Under the pieces are notes generated by a model, which saw nothing but the letters and a program-made list of their open reading frames with translations, searched no databases and was not told the origin of the DNA. The position numbers were made by a program, and so were the translations under genes. From the NCBI GenBank assembly GCA_036339375.1, contig JAYZBC010000066.1, positions 11,206 through 75,205 of the forward strand: 64,000 bases of DNA, given 5' to 3'. The DNA comes from Pseudomonadota bacterium. GTDB lineage: Bacteria > Pseudomonadota > Alphaproteobacteria > MPNO01 > UBA2964. Every line of letters begins with the position of its first letter. The first letter of the stretch is position 1. Positions 1-64,000 of the stretch are shown here, piece after piece.

Positions 1-641
1 GCACGTGCTGAAGCAAACCCTGCAATCCCAATGCGGCAAATAGCGGCTTCAGACCCCCCTGCAATCATCACATCTGCATGATCTAATTGAATTAAACGGG
101 CGGCATCTCCTATCGCATGTGAACCGCTGGAACAAGCTGTTGCAACTGCGTGATTTGGGCCTTTATATCCAAAACGTATGGAAACTTGCCCGGAAACGAG
201 GTTAATTAATGTTGAGGGAATGAAAAAAGGAGTTACGCGCCGAGGACCATTTACGTAAAGTGCGACGGACGCATCATAAATTCCTTCTAACCCCCCAATT
301 CCGGATCCAATTACTACACCTGTTCGTGTCCGTTCTTTATCATTATTTGGTTCCCACCCTGAATCAAAAATCGCCTGTGAAGCGGCAGCAATGCCAAAAA
401 CTATAAAATTTTCATTCTTTTTGCGGTCTTTTACATTTACCCAACGGCTAAAGTCAAAAAACCCCTCTGATTGATCGCCTAGAGGAACCTGTGCCCCAAT
501 TTTTACAGGAAGGTCTGAAACATCAAAGGAATCAATTTGTCTTACACCGCTTTGGCCGCTTATAAGATTTTCCCAGGTAGATGATACACTTGCACCTAAA
601 GGGCTCACCATACCAATCCCGGTAACTACAACACGTCTCAT
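1..641 (-). CDS. fabF: 3-oxoacyl-ACP synthase II (5' part; runs off window start)
   Basis: Hand translation from the ATG at 641 gives MRRVVVTGIGMVSPLG... and later GPNHAVATACSSGSHAIGDA (catalytic Cys); lies downstream of acpP. Confidence 0.95.
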   Translation of the reverse strand, partial: MRRVVVTGIGMVSPLGASVSSTWENLISGQSGVRQIDSFDVSDLPVKIGAQVPLGDQSEGFFDFSRWVNVKDRKKNENFIVFGIAAASQAIFDSGWEPNNDKERTRTGVVIGSGIGGLEGIYDASVALYVNGPRRVTPFFIPSTLINLVSGQVSIRFGYKGPNHAVATACSSGSHAIGDAARLIQLDHADVMIAGGSEAAICRIGIAGFASAR

Positions 642-710
642 ACGCTCGATAGCTTATTTAATAGCCAAAAAACAAAAAGAGAATTTTGTATAGTTTTTCC
701 ACTCGTTGAT

Positions 711-950
711 TTAATTTTTTGTTTGCTCGCTGATAAAGGAAATGACATCTTTGACTGTTAAAATCTTTTCTGCCGCATCATCGGGTATTTCACATCCAAA
801 TTCCTCCTCAAAAGCCATAACGAGCTCAACTGTATCTAAGCTGTCTGCACCAAGATCTTCAATAAAGTTTGCGTTTTCTGTTACTTTTTCTTCTTCAGCA
901 CCCAGATGTTCAACAACTATTTTTTTTACTCGTTCTGAAATATCACTCAT
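711..950 (-). CDS. acpP: acyl carrier protein
   Basis: [20 protein letters not shown] phosphopantetheine-Ser motif; fab cluster context. Confidence 0.98.
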
Positions 951-1040
951 TCACGCTATTCCTCAGTCTATAATTTGGATGTTATTTTTAAACTCTATGT
1001 CGAATCGGGCCTCTTCGGACACCCGAAATTTTTGTGGGGA

Positions 1041-1778
1041 CTATACCATCACCATACCCCCATTTACATGTAAGGTTTGTCCTGTCAAGTAACTAGCTTC
1101 ATCGCTTGCTAAAAAAAGGACGCAGTTAGCCACGTCCTTTGTCACCCCAAACCGCGCCATAGGTATTTTTTTTAATAAATTTTCTTGTTGAACTTCCGTC
1201 AAGGTTTCCGTCATTTTCGTCGATACAAAACCAGGAGCAACGCAATTTATTGTAATCCCTCTTGAAGCTACTTCTGCTGCCATGGATTTTGTCAACCCTA
1301 CTAAACCGGCCTTGGATGCGACGTAATTCGTTTGTCCCGGATTTCCGGTCTGAGCGACTACAGAGGTTATATTGATTATGCGTCCAAATTTAGCCCTAAT
1401 CATACCTCGCAAAGCCGCCCTAGAAAGTTTAAAAGCGGCTGTTAAATTGATATTAATTACGTCCCACCAATCTTCATCACTCATTCTCATCATAAGGGCA
1501 TCTCGAGTGCTTCCAGCGTTATTCACCAAAATATCGAGGCCTCCTATTGTTTCATTTACTTCTTCAAAAAGGGACTTTGAGATGTCGGGATCTTCTAGGT
1601 CGGCAATAAAAACATGGGCTCGTTCTCCTAATTCTTTTGCCAATAAATGTAAGTTTTCTTCATTTCGACCTGTAATGGCAATTGTGGCTCCTTGATTATG
1701 TAAAACACGTGCAATGGCACTTCCAATTCCACCACTCGCTCCAGTCACTAGGGCGGTTCGTTTGGACATTTGGAACAT
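1041..1778 (-). CDS. fabG: 3-oxoacyl-ACP reductase
   Basis: TGASGGIG, NNAG and YVASK SDR motifs; between fabD and acpP. ATG at 1778 preferred over the track start at 1799. Confidence 0.95.
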   Translation of the reverse strand: MFQMSKRTALVTGASGGIGSAIARVLHNQGATIAITGRNEENLHLLAKELGERAHVFIADLEDPDISKSLFEEVNETIGGLDILVNNAGSTRDALMMRMSDEDWWDVININLTAAFKLSRAALRGMIRAKFGRIINITSVVAQTGNPGQTNYVASKAGLVGLTKSMAAEVASRGITINCVAPGFVSTKMTETLTEVQQENLLKKIPMARFGVTKDVANCVLFLASDEASYLTGQTLHVNGGMVMV

Positions 1779-1795
1779 CAGACAACTCCCTAAAA

Positions 1796-2737
1796 TCACA
1801 TAGAATTCAATAACGTATCTACACCCGTTGGATCCGAAACTGAAATCGCTGATATTTCCGGGGCAATCCTGCGTGTTAGACCGGAAAGAACCTTTCCAGC
1901 TCCAATTTCTACTATGGTATCAATTCCTTTTGACTTCATTTTTAAGACAGTCTCCCGCCAACGAACCAAGCCGGTTGTTTGTTCTACAAGCAATTTGCAT
2001 ATTTTGCTTGGCTCTTGCACTGGTTCCGCCGTTACATTGGCAATTAATGGGACAGAGGGTTTTGAAACATTCAAACATTTAAGTGTTTCCTTGATAGTTT
2101 TCGCTGCTGGAGCCATCAAACTACAATGAAATGGTGCACTTACCTGAAGAAACATTGCACGTTTAACACCGAAGTCGGGGGCTAAATCTATGGCGCGTTT
2201 TATAGCTGAAGTGGAACCGGAAATCACGACTTGATCGTTTGAATTGTCATTCGCAGGTGAACACACTTTATCTTCAGCTGCTGCATCAGCAAGTTTTTGA
2301 GCTCCATCCAAATTTACACCCAAAAGAGCCGCCATCGCCCCTTCTCCAACTGGTACCGCGTCCTGCATCGCTTGGCCCCTGATTTTTAGTAATCTAGCTG
2401 TATCACCCAACTTCAAGGACTTGGCCGAAGTAAGTGCAGAGTACTCTCCTAGAGAGTGGCCTGCTACGAAGGATACTTTTTGGCTTAAGTCAATCTTTCC
2501 TTCAACCTCCAAAACTTTAATTATTGCCATACTTACACTCATTAGCGCAGGCTGAGTATTTTCTGTTAAGGTAAGCAAGTCTTCCGGTCCCTCCACCATT
2601 TGACGAAAAAGGTTCTGTTTAATTGCATCATCGACTTCTTCAAAGGTTTCACGAGCCGATGTAAATGCTTCTGCCAAAGCTTGCCCCATACCGATCGATT
2701 GCGAACCCTGTCCTGGAAAGACAAAAGCTACTTTCAT
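1796..2737 (-). CDS. fabD: malonyl-CoA:ACP transacylase
   Basis: FPGQGSQ, GHSLGEYSA and SAPFH motifs. Confidence 0.97.
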   Translation of the reverse strand: MKVAFVFPGQGSQSIGMGQALAEAFTSARETFEEVDDAIKQNLFRQMVEGPEDLLTLTENTQPALMSVSMAIIKVLEVEGKIDLSQKVSFVAGHSLGEYSALTSAKSLKLGDTARLLKIRGQAMQDAVPVGEGAMAALLGVNLDGAQKLADAAAEDKVCSPANDNSNDQVVISGSTSAIKRAIDLAPDFGVKRAMFLQVSAPFHCSLMAPAAKTIKETLKCLNVSKPSVPLIANVTAEPVQEPSKICKLLVEQTTGLVRWRETVLKMKSKGIDTIVEIGAGKVLSGLTRRIAPEISAISVSDPTGVDTLLNSM

Positions 2738-2777
2738 AAAAAATCATCTCCGTTTTGAAAAATAAACTTTTCTAATA

Positions 2778-2805
2778 GTGATAACCGGCTAGGCCGATGT
2801 GTCAA
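2778..2805 (-). promoter_or_regulatory. candidate sigma70 promoter for fabD
   Basis: Minus strand TTGACA (2805-2800), 16 nt spacer, TATCAC; about 40 nt upstream of fabD. Motif match only. Confidence 0.4.
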
Positions 2806-2828
2806 GCAACCACAACTAATTGATTTAC

Positions 2829-2856
2829 TTGCACAAGCGGGCCTTTCGTGTATATA
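2829..2856 (+). promoter_or_regulatory. candidate sigma70 promoter for the rpsF operon
   Basis: TTGCAC, 16 nt spacer, TATATA; divergent from the fabD candidate. Motif match only. Confidence 0.4.
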
Positions 2857-2982
2857 TGCGCTTCCTACATAACCTCAAAAATTTAATTCGTAATTTTAGG
2901 CCTGTATTTCAAAAATTGTTATTTGGACCAAAGAAAGGGTTTGGATTTCGGACTAAACTAAATTTAAGAAGGAGTTCGTAGC

Positions 2983-3477
2983 TTGCCTTACTATGAAAGC
3001 GTGTTCATTGCACGGCAGGATATTTCTTCTCTGCAAGTGGAAGAAATTATGGAAAAAATGTCTTCGATTATAACGGAGAGTGGTGGAACGGTTGCCAAAT
3101 CAGAATATTGGGGTCTAAAAACTTTGGCATATCGAATAAAAAAAAACCGAAAAGGCCATTACATAATGCTAAATGTTGATGCTTCTGCATCGGCCGTCAA
3201 GGAGTTAGAGCGGAATATGAGTATTAATGACGATATTCTGCGTCTTATGACCATAAAGTTAAGTGAAATTAATGAAACGCCATCAATTATGATGCAAAGC
3301 AAAAGAACTAATGAGGACGGAAGAAACGGCAAAGTAGGGAGCTATCACGAATTCAGACCAAAAGAAGGTGTTTCGGCCTCTGACGAAACCTTAAAAAATA
3401 CACCGAATAACTCCGAAACACAAAACCCTGTGCCGGAAACAAGTACAGTCGATGATATTAAGGAAGAAGAAAAATGA
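2983..3477 (+). CDS. rpsF: 30S ribosomal protein S6 with long C-terminal tail
   Basis: [10 protein letters not shown]...[20 protein letters not shown]; AAGGAG RBS before a TTG start. Confidence 0.97.
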
Positions 3478-3707
3478 TAAGCGGTCGCAAACCATTTTTC
3501 CGGCGCCACAAAAGCTGTCCGTTTTCAGGACCAGATGCCCCTAAAATAGATTACAAAGACGTCAAACTCTTGCAACGTTTTATTTCGGAACGCGGGAAGA
3601 TTGTTCCAAGGAGGATTACAGCTGTTTCTTCAAAAAAACAGCGAGAACTTTCCCGGGCTATCAAACGTGCACGTAATGTTGCATTATTACCTTTTGCTGT
3701 CGATTAA
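3474..3707 (+). CDS. rpsR: 30S ribosomal protein S18
   Basis: [25 protein letters not shown]...AIKRAR; ATGA overlap with rpsF. Confidence 0.98.
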
Positions 3708-3728
3708 CATTTTAGAAAGATTATCAAA

Positions 3729-4661
3729 GTGAAAAGGGGGGTGTTAATAGCCCTCTCTGGAGGGCTTGCTAGCGCAGTATTATATTTAGCGTTTCGAACC
3801 AATGCAGCTGGAGCCCTGATCTTTACCTATTTGACCCCGTTACCAATTCTCCTTATTGGCCTTTCAACAGGAATAAAATTTGGTGTCATTGCCGCAGTTC
3901 TTGCAATCATCACAATATTTTTAATGACAGGGCCCATAGCAACGAGTTTGTATTGTATATTGGTTGCTGTGCCCGTGGTAATAATTATTCGACAATCTCT
4001 AATCAACCGACCAGCCGCAGTGTTAGGTCAATATGAATGGTATCCCCCGGGTTTGATTCTTAGTTGGTTAACTGCCTACGGCGTATTATTGATTACTGCT
4101 GTCACAATTTATTTTTCAGGTAATGAAGGCGGAATCTCTGGCTTTTCCAAGCGTTTACTTATCGAATCATTTTCAATGGTAATGAGTGTTAATCCTTCCG
4201 TAACCACTCCATTTGACAGAATTGCAGCTTTTCTTCCAGGAATGCTAATTTCTGTTTGGTTACTAATACTAATTCTAAATGCAACTCTTGCACAAAATTT
4301 GGTTGTAAAGATTGGATTTTCTAGGAGGCCGTCACCCCTTTATCGGGAAATCGAACTGCCTCAGTGGTTAACCATTGGACTTGCATTAAGTATTTTATTG
4401 TCCTTTGCATCGGGGATTTTTTCTGACTTTGGTAGAAATACGGCCCCTTTGTTATCATTACCCTTTTTTCTTTTGGGTCTAACAGTTATACACACGCTTT
4501 CCCGACGTGTTTCAGCTCGTGGTCTGGTACTCGTAGGCGCGTATTTTTTGTTGGTTGTAGTAGGTTGGATTTCGGCAATTATTGTATTGCTGGGTGTTTT
4601 AGAACAATGGGTATCCCTCAGAAGCAAATTCGCCCAGCCTAAACAAAACTCAGGAGAGTGA
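3729..4661 (+). CDS. DUF2232/YybS-family membrane protein
   Basis: Multi-TM protein with an EWYPPG motif in the conserved slot between rpsR and rplI. Confidence 0.8.
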   Translation: MKRGVLIALSGGLASAVLYLAFRTNAAGALIFTYLTPLPILLIGLSTGIKFGVIAAVLAIITIFLMTGPIATSLYCILVAVPVVIIIRQSLINRPAAVLGQYEWYPPGLILSWLTAYGVLLITAVTIYFSGNEGGISGFSKRLLIESFSMVMSVNPSVTTPFDRIAAFLPGMLISVWLLILILNATLAQNLVVKIGFSRRPSPLYREIELPQWLTIGLALSILLSFASGIFSDFGRNTAPLLSLPFFLLGLTVIHTLSRRVSARGLVLVGAYFLLVVVGWISAIIVLLGVLEQWVSLRSKFAQPKQNSGE

Positions 4662-4664
4662 GCT

Positions 4665-5267
4665 ATGGATGTAATTCTTCTCGAAAGAATAGAAAAACTT
4701 GGCCAAATGGGTGACGTAGTGTCGGTACGTCCCGGTTATGCGCGTAACTACTTACTCCCGGAGAAAAAAGCATTAAGAGCCACGGAAAAAAATAAAAATT
4801 ACTTTGAGACCCAGAGGACGCAGTTAGAAACCGTTAATTTAGAACACAAGACAGAAGCGCTTTCGGTGGCAAAAAAATTAGAAGGCCATACAGTAACTAT
4901 TGTCCGTCAAGCAAGTGATAATGATCAACTTTATGGGTCGGTGACAGTAAAAAACATAGCTCAGGAAATTACTAGTGATGGTTTTACGGTTGAGAGTAAA
5001 CAGGTTCAGTTGGCAAGGCCTATTAAATTAATTGGAAAACATTACGTAAATTTAAGGCTCCATCCTGAAGTGAATGTCGCCATAAATGTTAATGTCGCAA
5101 GATCAGAAGAAGAGGCTTTAACCCAAACAGACAATCCAAATCTTATAAATGATACTGAAAGTAAAGAAGATTCGCTTGTTGAAGAAAATCCAATCCCTAC
5201 ACAAGAGGATGCAGCTAGTACTAAAGATACTTCTATTGACATAAATGAAGGTCCAACGGACCCATAG
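4665..5267 (+). CDS. rplI: 50S ribosomal protein L9
   Basis: MDVILLERIEKLGQMGDVVSVRPGYARNYLLP; LYGSV; LHPEV. Confidence 0.98.
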   Translation: MDVILLERIEKLGQMGDVVSVRPGYARNYLLPEKKALRATEKNKNYFETQRTQLETVNLEHKTEALSVAKKLEGHTVTIVRQASDNDQLYGSVTVKNIAQEITSDGFTVESKQVQLARPIKLIGKHYVNLRLHPEVNVAINVNVARSEEEALTQTDNPNLINDTESKEDSLVEENPIPTQEDAASTKDTSIDINEGPTDP

Positions 5268-5447
5268 AATTTATAAAGCGTCTAAAAAGTGTTAATGCTT
5301 TTGGATGAAGCATTAATTTATATAAATAAAAATTTAATTTAGCCGAGGAGCGTAAAATAATTGATGGAAAGGAAATATAGTTAGTAATCCTCTGGTTGAG
5401 TACCTTAAACTTTTTAAATTGCAAATTTTATAATTTAAGAAAAAATA

Positions 5448-6215
5448 ATGAAATACGACAAAATTGCTTTTATTGGCTCTAGTTCAGAAACCGCTCGTGA
5501 CGCATGTCGGCAATTACGAAAACAATATGGGCGAATTCCTCTCAAGCAAGCTGATGTTATTGTTGTTCTTGGGGGAGATGGGACAATGTTGCAAACCCTT
5601 CATCAGTGTTTTGATCTCAATGTGCCTATTTATGGGATGAACAGGGGAACAGTAGGGTTTTTGATGAACGAATTCCACAAAAATGGGCTCAAAACCAGAT
5701 TGCAACAAGCCATACCAATAAAGTTGCATCCGTTATTAATGAGAGTGCAAACCGTGTTTGGATTGGAAAAACAAGCGTATTGTATTAATGAAGTGGCCTT
5801 ACTCCGTCAAACTCGGCAAGCTGCAAAACTTAAAGTAAAAATAGATGCAAAAATTCGCATGAAGGAACTTATTTGTGATGGCGCTGTTGTCGCGACACCA
5901 GCCGGAAGTACAGCGTATAATCTTTCAGCACATGGGCCAATAATTCCGATTGGGGCGGAATTGTTAGCTTTAACACCCATAAGCGCTTTCCGACCGCGCA
6001 GATGGAGGGGTGCGCTTCTGCCGGCAAGTGCTCACATCTCCCTTGAAATTCAGGAACCCAAGAAACGACCTGTAAGCGCAGTTGCAGACTATACAGAAAT
6101 ACGTGATGTAAAGAGAGTGACCGTCAGTCAGAGCAAAAAAATTTCTCTAACCCTTTTATTTGATGAAGAACACAACCTGGAAGAACGAATTCTAAACGAG
6201 CAATTTATACCTTAG
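5448..6215 (+). CDS. nadK: NAD kinase
   Basis: GGDGTML, NEV and [22 protein letters not shown] motifs. Confidence 0.95.
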
Positions 6216-6251
6216 CGCAAACATTTAGATACAAACATCAACCTTATTTTT

Positions 6252-6878
6252 CTATTTTTTAATTGAATTCAGCAGTTCTGAAACATATTTTCTTGGGTTT
6301 TCAGAACCCATAACACCACTCATTAAAGCCACACCAGAAGCTCCATACGTAAAGCATTTCTTTGCATTTTCAAGATTTACACCTGCTAGTGCAATAATAG
6401 GCAAATCGAGAACACTACAAGCTTCCTTGAGACCGGAAATTCCTAAAGTGGGTCCATAAAGGGGTTTGGAGGTGGTAGGAAAAATGGGGCTCAAAGTCAC
6501 GTAATCCGCACCTTGTTGGGAGGCCATTTTTGCTTCTCTAATCGAATGACATGAAACCCCAATCAAACATTTTTCACCAAGTTTTTTTCTTATTTTTACC
6601 AATGAAGTTTTTGGTTGCAAATGCACCCCTTCAGGCCGCATTTTTCGACTCAGGGTTAAATCACTATTGAGCGTCAAAAAAGCATTTTGTAAAATGCAGA
6701 GATTTTTAAAAAAAGAATAATTTCCAATAATATCTTGCAAAGGAGCATCCTTGTCCCGATACATTACCCATCGGCATCCTCCAGCAAGTGATTTTTCGAC
6801 TACATCCTTTATATCTCCCTTTGCTGTAGCCCGATCAGTGATAACCAAAAGGGGTGGAATGGGGAGTTTATTTTTCAC
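6252..6878 (-). CDS. thiE: thiamine-phosphate synthase
   Basis: [25 protein letters not shown] and IALAGV; last gene of the thi operon. Confidence 0.88.
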
Positions 6879-7660
6879 AACTCTATAGCGCCTTCAGCTG
6901 GTGTAGATGCTTTAGCATATAACCTACGGGGAATACGACCAGCTTCAAAAGCCAAACGACCCGCTTCGATCCCTGAACGCATTGCATTCGCCATTTTTAC
7001 TGGATCTCGTGCACCAGCAATAGCTGTATTCATTAAAATTCCATCACACCCCAGTTCCATTGCCAAAGCAGCATCAGATGCAGTACCTACGCCCGCATCA
7101 ACAATGACAGGTAAAGAACATTGATCCCGTATAATTTTAAGGTTGTACGGATTACGTATTCCCATACCAGATCCTATTGGAGCACCCAACGGCATAATTG
7201 CAGCGCAACCAATCTGTTCAAGTTTTTTACATGTAATTGGGTCATCATTAGTGTAGGGCAAAACCACAAAACCTTTAGTCACAAGTTCTTCTGCTGCCAA
7301 AAGTAGCTGTTCAACATCAGGAAACAAAGTGTTATCATCTCCGATTACTTCCAGCTTCACCCAGTCGGTGTGCAATGCTTCACGTGCGAGCTCAGCGGTC
7401 AAAACAGCATCTCTTGCAGTAAAACAACCTGCCGTATTTGGCAATATATGAAAACGTTCGCCGAGAACATCAAAAAGGCTTTCTCCACCCCCGTCGAGGC
7501 TGACCCGCCGAACTGCAACAGTTACAATTTCTGCGCCGCTGGCCTCAATTGCCTCTGACATAATTTCTTGATTAGGATAGTGTGAGGTGCCAACCATTAG
7601 TCTTGATGAAAAAACTTTCCCCGCAATCGTAAGTTTTTTCGCCGTTACCGTATTAACCAT
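6875..7660 (-). CDS. thiG: thiazole synthase
   Basis: [29 protein letters not shown] and [11 protein letters not shown]; ATG at 7660 is the likely start. Confidence 0.97.
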
Positions 7661-7661
7661 T

Positions 7662-7871
7662 TTAGCCCCCGCGCACAATATGCACGATCTCTATTTTATC
7701 ATTAGCTTTCAAAAATTTCTGTTCCCAATCTGTCCTCGGAACAACCTGACCATTTCTAGCAATTGCGATACCGCCTTTTGACCAATTAATACCACGCTTT
7801 TCAAGCAATAACTTTATAGACCTAGAAGATAAATTCTCTATTTCACCGTTTATATAAATTTTTTCTTGCAC
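7662..7871 (-). CDS. thiS: sulfur carrier protein
   Basis: Small ubiquitin-like protein ending [12 protein letters not shown]. Confidence 0.93.
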
Positions 7872-7902
7872 AAGGAGTTCCTTTTATACAATAAAAAGTA
7901 AT

Positions 7903-9039
7903 TTATTGATTTGATTTTGCAAACCTATCCAAATGGAAAGGTTTAATTGAACTTGGCACTGTCCCCGTATTTATATTTTCAGCCATTGCATTTGCCGTTA
8001 ACGGTGCCAACAATATTCCATTGCGATGATGACCGGTAGCCAAAAATAGACCATCCGTTTTCGTGGAACCTAAAATAGGTGCATCGTCTCTACTTGCCGG
8101 ACGCAATCCAGCCCAACTTTCAACGACGGGTAAATCGTATATACCAGGTAAGACATCCCAAGCCAGCCGCAACAATTCCAGCATCCCTCCAACTGTCAAT
8201 TTTTTATCAAAGCCCATCTCTTCAACAGTTGCACCTATCAAAAGACGACCGTCCCCTTTGGGCACCAAATAAATGGATGGGACTATCCCATTTCCTGGCC
8301 CCCATACCACGTGCTCAATCAGGGGGGTATTGACTTCCATTTGTACAGAAACCATCTGTCCCTTTAGTGGTCGTACTGGAGGCCTTGAATGCTCCGGCAG
8401 CCCATAAAGATTTCGTGACCAAGCCCCGGCAGCAATTACTACTTTTTCAGCTTTAATTTCATTATCAACTAATTCAAGCCCTCTCACAGCTTTCTCTTTG
8501 GTCAAAATTTTTATTACTTCGGTGTTTTCCTTTAAAACACCACCGCACTTAATAAAAGCTTTTTTCAGAGCTTTTACTACTTTTCGGCTGTCAACCTGAT
8601 GATCAAGTGAACTGAAAATAGCTCCGGTCACGGACGCCGAAAGATGGGGTTCACGTTTGCGTGCTTCATACCCGTTAAGCCACTCCACGTTTAAGCCCAA
8701 TGTTTTAAAATACTGAAACCTATGTTGAAGGTGTTCTAGGTCATCACGGTCAAGCGCAACGACTAGCGTACCATGCCCACGGTAATCGACATCAACACCC
8801 GTCGTTTTATAGAGATCTTCCGCAAAGCACTTCCACATTTTTAGACTTTTTAACGCTAAGGGCAACAATGCCTCTTCAGCGTGCTCTGCTTCTGCCTGCG
8901 GAGCAAGCATACCTGCAGCAGCCCAAGTCGATTCCATACCCCCTTTTTTGCGTTCAAAGATTGTCACATCCAAACCGCGTTCAGCTAAACGCCAACCGAT
9001 AGCAAGTCCACAAACTCCACCACCAATTATCGCAATCAT
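7903..9039 (-). CDS. thiO: glycine oxidase
   Basis: GGGVCG FAD motif, STWAAAGML, WAGLRP and GHHRNGILLAP. Confidence 0.93.
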   Translation of the reverse strand: MIAIIGGGVCGLAIGWRLAERGLDVTIFERKKGGMESTWAAAGMLAPQAEAEHAEEALLPLALKSLKMWKCFAEDLYKTTGVDVDYRGHGTLVVALDRDDLEHLQHRFQYFKTLGLNVEWLNGYEARKREPHLSASVTGAIFSSLDHQVDSRKVVKALKKAFIKCGGVLKENTEVIKILTKEKAVRGLELVDNEIKAEKVVIAAGAWSRNLYGLPEHSRPPVRPLKGQMVSVQMEVNTPLIEHVVWGPGNGIVPSIYLVPKGDGRLLIGATVEEMGFDKKLTVGGMLELLRLAWDVLPGIYDLPVVESWAGLRPASRDDAPILGSTKTDGLFLATGHHRNGILLAPLTANAMAENINTGTVPSSIKPFHLDRFAKSNQ

Positions 9040-9435
9040 CCGCTTAAGCCCTTGAAAATGGGAAGCGGACAGAAAGTACGATTATTGTACAACCTGGTTT
9101 TAGACAAAACCCTCCTCAAAAATAACTATGGATGCAGATTGACCAGAATTTTTCTTTAACAAAGCTCCGGTTATTGCCTTCATCTCCCCCTTTTAATATA
9201 AGCAGCGTGGTCATCCATAGGGTAGCTGTCAACCCTTGGGGGGAGGCGTTTTCCAAACTTGGAACATTGGCGTTAGAAATATTAACGCCCATATTTAGAG
9301 ATAAAATTTTTGAAAATGGTTTTTCATAAGTTTTTGTTTTACTATTTGTGATAGAAGAGTTTAACTGTTTTTTTATATACCAGTTCGAAAATACAAAACG
9401 AAATCTGAAATTACTAGAATTCCAATAGAAAATTT

Positions 9436-10659
9436 ATGACATTGAACGATCGTGTGCTAATCGCCGGAGCGGGACCAGTAGGAATGATTTCCGGATACTA
9501 TCTAGCACGGAATGATATACCAGTAACCGTTTTTGATTCGCTTCCCGAAACACAGACTGATCATCGTGCATCCACCGTTCACCCTTCTACTTTAGATATG
9601 CTGACACAGCTTGATATGACCAAAGAAATGACCGAAAAAGGACTTATTTCGCCTATTTTCCAATTCCGAGATCGATATGACGACAGAGTGGTTGCTGAAT
9701 TTGATTACGGAATTATTGCGGATGAAACCGAACATCCTTACGCACTACAAGTTGAACAACACAAGGTTATTGATATAGCAAGGGAACACGCTGAAACATT
9801 ATCGAACTTTTGCCTAAAACGCCCAAATGAAGTTACTGGGTTTTCTCAGGATGAAGATGGCGTTGAAATTGTGGTCAGAAACCAAAACGGAGACCAAGAA
9901 ATACATAAAGGACGTTTCCTAATAGCGGCTGACGGTGGACGAAGCGTCATCCGAAAACAACTTAATATTGAATTTCCAGGTTTCACTTGGGGCGAAAGGT
10001 TCGTGATTGCAACTACAAAATTTGATTTCGGAAACCCTGAGGCGGGAGGACACCATTACAGAAATTACGTTGCACACCCAAAACAATGGTGTGCTCTGAT
10101 CAAGGTTGCCGGTGATGATATGACAGGGTTGTGGCGAATTTTATTACCAGCATCAGGAAAAGAACCAGATGAATACGTTCAAAGTGAGGAATGGGTACAA
10201 GACAAATTTTCTGAGTGTCTTCCTTATGCACCTTCCTACGAAATTATTCACCGAAATCTTTACAACGTTCATCAACGAGTTGCCGACAAATTCCACGTTG
10301 GCAGGATTGTCCTCGCCGGGGATTCAGCGCACGTTAATAACCCGCTAGGTGGAATGGGGATGAACGGTGGTATCCACGACGGGCTTAATATTGCAGAAAA
10401 ACTTGTGAAAATTTGGCGTGGTGAGGGGGATATCAATTTGCTAGCACAATATGATCGACAACGGCGAACGATGGCGAAGAAATACGTCCAAGCCCAATCA
10501 ATTCAAAACAAAGAAATTTTGCAGGAAAATAATTTGAAAGTTAGGCGGGAGCGTCTGGATAGCCTTTCAGCAATCGCTGACAATTCCAAATCATGCCACG
10601 AATATTTATTACGATCTTCTCTGATCGCAATGGTCAGAGAAGCCCAGAGCATCCTTTAG
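9436..10659 (+). CDS. FAD-dependent monooxygenase (class A aromatic hydroxylase, MhpA-like)
   Basis: GAGPVG, AADGGRS and LAGDSAHVNNPLGGMGMNGGIHDG fingerprints. Confidence 0.85.
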   Translation: MTLNDRVLIAGAGPVGMISGYYLARNDIPVTVFDSLPETQTDHRASTVHPSTLDMLTQLDMTKEMTEKGLISPIFQFRDRYDDRVVAEFDYGIIADETEHPYALQVEQHKVIDIAREHAETLSNFCLKRPNEVTGFSQDEDGVEIVVRNQNGDQEIHKGRFLIAADGGRSVIRKQLNIEFPGFTWGERFVIATTKFDFGNPEAGGHHYRNYVAHPKQWCALIKVAGDDMTGLWRILLPASGKEPDEYVQSEEWVQDKFSECLPYAPSYEIIHRNLYNVHQRVADKFHVGRIVLAGDSAHVNNPLGGMGMNGGIHDGLNIAEKLVKIWRGEGDINLLAQYDRQRRTMAKKYVQAQSIQNKEILQENNLKVRRERLDSLSAIADNSKSCHEYLLRSSLIAMVREAQSIL

Positions 10660-10688
10660 TGCCATTAAGGAAAACAAAATTTTGATTC

Positions 10689-11984
10689 CTAATTTTTTTT
10701 AGATGCAACTCCAGATACCGGTGGATTTTCTAATGCCTCCTTCAGATCGTCACGCCGTTTGAACGTCCAAAACCACAAACAAATGCAAATCACGGCGCCA
10801 AAAATAACCGGCCAACGTAAACCAACATAATCACCCGCCCACCCCATTAATAATGAACCCAGTGAAGGACAACCTCTAGACACTGCACCATATAAGCTAA
10901 TAACTCGCCCACGAATGTAGTCATCAACAGCCGCTTGAATAAGAGTTTGTTCCCCTGTGCCAGCAACTGTCATACTAAAACCTGCTACAAAAACAGAGCC
11001 AACTGCGATATAAAATTTTGTCGTACTTGCAAAAATTATTAATACAACTGCAAGAATTAAAATGTTTGATATAACGATTGATGTTAAACCTTTTATTTGA
11101 CCCCGCTGTGCTAACCAAAATCCACCCATTACCGCCCCTAACCCAACAGAAGAAACCAAAATGCCTAAAGCATCAGGACCTAGGCCGAAAACACTATCAA
11201 CAAAACCAGAAAACAGATCTATGTAGGTCCTTCCGAACACGCCAACGATAAACAAAACAAACATAAGCACACCAATTCCAGGATGAGAAAAGGTATACTT
11301 GAAACCAGCTTTAATTTCGTTGGGTATTTCTTTTAGTGGTGCTAAACTTCTGGGTAAGGCATGTGCACCCAGACGGATTATGATTAAAGCAACCGCAAAG
11401 ATAGCGCTAGCCACCGCATTAAAAGCAAAAACTATACCAACACCTACAACCCATGCTTCTTCTCCACTCAATGCTATGATGCCTCCTGCAATTGCAGGTC
11501 CGCCCACGCGTGCAACATTGAAAACAAGAGAGTTGATGGCAACCGCTGACGCCAATCTTTGACGATTAACCATATTTGGGACTATCACAAGCCTTACTGG
11601 ATGGTTGATTGCGAGAACCAAACCCAATACAAGAGTGAGGGAAAAAACCTTTTCTATTGAAACAAATTCATCCAAACAAAAAAATGCAAGGATGGTCGCT
11701 TGCAAGGTTGTAAATGCCATCGCAAAACGCATCATTCCCAACCTATTGACCCTTTCGGTAATCGCACCTGCTAGAGGCGCTAATACTACTGTGGGAAACA
11801 AGTCAGCCAAAGCAATCGCCCCAAGCCAAAAAGTTGATCCCGTCAACTTCCAGGTAAGCCACTGCAGAGCAATTCGATAGGCCCACATCCCAAAGTGTGA
11901 ACAAATATTGCCAACCGTATATATAAGGTAATTGCGGTCTCCCAACGCATGAGTCATGGGATTAAAACGACTAAGTAGTTTCAT
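10689..11984 (-). CDS. MFS transporter
   Basis: About 12 hydrophobic segments; AVAINSLVFNVARVGGPAIAG and RGRVISLY motifs. Confidence 0.88.
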   Translation of the reverse strand: MKLLSRFNPMTHALGDRNYLIYTVGNICSHFGMWAYRIALQWLTWKLTGSTFWLGAIALADLFPTVVLAPLAGAITERVNRLGMMRFAMAFTTLQATILAFFCLDEFVSIEKVFSLTLVLGLVLAINHPVRLVIVPNMVNRQRLASAVAINSLVFNVARVGGPAIAGGIIALSGEEAWVVGVGIVFAFNAVASAIFAVALIIIRLGAHALPRSLAPLKEIPNEIKAGFKYTFSHPGIGVLMFVLFIVGVFGRTYIDLFSGFVDSVFGLGPDALGILVSSVGLGAVMGGFWLAQRGQIKGLTSIVISNILILAVVLIIFASTTKFYIAVGSVFVAGFSMTVAGTGEQTLIQAAVDDYIRGRVISLYGAVSRGCPSLGSLLMGWAGDYVGLRWPVIFGAVICICLWFWTFKRRDDLKEALENPPVSGVASKKN

Positions 11985-12127
11985 TTTAAATATCTATTAT
12001 CTTTCTGATGGGAGAACTCAAACCTAAACCAAATTTTTATCTTATTTCTAAGTTACAAGCGTTCTTCAATAGGTTGTCGACTGAATAGAGCCTTGATAAG
12101 TTGATAACGAAAACTGGAGTACCTTCA

Positions 12128-12265
12128 ATGTTCAAAGAAATTACACATTTTGTTAACGGCAAAGAAATGCCGGGGAGCTCTGGGCGATTTGGAAGAGTAT
12201 ATAACCCCGCTACTGGACAAGCTACAGGACAGGTACCTTTCGCAAATCAAAAAGAAGTAGATGCC
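12128..12265 (+). pseudogene. N-terminal remnant (46 codons) of a methylmalonate-semialdehyde dehydrogenase-type ALDH
   Basis: GGAG RBS, then MFKEITHFVNGKEMPGSSGRFGRVYNPATGQATGQVPFANQKEVDA, the typical MmsA/IolA N-terminus; similarity stops abruptly. Confidence 0.75.
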
Positions 12266-12359
12266 AACTCTAAGATAGAAATTAATTTAGTTCCAAAAAA
12301 CCTTGACGATTTTGGTTCCGACAGCACTAATGCATTCCCACAACTTAAAAGAAGGTACT

Positions 12360-12578
12360 ATGGCAAAAGAAGAGCTCCTCGAATTTTCTGGCACCGTTAT
12401 GGAACGGTTGCCGAATGCGATGTTCAAAGTAAAGCTTGAGAACGGACATGAAGTGTTGGCCCACACAGCCGGCAAAATGCGTAAATTTCGTATCCGCGTT
12501 TTGGAAGGGGACCAGGTTGATGTTGAAATGACACCATATGACCTGGAAAAAGCCCGAATTATCTTCCGCCACAAATAA
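12360..12578 (+). CDS. infA: translation initiation factor IF-1
   Basis: [48 protein letters not shown]; GAAGG RBS; ATG at 12360. Confidence 0.98.
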
Positions 12579-12636
12579 AGTTTGTCACCCGTTTTTTTTG
12601 AACTAATACGCTCTTATATTTGGGTAAAGAAAAGAA

Positions 12637-12664
12637 TCTCCTTACAAACGAGGGGACTTTTTTA
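12637..12664 (+). terminator. possible weak intrinsic terminator after infA
   Basis: TCTCCTT-acaaac-GAGGGGA stem (two G-U pairs) followed by a T run. Confidence 0.3.
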
Positions 12665-12720
12665 TCTAAAACTAAAATTTCAATTTCTCAAGACGAATTT
12701 GGAGCCTTAACAGAAACCTT

Positions 12721-13941
12721 ATGACCCCACGAACCTGGCGGACTCCGATTGTAATACTTGTTGCAGCAACCCTCATTCTGTTGCTTTCCTTTGGTTCACG
12801 ACAAACCTTTGGCTTGTTTTTAGCCCCTATTTCAAAAGCCCATAATTGGGAAATTGGCGTTTTTTCATTTGCAATGGCTTTGCAAACACTAATTTGGGGT
12901 TTATCGCAACCTTTTTGGGGGAACATTGCTGATCGATTTGGTGCAGGTCGTGTAGTTAGTTTAGGATTAGTTTTTTATGCGACCGGCCTTTGGTTAATGG
13001 CCCTATCAACCTCTCCCTTGGAAATTACGCTTACAACTGGTTTGTTGACGGGGGTTGGAATGAGTGCGACCAGTTTTCCCATAATTTTGGCTGTAGTTGG
13101 ACGAAGCGTCCCCGAGAAAAGACGTAGCATGTTCCTGGGAATTGCTAGTGCGGGCGGATCATCAGGACAGGTCCTTGTTGTGCCTTTTGCACAATATTTC
13201 ATTTCAGACCTTGGGTACGCGAGTGCGCTAATTACTTTAGCGATTTGCATGTTCCTAATTGTTCCTCTAGCTGCCTCTATTTCAGGAAAACCGCAAACAC
13301 CAGCTGGTGAAAACAACATCAGACAAAGTACTCGCGAAGCTATTGGAGAGGCGATGACCCACCGGGGTTATGTATTGCTCGTTACTGCGTTTTTCGTTTG
13401 CGGTTTCCAAACAATGTTTATAGGTGCTCACTTACCTAATTATTTGGAAAAGTCCGGAATTGACGCAAATATAGCTGCAACATCTTTGGCCCTGATTGGG
13501 CTTTTTAACATTATTGGCTGTTTTATATGGGGAGCGCTTGGCGGTCGGTACAGTAAAAAATTAATGCTCGCCCTACTCTATATTGCACGTTCGATTGGAA
13601 TTACTGTGTTTATTGCGCTCCCTATTACAGATACCAGTGCAATTTTATTCGCGTCTTTTATAGGTTTACTATGGCTAGGCACAGTGCCTTTAACCAGCGG
13701 ACTTGTGGCACAAATATTTGGAACTCGGTATATGGCCATGTTATATGGATTTGCGTTTACCAGTCACCAGGTGGGGAGTTTTTTAGGAATTTGGTTCGGG
13801 GGTGTCGCTTTTGACGCAACAGGGAATTATGATGCAATCTGGTGGGGAGCAATTATTTTAGGCATTGTAGCTGCAATTATGCACTGGCCAATTGACGAGA
13901 GGCCATTGGTTCGCTCCACTACACAGGAACTAAAAACGTAA
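12721..13941 (+). CDS. MFS transporter (paralog 1 of 3)
   Basis: FGSRQTFGLFL, ADRFG, FFVCGFQ and GTVPLTSGLVAQIFG motifs. Confidence 0.9.
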   Translation: MTPRTWRTPIVILVAATLILLLSFGSRQTFGLFLAPISKAHNWEIGVFSFAMALQTLIWGLSQPFWGNIADRFGAGRVVSLGLVFYATGLWLMALSTSPLEITLTTGLLTGVGMSATSFPIILAVVGRSVPEKRRSMFLGIASAGGSSGQVLVVPFAQYFISDLGYASALITLAICMFLIVPLAASISGKPQTPAGENNIRQSTREAIGEAMTHRGYVLLVTAFFVCGFQTMFIGAHLPNYLEKSGIDANIAATSLALIGLFNIIGCFIWGALGGRYSKKLMLALLYIARSIGITVFIALPITDTSAILFASFIGLLWLGTVPLTSGLVAQIFGTRYMAMLYGFAFTSHQVGSFLGIWFGGVAFDATGNYDAIWWGAIILGIVAAIMHWPIDERPLVRSTTQELKT

Positions 13942-13967
13942 AATTTCTGGTTATTAGAAGGTATTGA

Positions 13968-15185
13968 ATGTCACGGCCACCTTGGAGAAATCCCTACATA
14001 GTTTTAATTTTTTGTACATTAACAATCCTTATTTCGTACGGAACGCGTCAAAGCTTTGGTTTGTTTTTGATCCCCATAAGTGATGCCATTAGCCCTGGCC
14101 GAGTTGAACCTTTCTCATTTGCTGTGAGCCTCCAGACCCTAATTGTAGGCCTTAGCGTACCCTTCGTTTCAGCGATCGCTGACAAATGGTTGGGTCCAAT
14201 AAAAATGTTAGTCATGGGGGGTACACTTTATGCTTTGGGTATGGTCTTACTTAGTTATTCCACTACAGAATTACACTTAACTCTGAGTGTTGGTGTGTTA
14301 AGCGGCCTGGCAGCGGCCGGTTGTGGTATTCCAATGCTTCTTTCGGTTGTGGGTAGAGTAGCCCCGGAAGAACGTCGGAGTTTATGGCTCGGTATTGTAT
14401 CGGCAGGTGGTACCGGTGGGCAGATGTTTCTGGTTCCATTAAATGGTTTCCTCTTGGAAAGGATGGATTGGTCCGATGCTATTCTAATCGTCGCTGCGTT
14501 TATATTGGCCATTGTCCCGATGGCGCTAATTTCCGGCAAAGCAAGTGGCGAATCTCTAAATCAAGAAAAAGATACACAAACACTCGGTCAGGCTTTAAAA
14601 GAAGCCCAAAGAAATCGAAGCTATTGGTATCTTTGTATCGGTTTTTTTACATGCGGTTTTCAAGTTCAGTTTGTTGTTACCCATTTACCAAAATATTTGC
14701 AAGACACGGGTTCAGGAGTGACTATAGGCGCCCAGGCAATTGCTCTAATTGGATTAACAAATGTCATCGGCACAGCAATCGCTGGAAAACTTGGGGGCCA
14801 TTACAAGAAAAAGGATTTATTAATGGGGCTTTATATAGGCCGGTCTCTTGTTATGTTGGCTTTCTTTGTTGCCCCCTTAAGCCAAATGTCTGTTTATATC
14901 TTTGCCTCTTGCATCGGTTTTTTATGGTTAGCTACTGTTCCATTAACGGCGGGGCTGATTTCAGGTTTTTTTGGCCCCCGGTACATGGCAACACTTTACG
15001 CAATAGCATTTTTAAGCCATCAAGTTGGAGGATTTTTAAGTACTTGGATGGGGGGAGTAATCCGTGACGCAACAGGATCTTATGATGCATGGTGGTGGAT
15101 CATAATTGCTGGTGGTGCACTGGCAGCTCTGGCACACTACCCGATCAATGAGACACCCGTAAAAAAACTAGCAACTCAATCATAA
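13968..15185 (+). CDS. MFS transporter (paralog 2 of 3)
   Basis: YGTRQSFGLFL, FFTCGFQ and ATVPLTAGLISGFFG motifs. Confidence 0.9.
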   Translation: MSRPPWRNPYIVLIFCTLTILISYGTRQSFGLFLIPISDAISPGRVEPFSFAVSLQTLIVGLSVPFVSAIADKWLGPIKMLVMGGTLYALGMVLLSYSTTELHLTLSVGVLSGLAAAGCGIPMLLSVVGRVAPEERRSLWLGIVSAGGTGGQMFLVPLNGFLLERMDWSDAILIVAAFILAIVPMALISGKASGESLNQEKDTQTLGQALKEAQRNRSYWYLCIGFFTCGFQVQFVVTHLPKYLQDTGSGVTIGAQAIALIGLTNVIGTAIAGKLGGHYKKKDLLMGLYIGRSLVMLAFFVAPLSQMSVYIFASCIGFLWLATVPLTAGLISGFFGPRYMATLYAIAFLSHQVGGFLSTWMGGVIRDATGSYDAWWWIIIAGGALAALAHYPINETPVKKLATQS

Positions 15186-15193
15186 AAAAATAA

Positions 15194-16435
15194 ATGTTGG
15201 AAAAAATTATGCCCAAAGGTTTTTGGCGTAGTCCCTATTTTGTTGTCTTGTGTGCAGTTTTTATTATTTTGTTTGCATATGGTGGCAGGCAAAGTATGGG
15301 GATGTTTCTCCGGCCCATAACAGAGGGTATGGGATGGGGGGAGGATGTCCGTGTCATGTCATTTGCAACCGGGCTCCAATCTCTGGTTTATGGCTGTGCA
15401 GCACCCTTTTTTGGAGCGATTGCGGATCGGTGGGGTCCCATCAAGGTGCTTATTCTCTCATCAATTATTTATGCCTTTGGACTGTTTTTGATGTCTCAGT
15501 CTACAGGGGAAACAGGTTTGATTTTTAGTGTGGGATTTTTAACCGGAATAGGTGCCGCAGGGATTTCACTCCCAATGCTCCTTTCAATTGTCGGGCGTGT
15601 TGCGCCCGAAAGCCGCCGTACCTTCTGGCTCGCAATTGTGGTTTCCGGAGGCACCCTCGGTCAAATGTTAATTGTTCCCCTTAGTCATTACATGATCTCA
15701 CATTGGGGCTGGGTTTTGGCGGCAATTGTCCTCTCTGTATCCGCTTTAACGGTAATACCACTCACTTTATGTATGAAACATGCTGCAAGCGAAATTCTTA
15801 ATAAAAAGGATAAACAAAGCCTCGGCCAGGCAATCAAAGAAGCGAAAAATCACCGGGGTTTTTGGTTGCTTGTCATAGGGTTTTTTGTATGCGGTTTTCA
15901 AGTTCAATTTATTAATAATCACCTTGAAAATTATTTAAACGCTACAACGGTTGGGGGAGCTATGGCCGCAACAGCCATAGCATTAATCGGTTTATTTAAT
16001 ATGATTGGAACGCAAACTGCTGGCTGGCTTGGGGGTAGGTTCCGGTCAAAATATTTGCTGGCCAATATTTACACGTTGCGATCTTTGCTTTTTTTGGCGT
16101 TTTTCCTTATTCCGGTTAGCAAGTTAAGTGTAGTTATCTTTTCGTGCTTAGTTGGATTGCTTTGGTTAGCGACGGTCCCGCTAACTTCCGGAATCGTTGC
16201 GCAAATTTTTGGACCGCGTTATTTGGCGACACTTTATGGTGTCGTTTTTCTCAGTCATCAAATTGGTAGTTTTTCAAGCGTTTGGCTTGGGGGCATCATC
16301 CGGACCTATACAGGTAGTTACGACTACGCCTGGTATATGATAATTTTTTCAGGGTTCATTGCGGCTTTAATTCACTGCCCAATAGATGACAAACCCATTA
16401 AAAGGATCACTGAAGGACAGGCCGCAACTGCATAA
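15194..16435 (+). CDS. MFS transporter (paralog 3 of 3)
   Basis: YGGRQSMGMFL, FFVCGFQ and ATVPLTSGIVAQIFG motifs. Confidence 0.9.
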   Translation: MLEKIMPKGFWRSPYFVVLCAVFIILFAYGGRQSMGMFLRPITEGMGWGEDVRVMSFATGLQSLVYGCAAPFFGAIADRWGPIKVLILSSIIYAFGLFLMSQSTGETGLIFSVGFLTGIGAAGISLPMLLSIVGRVAPESRRTFWLAIVVSGGTLGQMLIVPLSHYMISHWGWVLAAIVLSVSALTVIPLTLCMKHAASEILNKKDKQSLGQAIKEAKNHRGFWLLVIGFFVCGFQVQFINNHLENYLNATTVGGAMAATAIALIGLFNMIGTQTAGWLGGRFRSKYLLANIYTLRSLLFLAFFLIPVSKLSVVIFSCLVGLLWLATVPLTSGIVAQIFGPRYLATLYGVVFLSHQIGSFSSVWLGGIIRTYTGSYDYAWYMIIFSGFIAALIHCPIDDKPIKRITEGQAATA

Positions 16436-16441
16436 ATTACT

Positions 16442-17293
16442 TTAAGGCTGATAATAAGGATTGGTGCCACCAGCATGGTCAGTCGTATCTAAAACTTCCT
16501 GAATTGTTGGCACAACTTTCTTTATTTCTACTTCAACCCCTTGCTTTAAAGTTTCATTCGCCATACCACACCCCTGACATCCCCCTTCCATACGGATGTA
16601 TGCGCGTGTATCGACAACATCAATAAGCGAAATATGACCACCATGACCTGCAACAGAGGGGTTAATCCGAGACACCAGCAGGTCTTGTATTGCCTTTGCC
16701 TCTTCCGTTTCTAATCCTGGTTTTAGGGAAGCATCTCTCCAATCCGCCACATTTTTAATTTCTGGAATGTAATGGCGAAGCATATTTTCCATGCCACTCA
16801 TTAACTGAAATGCGCCACCTTTAAATTCAAAATAAGCTGTTCCTTCGTTGTAACCTCGGAAAATAATATCTCCTCCACTCTGAGCTGCCGCTGGGCGAAT
16901 TCTAGTTTCTATCAGTTCTTTAATTTCAACCACGATCGGGTCACTTTCATCCAACTCTAATTCGTCCTCTAGTCCAAGTTCCTTTTCAGGAGAGACACCA
17001 TTTTTTTCCACTAATACTGCGGGTTGGCCAGAAACAAAGTGATCCATAATAGCTCCTAAAACCGCCGGCTTAAGTGTTAGCCAATCCACCTCTGTCATTT
17101 TGGTTACAGAAACAGAATCCACACCTATTTCAACTGCTTTAACATCAGAAATTTTAAATAATCGGTCTGCAAGTGGTGAATTGAAAGCTTTTTCCGAATT
17201 CCCAAAAAACAATGGGCCCTCCGGATAAACAGTTTCACCAGGAATAAATCTAATTGTATCAGAGTTATCTGTGGTTTCCGTTTGAATAAACAT
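16442..17293 (-). CDS. Nfu-type Fe-S carrier: Nfu_N + Cys-less NifU-like domain + CxxC NfuA-like domain
   Basis: MFIQTE N-terminus, SPLADRLF, RIRP..GGDI repeat without CxxC, then INPSVAGHGG...GGCQGC...DTTDH..G.NPYY. Confidence 0.88.
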   Translation of the reverse strand: MFIQTETTDNSDTIRFIPGETVYPEGPLFFGNSEKAFNSPLADRLFKISDVKAVEIGVDSVSVTKMTEVDWLTLKPAVLGAIMDHFVSGQPAVLVEKNGVSPEKELGLEDELELDESDPIVVEIKELIETRIRPAAAQSGGDIIFRGYNEGTAYFEFKGGAFQLMSGMENMLRHYIPEIKNVADWRDASLKPGLETEEAKAIQDLLVSRINPSVAGHGGHISLIDVVDTRAYIRMEGGCQGCGMANETLKQGVEVEIKKVVPTIQEVLDTTDHAGGTNPYYQP

Positions 17294-17419
17294 TTTCGAG
17301 CCTATGAATATTTTAAAATAGTTTTTTCAAAATCAAATTATACTTTGTTTTTGGTATCGCCAAAAGGTTTTTCAACTTTGTACCAGTCAAAGCTGAATTA
17401 ATTTTTCTTATACTTAGAG

Positions 17420-18331
17420 TTAAAAACGGTAGTTAATATCGGGAAGCATTGCTTCATTCACAATTCCGTTGTTTATTTCTGTACGACGTTTTTGACGATA
17501 TATGCTCCGGACTGCCGCGTAATAGTGGACAGATGTTTTCTTCAATCTATCAAGTTCGTCCATAACGCTAGAATATTGATCTACATAGTCCGCCGTCATC
17601 CGCGCATAAATCCATTCCTCTTGATCGAAATTGTACATCCAGCGCGAAACGGGATCAAAATAACCCCCAACCAACTTACCAAAAGCGTCACGAGGGTTTG
17701 AAGGACCCAAAACGGGCAGAAAAAGATAAAAACCTTCTGGTACGCCCCAAACAGCTAATGTTTGCCCTAAGTCCTCTTTATGTCCTTCTATACCCCAAGT
17801 TTTAGCGACATCTATTATACCTCCCAACCCTATCGTTGTATTGATAGAAAACCTTTTTGTAGTATCCCAAGCACGTTCAGTTTCACCTTGCAGAACATCA
17901 TTGGCAAACACCGCTGGGGCCCTTAAATTATTCAAAAAGTTTCGTAAACCCTTCCGAATTATTTGTGGGAAAAAGTTTGTGTAAATTATAGAAATCGGCC
18001 GAACAACCACGGCATTCAAAACCTCATTGAACTCAAACATCATTTTATTGAAAGGTTCCAATGGATCATTTGTTTCTTCAACATCCGATTTTTTAGAAAT
18101 TCCTGTTTCAGACTCAAGTTTTTTTGTTTCATTGTGCATTACAGCGGTTAGTTTGATGGTGTTTAGGTTTGAATTTCCGTTAATGGTAGAATTAATACTA
18201 TTTTTTGGAATTTGTTTTAGGTGGTTTAATTTAGTTGCTGCTTCCAAATTGGTACAAAGCAACATACTTGTTGAAAATCCCACAAAGAAGGCAACTTTAT
18301 AACTAATTTGCATTTTCGAGTGCCAGTACAT
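17420..18331 (-). CDS. mlaA: VacJ/MlaA-family protein
   Basis: DPLEPFNKMMFEFN, RFSINTTIGLGG, EDLGQTLAVWGV and LPVLGPS motifs; exact start uncertain. Confidence 0.88.
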   Translation of the reverse strand: MYWHSKMQISYKVAFFVGFSTSMLLCTNLEAATKLNHLKQIPKNSINSTINGNSNLNTIKLTAVMHNETKKLESETGISKKSDVEETNDPLEPFNKMMFEFNEVLNAVVVRPISIIYTNFFPQIIRKGLRNFLNNLRAPAVFANDVLQGETERAWDTTKRFSINTTIGLGGIIDVAKTWGIEGHKEDLGQTLAVWGVPEGFYLFLPVLGPSNPRDAFGKLVGGYFDPVSRWMYNFDQEEWIYARMTADYVDQYSSVMDELDRLKKTSVHYYAAVRSIYRQKRRTEINNGIVNEAMLPDINYRF

Positions 18332-18505
18332 TTAATTTCCTTAAAATTTTTGCAAAAATGCAAATACAGTGTAAATGGTTCCATTTAAACTATGGTTTTA
18401 CTGTAGTGAATGGACCTAACTAAAGCAATATAATTGGGTTTTTTGATTTAAATTTAAACAAATTTGGATTTAAAAAACTGTTAAATCGGACTAGATACAA
18501 ATACA

Positions 18506-19360
18506 TTAGATACTAAAATTTTTAATCATATAACGGAATAAAATTTCTACCTTTTCATATTTTGTAAGAAAAACTGGTTCATCCAGTTGCCGCCATCCTC
18601 GTTTGATTAATTTCTCCAATAAGTATTGGTAATTTTGCATCATTATTATGGCTGGGCGTATCTTTCGCACCTCACATTTTGCCAACAGGTTCATAGCCTC
18701 TTGATACCTAGATTTAGTAATCTTGGTAAAATCACTACAAAGAGATGGAAAGTTTGGGTGTCCAATTATTTTTTTTGGTTCAGTTATTGGAATGCGAAAT
18801 TTTGAGAGCATATCAAGGGGGATGTATAGCCTATCTTTTTCTGCGTCTTCATAAAGATCCCGTAAAATATTAGTCAATTGAAGTGCTTGTCCTAAGGAAA
18901 ATGCGAGTGGCTCTACCATTGAATTTTGCACACCAAAAATTTGATTTGAAAGGCGTCCAACTGAACACGCAACACAGTTACAGTAACTTTCCAGATCCGA
19001 AAATGTCGGCATTCGGACCTGCCCTGCTGAATCTTTTTCCATTCCTTCAATCAACGATAAGAACGTTTCTTTCCTCAAATGATATTTCGTAATGGGCTCA
19101 AGTAAGGCTATTGAAATTGGCCTATTTGGATTACCCAAATAAACAGATTCAATTTCTTGTCTCCACTGGTCAAGACCACTAAGCTTTTCGTTTTTGTCAC
19201 CAGGAAGATCAGCAATATCATCTACTTCACGACAAAACGCATAGACAGCATACATCGCATTTCTTTGGTCAGCAGGTAGTACTCGCATTGCCCAGTAAAA
19301 TGTTGTGCGAGACTTACGTACAACGGATGTTACGTGCTTACGGGCTCTTTCTCTGTCCAT
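18506..19360 (-). CDS. hpnD: presqualene diphosphate synthase (squalene/phytoene synthase family)
   Basis: TFYWAMRVLP...AMYAVYAFCREVDDIAD and ALQLTNILRDLYEDA..RLYIP, typical of HpnD. Confidence 0.82.
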   Translation of the reverse strand: MDRERARKHVTSVVRKSRTTFYWAMRVLPADQRNAMYAVYAFCREVDDIADLPGDKNEKLSGLDQWRQEIESVYLGNPNRPISIALLEPITKYHLRKETFLSLIEGMEKDSAGQVRMPTFSDLESYCNCVACSVGRLSNQIFGVQNSMVEPLAFSLGQALQLTNILRDLYEDAEKDRLYIPLDMLSKFRIPITEPKKIIGHPNFPSLCSDFTKITKSRYQEAMNLLAKCEVRKIRPAIIMMQNYQYLLEKLIKRGWRQLDEPVFLTKYEKVEILFRYMIKNFSI

Positions 19361-19672
19361 TCGAAATCAAAGATTATTTTTTCTGTTACAATTTCACTTA
19401 AAAATTCCAAGAAATAACTTTTAGGGCCTTTCCAAGTAACCCTTTTAATAAATCCAATGGTAGGATCATTCCATCAAAAAAACATCGAAGAAAACAACAA
19501 GAACAAATCATACAAAATTTTTAACCAGTAAAAAAGGAATGCAAAATTTAACAAGTAAAAATTTTATTAAATAATATGTAAAAGGAATATTACCCGATTT
19601 TGTTAGAAAAAGTGTCTATCGGTTATTGAGCACAGGAGGTAGAAGCTGTTTTTCGGGTATGTTAAAATCAGA

Positions 19673-19760
19673 TTTGGTGTAGCAAAAGAATATATCGCTG
19701 TGGGACTATCTTATTGAAAAATATGATTTCTCACTTTTGGTGTAGAAAAGGTGTAGAAGA
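19673..19760 (+). repeat. short direct repeats upstream of the oxoprolinase gene
   Basis: TTTGGTGTAGCAAAAG (19673-19688), TTTGGTGTAGAAAAG (19736-19750) and an abutting partial copy GGTGTAGAAG. Confidence 0.5.
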
Positions 19761-19766
19761 GTAACG

Positions 19767-22700
19767 ATGGCAGAAATCTCAACGATAACAACGACTTCTA
19801 AAAATGGCTGGCAATTCTGGATTGATCGTGGCGGCACGTTCACAGATTTTGTAGCTCAGGCGCCGGACGGCAAACTGACCACCCACAAGCTTTTGTCGGA
19901 AAACCCGGAACGTTACAAAGACGCAGCGATCCAGGGAATTCGGGAGCTCCTCAGTCTAGCCGAAGACGCGCCAATTTTGGAAGAGGCTATTGACACTGTC
20001 AAGATGGGCACCACGGTAGCGACCAATGCGCTATTGGAGCGTAAAGGTGACCGCACAGTACTGTTAATCACCAAGGGATTTCGGGACGCACTCAGAATCG
20101 GCTATCAAAACCGGCCCCATCTTTTTGCCCGACATATTGTGCTACCAGAGCTACTCTATGAGCGCGTAATAGAGGTTGATGAGCGTCTGTCGGCCGACGG
20201 CGACGTACTAATCGAAATTGATCTGGACAGCGCCCGTGACGCCCTAGAGGTGGCCCTTAACGATGGTATACAATCAGCTGCAGTTGTGTTCCTGCACGGT
20301 TATCGTCATCATACTCACGAGATTGCGATAGCTGAACTAGCGCGAAAAGTCGGTTTCAGCCAGGTTTCGGTTTCTCATGAGGTGAGCCCGCTGATGAAGC
20401 TGGTAGGCCGTGGCGACACCACAGTTGTTGATGCTTATGTCTCGCCAATTCTTAGGCGTTACGTCGATTTGATATCATCAAATTTAGGAGAAGCGCGCTT
20501 AATGTTCATGCAATCGAATGGAGGGCTCGCGGACGCACGCTATTTCCGTGGTAAGGATTCGATCCTGTCCGGGCCGGCGGGCGGTATCGTCGGCGCAGTC
20601 CGCACCGCTGCTATGGCAGGCTATGACAAAATAATCTCGTTTGATATGGGGGGGACTTCTACTGACGTCGCGCATTTTGACGGCGAATATGAGCGAGCCT
20701 TCGAAACACTGGTTGCTGGTGTTCGTATGCGAGCCCCGATGATGCAGATTCATACAGTGGCTGCTGGCGGTGGCTCAATACTCCACTTCGATGGTACACG
20801 CTACAGGGTTGGTCCAGATTCAGCTGGCGCGAATCCGGGTCCATCATGTTACCGTCGAGGCGGGCCCCTTTGTGTCACCGACGCGAACGTGATGGTTGGA
20901 AAAATTCGCTCCGAGTTCTTCCCTCGCGTATTCGGTACAGACGGCAACGAACCTTTGGACGAAACAATCGTGCATGAAAAATTTACCAAGCTTGTCGCTG
21001 AAATTGAGCGAGAGACTGGCGATAAGCGTTCGCCTGTAGAGGCCGCAGAGGGTTTTCTAATGATCGCGGTTGAGAACATGGCTAAAGCAATTAAACAGAT
21101 TTCGATTCAACGCGGCCACGATGTTACCGGATACACCCTGAACAGCTTTGGTGGCGCAGGAGGGCAGCATGCTTGCCTAGTAGCTGACGCGCTTGGTATC
21201 AAACGGGTTTTTATCCATCCTTTTGCTGGCGTTCTTTCGGCCTACGGTATGGGGCTTGCAGATCTCCGAGTCATGCGGGAGCGCGCTGTGGAAGCAACTC
21301 TAGACGACGCTTTGATCAAGGACTTGAAAAATATCTTCGCTGAAATGGAGGCTGATGGTCGTATGGAGATGGAGCGCCAAGGCGGCGATGCAGCACGCAC
21401 TAATGTCCTTCACAAAGTACATTTGCGCTACGAGGGGACGGATTCACCACTAATCGTGGACTTTGCCGATTCTCTATCAATGGTTGGGGAATTCGAAGTG
21501 GCTCATCACCAGCACTACGGTTTCATTGCGCCTGAAAAGAGCCACATCGTCGAGGCTATCAACGTTGAGGTAATTTCGAGCGGTACCGATGTTGCCGACC
21601 CCGAACTTGAAATTGGTCCAAGCGATCCGCCCCCACCGCTCGCCGAGGTTGATACCTATATGGCCGGTGCATCGCATCAAACCTCAGTATATGACCGCGA
21701 GACAATGAATCCTGGGTGCCGTATTATCGGCCCAGCGATCATCAAAGAAGCTATTGCCACTACTATACTAGAGCCTGGCTGGGGCGCCGAAGTAAATAGC
21801 CGAAATCAGTTGGTGCTCACTCGTTTCGAACCGCGCCTATCCCAAACCTCAGTTGGTACGGAAGCGGATCCAGTCATGCTTGAAGTATTTAACAACCTTT
21901 TTATGTCTATTGCTGAACAAATGGGTGTAGTACTTAAAAACACGTCCTACTCAGTCAACATCAAGGAGCGGCTTGATTTCTCCTGTGCAGTGTTCGCCGC
22001 TGACAGTAGCTTGGTCGCCAATGCTCCTCATATTCCAGTACATTTAGGATCCATGAGCGAAAGCGTGAAGACAGTGGTCGAACAGCGCGCGGGAACCATT
22101 GTGCCAGGGGACGTGTTTATGCTTAACACGCCTTATAACGGCGGCACTCATTTGCCCGATGTCACTGTAATCACGCCAGTGTTCGACAGCGCAGGCAAAG
22201 ATATCCTGTTTTATGTCGCATCGCGGGGCCATCATGCAGAGATCGGGGGTATCACACCTGGCTCTGTACCACCTAACTCGACCCATATCGACGAGGAAGG
22301 TGTTCTTATTGATAATTTCCAACTCGTCTCTGGCGGCCGGTTGCTTGAAGCAGAGACTGAAAAGTTGTTCACTACCGCACCCTATCCGACGCGCAATTTC
22401 CGCCACAACCTCGCCGATCTCAAGGCACATATCGCGGGCAATGAGAAGGGTGTTCAAGAACTCCGCAAGATGATTGAGCATTTTGGGCTCGACGTAGTCC
22501 ACGCCTACATGAAACACGTTCAGGATAACGCTGAGGAATGCGTCCGTCGTGTGCTGGGCGTGTTGACTGACGGTTCATACGAGTACGAAATGGATTCGGG
22601 CGCAAAGATTTGCGTGGACATAAAAGTCGATCGTAAAAACCGTGAGGCAATTATCGATTTCACCGGTACCTCGCCGCAACAAAATTCCAATTTCAACGCG

Positions 22701-23396
22701 CCCTCGTCGGTTTGTATGGCCGCAGTACTTTACGTGTTCCGGCTCATGGTCGACGACGAGATTCCACTCAACGCAGGCTGTCTTAAGCCACTCAAAGTCA
22801 TCATCCCAGAAGACTGCATGCTAGCTCCAAAGTATCCTGCTGCCGTAGTCGCGGGCAACGTTGAAACAAGCCAGGCAGTAACTAACGCGCTAATTGGAGC
22901 ATTAGGCATCATGGCAGCGGGCCAGGGAACCATGAACAACTTCACCTTTGGCAATAACGCCGGCTACCAAAACTACGAGACCATCTGCGGTGGTGCTGGC
23001 GCTGGCCCTGACTACGACGGCACGAACGCGATTCACACCCACATGACGAACACACTGGCAACCGATCCCGAGATCCTAGAATGGCGCTTTCCGGTCGTAC
23101 TCGAATCTTTCTCTATCCGTGAAGAATCAGGTGGTGCTGGCAAGCACCAAGGCGGAAACGGTATCATCCGACGATTGCGCTTCGAAGAAGCTATGACGGC
23201 AGCTGTGGTCTCAGGGCACCGTCGTGTGGCACCGTTCGGCATGGCTGGCGGTGCACCCGGAGAGTGTGGTCACAACTATGTAGAACGTGCCGACGGAACC
23301 GTCGACGAATTACTGGGAACTGACGGCACAGAGATGAATCCAGGTGATGTGTTCGTTATCAAAACTCCGGGTGGTGGTGGCTACGGAACAGCCTAG
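19767..23396 (+). CDS. oplA: ATP-dependent 5-oxoprolinase/hydantoinase, fused A+B domains
   Basis: [52 protein letters not shown] and TPGGGGYG; 1209 aa. Confidence 0.92.
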
Positions 23397-23426
23397 AATT
23401 CCACTAAATGAGAGGCTTATTTGAAA

Positions 23427-24371
23427 TCAGCCAAGTTCTGGCAGTATTTCGGCAGCGATCAATTCAATCTGCTCCATGTCAAAACGGTAGGGAACAAGTG
23501 TGATCTGCTGAACACCGGCTTTGAGATGAGCCTGAAGTTGCTCGATGCATTCTTCAACAGTGCCGAGTATCGCACTATCAGTAGTTGAATCACTCCAGCT
23601 AGCAAAGTCCCATTCAGTATTAAGCCATGTCAACATCGGGGCTTCGACATCTTTACGTGATTTTCCGACATAGATAGGAAGCTGGTTAATACTCTTCAGG
23701 GTGTCCGGATCCTTGCCAGCTTCTTTGGCAAAGAAGCGAACCTTGTCCCACGATTTCACAAACCCCTCGGTTGTATAGTAGTAAGTCAGCCAACCATCGC
23801 CGGCCACGCCGGCACGTTTGAGCACGCGATCAACATACCCACCGATCAGGATCGGGGGACGTGGCTTTTGCACCGGTTTTGGTGACAACACCGCCTCAGC
23901 AAATTCATAAGGCGGATAACTTCCAGTAACCGAATCCTCCTGCCACAACCGGGTCAAAATCTCGAGACTTTGGTCCATGATGTTGCCGCGCTTATTAAAA
24001 GGCACACCAATGGCGTTAAACTCCCGCCTGTACCAACCGGATGCCAAGCCAAGCGTCAAACGACCATTGGAAATTTGGTCAATGCTAGAGAGCTGCTTAG
24101 CAAGTACCACCGGGTTGCGCGTCGGCAACACAAGGACACCAGTCCCAAGCCGGATAGTTTTGGTGCGTGCTGCAACAGCAGTCAACACCGAAAGAGAATC
24201 TAGGATTGGAAAATAAGGATCGACGCCGAGCAAAATATGATCCCACACCCAAACCGATTCGTAGCCTAATTGCTCCGCACGAATTCCAAAATCAATCAAC
24301 GCCTGAGCGTCTGGCATCTCCGGCGCTGCGGTGAAGTTCCGCATTGCAATGCCTACGATGTTACTTGCCAT
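23427..24371 (-). CDS. luciferase-like (LLM) oxidoreductase, possibly F420-dependent
   Basis: GYESVWVWDH, RLGTGVLVLPTRNPVVLAKQ and PKPVQKPRPPILIGG motifs. Confidence 0.85.
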   Translation of the reverse strand: MASNIVGIAMRNFTAAPEMPDAQALIDFGIRAEQLGYESVWVWDHILLGVDPYFPILDSLSVLTAVAARTKTIRLGTGVLVLPTRNPVVLAKQLSSIDQISNGRLTLGLASGWYRREFNAIGVPFNKRGNIMDQSLEILTRLWQEDSVTGSYPPYEFAEAVLSPKPVQKPRPPILIGGYVDRVLKRAGVAGDGWLTYYYTTEGFVKSWDKVRFFAKEAGKDPDTLKSINQLPIYVGKSRKDVEAPMLTWLNTEWDFASWSDSTTDSAILGTVEECIEQLQAHLKAGVQQITLVPYRFDMEQIELIAAEILPELG

Positions 24372-24413
24372 ATTGGTTCCCTTTTTCTAGTTAAGCCTGC
24401 CGGATGGGCAAGG

Positions 24414-25184
24414 TCAGGCGATGTAAACACGGTCGGGGTCAAACTCACGTAGCACAGCAAGTTCGTCATCGGTCGGGGGTTCGGTGATCTTTATTTCGTT
24501 GTCAAATAGCAGGTCAAAGCCGGTATTTTCCCGCACCTGCTCAACGCTCACGCCAGCATGCAGCGCCTGAACCTTCATGCGTTTGCTCTCCTCGTCGAAG
24601 CCAAGGATGGCAAGATCAGTAATGACCTCGGCAGGTCCACCAGTAGTCAGGCCAGCATCGACGCGGCTTGACCCACCGTGCCAAAATCCAGTGCTGGTAA
24701 CGAAGTCGACTTTTTCAACAAACCGCCGCTTCTCGTGTAGCATCGCAACGAGCATTTGAGTCAAGCTAGCAATATCGTTGCCGCCGCCTGTACCGGGTAG
24801 ACGGATTTTGGGGTTATCAGCATCACCAATAAACGACGAGTTAAGGTTTCCAAATTGGTCAATCTGGGCACCGCCCATGAAACCAATATCGACATAACCG
24901 CGCTGCAACAACAGCAGCACGTCAGTATTGGACAGCACCATGTTAGCGCGGCGGGTACAACGTTGCTCGTTGGTAGACGGTGGCAGCTCCCCGGGCACGA
25001 TGAAAGGACCCAGGGTGCCACCCTCGAACAGGATCGTCAGTCCGGGTGCATGCATGCGTTGTGCCAGCGTCGCCGCCAGTAGCGGAATGCCAACGCCCGC
25101 GAAAACGGTCTGCCCGTCTTTGAGAAGCCGACTGCTCATTACCGCGAGAAGCTCGGATGCGCTGTGCCCTCCGTTTTCAGTCAT
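24414..25184 (-). CDS. family I CoA-transferase beta subunit (GctB/CatJ-like)
   Basis: VFAGVGIP, ILFEGG (catalytic Glu), GGAQIDQFGNLN and RLPGTGGGND; ATG at 25184 overlaps the alpha-subunit stop. Confidence 0.88.
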   Translation of the reverse strand: MTENGGHSASELLAVMSSRLLKDGQTVFAGVGIPLLAATLAQRMHAPGLTILFEGGTLGPFIVPGELPPSTNEQRCTRRANMVLSNTDVLLLLQRGYVDIGFMGGAQIDQFGNLNSSFIGDADNPKIRLPGTGGGNDIASLTQMLVAMLHEKRRFVEKVDFVTSTGFWHGGSSRVDAGLTTGGPAEVITDLAILGFDEESKRMKVQALHAGVSVEQVRENTGFDLLFDNEIKITEPPTDDELAVLREFDPDRVYIA

Positions 25185-26130
25185 TGTGGACGCTCCTACC
25201 CCTAATAGTAGCATCGATAAGGTTATCCATTCCCAAAAGCTCAAGGTAGGCGGCCCAGTTCTTTGGACCGTAAACAAAACGCTCGAGATACTCCTTTATG
25301 CCTGCCACGGGATCCTTCGTCGTTGATTCAGCATAGGCATCCAGGTTAGGAAGGAATGGCTCGTAGACGCCGTAACATTCATGAGGCGCACAGCCATAAG
25401 GCACCTCAACCACCGCGTCGACGGTTATGAATGGAATCCGGGTCTGGTCAGGCTGGCGTCTAATTTGATCGTTGGAAACGATGCGTTCAGTGGTGAGTAT
25501 AACTTTGTTCGCCGCCATAGCTATATCCGCATCCATAAACGGCAAACCATCCATTTGAGCATTGCCGTATGGATCGCAGCGCTGGACATGGATCAACGCA
25601 ACGTCCGGGTTGAGCGCGGGGACCAACAGTAGCTTGTCGCCAGTATACGGACATTCCATTTCGTGCGTGTCGTCTATACGCTCTCCTACGTCTGACCCCA
25701 TCATGGTACGGGTCGGCATGAACGGCAAGCCCATAGCCCCGGCGCGGTAGCGCAGTCCAATCGCCATGTGGCTCCATTCTTCGAACCGCGCCAACTTGTT
25801 TTCAGTGTAATGACGCATCACTTTGGAAACACCCCAGACAATACCCTGGCTGAACCAGCTTGTAACGATGTGTCTGCTCGCGCCAGAACCGTAAAATAGA
25901 TCTCCTTCAGTCGAAGTGATGCTACGTGACACCGTGAGGTCCTTGCGTCCGGCGCGGATCAGTGCCCAAACAATTGCCATTGGCGTTCGCGATAGAGTGC
26001 AACCACCAAGCGCCACATGATCGCCGTCGACAACTAGCGCGGCCGCATCTTCGAGCGAAACCACTTTGTCGCGCAAGCTACGGTTGCGCGCTTCAGTTTC
26101 TCTCCGAACCTCAGAGTAAGATTTGATCAC
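25177..26130 (-). CDS. family I CoA-transferase alpha subunit (GctA/CatI-like)
   Basis: RYRAGAMGLPF, CPYTG, PALNPDVALIHVQRCD.YGN and VPYGCAP motifs. Confidence 0.88.
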   Translation of the reverse strand: MIKSYSEVRRETEARNRSLRDKVVSLEDAAALVVDGDHVALGGCTLSRTPMAIVWALIRAGRKDLTVSRSITSTEGDLFYGSGASRHIVTSWFSQGIVWGVSKVMRHYTENKLARFEEWSHMAIGLRYRAGAMGLPFMPTRTMMGSDVGERIDDTHEMECPYTGDKLLLVPALNPDVALIHVQRCDPYGNAQMDGLPFMDADIAMAANKVILTTERIVSNDQIRRQPDQTRIPFITVDAVVEVPYGCAPHECYGVYEPFLPNLDAYAESTTKDPVAGIKEYLERFVYGPKNWAAYLELLGMDNLIDATIRGRSVHND

Positions 26131-26168
26131 AATGTGTCTACCTCCCTCCTAGAACCCAAACCATACGG

Positions 26169-27656
26169 TCAAATGCCGGTTCGTTCATTGAATTCTTCAA
26201 TCAATCTGTCCCACATCGGCAACACTTTACGCAGATCTTTCCAAAAACGCTGATCAGCTCGCTGATCAAATTCCTCTAGGCTCACGCCCCGCTGCTCAAC
26301 CCAGGTGAAATATCCGAGATTAAAGATCCGGCGACGCTCTCGATGACCAGTCTCTATATAATGATCGCCGTCAACGCCAATCAAGTGGCGGGCGTATGTC
26401 TCTCCCGCCGCCACAGCGTCAAAATCACCAGAAAAATCCGCAGCCACTGTCTTGTCGCGTTCGCTGTCGTAGAGGCCCGAGCTGTCAGTGGCAACGGTAA
26501 CAATCAAATCCTGCTCGGTTAGATCGAAATAGCGAGCAGTTTTAATTGCGGCCAATATGTTGGCAATGCCTGAGAGACCAAGGTGCCCAAATTCAATAGC
26601 GGCGCTCGAATCAATACTCCGGTTTTTCACGAGATAATCACGACCTATGTCGGTGTTGAACAACACGTTCAGCCTATCGCAGCTTGCATCTGAGACACCA
26701 GCCACAGCATCAGTGTTCATGACGTTTTGTATCAGAGGAATGTGCTTGTCGCCGATGCCCTGAATATTGTGCGCGCCATAACCATTGTAAAGCATAGTTG
26801 GGCACTCGATTGGCTCGACTGCGACGGTCCGCGCGCCGTGCTCGGCCTTCAGGTAGTCGCCCGCAGCTAACGTACCACCCGAGCCTGTCCCTGCAACAAA
26901 GGCCGCAAGCTCCAGGCCGGGGTCTTTTTCTCTAAGGTGGCAATACACTCTTTCTAATGCCGGCCCTGTACAGCGAAAATGAATTAGATAGTTGGCAAAT
27001 TCGGAGAACTGATTGAGGATAACGTTGGCCGAATCTCTGGCAAGTTCATCGCAAGCATCGTAAATCTCCTTTACGTTGCTCTCCGAGCCCGGTGTCCTAA
27101 TGATGTCTTCGGGCTGGTTAATCCAGCGTTGCAGCCATTCAAAACGTTCGGCGCTCATACCCTCAGGCAAAACTGCAACGCTGCGACAACCAAGGATTCG
27201 TCCGATAGCGACACCGCCTCGGCAGTAGTTTCCTGTCGAGGGCCAGATTGCCCGGTCGCGGTCAGGATCGAACTGCCCCGTCACGATACGTGAGACCAAA
27301 CATGCATAGGCTGCAAGCACTTTATGCGCTCCGATCATCGGAAACCGGTCGCCAAGCGCAACGGCTATCGGCGCATCAACGCCCGTGAGTTCTCGCCGCA
27401 GTACGATAAATCCCGGCGTAGCCACTGTGCCAAGGCCGCGCTCATCGTTAAACCAATGAACACGAAACAGATTCACGGGATCGGGAGCAGAAATATCGAC
27501 ACCAGCAACCCTTGCCGAAACTTTAGCAGGAATTTTTGAGGGGTCTGCCAATTGTTCCAATGTTGGCAAGAGCACGCCTGCCGTGCGGAGATGCTCGACA
27601 GCACTGTCATAAGCCTTCCGGTCGACGACCTCTGTTGGGAACTCTCCGAACTTCAT
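26169..27656 (-). CDS. PLP-dependent fold-type II enzyme (cysteine synthase/threonine synthase superfamily), substrate unknown
   Basis: GAHK PLP-lysine, STGNY, GTGSGGT phosphate loop and IQGIG; 495 aa. Confidence 0.8.
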   Translation of the reverse strand: MKFGEFPTEVVDRKAYDSAVEHLRTAGVLLPTLEQLADPSKIPAKVSARVAGVDISAPDPVNLFRVHWFNDERGLGTVATPGFIVLRRELTGVDAPIAVALGDRFPMIGAHKVLAAYACLVSRIVTGQFDPDRDRAIWPSTGNYCRGGVAIGRILGCRSVAVLPEGMSAERFEWLQRWINQPEDIIRTPGSESNVKEIYDACDELARDSANVILNQFSEFANYLIHFRCTGPALERVYCHLREKDPGLELAAFVAGTGSGGTLAAGDYLKAEHGARTVAVEPIECPTMLYNGYGAHNIQGIGDKHIPLIQNVMNTDAVAGVSDASCDRLNVLFNTDIGRDYLVKNRSIDSSAAIEFGHLGLSGIANILAAIKTARYFDLTEQDLIVTVATDSSGLYDSERDKTVAADFSGDFDAVAAGETYARHLIGVDGDHYIETGHRERRRIFNLGYFTWVEQRGVSLEEFDQRADQRFWKDLRKVLPMWDRLIEEFNERTGI

Positions 27657-28198
27657 CCCTTGCGCCCACCCTCTACCTGATCGATGAGGTTCTATTTACG
27701 AATGCAAAAACATTATCTTTATTATGCATTCTAGTTACGATTTGGGTTCTTATAATTATCGGTATTTTATTACTATGTCTAGTATCAGAAGGTAAGGGTG
27801 CTAGTGGGGTTTTAAGTAATTTTTTATCTTTACGTGACATAGGTTTCTTGTTGAGAGGTTTGTATAGAAGTTTTCACCATCTCAAACTAGGACACCGTCC
27901 CAACATTAAAAGCATTGACTCCAAGAAAATGTATCTCACCGAAAACAGGTAATCTCCTTGATCAAAGCCGCCAAGGGAAAACCAGGGCACCGCGTTTGAG
28001 CCCGGACCCTTTCTGGTTGAAGGTCGTAGATTAGGATTTCTATTTGGTATTTGATGTGAAAAAAGCCGCGGCGGCATCAAATATCTTAAAATTGAAAAAC
28101 TGAAAATTACTAATTGAGCGTAGTTTGATGATAAAAATTTTATTATCAGGTCCAACTCCAGTTAATATGCTTAGAACTAGAAAAATCATTACATTATT

Positions 28199-28630
28199 TT
28201 ATGGCCAACTTTGATCTTTTGTCATTTCTTCTTTTTTGCGTATAAAGGGAATTTTTGCCTTACAGTAGGTATGTTTTTCCACTAACTCCTCATTTACAAA
28301 ATGTAAAAGATCAAGCCCTCTATAAGCGCCTGAACGATCTTTCTCCTCTAAAGTGAGAACCCAGCGTATCATAGCTTTTCCCTCGTCAACGTCTAAAAAT
28401 ATGTCTTCGGTGTAAAAGCGCATTTTACCAAAAACACCGGAAAACTGGGGCCGAAACGCTTCCCTAATCGCCTCCTTACCTATATTGCGATTACCATTAA
28501 ACTCATCATAAATTCCGTCTTTAGAAAAATATGACATAACCTCGTCTATGTCCTCACGATTGAAAGCTTCAGTGAAATCAACCACTAATTTTTGCAATTT
28601 CGTGCGAGCTTTGTCGCTATTTGACATCAA
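28199..28630 (-). CDS. SnoaL/NTF2-like domain protein
   Basis: FTEAFNREDIDEVMSYF..DGIY, GKEAIREAF and RGLDLLHF...LVEKHTY pattern. Confidence 0.8.
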   Translation of the reverse strand: MMSNSDKARTKLQKLVVDFTEAFNREDIDEVMSYFSKDGIYDEFNGNRNIGKEAIREAFRPQFSGVFGKMRFYTEDIFLDVDEGKAMIRWVLTLEEKDRSGAYRGLDLLHFVNEELVEKHTYCKAKIPFIRKKEEMTKDQSWP

Positions 28631-28712
28631 TTTATTCCTCAGTATTTTGGAAGATTTTGACTCTCTGTTTAATGACTATTTTTGTGTTAAATTTTGTAAA
28701 CAACAACTTCAC

Positions 28713-28741
28713 TTGACGATAACCAGTCTGCACACCAGAAT
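28713..28741 (+). promoter_or_regulatory. candidate sigma70 promoter for the acyl-CoA ligase
   Basis: TTGACG, 17 nt spacer, CAGAAT, followed by an AGGAG RBS and the ATG at 28773. Confidence 0.42.
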
Positions 28742-28772
28742 CCACCGGCAGTAAAAAAATAGGAGTTTTAAA

Positions 28773-30362
28773 ATGGCACCCAAGGTAGGTGGCACACCGC
28801 CCGGCGGCAGACATGACTACGCAATTCCGTTCCGTTCAGTCGGCCACTTGCTAACCACTTACAAAAATAGAGAAGCTGATAAACTCGCTTTGTTCGATTT
28901 AACACAATCCAAAGGAATAACCTTTGGCGAACTTCATAAATGGGCTAACAAAGTAGCAAACTGGCTGGTAGGCAAGGGTATACAAAAAGGTGACCGAATT
29001 GCCCTTTTAGGAGAGGAAAGTTTAGAAAAATTACTTCTTTGGATGGGTATTTGGCGCGCCGGGGCAGTTTGTTGCCCTACAAATGTGGAAATGAATATTA
29101 CCTATGTCGCCGAAATTATAGGCCAATTAAATTGTGTCTTGGCTATTTATGATACTGACCTGGATATCCGAAAAATGACAGAAGGAACTCAAATAGAAGC
29201 GGTTAAATATGGGCAGTGGCACAAAAAAGTAGGGGGAAACAAGGATGGTGAAGGTTTGTTTTTTGAGGTCTCCGAGGTTCCTGCAATACCGGAGTGCGAC
29301 AGGGACTATACAGAATTTGATGATGCAACTATTTTTTGTACTTCGGGGACAACAGATAAACCTAAGAACTTCCTTATTGACCATTTAGCTCACTGGTCTT
29401 TTGCTATGTCAACAATTGATCAAATTGGTTTGACTGAAAAAGACAAAACACTTGAATTTCGTTCATTTGGTTGGAACTCCCCTCAAGGTTTATCAATGAT
29501 ACCGTGGCTGGCTACTGGTTGTACCTTGCATATTGCAAGAAGATTTTCGCATAGCAATTTCTTTAAATGGATAAAAGATCACGAAATTACATTTTCTGTT
29601 GGAATTCCAACTGTGATTAACATGTTGTTAGACCGGCCTACAGGAATTACCGCAAAAGATGTCCCATCCTTGCGGCTAATGAGTTCCTCCACAGCGCCCT
29701 TAAACCCTGACCGATGGAAACAATTTGAGGAAACTTACGGTATTAACCTTCTTCAATTTTTTGGTTGCTCAGAGGGAGGTTGGGTTTGCGGCAACCGCCA
29801 TTATGCAAAAAAATACGGTACCGTTGGCCCACCAGCAAAACATCAGGAATTTTTACTGATAGATGAAGACGGTAATGCTGTCCCCCAGGGTGAAGAGGGG
29901 GAGGTTTCCCTGGGTGGCCCACAGTGTGCAAAAGCCTCCATGACTGCAGACGGCGTATGGGAAAACCTACAAGGAAATAGAATACGTTTGGGTGATCTCG
30001 CTGTAATGGATGAAGATGGATTTATAACGGTAACCGGCCGTTTAAAAGATCAAATTATTCGAGGAGGTGTGAATATTTCTCCAGTGGAAGTTGACAATGT
30101 AATGATGCAACACGAAAAAGTGTATGAAGCGGCTGCTGTGGGCGTGCCCGATAAAATTTATGGGGAAGAAGTTATCGCCTACGTCGTAATTCGGGATGGA
30201 GAGACGCTAACGAGCAAAGAAATTAGGGCTCATTGTTCTGAAACTCTCCCCGATTATCGCCTACCCAAACAGTTTTTCTTTATAGATTCTTTACCTAAAA
30301 ATGATCGGGGAAAGGTTCGACGACCAGACCTCCAAGAGTTATGGAAAACTGAAAATTGTTAG
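28773..30362 (+). CDS. AMP-forming acyl-CoA ligase
   Basis: TSGTTDKPK, FGCSEG, GDLA...GRLKDQIIRGGVNISP and LPKNDRGKV adenylation motifs. Confidence 0.9.
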   Translation: MAPKVGGTPPGGRHDYAIPFRSVGHLLTTYKNREADKLALFDLTQSKGITFGELHKWANKVANWLVGKGIQKGDRIALLGEESLEKLLLWMGIWRAGAVCCPTNVEMNITYVAEIIGQLNCVLAIYDTDLDIRKMTEGTQIEAVKYGQWHKKVGGNKDGEGLFFEVSEVPAIPECDRDYTEFDDATIFCTSGTTDKPKNFLIDHLAHWSFAMSTIDQIGLTEKDKTLEFRSFGWNSPQGLSMIPWLATGCTLHIARRFSHSNFFKWIKDHEITFSVGIPTVINMLLDRPTGITAKDVPSLRLMSSSTAPLNPDRWKQFEETYGINLLQFFGCSEGGWVCGNRHYAKKYGTVGPPAKHQEFLLIDEDGNAVPQGEEGEVSLGGPQCAKASMTADGVWENLQGNRIRLGDLAVMDEDGFITVTGRLKDQIIRGGVNISPVEVDNVMMQHEKVYEAAAVGVPDKIYGEEVIAYVVIRDGETLTSKEIRAHCSETLPDYRLPKQFFFIDSLPKNDRGKVRRPDLQELWKTENC

Positions 30363-30415
30363 AGGCAAAAAAATGGAAAAAACTCACCAAGAGTGCATCA
30401 ATTTAGAAACCTTGT

Positions 30416-31387
30416 TCAGCTACAAATTTCTTTTACTGCCTCAACTATCCTATTAGTGTTTGGGCCTAAAAAGGCTTCCATTTCAGTGTTCGCAGGGACA
30501 TGCACCGGCAAGCGATTAACGCGACGCGGTGGTGCTTTTAGAACATCCATCGCTTTTTCTACGACAACGGAGATTACCTCAGATGCAAGGGAGCAACGTG
30601 GTGGGCATTCATCTACTACCAAAAGTTTTTGCGTCTTGTGAACAGAATTTAAAATGGTTTTTTCATCAAGAGGTACCAAAGAGCGCAGGTCTACAATTTC
30701 TATTTCCAATCCTTCAGCTGCCAAAATTTCTGCTGCTTCCAAGGAGTGAATTACCTGCAATGAGGCTGCAACTATTGTGACATCGGTACCTCCACGCTTG
30801 ACATCTGCCTTCCCAAAGGGAACGTCATACGGTTCATCAGGTACCTCTCCTTTGAGACTATTGAGTTTTTGATGGTCAATAAAAACCGTAGGGTTGTCAC
30901 TTTTTATTGCCGTCCTCATAAGTCCTTTTGCATCAGACGGGCAAGATGGCAAAGCAATTTCTATACCAGGCGAATTCCAGAGCATGGCCTGTGGGCTTTG
31001 ACTGTGTTGTACCGAACCCCCGCCCCTTAAACCATGAACTACGTGAAAAACAGCTGGTACCTTGACTTTACCATTCGACATGTAATGTGCTGCCCCAGCT
31101 TCGTGAATTATTTGATCCCATGCTCGAAACATAAAACTTGCGGTGCCCATTGGGAAAATTGTGCGAATTCCGTCCATAGCGGCACCCGTAGCCATAGCGC
31201 AAATAGCTGCCTCAGATATCGGAGGATGAAAAATTCTTTCTGGAAACTTTTCCTGAATTCGCAGTGCATGTTCATTCTGATTCCCAAGGCCGACCAGAGA
31301 ACCCCAGACTAAGGCAATGTTATCATCTTCGGTCATGCACTCGAAAATTGCCTCAACTATTGCTTCCGCGTGCGTGATGCTATGCAT
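30416..31387 (-). CDS. ThDP-dependent 2-oxoacid/acetoin dehydrogenase E1 beta-like subunit (divergent)
   Basis: PISE, QHSQ, DAKGLMRTAI and DLRSLVPLD present; the usual N-terminal GEDV motif is absent. Confidence 0.85.
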   Translation of the reverse strand: MHSITHAEAIVEAIFECMTEDDNIALVWGSLVGLGNQNEHALRIQEKFPERIFHPPISEAAICAMATGAAMDGIRTIFPMGTASFMFRAWDQIIHEAGAAHYMSNGKVKVPAVFHVVHGLRGGGSVQHSQSPQAMLWNSPGIEIALPSCPSDAKGLMRTAIKSDNPTVFIDHQKLNSLKGEVPDEPYDVPFGKADVKRGGTDVTIVAASLQVIHSLEAAEILAAEGLEIEIVDLRSLVPLDEKTILNSVHKTQKLLVVDECPPRCSLASEVISVVVEKAMDVLKAPPRRVNRLPVHVPANTEMEAFLGPNTNRIVEAVKEICS

Positions 31388-32411
31388 TTTCTTTTTCCCC
31401 CGCTAATACGTATTCGTTAATCTTTTCCGTTTTAGGTAGTGGTGATCCCAATGCGAACTCACGAGCCTTTTGGATAGTATTAGTGGCCTCACGATCAATT
31501 TTTAAAATTTCATCTTGCGTAATAATTCCATTGGCCAATAAAACACGCCCAAGCCGAAAGATTGGGTCGTGCGTCCGAAACCAATCTATATAATCACCCT
31601 CAATGTGAGAGTTATCCCAAATCATGGCAAGCTCCGTAGGCCCTGTAACTAGAGATGGAAATGAATAATAGTTACCCGGCCAACGCTCACTCAATGCTTC
31701 AATAAAAATCGGTTCGCTATTCGCTCGAACGCGGTTAATACAATCCCGAAATAGCAAATCCACAGCCTCTGCATCACCACCATCTACTTCGTAGGCCTCC
31801 ATCCCTAGTGCAGCGGGGGTATCTAAAACCCTACCCGCGGGCATGTTAGAACTGTTAGTACCACCGGCCGCTTTCAGGACTGCTCCGGGAGTGTTATTTT
31901 CGCAAACAAAAATAACGGGAAGATGCCATAAACGAGCGAGGTTAAGTGTCTCAAAAACCAAGCCTTCTTCAAAACAACCATCACCGAACATCGCAACGCC
32001 TATTCCCCCAGTTTTTTTAAGCTTCGCGGCCAATGCACCCCCAGCTGCCAATGGCACTGCACCCCCAACAAGGGCTGAAGTATGGGGCATACCCAAATCT
32101 GGGTTAGCAAGATGAAAGGTTCCTCCCCGCCCTCCATTCAACCCGGTCGACCGACCAAGAATTTCTGCCATTGCTGAGGATGGATCCGCACCCCGGGCAA
32201 TCAAATGTCCGTGATTCCGGTGCGTTGAGAAAATTCGATCTTCGGGAACAAGAGATGCCATCACCGCCGTACCTGTTGCTTCCTGTCCTATATAGAGATG
32301 GTAATGCCCAGAAAATTCACCCGCATCGTGAAGTCTTATGACTTCTTCTTCAAAGCGCCTAATTTCAATCATGTTTTGAAAAATATCGAGAAAATGTTTC
32401 CCATTATCCAT
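31380..32411 (-). CDS. ThDP-dependent dehydrogenase E1 alpha-like subunit (divergent)
   Basis: HLYIGQEA, STHRNHGH and GDG...ENN ThDP motif; the R..GH loop reads RWPGN. Confidence 0.85.
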   Translation of the reverse strand: MDNGKHFLDIFQNMIEIRRFEEEVIRLHDAGEFSGHYHLYIGQEATGTAVMASLVPEDRIFSTHRNHGHLIARGADPSSAMAEILGRSTGLNGGRGGTFHLANPDLGMPHTSALVGGAVPLAAGGALAAKLKKTGGIGVAMFGDGCFEEGLVFETLNLARLWHLPVIFVCENNTPGAVLKAAGGTNSSNMPAGRVLDTPAALGMEAYEVDGGDAEAVDLLFRDCINRVRANSEPIFIEALSERWPGNYYSFPSLVTGPTELAMIWDNSHIEGDYIDWFRTHDPIFRLGRVLLANGIITQDEILKIDREATNTIQKAREFALGSPLPKTEKINEYVLAGEKENA

Positions 32412-32429
32412 AAGAAACCTCCTTGAAAA

Positions 32430-33857
32430 TTAAACAGAAAACCCACCGACTTTAGTTTCCAAATATTCTGTTAACCCCTCAAAGCCCCCTTCTCTACCAA
32501 GACCAGATTCCTTCATACCGCCAAAAGGAACCGCTGCAGCGGTTGGATTGATATCATTTATACCGACTATACCAAAATTTAACCCTTCAAATGTCCGCAT
32601 CGCAGCCGATAAATTTTGTGTGTAAACATAGGCGGCAAGACCGTAGTGGGTGTCGTTAGCCATTGCTAAAATGTCATCACCATCTTTAAACGTTATTATT
32701 GGTGCTACAGGCCCAAATGTTTCCTCTCTATAAACTAACATATTCTGTTTCACGTTCCCAAGAACGGTAGGCGCATAAAAATATCCTTTGTCCAAGTCAT
32801 TATTCTTCAGTCGGTATCCACCACATAACACTTCAGCACCTTTTGCTATGGCATCTTTTACCTGTCTGTCCACTTTTTCGATCGCTGTTTCATTAACAAG
32901 AGGACCAATTTTAACATTCTCGTTCATACCGTTACCCGCATGCATACGTTCAACGCGGGATACAAATTCATTTGTGAAAGCCTCAAGACCGGATTCGTGA
33001 ACAAACAAACGGTTAGGGCTAATACAGGCTTGTCCTGTATTCAAAAATTTTACTAAAATAGCGCCCTTGGCAGCAAAAACCGGATCTGCATCCTTTAGGA
33101 CTAAAAAGGGTGCATGACCGCCAAGTTCCAGAGAAACCCGCTTCATTTGTTCGGATGCATTTCGCAACAATAATTTTCCGGTTTCTGTTGACCCGGTAAA
33201 TGTAATTTTTTTTACCAAAGGGTTGGTCGTAAATTCATTACCTATTGGTTTAGGGTTTAACCCTGTCACCAGATTAACTACACCCTTAGGAACACCGGCT
33301 TCCTCAAGTATTTTAAAAATCTCTATAGCACAAAGGGGGGTGGCCTCTGCCGGCTTCAATACTATTGTGCAACCAGCTGCGAGTGCCGGTGCAATTTTTC
33401 GTGTAACCATCGATGCCGGATAATTCCACGGTGTAATTGCGGCCACTACGCCCACCGGCTGGTGCAGAACCATAAAACGTTGATCTGCTCGGGGTGCGGG
33501 TATGGTTTTCCCAAAGACCCGTTTCGCTTCTTCGGCATACCATAAAAAGAAGTCCGCGCCGTACCTTACTTCGTTCATGGCAGCACGCAGGGGTTTGCCT
33601 TGTTCTTCTGTCATGGTTCGGGCAATTTCCTCACGCCGTTTATTCATTAACTCCCAGGCTTGGTATAATATCCGTGACCTCTCATACGCAGTTTGAGCGG
33701 ACCAGTCCCTAAAGGCATCATTTGCAGCAGCAATGGCACGCCTGGCTTCTTCCTTACCGCCATCAGCCACTTCAGTAATTCTTTCTCCCGTAGCCGGATT
33801 TATTACATCAAAATTTTTACCGCTGACCGCAGCGCACCACTCTCCATTAATGAACAA
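32430..33857 (-). CDS. gabD: NAD(P)-dependent succinate-semialdehyde dehydrogenase-like ALDH
   Basis: ITPWNYP, FTGST, LELGGHAP, GQACIS, EETFGP and PFGGMKESGLGREG motifs. Confidence 0.82.
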   Translation of the reverse strand: MFINGEWCAAVSGKNFDVINPATGERITEVADGGKEEARRAIAAANDAFRDWSAQTAYERSRILYQAWELMNKRREEIARTMTEEQGKPLRAAMNEVRYGADFFLWYAEEAKRVFGKTIPAPRADQRFMVLHQPVGVVAAITPWNYPASMVTRKIAPALAAGCTIVLKPAEATPLCAIEIFKILEEAGVPKGVVNLVTGLNPKPIGNEFTTNPLVKKITFTGSTETGKLLLRNASEQMKRVSLELGGHAPFLVLKDADPVFAAKGAILVKFLNTGQACISPNRLFVHESGLEAFTNEFVSRVERMHAGNGMNENVKIGPLVNETAIEKVDRQVKDAIAKGAEVLCGGYRLKNNDLDKGYFYAPTVLGNVKQNMLVYREETFGPVAPIITFKDGDDILAMANDTHYGLAAYVYTQNLSAAMRTFEGLNFGIVGINDINPTAAAVPFGGMKESGLGREGGFEGLTEYLETKVGGFSV

Positions 33858-33988
33858 CGTCTTTTCCCCTTCTTTTGACTATTTAATACCACCGACTAAC
33901 TTCTATCGAAAGGTAGCTATAACCCTTTCTTATTGTGCATAACCCCAGTAAATTTTCCCCTATCATTTGAATTTTGGAAAGGTTACCA

Positions 33989-34522
33989 ATGAGTTACACT
34001 TTTGAACAATTCTGCTCCGACTGCCGAGATGTTCTTACCTCCCAGCCAGGGCCCGACGGCCGAGAGAAGGTTCGATGCAAATTAGAGAATCTTTTGAAAG
34101 AACCAGATTTTTTAAAGGCAGAGTGTGGTTCCAAAGCGGAGCCAGGCATTCGAACAATCTACCGTGATAAAAAAACTGGTTTTAATGTTTTAATTCACGT
34201 TTATGACTCCGGAAAAAAGGGGCCGCCTCATGATCATGGAAAAAGTTGGGCGGTTTACGGACAAGCAGAGAAATGGACCGACATGACATTGTGGAAACGG
34301 AAAGACGACGGTTTAAAAGAGGGTTTCTCCGAGTTAAAGGAAGATCGTTCGTTTAGACTTAAAGCAGGTATGGCAGGCATCTTTGAAATTGGAGAAATTC
34401 ACTCAATACAATTTCCTGACGGTGCCCGTTTTGTCCGAGTTACGGGTACAGACTTAGACAAAATCCCCACAAAAAGGTATAATCTTGAGCAAAACACGGT
34501 TAATGTTGGAAGTAGGATATAA
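33989..34522 (+). CDS. cupin, cysteine-dioxygenase-like metal-binding protein
   Basis: PPHDHGKSWAVYG and later IHSI give a 3-His pattern; ATG at 33989. Confidence 0.7.
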   Translation: MSYTFEQFCSDCRDVLTSQPGPDGREKVRCKLENLLKEPDFLKAECGSKAEPGIRTIYRDKKTGFNVLIHVYDSGKKGPPHDHGKSWAVYGQAEKWTDMTLWKRKDDGLKEGFSELKEDRSFRLKAGMAGIFEIGEIHSIQFPDGARFVRVTGTDLDKIPTKRYNLEQNTVNVGSRI

Positions 34523-34536
34523 AGGAACTTTGTGGA

Positions 34537-35397
34537 ATGACGTCGACCATCGATATTGAACCTCTTTCGCCAGTTTTGGGGGCTTCCATTCGGGGAATAG
34601 ACCTGAAAAAGGCAATTGACGAGCAAACAAAGAAGGTCCTCAATAGTGCGTTTATAGAGTTTTCTTTCCTTTGTTTCCCTGATCAAACCTTAAATGCTGA
34701 AGATCAGTTGCGTTTTGCCAGTTTTTTCGGAAGAGGAGATGGTGGCGTTCGTATAACTCGAAGAGATAGTGGACAACGCCGTACCGGAAAACGCGGCGTG
34801 ATGTTTGTTAGCAATATTCGTAAAGATGGCAAACCTATCGGCGTATTACCTGACGGCGAAATGCAGTTCCATACTGATGGTGCACACCGAGAAAGCCCGT
34901 ATCGCGCAACAACTTTATATGCGATCAAAATTCCTTCCAAAGGTGGTGATACTTTATTTGCAAATCTTTACAAAGCATACGAGGCGCTTCCGGAAAAGAC
35001 TAAGAACCGTATTGAAAAATTGGTAACAACCTGTGTTTACGACTATGAGGCGCAAGACCGTAGCGAAACCGTAGCCGCTGATCCAATTTTACCCCGTGCC
35101 CAGCACCGACTGGTTAAAACTCACCCCGCTTCTGGCCGCAAAACTCTTTATCTCAGTCGTTTAATGACCCAAAAAATAAATGAGATTGAACCGGATGAGG
35201 GGGAAGAACTGCTAATGGCATTATTCGATCATGCTGAGCAGCCCGAGTTTATTTATGCACACAAATGGAACGTTAATGACCTTGTGATATGGGATAATCG
35301 ATGCCTCAACCACGCTCGGACTGATTTCCCAGCAAACGAAGAACGAATGTTGAGGCGGTATACGGTCTCCGAGCCAAATGCACCGGAAACCACTTAA
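34537..35397 (+). CDS. TauD/TfdA-family Fe(II)/2-oxoglutarate dioxygenase
   Basis: FHTD (HxD), GGDTLFA and WDNRCLNHAR motifs. Confidence 0.92.
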   Translation: MTSTIDIEPLSPVLGASIRGIDLKKAIDEQTKKVLNSAFIEFSFLCFPDQTLNAEDQLRFASFFGRGDGGVRITRRDSGQRRTGKRGVMFVSNIRKDGKPIGVLPDGEMQFHTDGAHRESPYRATTLYAIKIPSKGGDTLFANLYKAYEALPEKTKNRIEKLVTTCVYDYEAQDRSETVAADPILPRAQHRLVKTHPASGRKTLYLSRLMTQKINEIEPDEGEELLMALFDHAEQPEFIYAHKWNVNDLVIWDNRCLNHARTDFPANEERMLRRYTVSEPNAPETT

Positions 35398-36194
35398 AGA
35401 ATTCCCTGGTGTCGATTTAAAAAGTTTTTTAATTGATCGTTAAAATCCACAGGATTTTCTAAATTTGAAATGTGGCCCGCATTAGGTACAACCGCATGCT
35501 GTGCATTAGGAATTTTTCCTGCTGTCTGAGCAAGGATTTCAGGGGGGGCCCCCTTATCTTCCGCACCACCAAGTATGAGGGTTGGTATCCTTATTTCCTC
35601 CAACCTTGCCCCAAAAGAGAGTGTTTTGAGTGCCTCACAACAACCCGCATGACCGATTATATTGGTAGAACGTATCATTGAACGGACTTTCTCCAGAACG
35701 GGAATATTCGTAGAAACAGAGGCCTCGGTAAACCATCGCTGTATTGTAGGTTCTACCAAACCCTCCATACCTTGAGCAGCAGCCACATCGATACGGTGTT
35801 GAAAATAAGATTGATAATCAGGTGGCGCATCAGGACGGGAATCACATGCAATTAAACTCAACAGCCGATCACTATGTTCTTGTGCAAGTCCGTATCCCAT
35901 CATACCTCCAATCGACAGGCCACACCAATGGGTGCGTTCAACTCCCACATAGTCCAATAACGCTAAAGCATCTTCTATAATCATAGGGAAACTATAGGGA
36001 CCCGAAGGCGTTGAAGACTGACCGAGACCGCGGTGGTCATAACGTAAAATTTGGAAATCGTGTTTTAAAAGCTCTACTTGGTCGTCCCACAATGTCAAAT
36101 TATTACAAAGGGCATGTGCGAATGTTATCCAGGGCTTACCCTGAGTGCCCGTTACCTCGAAATTTATCGTAATACCATTGATCTTTGTTTTCAC
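35394..36194 (-). CDS. pcaD: 3-oxoadipate enol-lactonase-like alpha/beta hydrolase
   Basis: LRYDHRGLG, GLSIGGM nucleophile, RWFT and GHISNLE motifs. Confidence 0.72.
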   Translation of the reverse strand: MKTKINGITINFEVTGTQGKPWITFAHALCNNLTLWDDQVELLKHDFQILRYDHRGLGQSSTPSGPYSFPMIIEDALALLDYVGVERTHWCGLSIGGMMGYGLAQEHSDRLLSLIACDSRPDAPPDYQSYFQHRIDVAAAQGMEGLVEPTIQRWFTEASVSTNIPVLEKVRSMIRSTNIIGHAGCCEALKTLSFGARLEEIRIPTLILGGAEDKGAPPEILAQTAGKIPNAQHAVVPNAGHISNLENPVDFNDQLKNFLNRHQGIL

Positions 36195-36316
36195 CTGAAA
36201 CCTCTATATTTTTCGTTCCACATACGTGACGATTCCTAATATGTCCACCCATGGTTCTTGCTTTTAATCGTACTCTCCCTTAGACAAATATCTTAAAAAA
36301 AAAATATGAGGAAAAA

Positions 36317-37897
36317 ATGAGCACGGCACGAAAATTCGCAGCCCCCGGGGCACCGACTGATAAGGTCCGCGACCTTCGGGGTACTTTGGAATGGCTGGAA
36401 GCAGAGGGTGATTTGGCAATCACGGATAAGGAAGTAAACCCTGATCTTGAAATTATCGCCCTCCAAAAAAAATTTGATGGCGGTTGCCCAATGCTTTTTA
36501 ATAATGTCAAAGACAAGCCTAATAATCGTGTTGTTACCAACCTGCTCAGCGACCAAAACGTTATTAACAAAATGTTTGGATGGCCAAGTAACTCAATACG
36601 AACGCGCATGACGGCTGATGCCTTACGGCACCCCTTACCACCTGTTTTAATAAATTCTGATCAAGCCCCAGTTCAGGAAGTAGTCATAGAAAACCCCAAA
36701 GACGTGAACGATTACATTGTACCGGTCCGCCATACCGAGTTTGAACCTGAACTGACGGTAGGGTCGGGTATTCGGTGTGTCTCTGGTAAATATTTCGAAA
36801 ACGGTACAGACCTGGGATATAACCGAATGAATTTTCGTTGGGGAAATGTTGGCACCTTTCAAATCTCACCAGGATCTCACATGTGGCAAGTGGTAAGCCG
36901 CTATTACAAGGAAGAAAAACCCATCCCCATTACCATATGTTTTGGTGTACCTCCAGCTTGTACAATGATGGCAGGCGCAGGGTTTGATTATGTAATTCTT
37001 CCATCCGGATGTGACGAAATAGGGGTCGCGGGTGCTTTACAAGGAGCCCCAATTCGTTTGGTAAAAGCGCGTACTGTTGACGCTTTAACTCTAGCTGATG
37101 CGGAAGTCGTTTTAGAAGGATATGTGAATCCTCGGGATCGGAGATTTGAAACAGCGGAATCTGAAGAATCTGGATTACAAGGTCGTCATCATTTTCATCC
37201 TGAGTGGTCAGGCTACATGGGAAAGGCCTATAAAGCCCCAACTTTTCATTGTACAGCTGTTACCACTCGAGATCCTAAGACGAAACCCATTATTTTTGCA
37301 CTTGGTGTCCATACAATGGATGAACATAATATTGACACCACAGTCCGCGAGGCTGCAATTTTCGAGTTATGTGAACGTATGCAGCCAGGGATTGTGCAGG
37401 ATGTTAATATACCCTATTGCATGACGGATTGGGGCGGCGCCATTATCCAGGTAAAAAAACAAAATAAAATAGAAGAAGGTTGGCAGCGTAACTTTCTCTC
37501 TGCAATTCTATCCACCTCCCAGGGAGCACGATTGGCTATTGCCTGCTCCGAAGACACAGATATTTATGACATGGATGAGGTCATGTGGTGCCTAACAACC
37601 CGAGTTAATCCCCACACCGACATCCTAAACCCCCTTCCCGGAGGTCGCGGGCAAACTTTTATGCCAGCTGAACGAATGACAGCGGGAGACCGAGAATGGA
37701 CAGCCTCAAACACTCGTTTTGAAGGGGGTATGGGTATTGATACAACAGTACCCTATGGTTATGAGGAAGATTTCTTGCGTCCGCAATATCCCGTTGACAA
37801 GGTAAATCCTGAAAACTGGTTTGGCAAAACAGATATAAAAAATATGCAATCGCGCATGCATGGTTGGATGCATTCTTTGGCAAAGCATGGACGCTAA
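36317..37897 (+). CDS. UbiD-family prFMN decarboxylase of the phthaloyl-CoA decarboxylase clade
   Basis: Long stretches recalled from phthaloyl-CoA decarboxylases: GYNRMNFRWGNVGTFQISPGSHMWQV, FHPEW.GYMGKAYKAPTFH, IPYCMTDWGG, LPGGRGQTFMPAERMT and C-terminal W..SLA..GR. Confidence 0.85.
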   Translation: MSTARKFAAPGAPTDKVRDLRGTLEWLEAEGDLAITDKEVNPDLEIIALQKKFDGGCPMLFNNVKDKPNNRVVTNLLSDQNVINKMFGWPSNSIRTRMTADALRHPLPPVLINSDQAPVQEVVIENPKDVNDYIVPVRHTEFEPELTVGSGIRCVSGKYFENGTDLGYNRMNFRWGNVGTFQISPGSHMWQVVSRYYKEEKPIPITICFGVPPACTMMAGAGFDYVILPSGCDEIGVAGALQGAPIRLVKARTVDALTLADAEVVLEGYVNPRDRRFETAESEESGLQGRHHFHPEWSGYMGKAYKAPTFHCTAVTTRDPKTKPIIFALGVHTMDEHNIDTTVREAAIFELCERMQPGIVQDVNIPYCMTDWGGAIIQVKKQNKIEEGWQRNFLSAILSTSQGARLAIACSEDTDIYDMDEVMWCLTTRVNPHTDILNPLPGGRGQTFMPAERMTAGDREWTASNTRFEGGMGIDTTVPYGYEEDFLRPQYPVDKVNPENWFGKTDIKNMQSRMHGWMHSLAKHGR

Positions 37898-38024
37898 GAA
37901 TTTTTGGACTTTTGTTGCGCGTTTTGTTTTCAAATAAACAGGCTGTGAACAACCCTTTAACTTTTTGGTTTTGAAAATTAAAGCTAATTATTTTCTGCAG
38001 AATGCATTAAACTCGGTAAAAGAT

Positions 38025-39512
38025 ATGGGCAGCGGATTAATTGATCAACACGATCTTTGGACGGATGACCAAAAGAAGAGTGCTGAAGAAGTTATCAGCC
38101 GTCTAAACTCCGAAGGGATCCGTTTAGTACGAATGGCCTGGGGTGATACCCATGGCTGTTCACGTGTTAAGGAAGTCTCTATCCCCGTCTTTTTGAATTC
38201 ATTAAAAAATGGATACAACATTAACGTAGCCACCTACACGCTGGATGCGACAGGGGGACGTGTGTTTCGGTCGTTCGTTCCGGGCGGCGGCATGGACCTT
38301 AAAAAAATGACGGGTTCACCAAACTTAATTATCGTCCCGGATCCAAAAACTTTTCAAATTTTGCATTGGGCTCCTGGGATCGCCTGGGTTTTGTGCAATG
38401 AATATTTCGACGATTTTACACCTTTCCATTTTTCCTCCCGATTGTTGCTCCAAAATCAGGTAAATAGACTCAAAAATATTGGTATGGAAATGCGGGTCGG
38501 ACTCGAAGTAGAGTGGTACCTTAGGCGAATAGAACAGGACCACTTCGCACCTGAAAATACGGGCGTTCCTGGCAGAAGAGGTCAGCCCATTAAAACCCTG
38601 CCTGTAGAACCCGGCTATCTTTATCACTCTGAATCCAATTTCGATATTATGCAGCCAATACTAAGTGAGTTGGCTGAAGCTTATATGGCTCTCAAGTTGC
38701 CGCTTCGTTCTATAGAAAACGAATATGGACCAGGACAAATTGAATGCACATTTGAACCGCAGACAGCGTTGAGAGCAGCAGATGATTACCTTTTGTTTAG
38801 AACCGTCACGAAGCAAATTTGTCGACGGAGTGGCTATTTTGCAACCTTTATGTGCAAACCAGCCTTTGAAGGTTTTTACACGAGTGGCTGGCATTTACAT
38901 CAATCCCTCATTGACAAAACAAATAGCCAAAACCTTTTTATGCCTGAAAGTAATTCACAAACGCTTTCGAATTTGGGTAGTAATTTTATGGCCGGACTTC
39001 TTGAAAACGCTCAAGCTTCTACAGTATTTGCATCCCCTACCGTTAATGGTTACCACCGATTTCATCCGAACTCACTGGCACCAGACCGAGCGACTTGGAG
39101 CCACGATCACCGTGGTGTAATGGTAAGGGTCTTGGGCGGCTTCCAAGATACATCAACAAGGCTTGAAAATAGAATAGGCGAGCCCGCAGCAAATCCCTAC
39201 CTGTTTATTGCATCCCAAATAATTGCGGGGATTGACGGGATCGAAAGAAAAGCAATACCTTGGTCTGCTGACGATGACCCATACAATGCAGAGCGCCCAA
39301 AATTTCCAAGAACTCTTTCTGAAGCCTTAACAGCCTTGGAGGGTAGTCAACTTTTTCGAGACACTTTCGGAGATATTTTTATAAGATATTTTTTAGCACT
39401 TAAACGCGCAGAATTGAGTCGATTTGAACAATTTATTGAGCACAATAGTACCCAAGCAGGAGAAAATGGTGTCTCACAGTGGGAACAAAACGAATATTTT
39501 GATTTCTTTTAA
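38025..39512 (+). CDS. glutamine-synthetase-like gamma-glutamyl-arylamine synthetase (AtdA1/TdnQ type)
   Basis: N-terminal LWTDDQKKSAEEVI...VRMAWGD resembles AtdA1/TdnQ; GS motifs GLEVEWY, EYGPGQIE, SGWHLHQS and RLENR; directly upstream of a Rieske pair. ATG at 38025. Confidence 0.82.
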   Translation: MGSGLIDQHDLWTDDQKKSAEEVISRLNSEGIRLVRMAWGDTHGCSRVKEVSIPVFLNSLKNGYNINVATYTLDATGGRVFRSFVPGGGMDLKKMTGSPNLIIVPDPKTFQILHWAPGIAWVLCNEYFDDFTPFHFSSRLLLQNQVNRLKNIGMEMRVGLEVEWYLRRIEQDHFAPENTGVPGRRGQPIKTLPVEPGYLYHSESNFDIMQPILSELAEAYMALKLPLRSIENEYGPGQIECTFEPQTALRAADDYLLFRTVTKQICRRSGYFATFMCKPAFEGFYTSGWHLHQSLIDKTNSQNLFMPESNSQTLSNLGSNFMAGLLENAQASTVFASPTVNGYHRFHPNSLAPDRATWSHDHRGVMVRVLGGFQDTSTRLENRIGEPAANPYLFIASQIIAGIDGIERKAIPWSADDDPYNAERPKFPRTLSEALTALEGSQLFRDTFGDIFIRYFLALKRAELSRFEQFIEHNSTQAGENGVSQWEQNEYFDFF

Positions 39513-39547
39513 GTTTATCTCAAAGAGGTTCCAGGGAAAGCTCTACC

Positions 39548-40942
39548 ATGCCGCCAGATGATTTACATTTCCAGTCCTCAAAAGAAGCCGCGCCTGAGAT
39601 TGATTTCAACCAGCTAATTTTTGAAGAAAAGGTACACCAACGCCTTTACACAGACCACAGTATTTTTCGTGTAGAAATGGAAAAAATTTTTGGAGCTGTT
39701 TGGGTTTTTATTGCTCATGAAAGCCAAATTCCGAAAAAAAATGATTTTGTAACTTCAAAATTGGGTCCACGACCGTTGATTGTTGTCCGTGATTCTAGCG
39801 GAAAATTACGCGCACTCTATAATCGCTGCACGCATCGTGGTGCCACGGTATGTCGACAAACAAGTGGTTCAGCAAAATCATTTTCATGTCCCTATCACGG
39901 TTGGAGTTATTTTAACTCCGGAAGGCTCAGCAATGTCCCGTGGCCAGAAGGCTACGCGGATGATTTGCACGACACCAAGTATAATTTAGCACAGGTGCCG
40001 AGGGTACAGTCTTACCGGGGGTTCATTTTTGGAACGCTAAACAAAGAGGCGCCTTCACTACAAGATTACCTGGGTGGCGTAAAAAAACCGCTTGACGAAT
40101 GGCTGGACCGGCACCCCGGGGGAAGAGTAGTTTTTTGCGATGCAAACCGACTAAAGTTCAAAGGAAACTGGAAGCTTCTTTATGATAATTCCGCAGACGG
40201 CTATCACGTAATTTTTTCACACCGTTCTTTGCTCGCAATGGAAAACCGATTGGTCTCCGGCAATGAGCAAGACAAAGGAATGGCCTTTTATAAAAACAGT
40301 CCGGATAACGCCCAAATGTATGTAAAAGTTTTTGAAAATGGTCATCATTTTAAGGACAAAAGACCTAATATCGATAACAATCCCGGAGCGCTTTGGGCCA
40401 TTGAAGGTCCACATCCTGGTATGGAAAATTACGAAGCAGCTATAAGAAAAAAGCTAGGAAAAAAAGCAGACGATGTACTGGACCTCGCATCCTCCGAACC
40501 TGTAAATATTAATATTTTTCCCAACCTCCATATTCTTGGTAACCACGTTCAGGTTTCCCAACCCCTATCCCTAACGGAAACCGACACCACGTGGTGGGGT
40601 ACAGCTGTCATTGATTATGAAGATGAACTCCAAGGCTGTGAGGAGGAGATAAACGCGCTTCGCATGAGAACTCAAGAAAGCTTCCCTAATTTTGGTGAAC
40701 TGGATGACTTGATGAATTTTGAACAAATTCAAATTGGTTTAGCAGGCAAAGAAGATGAATGGGTATATATGCACAGAGGGTTAGGCGTACCTGGTCGAGT
40801 AAAACGGGATGAAGACGGCTATCTCATTGGCCCTTCAACAGATGAGGTGTTTTTACGGGAAACGATGAAGGAATATAAGCGCCTAATGATGGCCACTCCT
40901 AAATTACAAATCGAGCGCGATGTCAAAGCGGAATTGGTTTAA
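39548..40942 (+). CDS. Rieske oxygenase alpha subunit, aniline dioxygenase (AtdA3/TdnA1) type
   Basis: CTHRG...CPYHGW Rieske site, DGYHVIFSH, NIFPNLHILGN and NALRMRTQESFP..GELDD. Confidence 0.85.
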   Translation: MPPDDLHFQSSKEAAPEIDFNQLIFEEKVHQRLYTDHSIFRVEMEKIFGAVWVFIAHESQIPKKNDFVTSKLGPRPLIVVRDSSGKLRALYNRCTHRGATVCRQTSGSAKSFSCPYHGWSYFNSGRLSNVPWPEGYADDLHDTKYNLAQVPRVQSYRGFIFGTLNKEAPSLQDYLGGVKKPLDEWLDRHPGGRVVFCDANRLKFKGNWKLLYDNSADGYHVIFSHRSLLAMENRLVSGNEQDKGMAFYKNSPDNAQMYVKVFENGHHFKDKRPNIDNNPGALWAIEGPHPGMENYEAAIRKKLGKKADDVLDLASSEPVNINIFPNLHILGNHVQVSQPLSLTETDTTWWGTAVIDYEDELQGCEEEINALRMRTQESFPNFGELDDLMNFEQIQIGLAGKEDEWVYMHRGLGVPGRVKRDEDGYLIGPSTDEVFLRETMKEYKRLMMATPKLQIERDVKAELV

Positions 40943-41523
40943 TGCAAAATGACCCATCGCTGAGTTCCTACTACGTAGGTCACCAATTTTATAAAACACT
41001 TGTTAAAAGTTACACAAACTGGCAAACCGAAGAAGCAGAGATTCTGGATCCAGTTTTAAGGGATTGTTGCCGAGTGCTAATAGAAAAAGAAGCGCGGTTA
41101 CTGGATCAAAACAATTTGGACGACTGGCTGAATTTATTTATACCGGAATGCATTTATTGGGTCCCTGCAACGCCTAATGGAGGTGACCCTAGAAAAGAGA
41201 TAGCAGTTTGTTTTGATGACCGTCGCAGGCTAGAAGACAGAATTTTCCGATTACAAAACGAGTTTGCTTGGTCCCAACAACCAAAATCACGAACTGCCCG
41301 ATTAATTTCAAATGTTAGTCTTTTTTCTACTGAAATTAGTTCCGTTTTAATGGTGAGATCAAATTTTTTAACGACAGAGCTCCAGGCTGGTGACAAAAGG
41401 ACATACACGGGATGGTATGGGCATACAATTTGTCAAGACCACGACGTTTGGAAAATTAAAGTCAAGCAGGTAAATTTAATTGATTGCGATCAAAATTTAC
41501 GAAATCTGAGCATAATTCTTTAA
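40942..41523 (+). CDS. ring-hydroxylating oxygenase beta subunit (AtdA4/TdnA2-like)
   Basis: EARLLD, YWVP, DDRRRLEDRI.RL, SQQPKSRT and VNLIDCD; TAATG coupling to the alpha gene. Confidence 0.88.
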   Translation: MQNDPSLSSYYVGHQFYKTLVKSYTNWQTEEAEILDPVLRDCCRVLIEKEARLLDQNNLDDWLNLFIPECIYWVPATPNGGDPRKEIAVCFDDRRRLEDRIFRLQNEFAWSQQPKSRTARLISNVSLFSTEISSVLMVRSNFLTTELQAGDKRTYTGWYGHTICQDHDVWKIKVKQVNLIDCDQNLRNLSIIL

Positions 41524-41527
41524 AGGA

Positions 41528-42532
41528 TTAAACTCGAAGCTGGTGGAACGGCTCCAGAGCTTCTTTAACAAAAATTTCCTCAGGGGTTAAATGACGCTGT
41601 GTCACGCCCTGCTCAAAACAATACCGCAGAAATGCTTCCAAGGTTTTACGATTTTGGTCAATACCGTAGGGCCAATATTCACCACCAGGGAAAAACTCCT
41701 TTTCTGTCCGGTGTATGTATTGCTGTATCCAAGGGAGGGCAATCTGTGAAACATTCAAGTCTTTCATTCTCCGAACTGAATTTCTTTTTGCTTGATCAAA
41801 GGCATTGAATACATTCCGTGCAATCCACGGGTTTGCCTCATAGCTTGATCGACGTAAGGCCACAGTGTGCATAATTGGGAAAATACCAGATTTTGCAAAA
41901 AATTCGCGTTCAACGCCCTCATACTCTGGGTAGAGACGTGTAATTCGATTATCTCCTGCCAACATTCGACGTGGTGGATCAGCCGTCAAAATTGCATCCA
42001 GTTTTTCCTCAACCAGCATATCAGCTAATGATCCATCCGGCAGGTTTGTAAGGCTAACACCTTGGGGTGGTTTTTCCGCAGTATTATCAAGCCTTCCAGG
42101 AGAATTGGGTCCAAGTTGATACCAGTCAATTTCTGATAAAGGTATTCCCACAGTATCCGTCAGCCAGCCGCGAATATAGGTCGTAGCCGTCTGCGCCCAC
42201 TGCGGCAAACCCACCCTTTTTCCACGGAGTTGTTGTGGTGTTGTAATGCCACTATTTGAACGTATATAAACCCCTGATAAACGGAATAGCCGGGACGGAA
42301 AAACGGGGATAAGAACAAATGGAGCGTGCCCCCGATCTATCGCTTGACAAGACATCGCAAAGGAAATTTCTGAAATATCCCATTCTTGGTTTTGCAGAAA
42401 CCTTTTAAAAGTTTCTTCTACCTCCATAACCAGACTGGTAATTTCTATACCAACGGGTTTTACAGCACCCGTAAATAAGTCACGAACGTGATCATAATCA
42501 TTAATACCCATCGTCAGATGTATATCTGCCAT
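41528..42532 (-). CDS. 4,5-dihydroxyphthalate decarboxylase-like protein (periplasmic-binding-protein fold)
   Basis: YDHVRDL..G.V, PVFPSRLFR, LRGKRVGLPQWAQTA, GIFPIMH and YWPYGI..NRKTLE; no obvious signal peptide. Confidence 0.75.
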   Translation of the reverse strand: MADIHLTMGINDYDHVRDLFTGAVKPVGIEITSLVMEVEETFKRFLQNQEWDISEISFAMSCQAIDRGHAPFVLIPVFPSRLFRLSGVYIRSNSGITTPQQLRGKRVGLPQWAQTATTYIRGWLTDTVGIPLSEIDWYQLGPNSPGRLDNTAEKPPQGVSLTNLPDGSLADMLVEEKLDAILTADPPRRMLAGDNRITRLYPEYEGVEREFFAKSGIFPIMHTVALRRSSYEANPWIARNVFNAFDQAKRNSVRRMKDLNVSQIALPWIQQYIHRTEKEFFPGGEYWPYGIDQNRKTLEAFLRYCFEQGVTQRHLTPEEIFVKEALEPFHQLRV

Positions 42533-42633
42533 TTAAACCCCTTCGGCACAAAATTTTAACCTGTTGATAGCACGGGTTAGAAAGATATGCACCCGCAGTG
42601 GTCAATACCTTATGGTTAGTTTACGTTCCAAGT

Positions 42634-43935
42634 ATGGAGTCTTACACACAAAAATGGGTGGATAAAGACAACGGTTTCGTCAAACGTGAAGCCTTTGTGA
42701 GTGAGGATGTCTATAAATTAGAAATTGACCGCCTTTTTAACCGGAACTGGATATTTTTAGGACATGAAACCGAAATCCCTGACGAAGGAGATTTTGTAGT
42801 CAGAAATTTAGGGAATGCCCCAGTGATTGTGATTCGTGTTGATAAAAACAAAATAAAGGTTTTTCTTAACAGCTGCCGACACCGAGGGACTAAATTGTGC
42901 CGTGTAGATGCTGGCAAGGCAAAGAAATTTGTTTGCCCTTTTCATGGATGGACTTATGAAAAATCTGGCAAACTAATTTCTACAGGTTTTGACCACCATT
43001 TTCCTGAAAAAACAGATTTTTCCTTACTCAGCCTAATAGCAGCTCCAAGGGTGGAAACATTCAGAGGATTGATCTTTGGTTGTTGGGACAAGGATGTCGT
43101 TGGGTTAAACCAATTTCTTGGGGACATCGGCTGGTATTTAGATGCCTTTTTCAATCGTTCGCCCCAAGGAATGGAAGTGCTGGCTCCACCACACCGCTGG
43201 CGGACTAAGGCTAACTGGAAAATTGGAGCTCTAAATTTTATTGGTGATAATCAACACGGCTCAACAACTCATATTGGTCCTTCTACAGTAGATAAAAACC
43301 GAACCATTCGAGATGGATTTCGAAAATCTGCAGAGGAAAGTTTCCACGTGGTTACGGAAGGAGGCCACGGTTGCACCATGGCTTATTTAGTCCCGGGAAT
43401 GCCAAAAAAAAACTACCAAACGTACTCAGAAAAACTCAAACCCATTTATGAAAAAAACCTTCAACCGGGCCAATATGCCATGTTGCATAATTTAAGGGTT
43501 TGTGTCGGAACAGTGTTTCCCAACCTTTCTTTTGTTGAATCCCAGGTTGGGGCGGGCGAAAAAGCGCTAATCGTGCGCCTTTGGCACCCTGTCAACGCTA
43601 TTGAAATGGAGGTGCTAAGTTGGGTTTTTGCGGAAGTCGAAGCAAATGACGAATATAAGAAAAGTGCTCTCAGAAACGGGTTCCACAACTTTGGCGCTGC
43701 GGGGGTCTTTGAACAAGATGATATGGAGCTTTGGGCATCTGCAACTGCGGCTAGCGATAACTCAATCGCCCAACAATACCCCTTCAGTTTTCAAACAAGC
43801 CTGCGTTACATTTCCAAGCCAACGAAACAGCATGATTGGCCTGGTAAAACCTATAGACCAGTAGACACAGAAGTTGCCCAGTTCCACTTCATGCAGCATT
43901 GGGAAAAGGTGTTATTGGCTGGCGGACCATTTTAA
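42634..43935 (+). CDS. Rieske ring-hydroxylating oxygenase alpha subunit (phenylpropionate/biphenyl-like group)
   Basis: CRHRG...CPFHGW, NWK...NFIGDNQH...TH, VFPNLS and GVFEQDD; ATG at 42634 likely. Confidence 0.88.
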   Translation: MESYTQKWVDKDNGFVKREAFVSEDVYKLEIDRLFNRNWIFLGHETEIPDEGDFVVRNLGNAPVIVIRVDKNKIKVFLNSCRHRGTKLCRVDAGKAKKFVCPFHGWTYEKSGKLISTGFDHHFPEKTDFSLLSLIAAPRVETFRGLIFGCWDKDVVGLNQFLGDIGWYLDAFFNRSPQGMEVLAPPHRWRTKANWKIGALNFIGDNQHGSTTHIGPSTVDKNRTIRDGFRKSAEESFHVVTEGGHGCTMAYLVPGMPKKNYQTYSEKLKPIYEKNLQPGQYAMLHNLRVCVGTVFPNLSFVESQVGAGEKALIVRLWHPVNAIEMEVLSWVFAEVEANDEYKKSALRNGFHNFGAAGVFEQDDMELWASATAASDNSIAQQYPFSFQTSLRYISKPTKQHDWPGKTYRPVDTEVAQFHFMQHWEKVLLAGGPF

Positions 43936-43939
43936 AAAA

Positions 43940-44461
43940 ATGGTCGAACTCGAATTTAACCCCTCTGTAAGTGATACGGATTATCTTGCAATCCAGCGTT
44001 TCATGTATTACGAGGCTTTGCTTTTGGATGAACGCGCATATTTGGACTGGTTTTGTTTACTGACAGATGATATCCACTATAAAATCACAACCCAAGTTGC
44101 GCGCGCTACAGAAGATGGAATAATTCGAGTAGCAATCATCGATGAAGATATGCAAGCTTTAAAGATGCGTGTCGATCAAATTTCTAATCCAAAATTGACT
44201 CATGCCGAAAATCCCCCGACTTTAACGCGCCGGCTTATTTCAAATATTCAGGTTTCTTCGGGAAATTTAAAGAACACCTACACGGTAAAATCTAACCTTC
44301 TGCTGTACGAAAATCGAGCGGAAAACCTGAATGGCAGCGTGCACGCAGGCAAACGTGAAGACTTCCTCATAAAAATAGACCGAAGTTTCCGAATTGCACA
44401 AAGAATTGTAGATCTGGACCAAACCGTTCTTAGCAATAGTACACTGAGTTTGCTGCTCTAG
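43940..44461 (+). CDS. ring-hydroxylating oxygenase beta subunit
   Basis: FMYYEALLLDER, AENPPTLTRRLISN, GKRED and RIVDLDQ; ATG at 43940. Confidence 0.88.
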   Translation: MVELEFNPSVSDTDYLAIQRFMYYEALLLDERAYLDWFCLLTDDIHYKITTQVARATEDGIIRVAIIDEDMQALKMRVDQISNPKLTHAENPPTLTRRLISNIQVSSGNLKNTYTVKSNLLLYENRAENLNGSVHAGKREDFLIKIDRSFRIAQRIVDLDQTVLSNSTLSLLL

Positions 44462-44564
44462 ACCTAATTTTTGGATAAATTGCTATACCAAAAAAAGAAT
44501 TATTTGTGTTTTTCAATTTAGAAAATTTAAAGTCCTTTTGCACCTCTTCTTTTAAATCATTTAC

Positions 44565-46139
44565 CTAAAGCCTTGCTCTGAGGCGAAACCTCTGAATTTT
44601 ACCTGTCGCTGTTTTCGGCAAGTCATCTAAAAAATAAAACCAACGAGGGTATTTATAATGGGCAAGCCCTTCCCGACAATGATTTATAAGTGCTTTTTCC
44701 GTTTCCTCTCCGGCATCTTGTAGGTCGTTTAGTACGACGTAGGCCGCAGGTTTTATTAAACCCTCTTCGTCAACCTGGCCTACTACAGCGGCTTCAAGAA
44801 TTTTTGGATGCTCTATTAATCTTGCCTCGATTTCAAAAGGAGAACACCAGAGGCCACCCACCTTCAACATATCATCCCCTCGACCTGCATTGTGATAGTA
44901 GCCCTCAGAATCACGATAATACATATCGCCGGTGTTGAGCCATTCGCCCTTCATCGTTGCTGCTGTTTTTTCAGGGTTATTCCAATAAAGCCGTGCTGCA
45001 GATTCTCCCTTAACCCAGACAGTCCCGATTTCTTCCGGCTTTTTAATTTCATTTTCCAATTCATCAACAAGTTTTACCTGGTATCCGCTCACCGGTTTCC
45101 CAGAGGTCCCAAATTTATAATCTTCCTCTTTATTGGAAATAAAAATATGCAAGTTTTCAGTTGAACCCAGGCCGTCAATTATTACATTTTCAGTCCTTTC
45201 TATCCAACGCCGCAAAACGTCCCCGGGCAACGCCTCTCCGGCAGAAATGCATAATCTTAAAGAAGATAAATTCGGTTCTGAAGTCTCCATTTTACGGAGT
45301 TGCTGAGCGTAAAGTGTAGGCACTCCAAAAAATACTGTCGGTCTAAACCGTTCAATCATTTTAAAACTCATTTGGGGAGTCACTTTTTCATCTGAGAGAA
45401 CGATGGTTGCCCCCACCCAAAGGGGAAAAGTCATAGCATTACCAAACCCATAAGAATGAAAGAGTTTACTTACTGAAAACACCGTATCTTTTTCTTTCAA
45501 TCCAATTGTGTCCACAGCAAATCGTTCGGATGTACAAACCATAGATCGATGGGGGTGGACAACGCCCTTTGGGTTTCCAGTAGACCCCGAAGAGTAGAGC
45601 CAGAAACAGTCATCCAAATGTGTCCTTGCAGCTGGCTCTAGGAGCCCATTACAACTGCCCGCCTGTTCAAACAAAGTTTCAACGGTGGCAACATAAGCTG
45701 ATTTATGTTTGCACGCTGAAACGGCAGGCTCCAAAATTTCTGAGAATTGGGAACTGTATATAAAACCCGCACAGCCACAATCTGAAATGAGATATATGTA
45801 ATCCTCTTTACGAAGCAAAGTGTTAACGGGCGCTGGAATAATTCCAGCCTTTATAGCGCCAAAAAACAATGCAATGAATTCCGGACAATCACGGACTACC
45901 ATCATCAATCTTTCCCCTGGTTTTATACCTTCAGCCAGGAGGTGTTTTCCTACCCTGTTTACATGGTTGTAAAGATCTTGATAAGTCCATGTTATGTCTG
46001 CTGTTTTGATTGCCGCTTTGTGCCCTCGTCCTTGGTTCACATGTGCATCTATAAAAGGCACTGCTACATTAAAATTTCGAGCAAAGTTTAGCCGGCTGGG
46101 AACCACCGTATGATCGATTTCAACTGTGTTATCTTTCAT
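44565..46139 (-). CDS. benzoate-CoA ligase family protein
   Basis: FWLYSSGSTGNPKG, KLFHSYGFGN, SAGEALP, IDGLGSTE.LHIF, DDMLKVGG and LPKTATGKIQRFRLR motifs. Confidence 0.9.
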   Translation of the reverse strand: MKDNTVEIDHTVVPSRLNFARNFNVAVPFIDAHVNQGRGHKAAIKTADITWTYQDLYNHVNRVGKHLLAEGIKPGERLMMVVRDCPEFIALFFGAIKAGIIPAPVNTLLRKEDYIYLISDCGCAGFIYSSQFSEILEPAVSACKHKSAYVATVETLFEQAGSCNGLLEPAARTHLDDCFWLYSSGSTGNPKGVVHPHRSMVCTSERFAVDTIGLKEKDTVFSVSKLFHSYGFGNAMTFPLWVGATIVLSDEKVTPQMSFKMIERFRPTVFFGVPTLYAQQLRKMETSEPNLSSLRLCISAGEALPGDVLRRWIERTENVIIDGLGSTENLHIFISNKEEDYKFGTSGKPVSGYQVKLVDELENEIKKPEEIGTVWVKGESAARLYWNNPEKTAATMKGEWLNTGDMYYRDSEGYYHNAGRGDDMLKVGGLWCSPFEIEARLIEHPKILEAAVVGQVDEEGLIKPAAYVVLNDLQDAGEETEKALINHCREGLAHYKYPRWFYFLDDLPKTATGKIQRFRLRARL

Positions 46140-46345
46140 ATCTAAAACCTGTTTCTTGAATTAGGTATTGACCAATTCTTCCCTCCACGCAACCAAACAT
46201 ATAGTTTTTTCAGGAAAAAAATCATGCTGCGGCAAATTGTGTCTGTTCTATGGGTTGCTTTTACTGCTAATTGCTGGCAACACCATGATAAATTAGAATT
46301 TCTTTTGATAATTTTTGGTGTCAAAATGCAGATGGAAAACAAGTA

Positions 46346-49303
46346 ATGGCTGCAACGGCGGAAGTAAAAAAATATGTTGGGCAACCCATTGAACGGGTCG
46401 AAGATGAGACCTTACTTATGGGTAAAGCACAGTATTCCGATAATTTGCCGACTCGCGCTGGTACCGTGCATGCAGCAATTTTGCGGTCACCCCACGCGCA
46501 TGCTGAAATTCTCTCAATAGACACTTCTGAAAGTGAAAAAACACCTGGCGTTGTAGCCGTGATGACGGGTGAAGATATCCGGGAAATGTCAGAAGCTTTT
46601 CTAATAGTATTACGCCAACCCATTAACCAATGGGCGCTTGCGGTTGAAAAAGTTCGCTATGTAGGGGAGCCAGTAGCTTTAGTCGTCGCTCGGGATCGTT
46701 ATTTAGCTGAAGATGCGGTTTCAAAAATTTTGGTTGAATATAAAACACTCCAACCCGTTATCGATCAGGAACAAAGTATAAAAGACGATGCACCTATAGT
46801 GCATGAGGGAGTTGGCAGCAACGTCGTTTCAACAAGAGAATTTACATACGGTGACCCGGATTCTGCGTTTGCAAAAGCTGATAAAAAAATTGAAATGACA
46901 ATCCGTTACCCACGCAATTCGCACACACCCATTGAGGGTTTCGTAGTCACTGCGGATTATCATCCGGGAGAGAATCTTTATGATGTAGCGTCGAATTATC
47001 AGGGGCCTTTCACGTCTCATCCAGTAATGTCAATGGCACTTAGGGTTAAAAACTCTCAACTTCGCATGCGAACCCCACAATGGTCGGGTGGAGGTTTTGG
47101 GGTAAAGGTTCAAATTTTTCCTTATGTAGTCCTAATCTGCCTTGCATCGAAAAAAACGGGGAAACCGGTAAAATGGGTAGAAGACAGGCTAGAACATCTT
47201 TCTGCCGCTGCAGCGGCCCCCAATCGTCTTATCAAACTCGAAGCTGCGGTAAAAAATGACGGCAAAATAACAGCTTTCCGATTTGACCAGCAAGATGACT
47301 ACGGGGCCTTCCTGCGTGCCCCGATGCCGGGTCCTTTGTATCGAATGCACGGCATTTTAACAGGTGCCTACGATGTTAAAAATTTAGCCGTTACTAATCG
47401 AGTTGTAATGACCAATAAATGCCCGTCTGCAATGGTGCGAGGGTTTGGCGGGCCGCAAATGTATTACGCCATCGAGCGCGTGATGCACCAAATAGCGGTT
47501 CAGCTAAAATTGGATCCACTGGATGTCATTCGAAAAAATTTAATTCCAGCCGGGAGTTTTCCCTATCGGGCTGCGGCGGGAGCGCTTTTAGATTCTGGTG
47601 ATTATCCAACCGCTGTAAAGAAAGCAGTTTTGGAAGGTGGCTTAGAAGAACTTAAAAAGCGTCAAAAAAAAGCACGCGCCGAGGGAAAAAAATATGGGAT
47701 TGGGTATGCAGCAATTGTAGAACCTGCGCAATCTAATATGGGTTATCTCTCCAATATTTTATCTCGGGATGAGCGTGCAAAGAACCCTAAGGGCGGCGCA
47801 GTAGCTAATGCAACTGTGAACGTTGACCCACTTGGTACTGTAAGCGTCACAGCAGATTCAATACCGCAGGGGCAAGGTCATATGACAATTCTCTCTCAAA
47901 TCGTTGCAGATGAGTTAGGCCTTACACCAGACCAAATAAAGGTCAACTTGGATTTTGATACGGCAAAAGATGCTTGGTCAATTGCGACAGGAAATTATTC
48001 GTCACGATTTTCATCAGCAACCGCCGTTGCCTGCCAAATGGCTGCCCAAAAGGTTAAAGCCAAGTTGTCACGCATAGCAAGCCAAAACCTTAACGTTCCC
48101 GCGGATCAGCTAAATTTTGAAAATGGAAAAATTTTTGATCCAAAGAATCATGATAATTCCATCAATTTTTATCGCGCTGCTGGAGCTGCACATTGGACCC
48201 CTGGCAACCTTCCTGAAGAAATGGAGCCATGCGTCCGCGAGACCGGTTCTTGGTCTCCTCCAGAATTGGAGTCCCCAAACGAAAAAGATCAAATCAATAC
48301 CTCACTAACTTACGCTTTTGTGTTTGACTTTTGCGGTGTTGAAATTGACCCCGATACTGCCCAAGTCAAAATAGATAAGTACGTAACACTGCATGACTCT
48401 GGCCTGCTCTTAAACCCCCTGCTCGCCGACGGTCAAGTTCATGGTGCTTTTGCTTGGGCTGTTGGGTGTGCTTTATACGAAGAATTTATTTATGGGGAAG
48501 ATGGTAGTTTTTTAACAGGTACCTTTGCTGATTATCTCGTTCCTACTTCATGGGAAGTTCCTGAACCACAAATCATTCACATGGAGACACCGTCATTACT
48601 GACACCGTTAGGCGCCAAAGGGATTGGTGAAGGCAATTGCATGTCAACACCCGTATGTTTGGCAAATGCAGTCGCAGACGCACTTGATGTTGACGATTTA
48701 ACGTTGCCTTTAATACCCTCAAAAATCAGTGCTTTAATGCACGACGAAGAAAAATTCCCCAGCAAAAAGGAAACACCTGTACCTCCTGTAGCCGGAGATA
48801 ATGTTTTGAGGGGTAATGGGCAAACCACAGTACCTGCCAAACCACAAGAAGTTTGGAATACTTTGCTTGATTCCTCTGCTCTCGCGGCAGTTATACCAGG
48901 TTGTCATGAGTTAAAACGTATCACTGAAAATAGTTATCGTGCGGAGGTAACCCTTGGAGTGGGCCCTGTCCGGGGACGATTTATAGCTAACGTTGCCTTA
49001 ACGGAAATGCAGGAACCAAAAGAGACCAAAATTTCGGGGGGATTGATAGGCCCACTTGGAGCATCACAAGGGGTTGGACACGTGATATTAACTCCTGTCG
49101 AAAGCGGAACTACAGTCTCTTATGATTATTCGATAGAACTGTCGGGAACAATAGCCTCAGTAGGCGGACGCTTACTTGAAGGAGCAGCGAAAGCATTGGT
49201 TAAACAGTTTTTTCAAAGGCTGGTCAGCCAAGTTGGTGGAGAAGAAAATAAAGCAAGGCCATGGTGGCAAAGTCTATTTCGTATGCTGGGATTCATAAAA
49301 TGA
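46346..49303 (+). CDS. hmfA: molybdenum hydroxylase large subunit with C-terminal CoxG/SRPBCC domain (2-furoyl-CoA dehydrogenase type)
   Basis: YPRNS.TPIE, LRAP.P...YRMHG.LTGAY, FPYRAAAGALLDSG, KDAWS.A.GNYSSRF and GAKGIGEGN.MSTP recalled from HmfA; C-terminal IPGCHEL...GVGPVRG...VGGRLL. Confidence 0.8.
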   Translation: MAATAEVKKYVGQPIERVEDETLLMGKAQYSDNLPTRAGTVHAAILRSPHAHAEILSIDTSESEKTPGVVAVMTGEDIREMSEAFLIVLRQPINQWALAVEKVRYVGEPVALVVARDRYLAEDAVSKILVEYKTLQPVIDQEQSIKDDAPIVHEGVGSNVVSTREFTYGDPDSAFAKADKKIEMTIRYPRNSHTPIEGFVVTADYHPGENLYDVASNYQGPFTSHPVMSMALRVKNSQLRMRTPQWSGGGFGVKVQIFPYVVLICLASKKTGKPVKWVEDRLEHLSAAAAAPNRLIKLEAAVKNDGKITAFRFDQQDDYGAFLRAPMPGPLYRMHGILTGAYDVKNLAVTNRVVMTNKCPSAMVRGFGGPQMYYAIERVMHQIAVQLKLDPLDVIRKNLIPAGSFPYRAAAGALLDSGDYPTAVKKAVLEGGLEELKKRQKKARAEGKKYGIGYAAIVEPAQSNMGYLSNILSRDERAKNPKGGAVANATVNVDPLGTVSVTADSIPQGQGHMTILSQIVADELGLTPDQIKVNLDFDTAKDAWSIATGNYSSRFSSATAVACQMAAQKVKAKLSRIASQNLNVPADQLNFENGKIFDPKNHDNSINFYRAAGAAHWTPGNLPEEMEPCVRETGSWSPPELESPNEKDQINTSLTYAFVFDFCGVEIDPDTAQVKIDKYVTLHDSGLLLNPLLADGQVHGAFAWAVGCALYEEFIYGEDGSFLTGTFADYLVPTSWEVPEPQIIHMETPSLLTPLGAKGIGEGNCMSTPVCLANAVADALDVDDLTLPLIPSKISALMHDEEKFPSKKETPVPPVAGDNVLRGNGQTTVPAKPQEVWNTLLDSSALAAVIPGCHELKRITENSYRAEVTLGVGPVRGRFIANVALTEMQEPKETKISGGLIGPLGASQGVGHVILTPVESGTTVSYDYSIELSGTIASVGGRLLEGAAKALVKQFFQRLVSQVGGEENKARPWWQSLFRMLGFIK

Positions 49304-50127
49304 AACCAAACTCATTTGATTATCTCAAAGTTTTAACCTCTGAAGAGGCAGTAGCTGCCCTTTCAGAAGGGGGAGATGAAGCAAGAATAATTGCGGGAGG
49401 TCTTTCCTTGGTTCCAATTTTAAATTTTCGTTTAGCAGAACCACAAATGCTCATCGATATTTCCGGAGCAAAAACATTAAACTACATTCGAGAAACTGAT
49501 GATAAAGTTGAAATAGGTGCTTCTACCAGACAATGCCAGTTAGAGAACTGGAGTGATTTAGAGGAAAGACTACCCATGCTTAAAGCGGCCTTTCCTTTTA
49601 TTGGCCACTACCAAACCCGTGCAAAGGGGACAGTTTGTGGTTCTTTGGTCCATGCCGATCCCAGTTCGGAATTACCACTTTGTCTTGCAACACTTGGTGG
49701 GGAGGTTGTTTTGCAGTCAGCAAAAGGGGAAAGAACCCTGTCGGCTGAAGATTTTCAGACAGGAATGTTAACCACTGCCAAACGGCCCGACGAGATGGTC
49801 GTTTCTGCCCGATACCCCATAAAACAAAAAGGGGAGGGGTATGCGTTTACAGAAATGGCACAGAGACGGGGTGATTTTGCCATTGTTGCCCTTGCAGTCG
49901 TCACCAGCCAATCAAAAATAAGACTTGGTGTTGGCGGTGTCGCTGATCGACCGACCGTTCGTGAATGGGATATGCTAGACGGCGACGCACTTGATGATGC
50001 TTTAAACGAGTTTGCGTGGGATCTCGAAGGTTATGACGATATTCACGCAACTGCCCGCTATCGCCGCGAATTGGTCAGAAGGCTAGGGCGTCGCGTGATT
50101 AAGGAGGCAATTTCATGCAACAATTAA
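49300..50127 (+). CDS. hmfB: molybdenum hydroxylase FAD subunit
   Basis: MKP..FDY, AGGLSL, GTVCGSLVHADPSSE and RRGDFA; ATGA overlap with the large subunit. Confidence 0.8.
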   Translation: MKPNSFDYLKVLTSEEAVAALSEGGDEARIIAGGLSLVPILNFRLAEPQMLIDISGAKTLNYIRETDDKVEIGASTRQCQLENWSDLEERLPMLKAAFPFIGHYQTRAKGTVCGSLVHADPSSELPLCLATLGGEVVLQSAKGERTLSAEDFQTGMLTTAKRPDEMVVSARYPIKQKGEGYAFTEMAQRRGDFAIVALAVVTSQSKIRLGVGGVADRPTVREWDMLDGDALDDALNEFAWDLEGYDDIHATARYRRELVRRLGRRVIKEAISCNN

Positions 50128-50609
50128 CAAAAGGCACTCAATACCCTGTAACCTTTTCACTAAATGGGCAAGAAGTGACGGGTCATGCAGAACCACGTAC
50201 ACTCCTTAGCGATTTTTTAACCCATGAAATCGGAATCACAAGTTGTCATGTAGGTTGCGAACATGGTGTCTGCGGTGCTTGCACAGTACTGGTCGATGGA
50301 GTTGTTTCTAGAGCTTGTTTAACCTTTGCTGTCCAAGTAGATGGTACAAAAATTCAAACTGCTGAAGGCCTTTCCGGCATCGACGGCGAACTCACAGATT
50401 TACAAAAAGCCTTTAAAAAACACCACGGGCTGCAGTGTGGTTATTGTACACCTGGGATTTTGATGTCAGTTACCGCCTATCTGGAAGAGAATTCTAACCC
50501 TACTGAGGAAGAGCTACGTGATATGCTATCTGGCCACCTTTGTAGGTGCACCGGGTATGTGGGTATCGTAAAGGCTATTTTAGACTACTGCGAAAACCGG
50601 GACGGGTAA
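50115..50609 (+). CDS. hmfC: molybdenum hydroxylase 2x[2Fe-2S] subunit
   Basis: GCEHGVCGACTV, QCGYCTPG and LCRCTGY motifs. Confidence 0.8.
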   Translation: MQQLTKGTQYPVTFSLNGQEVTGHAEPRTLLSDFLTHEIGITSCHVGCEHGVCGACTVLVDGVVSRACLTFAVQVDGTKIQTAEGLSGIDGELTDLQKAFKKHHGLQCGYCTPGILMSVTAYLEENSNPTEEELRDMLSGHLCRCTGYVGIVKAILDYCENRDG

Positions 50610-50653
50610 GCCAAGAATTTCCCCTGCCAAACTACAGGCGAAGGACACCTGGA

Positions 50654-51700
50654 ATGACTGTAATCGATTCTGATGCGCATGTTCTGGAAACTAGTCAAAC
50701 ATGGGATTTTCTTGATCCTGAGTTCAAAAAATACAGGCCAATGGTGGTTGCACAAGTCGGAGGAGAGCGAGAAATCAGTCTCCAAGGAAACCTCGTTGCA
50801 GAATATTGGGTAGTAGACGGCCGATTACACGGAAAAGAACGAAATGTTGATACAACAACCACTGTTGAATCTCGAGAATTGCAAAATGTGTCCGCCAGAA
50901 TTCATCATATGGATCAACTTAATATCGATATTCAAGTTCTTTATCCCAGCCTCTTTCTTCGGCCATATACTTCGAATGCAGAAATAGAATATGCGTTGTG
51001 TAAAAGCTACAATAGATGGCTTGCAAGTATTAATGCTCAAGCACCGGAACGCTTACGTTGGGTTGTTTGCCCTCCCCTCCTGTCCATGGACCGGGTTCGT
51101 GAGGAGCTGGCGTTCGGAAAAGAGCACGGTGCCTGCGGTATCTTTGTCAGGGCGTTTGAAACCAATCGCCTTCTTACTGACCATAAACTGTTTCCACTTT
51201 ATGCCTTAGCAGAAGAGTTTGATTTGGCCATCTGTCAGCACGCAGGGAATGACAATGCGCAAATGTTCGAGTTTTTTACTGGGTCCGCTTTCAACCAGTT
51301 TAAACTTTCAGGAGTTGGAGCTTTTCACCATTTATTATGGACGAATACACCAGAGAAATTTCCCAATGTCCGCTGGGGATTTATCGAGCTAAGCGCTCAA
51401 TGGGTCCCCTATGCCTTAAATGACCTATCTATCAAATACGAACGGTTTCGGGGCGAAAAAATGCCCGAAAACATGTTAAAAAAGAATAATTTCTGGGTGG
51501 CCTGTCAAACAACGGATGATCTGGATTATGTTCTTTCATATACAGGCGAAGACAATCTTGTCATCGGAACCGATTATGGGCATCACGACACTTCCACGGA
51601 AATTGAAGCACTCCGTACGATACGAACCATTGGGAAAATACCTTCTACGGTCTGCGATAAAATTTTAGACAACAATGCGAGAAATCTTTATGGCCTATGA
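50654..51700 (+). CDS. amidohydrolase_2 family metal-dependent hydrolase/decarboxylase
   Basis: IDSDAHV, QVLYPS, YNRWLA and GTDYGH.D; ATG at 50654. Confidence 0.85.
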   Translation: MTVIDSDAHVLETSQTWDFLDPEFKKYRPMVVAQVGGEREISLQGNLVAEYWVVDGRLHGKERNVDTTTTVESRELQNVSARIHHMDQLNIDIQVLYPSLFLRPYTSNAEIEYALCKSYNRWLASINAQAPERLRWVVCPPLLSMDRVREELAFGKEHGACGIFVRAFETNRLLTDHKLFPLYALAEEFDLAICQHAGNDNAQMFEFFTGSAFNQFKLSGVGAFHHLLWTNTPEKFPNVRWGFIELSAQWVPYALNDLSIKYERFRGEKMPENMLKKNNFWVACQTTDDLDYVLSYTGEDNLVIGTDYGHHDTSTEIEALRTIRTIGKIPSTVCDKILDNNARNLYGL

Positions 51701-51701
51701 T

Positions 51702-52103
51702 TTAGGATACCAAATCTGATTTCTTTTTAGAAGGGACACGGTCAGGGCGAACGTCCTCAAACCCGTTTTCAGATAAATCAAAATTGTTTCCGTCTGGATC
51801 AAAACCTCGATATTCAGCATAGTGTCGATCTGCCGGGCGTTTTCTCGGAGCTTTCATTCCTATTTCGTTATACCGCTCGAAAATTTCCTCATTATTATCG
51901 ACTACAAAACCAAAATGATTTAATCCGTTTGGTTTTCCTGCTGCTTTATTTGTCAATAAAGCGAGGTTCAAATAACCATCGGTTAAAAATACGCTGCCGT
52001 TATCGGCATATTTAAGGATTTTTAAACCGAAAACATTTTGATAAAACAGGGCTAATTTTTTTGGATCAACTGAAATTATTGCGAGATGTTTAATTTTTGC
52101 CAT
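51702..52103 (-). CDS. VOC/glyoxalase-family protein
   Basis: IKHLAI, FY..VFG, GLNHFGF and DPDGNNFDLS motifs. Confidence 0.85.
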   Translation of the reverse strand: MAKIKHLAIISVDPKKLALFYQNVFGLKILKYADNGSVFLTDGYLNLALLTNKAAGKPNGLNHFGFVVDNNEEIFERYNEIGMKAPRKRPADRHYAEYRGFDPDGNNFDLSENGFEDVRPDRVPSKKKSDLVS

Positions 52104-52149
52104 TTTGAACCTTTTTCCTTTAAAATTTATAATAATAATTGCAGAAACC

Positions 52150-53613
52150 CTATTCCAATTCCCATTTATCGAGAAGATTGGTTATACGTTCAATAGATGG
52201 CGCCTTGTCAAATGCATTTGCATAGGCAGCGGAGGAACGAATGGGATCACCGGCGAAATAACGTTCGTAAAGTTGCTGACGCCCTGAAAAACTTGTGAGA
52301 GCGGCATCACATGCAAGACGAAACAATCGTATCCGTTCGCGAGAGTCAATGTTTGCGGCTTGAAAATACCTTTCAATTTCCGGTGAAAGTTCGCTTTCCA
52401 ACATTGCCACCGAAGGTACCATAAATAGTCCCCCGGCACCGATGGTTTGTATGATTTCACAAGCTCTCCGAAACTGCGGTGGAAACAAAAACTTTACAGT
52501 TTGTAGGCATTCTCTCCGGGGTACGACAGTGCCTGAAGGGCCCGGGAACGCTTCTAGTTCACTTGTCACAAGACAAGCATGCACCATCTCCACTGTGTGA
52601 ATTAATTCTGCCAGCATGTTCTGGATGTGAAGAAATTGGTCAACGTTAGTAGATTTTGCCACGGTTATTGCGAGATCGCGCATGAATTCCGCCTTGGAAA
52701 GATCTTTTGTACAAAACTGATGGGAAGTGTGCGTATGTGTGTGCGTGTTTTTTTGTGCGTTATTATAAACAGCAACATCGCGAAAGATGAAGACGCGTTC
52801 CCAAGGTACCAAAACATTGTCAAAAAATACCATACAATCACTATCATCAAACCGATTTGATAACGGATAATCCATTGGAGAACCTGCATTTTGATGTATG
52901 ACTGAGGGTCTTGCTATAAGTTTTAATCCGGGAGTTGCAATCGGTATAGCAAACCCAAAGGCATGGTTTTTTGCCTCTTCGGCATCACCTAACGGGTAAG
53001 ATGGCGCAGGCATGACGACAATATCATCAGCAATTGCCGCTAAAGTAGCCAACATTCGAACCCCATTAATGATAAAACCCTTATCATTTTCACCAACAAT
53101 GCGTGCAGCGATATCCTTCACTTGTGCATCAGGCGCTTTTGATCGATCAACCTGGGGACTTACCAGTGCGTGCGTTGTCGCAATATCATTCTCCCGCGCA
53201 AATTCATAATAGGCCTCAACATTTTTACCAAATTGGCTAAGATCTGAATTAAAGGCGTCCGCTGCAGCAGCATAGGAGGATAACATAACGTTCATAAAAT
53301 CAGGGCTACGCCCAAACATCCCACAAGTATAATCATTCCAGATTTTGAACATTTCTCTCCGGCTCGTTAAATCCCCTTGTGTCCTTGGTTGTATAAACGA
53401 AAGACCAACCCGATCTCCAGTTGTGGGTGACTGGAACGTCATTTTATCGATTAAATCAGGTTTCCGTTGTAAATCGTAAAGCGCGGCTAGTGTTTTGGCA
53501 CCACCTGAAAATCTCGGATCGGTCGTGACGTCTTTTATTCGTTCACCATCGCACCACAACTCACGATCATCGCGAATTCCTTCAAGATATTCCCTACCCG
53601 TTCGAACTCCCAT
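52150..53613 (-). CDS. hpaB: two-component flavin monooxygenase, oxygenase component (4-hydroxyphenylacetate 3-hydroxylase family)
   Basis: RTGREYLE, GRSPDFMN, PQVDRS, FDNVLVPWERVF and RQQLYERYFAGDP motifs. Confidence 0.82.
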   Translation of the reverse strand: MGVRTGREYLEGIRDDRELWCDGERIKDVTTDPRFSGGAKTLAALYDLQRKPDLIDKMTFQSPTTGDRVGLSFIQPRTQGDLTSRREMFKIWNDYTCGMFGRSPDFMNVMLSSYAAAADAFNSDLSQFGKNVEAYYEFARENDIATTHALVSPQVDRSKAPDAQVKDIAARIVGENDKGFIINGVRMLATLAAIADDIVVMPAPSYPLGDAEEAKNHAFGFAIPIATPGLKLIARPSVIHQNAGSPMDYPLSNRFDDSDCMVFFDNVLVPWERVFIFRDVAVYNNAQKNTHTHTHTSHQFCTKDLSKAEFMRDLAITVAKSTNVDQFLHIQNMLAELIHTVEMVHACLVTSELEAFPGPSGTVVPRRECLQTVKFLFPPQFRRACEIIQTIGAGGLFMVPSVAMLESELSPEIERYFQAANIDSRERIRLFRLACDAALTSFSGRQQLYERYFAGDPIRSSAAYANAFDKAPSIERITNLLDKWELE

Positions 53614-53694
53614 TACTGCCCTTACTATTTTCGTTACAGGACCTCTCCCAAATAACCCTGTCGTTTGTATATTCTAAACTGGGGATATTGAACC

Positions 53695-55086
53695 TTATCT
53701 AATACTCATTTTCTCCCTACATTCTGCAAGTAATGCCAAAACCTCAAAAGGTTCTTCTACCAGCATATAACAGGGCACACCTTTTGTTTCTAAAAATTTC
53801 TTTGTATCAATGTTGTGCTGATGATCTCCCATAAAAGTGACATAAATGGGCTTTTTAGAAAATTTGTTTTTCAGGTCTACAATAAATTTTGATGAGGGTA
53901 AGCCTGTTTCTGTTGTTAGCATCATAATGACAACGACAGCATCAATATTTCGATCCCTCAAAACAGCATCCAAAGCATCACCGTAGGCTTTTTCATAGCC
54001 CACCATTCCCACACTGCCAAAAATATCGACTGGGTTTCTCATCCGAATAAACTGAGGAGCAAATTTCTGAAGCCTTTTGCGAGTTTTCTCTTCCAATTTT
54101 GGTACTTCAAGGCCGAGTGATCGACAGGTATCTGTGAGACAAACTGTAAAGGCTCCCGATGGGGAAAGAAACGAAACTCTGTTACCCTGGGGTAATGGTT
54201 GAGAATCAAGAGCTTTAGCAACTTGAAACAAGTGGGAATATTTCGTTAGTCGGGTAATGCCTGCTTGTTCTATAGCACCATCCACCACGCGCCCGTCCGC
54301 GGCGAGAGATCCTGTGTGTGCAACTGCCGCCTGCGCGCCCGCCTCAGAAATACCCCCTTTCAATAGAAATACTGGCTTTTTCTTTGAAACTCGCCTTGCC
54401 ACCCGCAAAAAACGTTTGGGATTTTTAATGCTCTCCAAATACAAAAATATAGATTTACTTTCTTTGTCTTGACCAAAAAATTCCAACAAGTCGCATTCAT
54501 CCAGGTCAACTTTGTTTCCAAGACCGCACGAACGCGCAATTCCAAAATTTTCGGCTGACATAATATGGCGAAGCGAAATACCACAAAAATTTCCGGTTTG
54601 GGTAATATATGAAACACTGCCACGGGGTACAGAACCCAATGGAAAAAAACTTGAGGTATAAGACGCCGGCACGGAAACGTGGCCTGTTGTGTTGGGACCG
54701 AGTACGCGAGCACCTGATTTCTTTATCGCTACAGTTAAATCCTTCTGGAGAGCTTCACCCATCTGGTCAACTTCGGCAAAGCCGCTGGCAGCAAGAACAA
54801 TTGCCTTAATTCCTTTTTCCCCTAAAGCACAAACAACTTCAGGCGTTTGAGAAGCCGGCAACGTCACGACGGCCTGGTCAATTCCTTCGGGCAAATCACT
54901 GATGGTTTTGTATACTTTGTGGCCCCCAATCTTTCCACCCCGCGGATTGACAAGAAAAACTTTACCAGAATATCCAGCGTCACGGATGTTTCGAATAACA
55001 GTATTGCCCGGTTTACCAGGCGTGGAAGAGGCGCCAATCACACAGACACTTTTTGGCCTGAAAAACCTATCAAAGTCTGTCGACAT
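53695..55086 (-). CDS. ADP-forming acyl-CoA synthetase, alpha (CoA-binding/ligase) subunit
   Basis: PKSVCVIGAS..PGK.G, GFAE, GPNT.G, LGNKVD, AHTGSLA (phospho-His) and NPVD; ATG at 55086 likely. Confidence 0.87.
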   Translation of the reverse strand: MSTDFDRFFRPKSVCVIGASSTPGKPGNTVIRNIRDAGYSGKVFLVNPRGGKIGGHKVYKTISDLPEGIDQAVVTLPASQTPEVVCALGEKGIKAIVLAASGFAEVDQMGEALQKDLTVAIKKSGARVLGPNTTGHVSVPASYTSSFFPLGSVPRGSVSYITQTGNFCGISLRHIMSAENFGIARSCGLGNKVDLDECDLLEFFGQDKESKSIFLYLESIKNPKRFLRVARRVSKKKPVFLLKGGISEAGAQAAVAHTGSLAADGRVVDGAIEQAGITRLTKYSHLFQVAKALDSQPLPQGNRVSFLSPSGAFTVCLTDTCRSLGLEVPKLEEKTRKRLQKFAPQFIRMRNPVDIFGSVGMVGYEKAYGDALDAVLRDRNIDAVVVIMMLTTETGLPSSKFIVDLKNKFSKKPIYVTFMGDHQHNIDTKKFLETKGVPCYMLVEEPFEVLALLAECREKMSIR

Positions 55087-55087
55087 G

Positions 55088-55801
55088 TTACTGTGTACCG
55101 TTTTGTTCACCCTGTTCAGACAACAAAATTAAAGCGTCCACCACAACAGGTTTAGAACCACGGATTATCAGTGGATTGATATCAATTTCTGATATTTGCG
55201 GATGATCGAGGGCAAGTTTTCCAACAGAAATCAAAGCCTTACACAAAATTTCTGAGTCAACGGCAGGCATTCCCCTAAACGCTTTCAAAATTTTATGTCC
55301 TCGAATTGACCGCATCATATCTAGTGCATCTCGTTTAAGCAGGGGTGCTATCCGGAAAGTAACGTCTTGCAGAATCTCCGTAAAAATGCCGCCTAGTCCA
55401 AACATCACAGACGGACCAAATGATGGATCCCGATGCATACCAATCATTATCTCTCTTGAACCGGAAACCATTTCTTGTATCAAAAACGCGCCACTATAAT
55501 ATTTACCTACTCGCTGGTTAATTTGTCTGAACTCATCCACCAGCCCTTTTTGAGAGGTGATATTTACAGCGATTAAGGCCTTTTCAGTTTTGTGTATTTC
55601 GTGCGCGGAGCAAGCCTTTAGAACAACCGGATACCCAATTTTTTTTGCGGCAGACTTCGCTTCAGATTGAGTATGCACGAGTATTTCTTTGCTAACAGGA
55701 ACACCATAAGCTGCAAGCACGCGCTTGCTTTCATATTCCGACAAAGCCTTTTGCCGAGAGTTCAAAGCTTTTTGTATGATCAGTTTGCTTGATTTAGACA
55801 T
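55088..55801 (-). CDS. ADP-forming acyl-CoA synthetase, beta (ATP-grasp) subunit
   Basis: LSEYESKRVLAAYGVP, GYPVVLK, HKTE, FGPSVMFGLGGIFTE and DINP motifs. Confidence 0.87.
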   Translation of the reverse strand: MSKSSKLIIQKALNSRQKALSEYESKRVLAAYGVPVSKEILVHTQSEAKSAAKKIGYPVVLKACSAHEIHKTEKALIAVNITSQKGLVDEFRQINQRVGKYYSGAFLIQEMVSGSREIMIGMHRDPSFGPSVMFGLGGIFTEILQDVTFRIAPLLKRDALDMMRSIRGHKILKAFRGMPAVDSEILCKALISVGKLALDHPQISEIDINPLIIRGSKPVVVDALILLSEQGEQNGTQ

Positions 55802-55836
55802 TTGATTAAAAACTACATTGTCAATTTACTGTTCAT

Positions 55837-56829
55837 TCAATCGCGTCCAGTAGTCATAACCATTTTGCCAATACTTTTTTTGGCCGAAAATTGACCAAGA
55901 GCCGTTGCGAAGTTCTCCAACGAATAGGTTTGCGTAATTTTTGGTTTAATCTTTCCTTGTTTTAGCATATCAAAAATATCAGCAGAAGCAGCCTGGATAA
56001 CATGTGGTTTGTGTTTGAAGTGCAAGTCTAATCCCATTCCGGCCAAAGTAATATTTTTAACATTAAAATAATTTGGTCTTGCGGTTGGAATACCCGCCAC
56101 AAAACCTATACACACAATACGTGCCGCAAAAGACATACAACGAAGGGCAGCAGAAAAAACGTCACCTCCTACCGGATCTAAAATTACATCTACCCCGTAC
56201 CCGTCCGTAACGGCAAACACTTCCTTCCTGAGAGTTTCTGAAATGTTATCACCCATAATATTACAAACTGCATCCGCTCCATTTTCTAAAATGATTGAAC
56301 GTTTTTCGTCATCGATATCGCCCCCAATCACAAACGCACCATGCGCTTTTGCAATTTGAACGGCAGCCAGCCCTACCCCTCCGCTAGCTCCTAACACAAG
56401 AACTTTCTCTCCTTCTTGGTAAGCACCACGTTCCATCAGAGAAACCCAGGCGGTCAAATACACGGTCGTCATGCCAGCTGCAGTTAAAAAATCGACGGTT
56501 TCGGGTAAAGGGAAGCAGCGTGATTCAGGGGCCACACACTGTTCCGCATAAGCGCCATAAGTTACGAGGCAGGCTACCCTATCTCCCACTTTGAGTTTTG
56601 TAACACCCTCCCCTACTGCCGCTATTGTCCCTGCAGCATCGCGCCCCGGTGTGAAAGGTCTTTCAGGTTTTGTCTGATAAAGTCCTTGTGCCATTAACGA
56701 GTCAGGAAAATTCACGCCTATTGCATGCACGTTAATTAATACTTCTCCTGGCCCGGGGCTGGGCACAGGTAGATCCTGTAAACCATGGGAATCTATTGGT
56801 CCAAATTCTTTAATTACTACAGCTCGCAT
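55837..56829 (-). CDS. NADPH:quinone oxidoreductase family (zinc-free MDR)
   Basis: GVNFPD, G.YQ.KP..PFTPG, GASGGVG and DPVGG; ATG at 56829. Confidence 0.87.
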   Translation of the reverse strand: MRAVVIKEFGPIDSHGLQDLPVPSPGPGEVLINVHAIGVNFPDSLMAQGLYQTKPERPFTPGRDAAGTIAAVGEGVTKLKVGDRVACLVTYGAYAEQCVAPESRCFPLPETVDFLTAAGMTTVYLTAWVSLMERGAYQEGEKVLVLGASGGVGLAAVQIAKAHGAFVIGGDIDDEKRSIILENGADAVCNIMGDNISETLRKEVFAVTDGYGVDVILDPVGGDVFSAALRCMSFAARIVCIGFVAGIPTARPNYFNVKNITLAGMGLDLHFKHKPHVIQAASADIFDMLKQGKIKPKITQTYSLENFATALGQFSAKKSIGKMVMTTGRD

Positions 56830-56907
56830 TGTGTATCCTTTTTTAAATTTACTCGAACCTGCCACCGACTGAATAGTTGTTCCAAACAGTAAACACGAAA
56901 TAGCTAT

Positions 56908-58224
56908 TTACTGAGTGTTAGTCATAAGTCGTTTCCAAGCGGTATAGAGAGAACGCTGAGGCAATTCACAGGTGCCTTTATTCATCAGATTACCATGATT
57001 GTCCATCTTATCTGTATGAATACCTCGCGCAAAAAGTACCCATTCAGAGTTGCCGGCTGCTACACCTTTTTGACACCGGGTAAAATTTTCAAGATCGTCG
57101 GTTTGGATAAGTGAAGCAGCAGAGTGTGTAATGTTAAGGCCCCTGATGGTGTCATGGTTCATCTCATCCGGTGCGCCATTCAATAAAACTGGCCATACGA
57201 TAACCTCCGTAAGGTCAACGCTTATGGGTTGAATGACGCGAACATGTTGATTTAAGGCTTGCAGAGACATATTAGGAAAAAATGCTGTGTTATGACGCCT
57301 TGGCGCCAACACATCGGATAACCTCTCTGGGGAAATATTTTTTTCTAATTTTTCTACGTAGCGTTTGTAAACAGGATCATCTCTGTGATGATCAGCAACA
57401 GGCTGGTGCCCTGTATAACTGTGCCCATTTTCTGCCGCACCCCATGCTTCTCTTTTTTCCCAACGATCTGCCGCTTGACCAGCTTCACTTATTGTCGATC
57501 CCGCGTCATCACCAAGGCGCCGTGAAAATTGTTTACCTTCCTTACTCAACGTTGATTCATGACTGAATGGCACATGGTACATATCCACAGTATTTTCCAG
57601 CTGGAGTTTCCAATTGCCCCGAAAAGTATAGCGATGCATACCACCAACTAATGATACCTTTCCATCAGGTGCTCTGTCGATCAAATCGTCTATGCTGAGG
57701 CGTGAGGGTCCAAGCCACGCTTCAAGGGTTTCGCCCTCTTCTGAGAAGCTTGCAAAAACAAAACCCCTATAATTCTCAACCCTAGGGAGTTTTTGCATGC
57801 CAAGCGAAGGATCTTTAAAATCAAATGTATCCCCATACCCACGAGGCATAGAAATTGCTTCAAGGTCCCCGTTTGGTTTAAATGTCCACCCGTGGTATGG
57901 ACAACGAAATGGTAACATGTTGCCTCGGGCTTCTACACACACAGTGGCCCCTCTGTGGCCGCAACTATTATTTATGACATAAACTTGTTTGTCGGTATGC
58001 CTACTCATAATAACCGGCAAACGTCCAACGGTGCGAGTCACAAAATCTCCTGACTTTGGGACCTCACTATCGTGGCCTATGTAAACCCAAACACGTTTAA
58101 ATATACGGTCCATTTCCAATTCAAAAATTGAGTTGTCACTGTAAATAGAACGGTGCACACGATCAGGGTGGATGAGACTTCTAATTTCATTATTGGAAGT
58201 GTGAGATACTGCCCTTTTGTCCAT
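56908..58224 (-). CDS. Rieske oxygenase alpha subunit (benzoate-like group), no adjacent beta subunit
   Basis: CGHRG...CPYHGW, NWKLQLENTVDMYHVPFSH and DDLENF motifs. Confidence 0.88.
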   Translation of the reverse strand: MDKRAVSHTSNNEIRSLIHPDRVHRSIYSDNSIFELEMDRIFKRVWVYIGHDSEVPKSGDFVTRTVGRLPVIMSRHTDKQVYVINNSCGHRGATVCVEARGNMLPFRCPYHGWTFKPNGDLEAISMPRGYGDTFDFKDPSLGMQKLPRVENYRGFVFASFSEEGETLEAWLGPSRLSIDDLIDRAPDGKVSLVGGMHRYTFRGNWKLQLENTVDMYHVPFSHESTLSKEGKQFSRRLGDDAGSTISEAGQAADRWEKREAWGAAENGHSYTGHQPVADHHRDDPVYKRYVEKLEKNISPERLSDVLAPRRHNTAFFPNMSLQALNQHVRVIQPISVDLTEVIVWPVLLNGAPDEMNHDTIRGLNITHSAASLIQTDDLENFTRCQKGVAAGNSEWVLFARGIHTDKMDNHGNLMNKGTCELPQRSLYTAWKRLMTNTQ

Positions 58225-58389
58225 TTTTCTTTATACCATATTCAGTTTAACTGGCCTTCCTAAAATTACTAAAATTTTACCACCCTTTAGTGTCTTCAAA
58301 TAAATATAAAATTCAAAAAGTATACACAAACGAAAACGATTTGTCGCATGTTCAAAAAGGTGGGGAGGAGGTATTCTTATCGAATTCTC

Positions 58390-59721
58390 ATGCTCAATCC
58401 TCAAACAAAAACATCCTCGGAACGACCTGATGTTTCACTGCGAACCGAATTAGCGGTTTATGGAATTGGAACTTTCAGTACAACCACACATTTCATGCTT
58501 ATGGTAATTGTTCCAATTTGGGCAAGGGTTAATATGGGCATTCCGGAGGGTCTTACACTGGGCTTTGTCTTGGGTTGTCGGCCACTCCTTTCACTCTTTT
58601 TGTCAATTCATTTTGGAACGCTAATGGATACAATTGGAACCAAGCGTGTCCTTTTTTTTATCGGATTGATGATCTTAATTACTCCATTAATGTACCCAGC
58701 ACTGCCCTTTGTCTTCGCATTGATTACCATCCAGCTTCTCTCCGGCATCTGCGACTCAATAGGTTGGATGGGTGCCCAAACTCTCATTGGTCAGGTTATG
58801 CACGGCAGAACAAAATATGCTGGTAGGTTGGGAGCGTATATCCGAATTGGGCATATTATTGGTCCACCAGGTGTGGGAGCGGTTTGGGATATAGCCGGTC
58901 CCTGGGCAGCTTTCAGCCTTACTAGTTGTTGCGGCATCGGCTTTCTAATTTCAGTCCTATTGTTACCCAATTTAGGTTCACAAGCCTATGGAAGTGGCAC
59001 CAGTACAGACAGAGTTCGTTTACCATTCCGCTGGCGAATGCTACTTCCGGTTTCAACCGATTACATTTCTTCTTTTAAATTGCTTGCAGCTCCTTCCGTC
59101 GCAATTACGGTTATGCTCGGCATGATGGTGCATATCGGCAATAACATTCAAAGTACTTTTTATGTTGTATGGCTTGAGAAATACGTAGGTATACCAGCAA
59201 CTTTAATAGGATTTTTAATATCGTTTTCTTCAGCAGCAGCAGCAGGGGGGTCATTGCTGGCAGCGCCATTACGTCGCCGTTTTAAGCCTTTTTGGGTCCT
59301 TTGGTCATCAGTTTTTGCTGCCTTAATTTTTATTTCGATTACTCCTATTCTCGGTAGTCCGGTTGTTGTAGGAAGTGTGCGCGATTCTCTGAAATGGGTT
59401 GTAGAGTTATCTCCTATTATCGCTGCCTATATTGCCTTTTGTTTTGTATCTGGAATGCGTTCCGTATCAAATGGTATACACCAGCCTTTAGTGATAACCT
59501 TAATGTTGCAAACAGTGGGGCCTAACGAAAAAGGCAAAGCGATTGGCCTTCGGGCTACTGCCAATCGAATAACTTCCATGGCTGGTCCTTTTTTATTGGG
59601 CGGTCTCGCAGGTATAATTGGTTTAGAATATGGGTTTTATGTAATTGGAATTATTTCATCAGTTATTATGTTCTGGCTGGGTTGGCTGATGATACGTCAT
59701 CCTGAAATTCATGATTTATAG
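58390..59721 (+). CDS. MFS transporter
   Basis: About 12 hydrophobic segments; GTLMDTIG and GKAIGLRATANR; start uncertain (58348 or 58390). Confidence 0.82.
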   Translation: MLNPQTKTSSERPDVSLRTELAVYGIGTFSTTTHFMLMVIVPIWARVNMGIPEGLTLGFVLGCRPLLSLFLSIHFGTLMDTIGTKRVLFFIGLMILITPLMYPALPFVFALITIQLLSGICDSIGWMGAQTLIGQVMHGRTKYAGRLGAYIRIGHIIGPPGVGAVWDIAGPWAAFSLTSCCGIGFLISVLLLPNLGSQAYGSGTSTDRVRLPFRWRMLLPVSTDYISSFKLLAAPSVAITVMLGMMVHIGNNIQSTFYVVWLEKYVGIPATLIGFLISFSSAAAAGGSLLAAPLRRRFKPFWVLWSSVFAALIFISITPILGSPVVVGSVRDSLKWVVELSPIIAAYIAFCFVSGMRSVSNGIHQPLVITLMLQTVGPNEKGKAIGLRATANRITSMAGPFLLGGLAGIIGLEYGFYVIGIISSVIMFWLGWLMIRHPEIHDL

Positions 59722-59738
59722 GAGCTATAGGGAAATCA

Positions 59739-60533
59739 ATGAGACTTGAAAATCGGATTGCAATAGTCACCGGCGCTGCTGGCGGTATTGGTGAAGGCGT
59801 AGCGAAGGCATTTTCGGCGGAAGGGGCAACCGTCTTAGCGGCGGATTTAAATGAGGATGGTGCCAATGACACCGTTGAATCCATCATTAAAGCAGGGGGG
59901 AAAGGTGAAGTAAGTCTTGTAGATGTAACAAATGAGGATGCTGTTAAAAAGATGGTGTCAGATTTTTCATCCAAACATGGACGTCTTGATATAATTGCAA
60001 ACGTCGCCGGGACAGGACAACGTCACAAATTTTTAGAGGCCACAACCAAAGAGTTCGATCGCGTAATGCGGGTTAATTTGATGGGTACATTTTTATGTGC
60101 ACAAGCAGCAGGGCGGGAAATGGCAAAACAAAATTACGGGCGTATTGTAAACATTGCTTCAATTGCAGGAACTAGGGCAGGTTCAGGCAGAACCGCGTAC
60201 GGTACTTCTAAGTCCGCTGTAATTGGCTTAACAAGACAGGCTGCTCTCGAATTGGCGCAACATGGGATAACTGTAAATGCCGTCGCACCCGGTCCAGTGG
60301 ATACACCTCTTACACGTGTCACTCACAACGAAGCAACCAGAGAGGGTTACAAACAACTGATTCCCCTCGGAAGGTATGGTACAGTAGAAGAAATGGCTGA
60401 TGCAGCTGTTTTCTTAGCTGGAAAACAAGCCTCCTACATAACCGGACATATACTTTATGTGGATGGGGGTTACATTGCAGCAGGTATTGCAAGTGATTTT
60501 GGTGGTGTTATCGATCCAAGCCAAAAAAATTAG
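59739..60533 (+). CDS. short-chain dehydrogenase/reductase
   Basis: TGAAGGIG, YGTSK, VNAVAPG and VDGG motifs. Confidence 0.92.
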   Translation: MRLENRIAIVTGAAGGIGEGVAKAFSAEGATVLAADLNEDGANDTVESIIKAGGKGEVSLVDVTNEDAVKKMVSDFSSKHGRLDIIANVAGTGQRHKFLEATTKEFDRVMRVNLMGTFLCAQAAGREMAKQNYGRIVNIASIAGTRAGSGRTAYGTSKSAVIGLTRQAALELAQHGITVNAVAPGPVDTPLTRVTHNEATREGYKQLIPLGRYGTVEEMADAAVFLAGKQASYITGHILYVDGGYIAAGIASDFGGVIDPSQKN

Positions 60534-60640
60534 GAGCCCGTTATCCACCATTTGGTGTTTTTAAGGAAACTGAACCCTATCCTTGACGCCAGATCTTCCC
60601 CTATCCAAACTAATCGTAAACAAAACGTAGGGGACACGTA

Positions 60641-61630
60641 ATGCTTATAGATATTTACACCCATATTTTTCCGGGGAACTTTTTCGAGCAAATGAGAAAG
60701 GTCGCACCAAGGTTAGAAAATATTGGAAAGCGTATGCAAGCTGTGGTTCCTGTCCACAATCTTGATGAGCGTTTTCGCCTGATGGATGCTTTTGGCGAAT
60801 ATTGCCAATTGATTTCTCTTCCAAACCCGCCTTTAGAAGACATTATGGATGCGGAAACGGGCACCCAGCTTGCTATTGTTGCCAATGATGCAATGGCCAC
60901 TTTATGCACCCAACACCCTGATCGATTTATTGGATTTGCAGCGGCTCTTTCCATGCTTGACATGGAGAGTGCCATGAAGGAACTGCATCGTTCAGTCCAC
61001 GATTTAGGTGCGCGTGGTGTTCAAATTTTTACCAACGTTGCCGGCGAACCGCTTGATAACCCCAAATTTTTACCGATATTTGATGCAATGGCTGAATACG
61101 ATTTACCAATCTGGATGCACCCTGCTCGCGGAGCAGAGGTAACAGATTACCGAAAGGAAGAACGAGGTAGATACGAAATGTGGTGGTGTTTCGGTTGGCC
61201 ATATGAAACATCAGTAGCCATGACCAGACTAGTTTATTCTGGATTATTTGATCGGCATCCAAAACTCAAAATAATTACTCACCATATGGGAGGTATGATT
61301 CCTTATTTTGATGGTCGTGTTGGCCCTGGAATGGACTGCCTTGGTGCCCGAACTACGGATGAAGATTATTCAAAAATTTTTCCAGCGCTAAAAAAGCCGC
61401 ATATTGAATATTTTAAAAACTTCTACGCAGATACGGCAATGTTTGGTGCAAGCCTGGGAATTGAATGCGGTATGAAATTTTTTGGTATTGATCACACTGT
61501 TTTCTCAACCGACTTTCCATTTGCCCCTACAGCTGAAACAATTGAAGCCATTGACGGTTTAGCCCTAGAAAAAAATGATTTGCAAAAACTTTGTTCCGGG
61601 AATGCCGAAAAACTTATGAAACTGCGCTAA
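60641..61630 (+). CDS. amidohydrolase_2 family (ACMSD/aromatic acid decarboxylase-like)
   Basis: IDIYTH, WMHP, GWPYETS, THHMGG and FSTDFPF motifs. Confidence 0.85.
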   Translation: MLIDIYTHIFPGNFFEQMRKVAPRLENIGKRMQAVVPVHNLDERFRLMDAFGEYCQLISLPNPPLEDIMDAETGTQLAIVANDAMATLCTQHPDRFIGFAAALSMLDMESAMKELHRSVHDLGARGVQIFTNVAGEPLDNPKFLPIFDAMAEYDLPIWMHPARGAEVTDYRKEERGRYEMWWCFGWPYETSVAMTRLVYSGLFDRHPKLKIITHHMGGMIPYFDGRVGPGMDCLGARTTDEDYSKIFPALKKPHIEYFKNFYADTAMFGASLGIECGMKFFGIDHTVFSTDFPFAPTAETIEAIDGLALEKNDLQKLCSGNAEKLMKLR

Positions 61631-61677
61631 AAATAGGCTAAATTCTTAATTTTATTAGATTGTCCGAGGATAGTTTT

Positions 61678-62619
61678 ATGGTGAAACGCAAAATTGAAGG
61701 TTCTTTCGTAGCGATAATAACCCCGATGAATGGTGATGGATCTATAGATTTCGAGGGTTTTAGAACTATCCTCAATTTTCAAGAAACGAATGGCACTTCG
61801 GCTGTTCTAATTATGGGCTCCACTGGTGAAGTTTCAATGTTAACACCAGAGGAACGTCGAAAAATTATCTCTGAAACAATAAAAATGAAATCCGGAAAAA
61901 TGGAGTTTTGGTATGGGTGTTCAGGACCAAGCACTGAACAAACAATAGCCTATGTCAAATACGCTGGGACCGAAGGCGCTGACGGCGCCATAATAGCCGC
62001 CCCCTCATACATCTGTGCTCCAGAAGAAGATATAACAGAATATTTTTGGGAGGTGGCAGACGCTAGTAAAATCCCGATAGGGATTTACAATAACCCGCCT
62101 AGAGTAAAAACAGATTTACCGTACACTTCAATCGTTCGTCTAGCAGAGCATCCCAATATAATAGTCAACAAGGAATCAACAGCGCGTGTCGGCCAAATTG
62201 CGCAAACAATAGAAAAAAAACCAGACCTTTCATTAATGTGTTGTGACAGCCCCAACTTGGGTCTGGTAATTCCACTCATGGCATTAGGAGGACAGGGTAC
62301 AGCAAATATGTCTGGTAACTTGATTCCTCAAGAAATGGTTAAAATTTCAACACCTTGGAGGGGCTGGGATGATGCTTTAGCGTGCCGTGAAGCGTGGTTG
62401 AAGAATTTGCCAATGTTAAATTTTACCTATTCCGCAATTAATCCAGTAGCTGTAAAATCTCTCATGCATGCAGTCGGCCTCCCTTCCGGACCACTTCGTA
62501 GACCTCTGAAACAGATTCCTAGAAATCATTTGGCAAAAGGTCTCGTAATATGCCGTAACCTGGGCTTAGACAAGAAGTATGGCTACGCCATTTCTACTCT
62601 TCGCTCTGCAGCAGAATAG
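61678..62619 (+). CDS. DapA/class I aldolase family protein
   Basis: GSTGE, YNNP, KES Schiff-base lysine and NPVAVK; ATG at 61678. Confidence 0.85.
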   Translation: MVKRKIEGSFVAIITPMNGDGSIDFEGFRTILNFQETNGTSAVLIMGSTGEVSMLTPEERRKIISETIKMKSGKMEFWYGCSGPSTEQTIAYVKYAGTEGADGAIIAAPSYICAPEEDITEYFWEVADASKIPIGIYNNPPRVKTDLPYTSIVRLAEHPNIIVNKESTARVGQIAQTIEKKPDLSLMCCDSPNLGLVIPLMALGGQGTANMSGNLIPQEMVKISTPWRGWDDALACREAWLKNLPMLNFTYSAINPVAVKSLMHAVGLPSGPLRRPLKQIPRNHLAKGLVICRNLGLDKKYGYAISTLRSAAE

Positions 62620-62622
62620 AAA

Positions 62623-63381
62623 TCAAGCTAAAGTCAAACCACCATCCACGTGAATAATTTGACCAGTTATAAACTGCGCTTCTTCGGATAAAAGGAAAGC
62701 AACCAGCCCAGCCGTATCTTCAGGTACACCAATTCTTCCCATTGGTGTTTTTTTTGCAGCTGCTTCCCAAGATTTGCTGGAAAGTGCTGAATGACCAGAA
62801 CCATCTTTCTGCGTATACCCAGGCGCCACACAATTGACCGTAACCTGATCCGTAGCTAGCTGGGCAGCTAAAGATTTAGCTAAAGATTCTAAGCTGGCTT
62901 TTGCAGCCGCTGTTGCAGGAAAAAGGCTGTCAATGGCATATACATGTGCTGCAAAAGAACTCACAGCTACAACACGGCCTATGGTTGCGCTTTTCAAATA
63001 GGGTATGGCCAAAGTCACAATTCGAAAGAATGCTTCGGGCATGGCTTTTTCAGCTTCTATGATTGTTTTTGCATCAATGTCACCAAAGATTCTCCTATCG
63101 GCGAAACCCGCGTTACTCACAATTTGATCAAGGCAACCAAAATTTTTAATGGCTTCGTTGACCAAAATTTCAGCAGTTTTCGGATCTGCTAAATCACCGA
63201 GAATAACTTTTACCTCTGATCCATTTTTACGACATTTATCTGCTACTTTTTCTAATCCAATTAGATTTTTTCGCGAATGCAAAACTAATTGTTTTTTCTC
63301 ACCAGCGACTCGTTTGGCAATTGCTGCACCTATTCCACTGGCTGCCCCCGTAACAAGCAGCGTTTGTATTTGATCATTCAT
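62623..63381 (-). CDS. short-chain dehydrogenase/reductase (atypical, TxxxK in place of YxxxK)
   Basis: TGAASGIG, SNAG, FPATAAAK, VNCVAPG and VDGG motifs. Confidence 0.87.
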   Translation of the reverse strand: MNDQIQTLLVTGAASGIGAAIAKRVAGEKKQLVLHSRKNLIGLEKVADKCRKNGSEVKVILGDLADPKTAEILVNEAIKNFGCLDQIVSNAGFADRRIFGDIDAKTIIEAEKAMPEAFFRIVTLAIPYLKSATIGRVVAVSSFAAHVYAIDSLFPATAAAKASLESLAKSLAAQLATDQVTVNCVAPGYTQKDGSGHSALSSKSWEAAAKKTPMGRIGVPEDTAGLVAFLLSEEAQFITGQIIHVDGGLTLA

Positions 63382-63401
63382 TTTAAAATTTTGTTTTACA
63401 T

Positions 63402-63617
63402 TTAAAGTTCATGGGATCCGTCGCAAAGGGGAGCATTCTGGCTTCTTTTACAGCCACAAAAAGTCACCCTTCGGTCACGTTTCGCCACATATTTTATTGG
63501 CGATAATGCAGTCGTTTTGTGCGATCCGTCACAAAACGGCTGGGACTGACTTTTGCCACATGCACACCACCAATACTCTTTACCCTCCTCTACCATTCTC
63601 TCGTAATAAATGGCCAT
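63402..63617 (-). CDS. CDGSH iron-sulfur (NEET) protein with two CDGSH motifs
   Basis: WCACGKSQSQPFCDGSH and FCGCKRSQNAPLCDGSH; GGGAG RBS. Confidence 0.92.
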   Translation of the reverse strand: MAIYYERMVEEGKEYWWCACGKSQSQPFCDGSHKTTALSPIKYVAKRDRRVTFCGCKRSQNAPLCDGSHEL

Positions 63618-64000
63618 TTTACCACTCCCATATGAGGATTGATTTTATGGTTTATTCATACCATAAAAAATAATTAACCTGAGAGGTCAAGGTTTCATAG
63701 CAACATAAAGGGAAATTATGCGTTCTCAAATTAAGCTTGTTTGCGCAAATAACCAAACCGAGCCCTAAAACCTGTGACAATACCCCTGAAAAATAAATTT
63801 TTAGTTTATCTTTGGGAAAGTTCCCTGTATTCCCTTTTGAGTAGCGAATTTTTTTGCCTTCTTATGGAAAATATTTATATTCAATACATAATTTTAATGG
63901 CTGATAACAGAGCAAGAAGAAAGACACAGAGAATTAAAAAAATGCAATATATCGTCTTCAATTTACTTTTAATAAATTTTATCTGTCTTCTTTTTTACAC

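Follow-up and report, generated by a model that had tools for sequence, protein, structure and literature searches.

A phthaloyl-CoA decarboxylase-type UbiD gene and an arylamine dioxygenase-type gene block, probably two catabolic modules joined by one lineage-specific insertion

The window, a 64,000-nucleotide stretch of contig JAYZBC010000066.1, holds two catabolic modules that were probably inherited separately and joined by one lineage-specific insertion (probability about 0.7). The genes for a phthaloyl-CoA decarboxylase (PCD)-type UbiD and for an aniline-dioxygenase-like system would stand side by side because the latter were inserted in one lineage, and for this reason they most likely belong to two separate aromatic breakdown routes. 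The earlier note favored a single hybrid pathway, in which an amino aromatic dicarboxylate is CoA-activated, decarboxylated by UbiD, N-glutamylated, and dioxygenated by four genes in one route. Its alternative of two independent adjacent modules fits best, given that the adjacency is lineage-restricted and that the GS-Rieske alpha-beta triad and the PCD-ligase pair are also found apart. Homologies, gene order, and distribution are reported below as observed, all substrates and reactions as predicted. The gene order is as follows.

35394..36194, minus strand: alpha/beta-hydrolase, 3-oxoadipate enol-lactonase-like (Pfam Abhydrolase_1), divergent from UbiD
36317..37897, plus strand: UbiD-family decarboxylase, PCD orthologue (526 aa; UbiD_N/UbiD/UbiD_C)
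37898..38024, no strand: UbiD-GS intergenic gap of 127 nt, left junction of the inserted block
38025..39512, plus strand: GS-like, putative glutamyl-organic-amine synthetase (GoaS type), AtdA1/TdnQ/NpaA1 homologue (Gln-synt_C)
39548..40942, plus strand: Rieske oxygenase alpha, aniline-dioxygenase type (464 aa; Rieske and Ring_hydroxyl_A)
40942..41523, plus strand: Rieske oxygenase beta (193 aa; Ring_hydroxyl_B)
41528..42532, minus strand: 4,5-dihydroxyphthalate decarboxylase family protein (match to PDB 9jp7)
42598..43935, plus strand: second Rieske alpha, naphthalene/phthalate-3,4-dioxygenase-like (PDB 2b1x, 9jp5)
43874..44461, plus strand: second Rieske beta (Pfam Ring_hydroxyl_B, 93 bits)
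44565..46139, minus strand: aryl-CoA ligase, convergent on UbiD, candidate phthalate-CoA ligase (AMP-binding domains)

The four co-directional genes described previously (UbiD, GS-like, Rieske alpha, and Rieske beta) are present as open reading frames at these coordinates with matching Pfam domains, all scoring above the curated cut-offs. With ATG 38025 taken as the start of the GS-like gene, their spacing is reproduced (gaps of 127 nt and 35 nt, then a 1-nt overlap, TAATG), and this ATG lines up with the ATGs of orthologues in 10 related loci; an alternative in-frame TTG upstream at 37965 would shorten the UbiD-GS gap to 67 nt. The decarboxylase-like gene (41528-42532), the second Rieske pair (42598-44461), and the convergent ligase (44565-46139) were absent from that description. 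For the second Rieske beta gene, the listed TTG start lies inside the preceding alpha gene, which leaves its true start uncertain.

The assignment of UbiD to the PCD clade holds, as structure matches, identity to the EbN1 protein, and the tree all agree. UbiD aligns over 511 residues, full length, with the Pcd structures PDB 8pmk/8oz5 (862 bits, E 1e-258), and the next-best structure, a protocatechuate decarboxylase, reaches only 137 bits. It is 69.8% identical to the plasmid copy of Aromatoleum aromaticum EbN1, which adjoins a UbiX gene, and has all three domains of the family (PF20695, PF01977, and PF20696), each above its cut-off. A quick-search, midpoint-rooted tree comprising neither isophthaloyl-CoA decarboxylase nor sulfate-reducer PCDs gave the PCD clade an SH-aLRT support of 99 and placed 32 of the 35 UbiD-family genes in the genome outside it. 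From these similarities, we infer that UbiD decarboxylates phthaloyl-CoA to benzoyl-CoA. PCD orthologues are near-universal in the sampled genomes of the order, and in four of its five families a first look gave each genome 25-43 UbiD candidates.

Both flanking genes belong with UbiD. In 14 of 19 loci of relatives (L011-L022, L024, and L027), the hydrolase (TIGR02427, 229 bits, below the 255.85 cut-off) again lies beside UbiD, at 74-79% identity and with or without the GS block, and is thus part of the family's conserved PCD neighborhood. The top structures matched by the ligase are anthranilate-CoA ligase 4wv3 (424 bits) and benzoate-CoA ligase 2v7b (401 bits), and its orthologues lie directly 3' of UbiD at 66-84% identity in L020, L021, L023, L024, L025, L027, and L028. 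This benzoate/anthranilate-type enzyme is the conserved convergent neighbor of UbiD, probably the ancestral one, and is a candidate for making the CoA thioester for PCD. The first module, ancestral at the site, would consist of divergent hydrolase, PCD-type UbiD, and convergent ligase. The ligase would activate phthalate or a close ortho-dicarboxylate to its CoA thioester, and the prFMN-dependent UbiD would then take off the free carboxyl group to give benzoyl-CoA. Its prFMN would come from a UbiX-type flavoprotein encoded in a 225-aa frame on another contig, C56, unlinked to the window (PF02441, 140.6 bits). Benzoyl-CoA could be consumed aerobically through the genome's own BoxB/BoxC epoxide pathway; boxB (855 bits) and boxC (899 bits), both above cut-off, are present along with a benzoate-CoA ligase family protein.

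Among 61 genomes of the order, 39 hold both the PCD and the GS orthologue. UbiD-GS adjacency, the recurrence of which the earlier note had left to a survey, does recur in one sister genus and is absent elsewhere among the 39. The genes are adjacent in 11, namely the window genome (G000) and 10 of 12 genomes of genus g7, where the gap is 75-79 nt compared with 127 nt here; in another 11 they share a contig at a distance of 0.35-5.5 Mb, and in 17 they lie on different contigs. Likewise, the block 38025-44461 stands between UbiD and ligase only in the window genome and this sister genus (11/39). Seen from the GS side, 34 of 39 GS loci, each with 2 kb or more of sequence upstream, lack a PCD-type UbiD there; such a UbiD is upstream in only two (L029 and L031), whose UbiD-GS gaps are identical to those of L012 and L019 from g7, so that they look like the same stretches. 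The order hydrolase (minus), UbiD (plus), ligase (minus) occurs without a GS gene in three other genera of the same family (L020, L021, L024, and L027), and the UbiD/ligase pair without a GS gene in a second family (L023, L025, and L028). Genus g6 carries the triad and the decarboxylase-like gene elsewhere (L032-L034), and its UbiD abuts the ligase (L027). These arrangements indicate that the hydrolase/UbiD/ligase order is ancestral and the UbiD-GS adjacency derived. The UbiDs of G000, G008, and g7 form one subclade in the quick tree (SH-aLRT 94), and one insertion event therefore suffices. A point against separate modules is that the arrangement is kept across at least 10 g7 species, which is compatible with selection for linkage.

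The inserted block (38025-44461) constitutes the second module, and its GS-like, Rieske alpha, and Rieske beta proteins proved to be homologues of the Atd/Tdn/Npa arylamine system, as previously suggested, each 37-45% identical to the pTB30 or NpaA1/A3/A4 components. The GS-like protein matches PDB 8wwu, a code that occurs in the NpaA1 paper, with 455 bits, and over its full length shows 44.6% identity with its pTB30 counterpart and 41.9% with NpaA1. The Rieske alpha (39548..40942) is about 42% identical to the alpha subunits of pTB30 and pJS3066, and the beta (40942..41523) 37-42% to the beta subunits of pJS3066 and pTB30. The Rieske motif CxH-x17-CxxH and a His pair near residue 220 are intact in both alpha subunits; the second alpha (2b1x, 268 bits; 9jp5, 227 bits) recurs in L029 but not in L031. 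As a separate unit, the GS-Rieske alpha-beta triad is complete in 28 of the 31 GS loci for which sequence extends downstream. The MAGs concerned bear the labels Rhodospirillaceae, Hyphomicrobiales, Xanthobacteraceae, Burkholderiales, and Gammaproteobacteria, and in soil-type loci a TctC carboxylate-binding receptor and a LysR regulator lie beside it. The decarboxylase-like protein (41528..42532) has no Pfam or NCBIfam match, and its full-length similarity to PDB 9jp7, '4,5-dihydroxyphthalate decarboxylase' (E 1.4e-58, 201.6 bits, residues 4-327), and 36-41% identity to plasmid genes so annotated place it in that family by sequence. In L029 and L031-L034 its gene again accompanies the GS triad, with 78-82% identity.

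In this second module, the GS-like enzyme would gamma-glutamylate an arylamine using ATP, the aniline-type Rieske oxygenase would dioxygenate the ring of the glutamylated compound, so that the nitrogen leaves and a catechol results, and the decarboxylase-like enzyme would then remove a carboxyl group. A carboxylated arylamine, for example an aminophthalate or aminobenzoate, is the probable substrate. It is unlikely that the module is instead an ordinary aniline- or chloroaniline-type dioxygenase acting on neutral arylamines, with an unrelated decarboxylase-like neighbor. Such a role would fit the identities to pTB30 and NpaA and the conservation of F86 and of the amine-binding glutamates E232/E234 (NpaA1 numbering; 36 of 36 aligned sequences). 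However, the hydrophobic aromatic bottleneck (F75', F86', W235) and hydrophobic residue 81 of GoaS, the class of glutamyl-organic-amine synthetases proposed in PMC11335346, are not kept as a set here: F86 is retained, but the other positions read L75, R81, and Y235, with a polar tunnel loop in place of the hydrophobic residues of NpaA1 and pTB30. Arg occupies position 81 in 31 of the 33 sequences of the clade; NpaA1 has M there, pTB30 has F, and two Dormibacterota sequences of 43% identity have V. According to the available text of the NpaA1 paper, substrate choice hinges on positions 81 and 235. Arg81 thus suggests an anionic arylamine and points to a carboxylated one, and we count the TctC receptor, the LysR regulator, and the co-migrating decarboxylase partner as further support. 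Accessory components also speak against neutral arylamines. An AtdA2/TdnT-type amidotransferase was found neither in the window, nor in the genome (E 1e-8), nor in the 39 GS loci (E 1e-5), and an AtdA5/TdnB-type reductase neither in the window nor in the 39 GS loci (E 1e-5). The sole reductase match in the genome (E 1e-8 search) is 25.6% identical and lies beside another Rieske pair on contig C46. It counts against the two-module reading itself that the oxygenase has neither a ferredoxin nor a reductase gene in cis. The amino-substituted aromatic carboxylate proposed earlier finds some independent backing in the decarboxylase-like partner and Arg81, for the GS-Rieske unit only and not for the whole hybrid route.

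Equally improbable is a looser functional island, in which separate modules for related substrates (phthalate via CoA and PCD; aminophthalate via glutamylation, dioxygenation, and decarboxylation) are co-expressed by read-through. Loci without the insertion have a GC hairpin and T-run directly 3' of the UbiD stop; a consensus scan of the gap 37898-38024 found no plus-strand terminator-like or promoter-like site, and its RNA fold z-score is 0.39. With the ancestral hairpin gone and no terminator detected in the gap, read-through from UbiD into the GS gene is possible. Members of 'phthalate' families occur in both modules (PCD and the dihydroxyphthalate-decarboxylase relative), and Arg81 suggests an anionic arylamine. 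On contig C36, a Rieske oxygenase gene also separates a second PCD paralogue from a convergent CoA ligase, a parallel architecture that could mean recurrent functional pairing. On the other hand, RNA-library contigs (151-379 nt) cover parts of the genes and none bridges the UbiD-GS gap. Six of eight g7 gaps contain an inverted repeat, which might give the GS operon an operator of its own. The space between convergent genes is, moreover, a neutral landing site, so that an insertion needs no functional reason.

A bolder extension is somewhat more doubtful still. Loss of the terminator after the PCD gene may have fused the two routes, in this lineage, into one operon for nitrogen-bearing benzene-polycarboxylates, with the GS/Rieske/decarboxylase unit taking an aminophthalate to protocatechuate and the ligase/PCD pair taking phthalate to benzoyl-CoA for the Box pathway. 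On a wider scale, this oxygen-using alphaproteobacterial order may have possessed the PCD route for a long time, handing it down vertically and using it on natural aromatic polycarboxylates, and the order may be the source pool of the denitrifiers' plasmid-borne, IS-flanked genes. Anaerobes may then not have invented the route recently for xenobiotics.

The single hybrid route is very unlikely: despite co-directional genes, a short gap with no terminator match, linkage retained in 11 genomes, and an aryl-CoA ligase and dihydroxyphthalate-decarboxylase-like gene in the same block, linkage is missing in 28 of the 39 two-gene genomes (11 of them with the megabase-scale separations above), the triad occurs without UbiD in 34 other loci and the PCD-ligase pair without the triad in seven, characterized GS-like enzymes use free amines according to the available text of the NpaA1 paper, where a CoA-thioester substrate is not described, and the CoA ester would need hydrolysis or carriage through the oxygenase, with no gene for either evident.

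Two separately inherited modules thus remain the preferred reading, and each resembles known systems. The aniline and chloroaniline clusters (pTB30) share the order GS-like, alpha, beta at 44.6%, 42%, and 41.7% identity. pTB30 has a type-1 glutamine amidotransferase between GS and alpha, and a reductase and LysR gene after beta, none of which stands at these places in the window; its tunnel position is Phe, where the window has Arg, and the window has an attached dihydroxyphthalate-decarboxylase-like gene. We take pTB30-type clusters to be those named AtdA1-A5, TdnQTA1A2B, and DcaQTA1A2B; the pTB30 record reads 'glutamine synthetase family protein'. The 1-naphthylamine system NpaA1-A4 of Pseudomonas sp. 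JS3066 (8wwu, 8wwv, 8x6z) is 41.9% (A1), 42.3% (alpha), and 37.1% (beta) identical and has an amidotransferase, unlike the window; F75L, M81R, V201Y, and W235Y distinguish the window protein at residues that the available text of its paper ties to substrate choice. SadABCD, the 4-aminobenzenesulfonate 3,4-dioxygenase of Hydrogenophaga, likewise combines a GS-like protein with a Rieske oxygenase, works on an anionic arylamine, and has no amidotransferase in the operon as listed in the available text of PMC5632844. By the gene descriptions in that text (sadA dioxygenase, sadB GS-like, sadC ferredoxin, and sadD, with no beta subunit listed), it differs from the window, whose oxygenase combines alpha and beta subunits and lacks electron carriers in cis.

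UbiD shares its clade with Pcd of Thauera chlorobenzoica (PDB 8pmk, 8oz5, 8p02) and the EbN1 orthologue, and the genome here also has UbiX. The host, in contrast, is of a lineage labelled Rhodospirillaceae with many oxygenases, neither a denitrifier nor a sulfate reducer, and the partner enzyme is an AMP-forming aryl-CoA ligase rather than a succinyl-CoA transferase; AMP-forming activation is reported for sulfate reducers in the available text of a 2026 review. UbiX is not adjacent, as it is in EbN1, and the product probably enters the aerobic Box pathway. The EbN1 gene is plasmid-borne and IS-flanked, whereas the gene here is not and occurs in nearly all sampled genomes of the order. Genes for 4,5-dihydroxyphthalate decarboxylase usually lie next to a phthalate 4,5-dioxygenase/dehydrogenase pair. 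The homologue here, a full-length match to such proteins (9jp7; Burkholderia and Novosphingobium replicon genes) at 36-41% identity, sits instead within the GS-Rieske arylamine unit, both in the window and in L032.

The juxtaposition of a UbiD-type decarboxylase gene and an arylamine-type oxygenase cluster is, in our likeliest reading (probability roughly 0.7), that of two independent modules brought together by one insertion. Module A consists of a hydrolase, a phthaloyl-CoA decarboxylase (PCD)-type UbiD and an aryl-CoA ligase, and module B is the inserted block at 38025-44461. The gene layout is as the earlier note described it: four co-directional open reading frames encode, in order, UbiD (UbiD_N/UbiD/UbiD_C domains), a glutamyl-arylamine synthetase homologue (GS-like; Gln-synt_C), a Rieske alpha subunit (Rieske and Ring_hydroxyl_A) and a beta subunit (Ring_hydroxyl_B). 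The reported spacings of 127 nt, 35 nt and a 1-nt overlap also hold with the GS-like start at ATG 38025, which aligns with the orthologue starts in ten related loci. The genes that follow are:

41528-42532, minus strand: 334-aa gene, no Pfam or NCBIfam match
42598-44461: second Rieske alpha/beta pair
44565-46139: AMP-forming ligase, convergent
46346-50609: molybdenum hydroxylase large subunit fused to a CoxG/SRPBCC domain (985 aa), with FAD and 2Fe-2S subunits and Amidohydro_2

Both Rieske alpha proteins retain the cluster-binding motif and a His pair. Elsewhere in the window, positions 20001-28000 have 51-54% G+C against 36-46% for the window and carry genes for a 1209-aa hydantoinase/oxoprolinase A+B fusion, a luciferase-like monooxygenase, a pair of CoA-transferase subunits and a PLP enzyme; this block is possibly acquired DNA. 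Three tandem MFS transporter genes (about 405-413 aa) lie on the plus strand at 12721-16435, adjoined by a fourth on the minus strand at 10689-11984.

The decarboxylase is of the PCD type. The solved PCD of Thauera chlorobenzoica matches it at 862 bits over 511 residues, against only 137 bits for the next-best solved UbiD, and the UbiD encoded on plasmid 2 of Aromatoleum aromaticum EbN1 is 69.8% identical. The EbN1 gene adjoins a UbiX gene on a conjugative plasmid, with IS21 and IS1182 elements nearby. The window's own genome (3.0 Mb, 98 contigs, 97% complete) holds 35 UbiD-family genes, three of them PCD-like: the window copy, a paralogue on contig C36 (69% identity to it) and a distant copy on contig C25 (34% identity to the EbN1 enzyme). 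A quick maximum-likelihood tree places the EbN1 enzyme, the two close paralogues and the orthologues of the relatives in one PCD clade (SH-aLRT 99), within which the EbN1 enzyme groups with the C36 paralogue. Given this placement and the 862-bit match, the PCD-type assignment made from the sequence alone therefore stands. The neighbourhood of the C36 paralogue reads:

C36 3219-4808 (locus L074, C36:1-20000): second PCD paralogue, then a VanA-type Rieske gene and a convergent AMP ligase
C36, further on: Rieske alpha, class-III CoA-transferase, boxC, boxB
C36, continuing: 3-hydroxybenzoate 6-monooxygenase, benzoate-CoA ligase family protein, amidase

The PCD gene is common in the window's order and rare across the class. 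Of the order's 61 genomes, 58 carry an orthologue, as do 8 of a class-wide sample of 301 (the window's genome included; relatives at least 90% complete); of the 298 sampled genomes outside the window's own family, only 5 have it. Together with the plasmid setting and tree position of the EbN1 copy, this hints at the order as a reservoir of the gene. The 35 UbiD-family genes above the Pfam cut-off (e.g., on contigs C25, C45, C27 and C83) are a striking expansion for 3.0 Mb, and several stand in tandem (C25 38350-43024; C45 61998-65184). In four of the order's five families, two incomplete assemblies excepted, each genome has 25-43 first-look UbiD candidates, against mostly 0-16 in the other genomes listed for the class. 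No report of this expansion was found in the open-access literature.

Judged from synteny, the UbiD-GS adjacency is not ancestral: block 38025-44461 is an insertion between two convergent genes, because UbiD directly adjoins the convergent ligase in other genera and in a second family. A ligase orthologue (66-84% identity) follows UbiD on the opposite strand in seven loci, four (L020, L021, L024, L027) from three further genera of the family and three (L023, L025, L028) from the second family. A GC-rich hairpin with a T-run stands immediately 3' of the UbiD stop in these UbiD-ligase loci, and the alpha/beta-hydrolase gene of module A is found upstream of UbiD in the four within the family. When the 61 genomes of the order were searched with both proteins, 39 had both (UbiD mostly 74-87% identity, with two fragmentary matches at 70-72%; GS-like 55-68%). 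The two genes are neighbours in 11 of the 39, namely the window's genome and 10 of the 12 genomes of sister genus g7, the remaining two g7 assemblies (about 70% complete) lacking both orthologues; they share a contig at 0.35-5.5 Mb in another 11 and lie on different contigs in 17. In one of these ten g7 genomes (G019, C3:420178-423304) both genes are fragments, with UbiD residues 6-369 only and GS-like residues 187-495 with one TGA, which could reflect locus decay or an assembly fault.

A single insertion event is enough, since the same quick tree unites the UbiDs of the window, the related genome G008 and genus g7 in one subclade (SH-aLRT 94). In G008 (L010), a search of the 1.5 kb that follow UbiD recovered neither a GS-like gene nor the ligase. 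The flanks of the window and of the related locus L031 are syntenic from the ligase as far as the molybdenum hydroxylase gene set at 46346-50609. The 10-nt string AATTTTTGGA, the only one common to both junctions of the block, occurs after the UbiD stop (37899-37908) and after the second beta stop (44466-44475); it may be chance in AT-rich spacers rather than an insertion scar.

The inserted unit is independent and recurs without UbiD. Across 39 GS-like loci, scanned in one genome per species, aniline-type alpha and beta genes follow the GS-like gene in 28 of the 31 that have downstream sequence, in MAGs labelled Rhodospirillaceae, Hyphomicrobiales, Xanthobacteraceae, Burkholderiales and Gammaproteobacteria. 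Only two loci (L029, L031) carry a PCD-type UbiD upstream, and their UbiD-GS gaps are identical to those of g7 loci L012 and L019, so that they add no further cases; the 34 other loci with at least 2 kb of upstream sequence have no such UbiD there. In genus g6, the triad of GS-like, alpha and beta genes occupies a separate locus (L032-L034) with a decarboxylase-like gene about 2 kb after beta, and UbiD adjoins the ligase apart from it (L027). This second placement argues that the mobile unit comprises these four genes. The second Rieske pair is variable, being present in the window and L029 and missing from L031. The genes upstream of the L032 triad were considered as a protocatechuate 4,5-cleavage set, an assignment we rejected because NCBIfam supports no such specific function; its matches are a lactonase resembling 4-sulfomuconolactone hydrolase (292 bits, cut-off 500), an aldolase of the HpcH/HpaI type and a member of the FAA-hydrolase family.

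With adjacency in 11 of 39 genomes and 34 triad loci without a PCD-type UbiD upstream, the earlier note's single hybrid pathway, in which decarboxylation would lead into arylamine glutamylation and dioxygenation, is unsupported. The adjacency stems from an insertion in one lineage and does not argue for a shared route, a finding that corrects an attractive prediction.

A weaker form of coupling, confined to this lineage, is less probable than independence yet conceivable. Gap 37898-38024 has lost the ancestral hairpin and contains no recognisable terminator or promoter: a consensus scan, of low power because its counts region-wide were at or below shuffled expectation, found no promoter-like or plus-strand terminator-like site there, and the RNA structure of the gap is unremarkable (z-score 0.39). 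The persistence of the linkage across g7 is also compatible with coupling, as is the C36 paralogue, which likewise has a Rieske gene before its convergent ligase. However, the g7 gaps contain a possible separate operator. Between UbiD and GS, at about 3090-3140 of L011-L019, lies an inverted repeat (CCCTGTTTGA..TGGC / GCCA..TCAACAGGG; about 14 pairs) that is kept in six of eight gaps (L014 left out), seven pairs having two-sided changes; this element, not recognisable in the window gap, could serve as an operator or form an RNA hairpin. When Logan contigs from four RNA-library runs (X1-X4) were compared with 35300-46400, 14 of 151-379 nt, each at least 95% alike, covered parts of UbiD, GS, both Rieske alphas, the first beta and the ligase, and none reached the gap.

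With the two modules taken as independent, module A would convert phthalate or a close analogue to its CoA ester, decarboxylate the ester to benzoyl-CoA and pass this to the aerobic Box pathway. The ligase at 44565-46139 falls in the benzoate/anthranilate-CoA ligase group, scoring 424 bits to 4wv3 and 401 bits to 2v7b, and C36 encodes BoxB, BoxC and a benzoate-CoA ligase family protein, all above cut-offs, 8 kb from the second PCD paralogue. A comparable aerobic hybrid route has reportedly been described in denitrifiers. A close PCD orthologue beside an aryl-CoA ligase, together with the Box pathway, in an oxygenase-rich lineage bears on the age and naturalness of the phthaloyl-CoA route. According to a 2026 review, denitrifiers use a CoA transferase to activate phthalate whereas a sulfate reducer uses an ATP-dependent ligase, and all known clusters contain a UbiD-type PCD with UbiX. 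A UbiX-type gene is present in the window's genome.

In module B, by homology, the GS-like enzyme would gamma-glutamylate an arylamine at the expense of ATP and the Rieske oxygenase would dioxygenate the product to a catechol. Four observations from sequence comparison and precedent point to a carboxylated amine as substrate. First, the NpaA1 paper reports by experiment that positions 81 and 235 decide substrate choice. In our alignment, whose NpaA1 numbering was checked against residues named in that paper, Arg occupies position 81 in 31 of 33 clade sequences, where two Dormibacterota sequences (43% identity) have Val, NpaA1 has Met and the homologue of plasmid pTB30 has Phe; the clade's tunnel loop is polar. 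Second, the decarboxylase-like gene moves with the triad. Its 334-aa product matches PDB 9jp7, '4,5-dihydroxyphthalate decarboxylase' (E 1.4e-58), and is 36-41% identical to plasmid genes so annotated. Third, in soil-type loci the GS gene has genes for a TctC carboxylate receptor and for a LysR regulator as neighbours. Fourth, a GS-like protein and a Rieske oxygenase act on anionic 4-aminobenzenesulfonate in Hydrogenophaga, as stated in PMC5632844. A neat, unproven scheme would run from 4-aminophthalate through 4,5-dihydroxyphthalate to protocatechuate. The widespread GS-Rieske unit, joined in marine relatives to the dihydroxyphthalate-decarboxylase-like gene, is thus a concrete, testable candidate for carboxylated arylamine breakdown. 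A 4-aminobenzoate system, 'pab', is known and was also named in the earlier note. In the open-access literature we found no GS-Rieske system described for aminobenzoate or aminophthalate, and no paper that pairs phthaloyl-CoA decarboxylase with glutamine synthetase, or KU-46 with aminobenzoate.

The GS-like and Rieske proteins belong to the arylamine families to which they had been assigned, at 37-44.6% identity to the components of plasmids pTB30 and pJS3066. The GS-like protein is 44.6% identical to that of IncP plasmid pTB30 and 41.9% to NpaA1 of pJS3066, the first Rieske alpha shows 42% identity to both alpha subunits, and beta 37-42%. The GS-like protein also matches PDB 8wwu (455 bits), a code mentioned in the NpaA1 paper. 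A second GS-like protein of this genome is 43% identical to the window's and has Thr at position 81:

C49:6491-9249 (locus L075), minus strand: second GS-like gene, directly downstream of a LigXa/VanA-type single-subunit Rieske gene

A similar order, alpha-only Rieske, GS, ferredoxin and reductase, occurs on a Cupriavidus plasmid. The textbook aniline system includes an amidotransferase and a reductase. Searches of the window and of all 39 related GS loci (E 1e-5) recovered neither; in the whole genome (E 1e-8) no amidotransferase was detected, and the sole reductase match, on contig C46, has 25.6% identity. Both plasmid clusters are ordered GS, type-1 amidotransferase, alpha, beta, with an additional reductase and LysR gene after beta in pTB30, whereas the window unit has neither amidotransferase nor reductase. 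Module B is a variant in which the core has three genes, Arg occupies the selectivity position and a decarboxylase-like gene accompanies the unit, a combination for which we found no description in the open-access literature. Each half of the locus is of a known kind, the PCD half adding a new member from an unusual host and setting.
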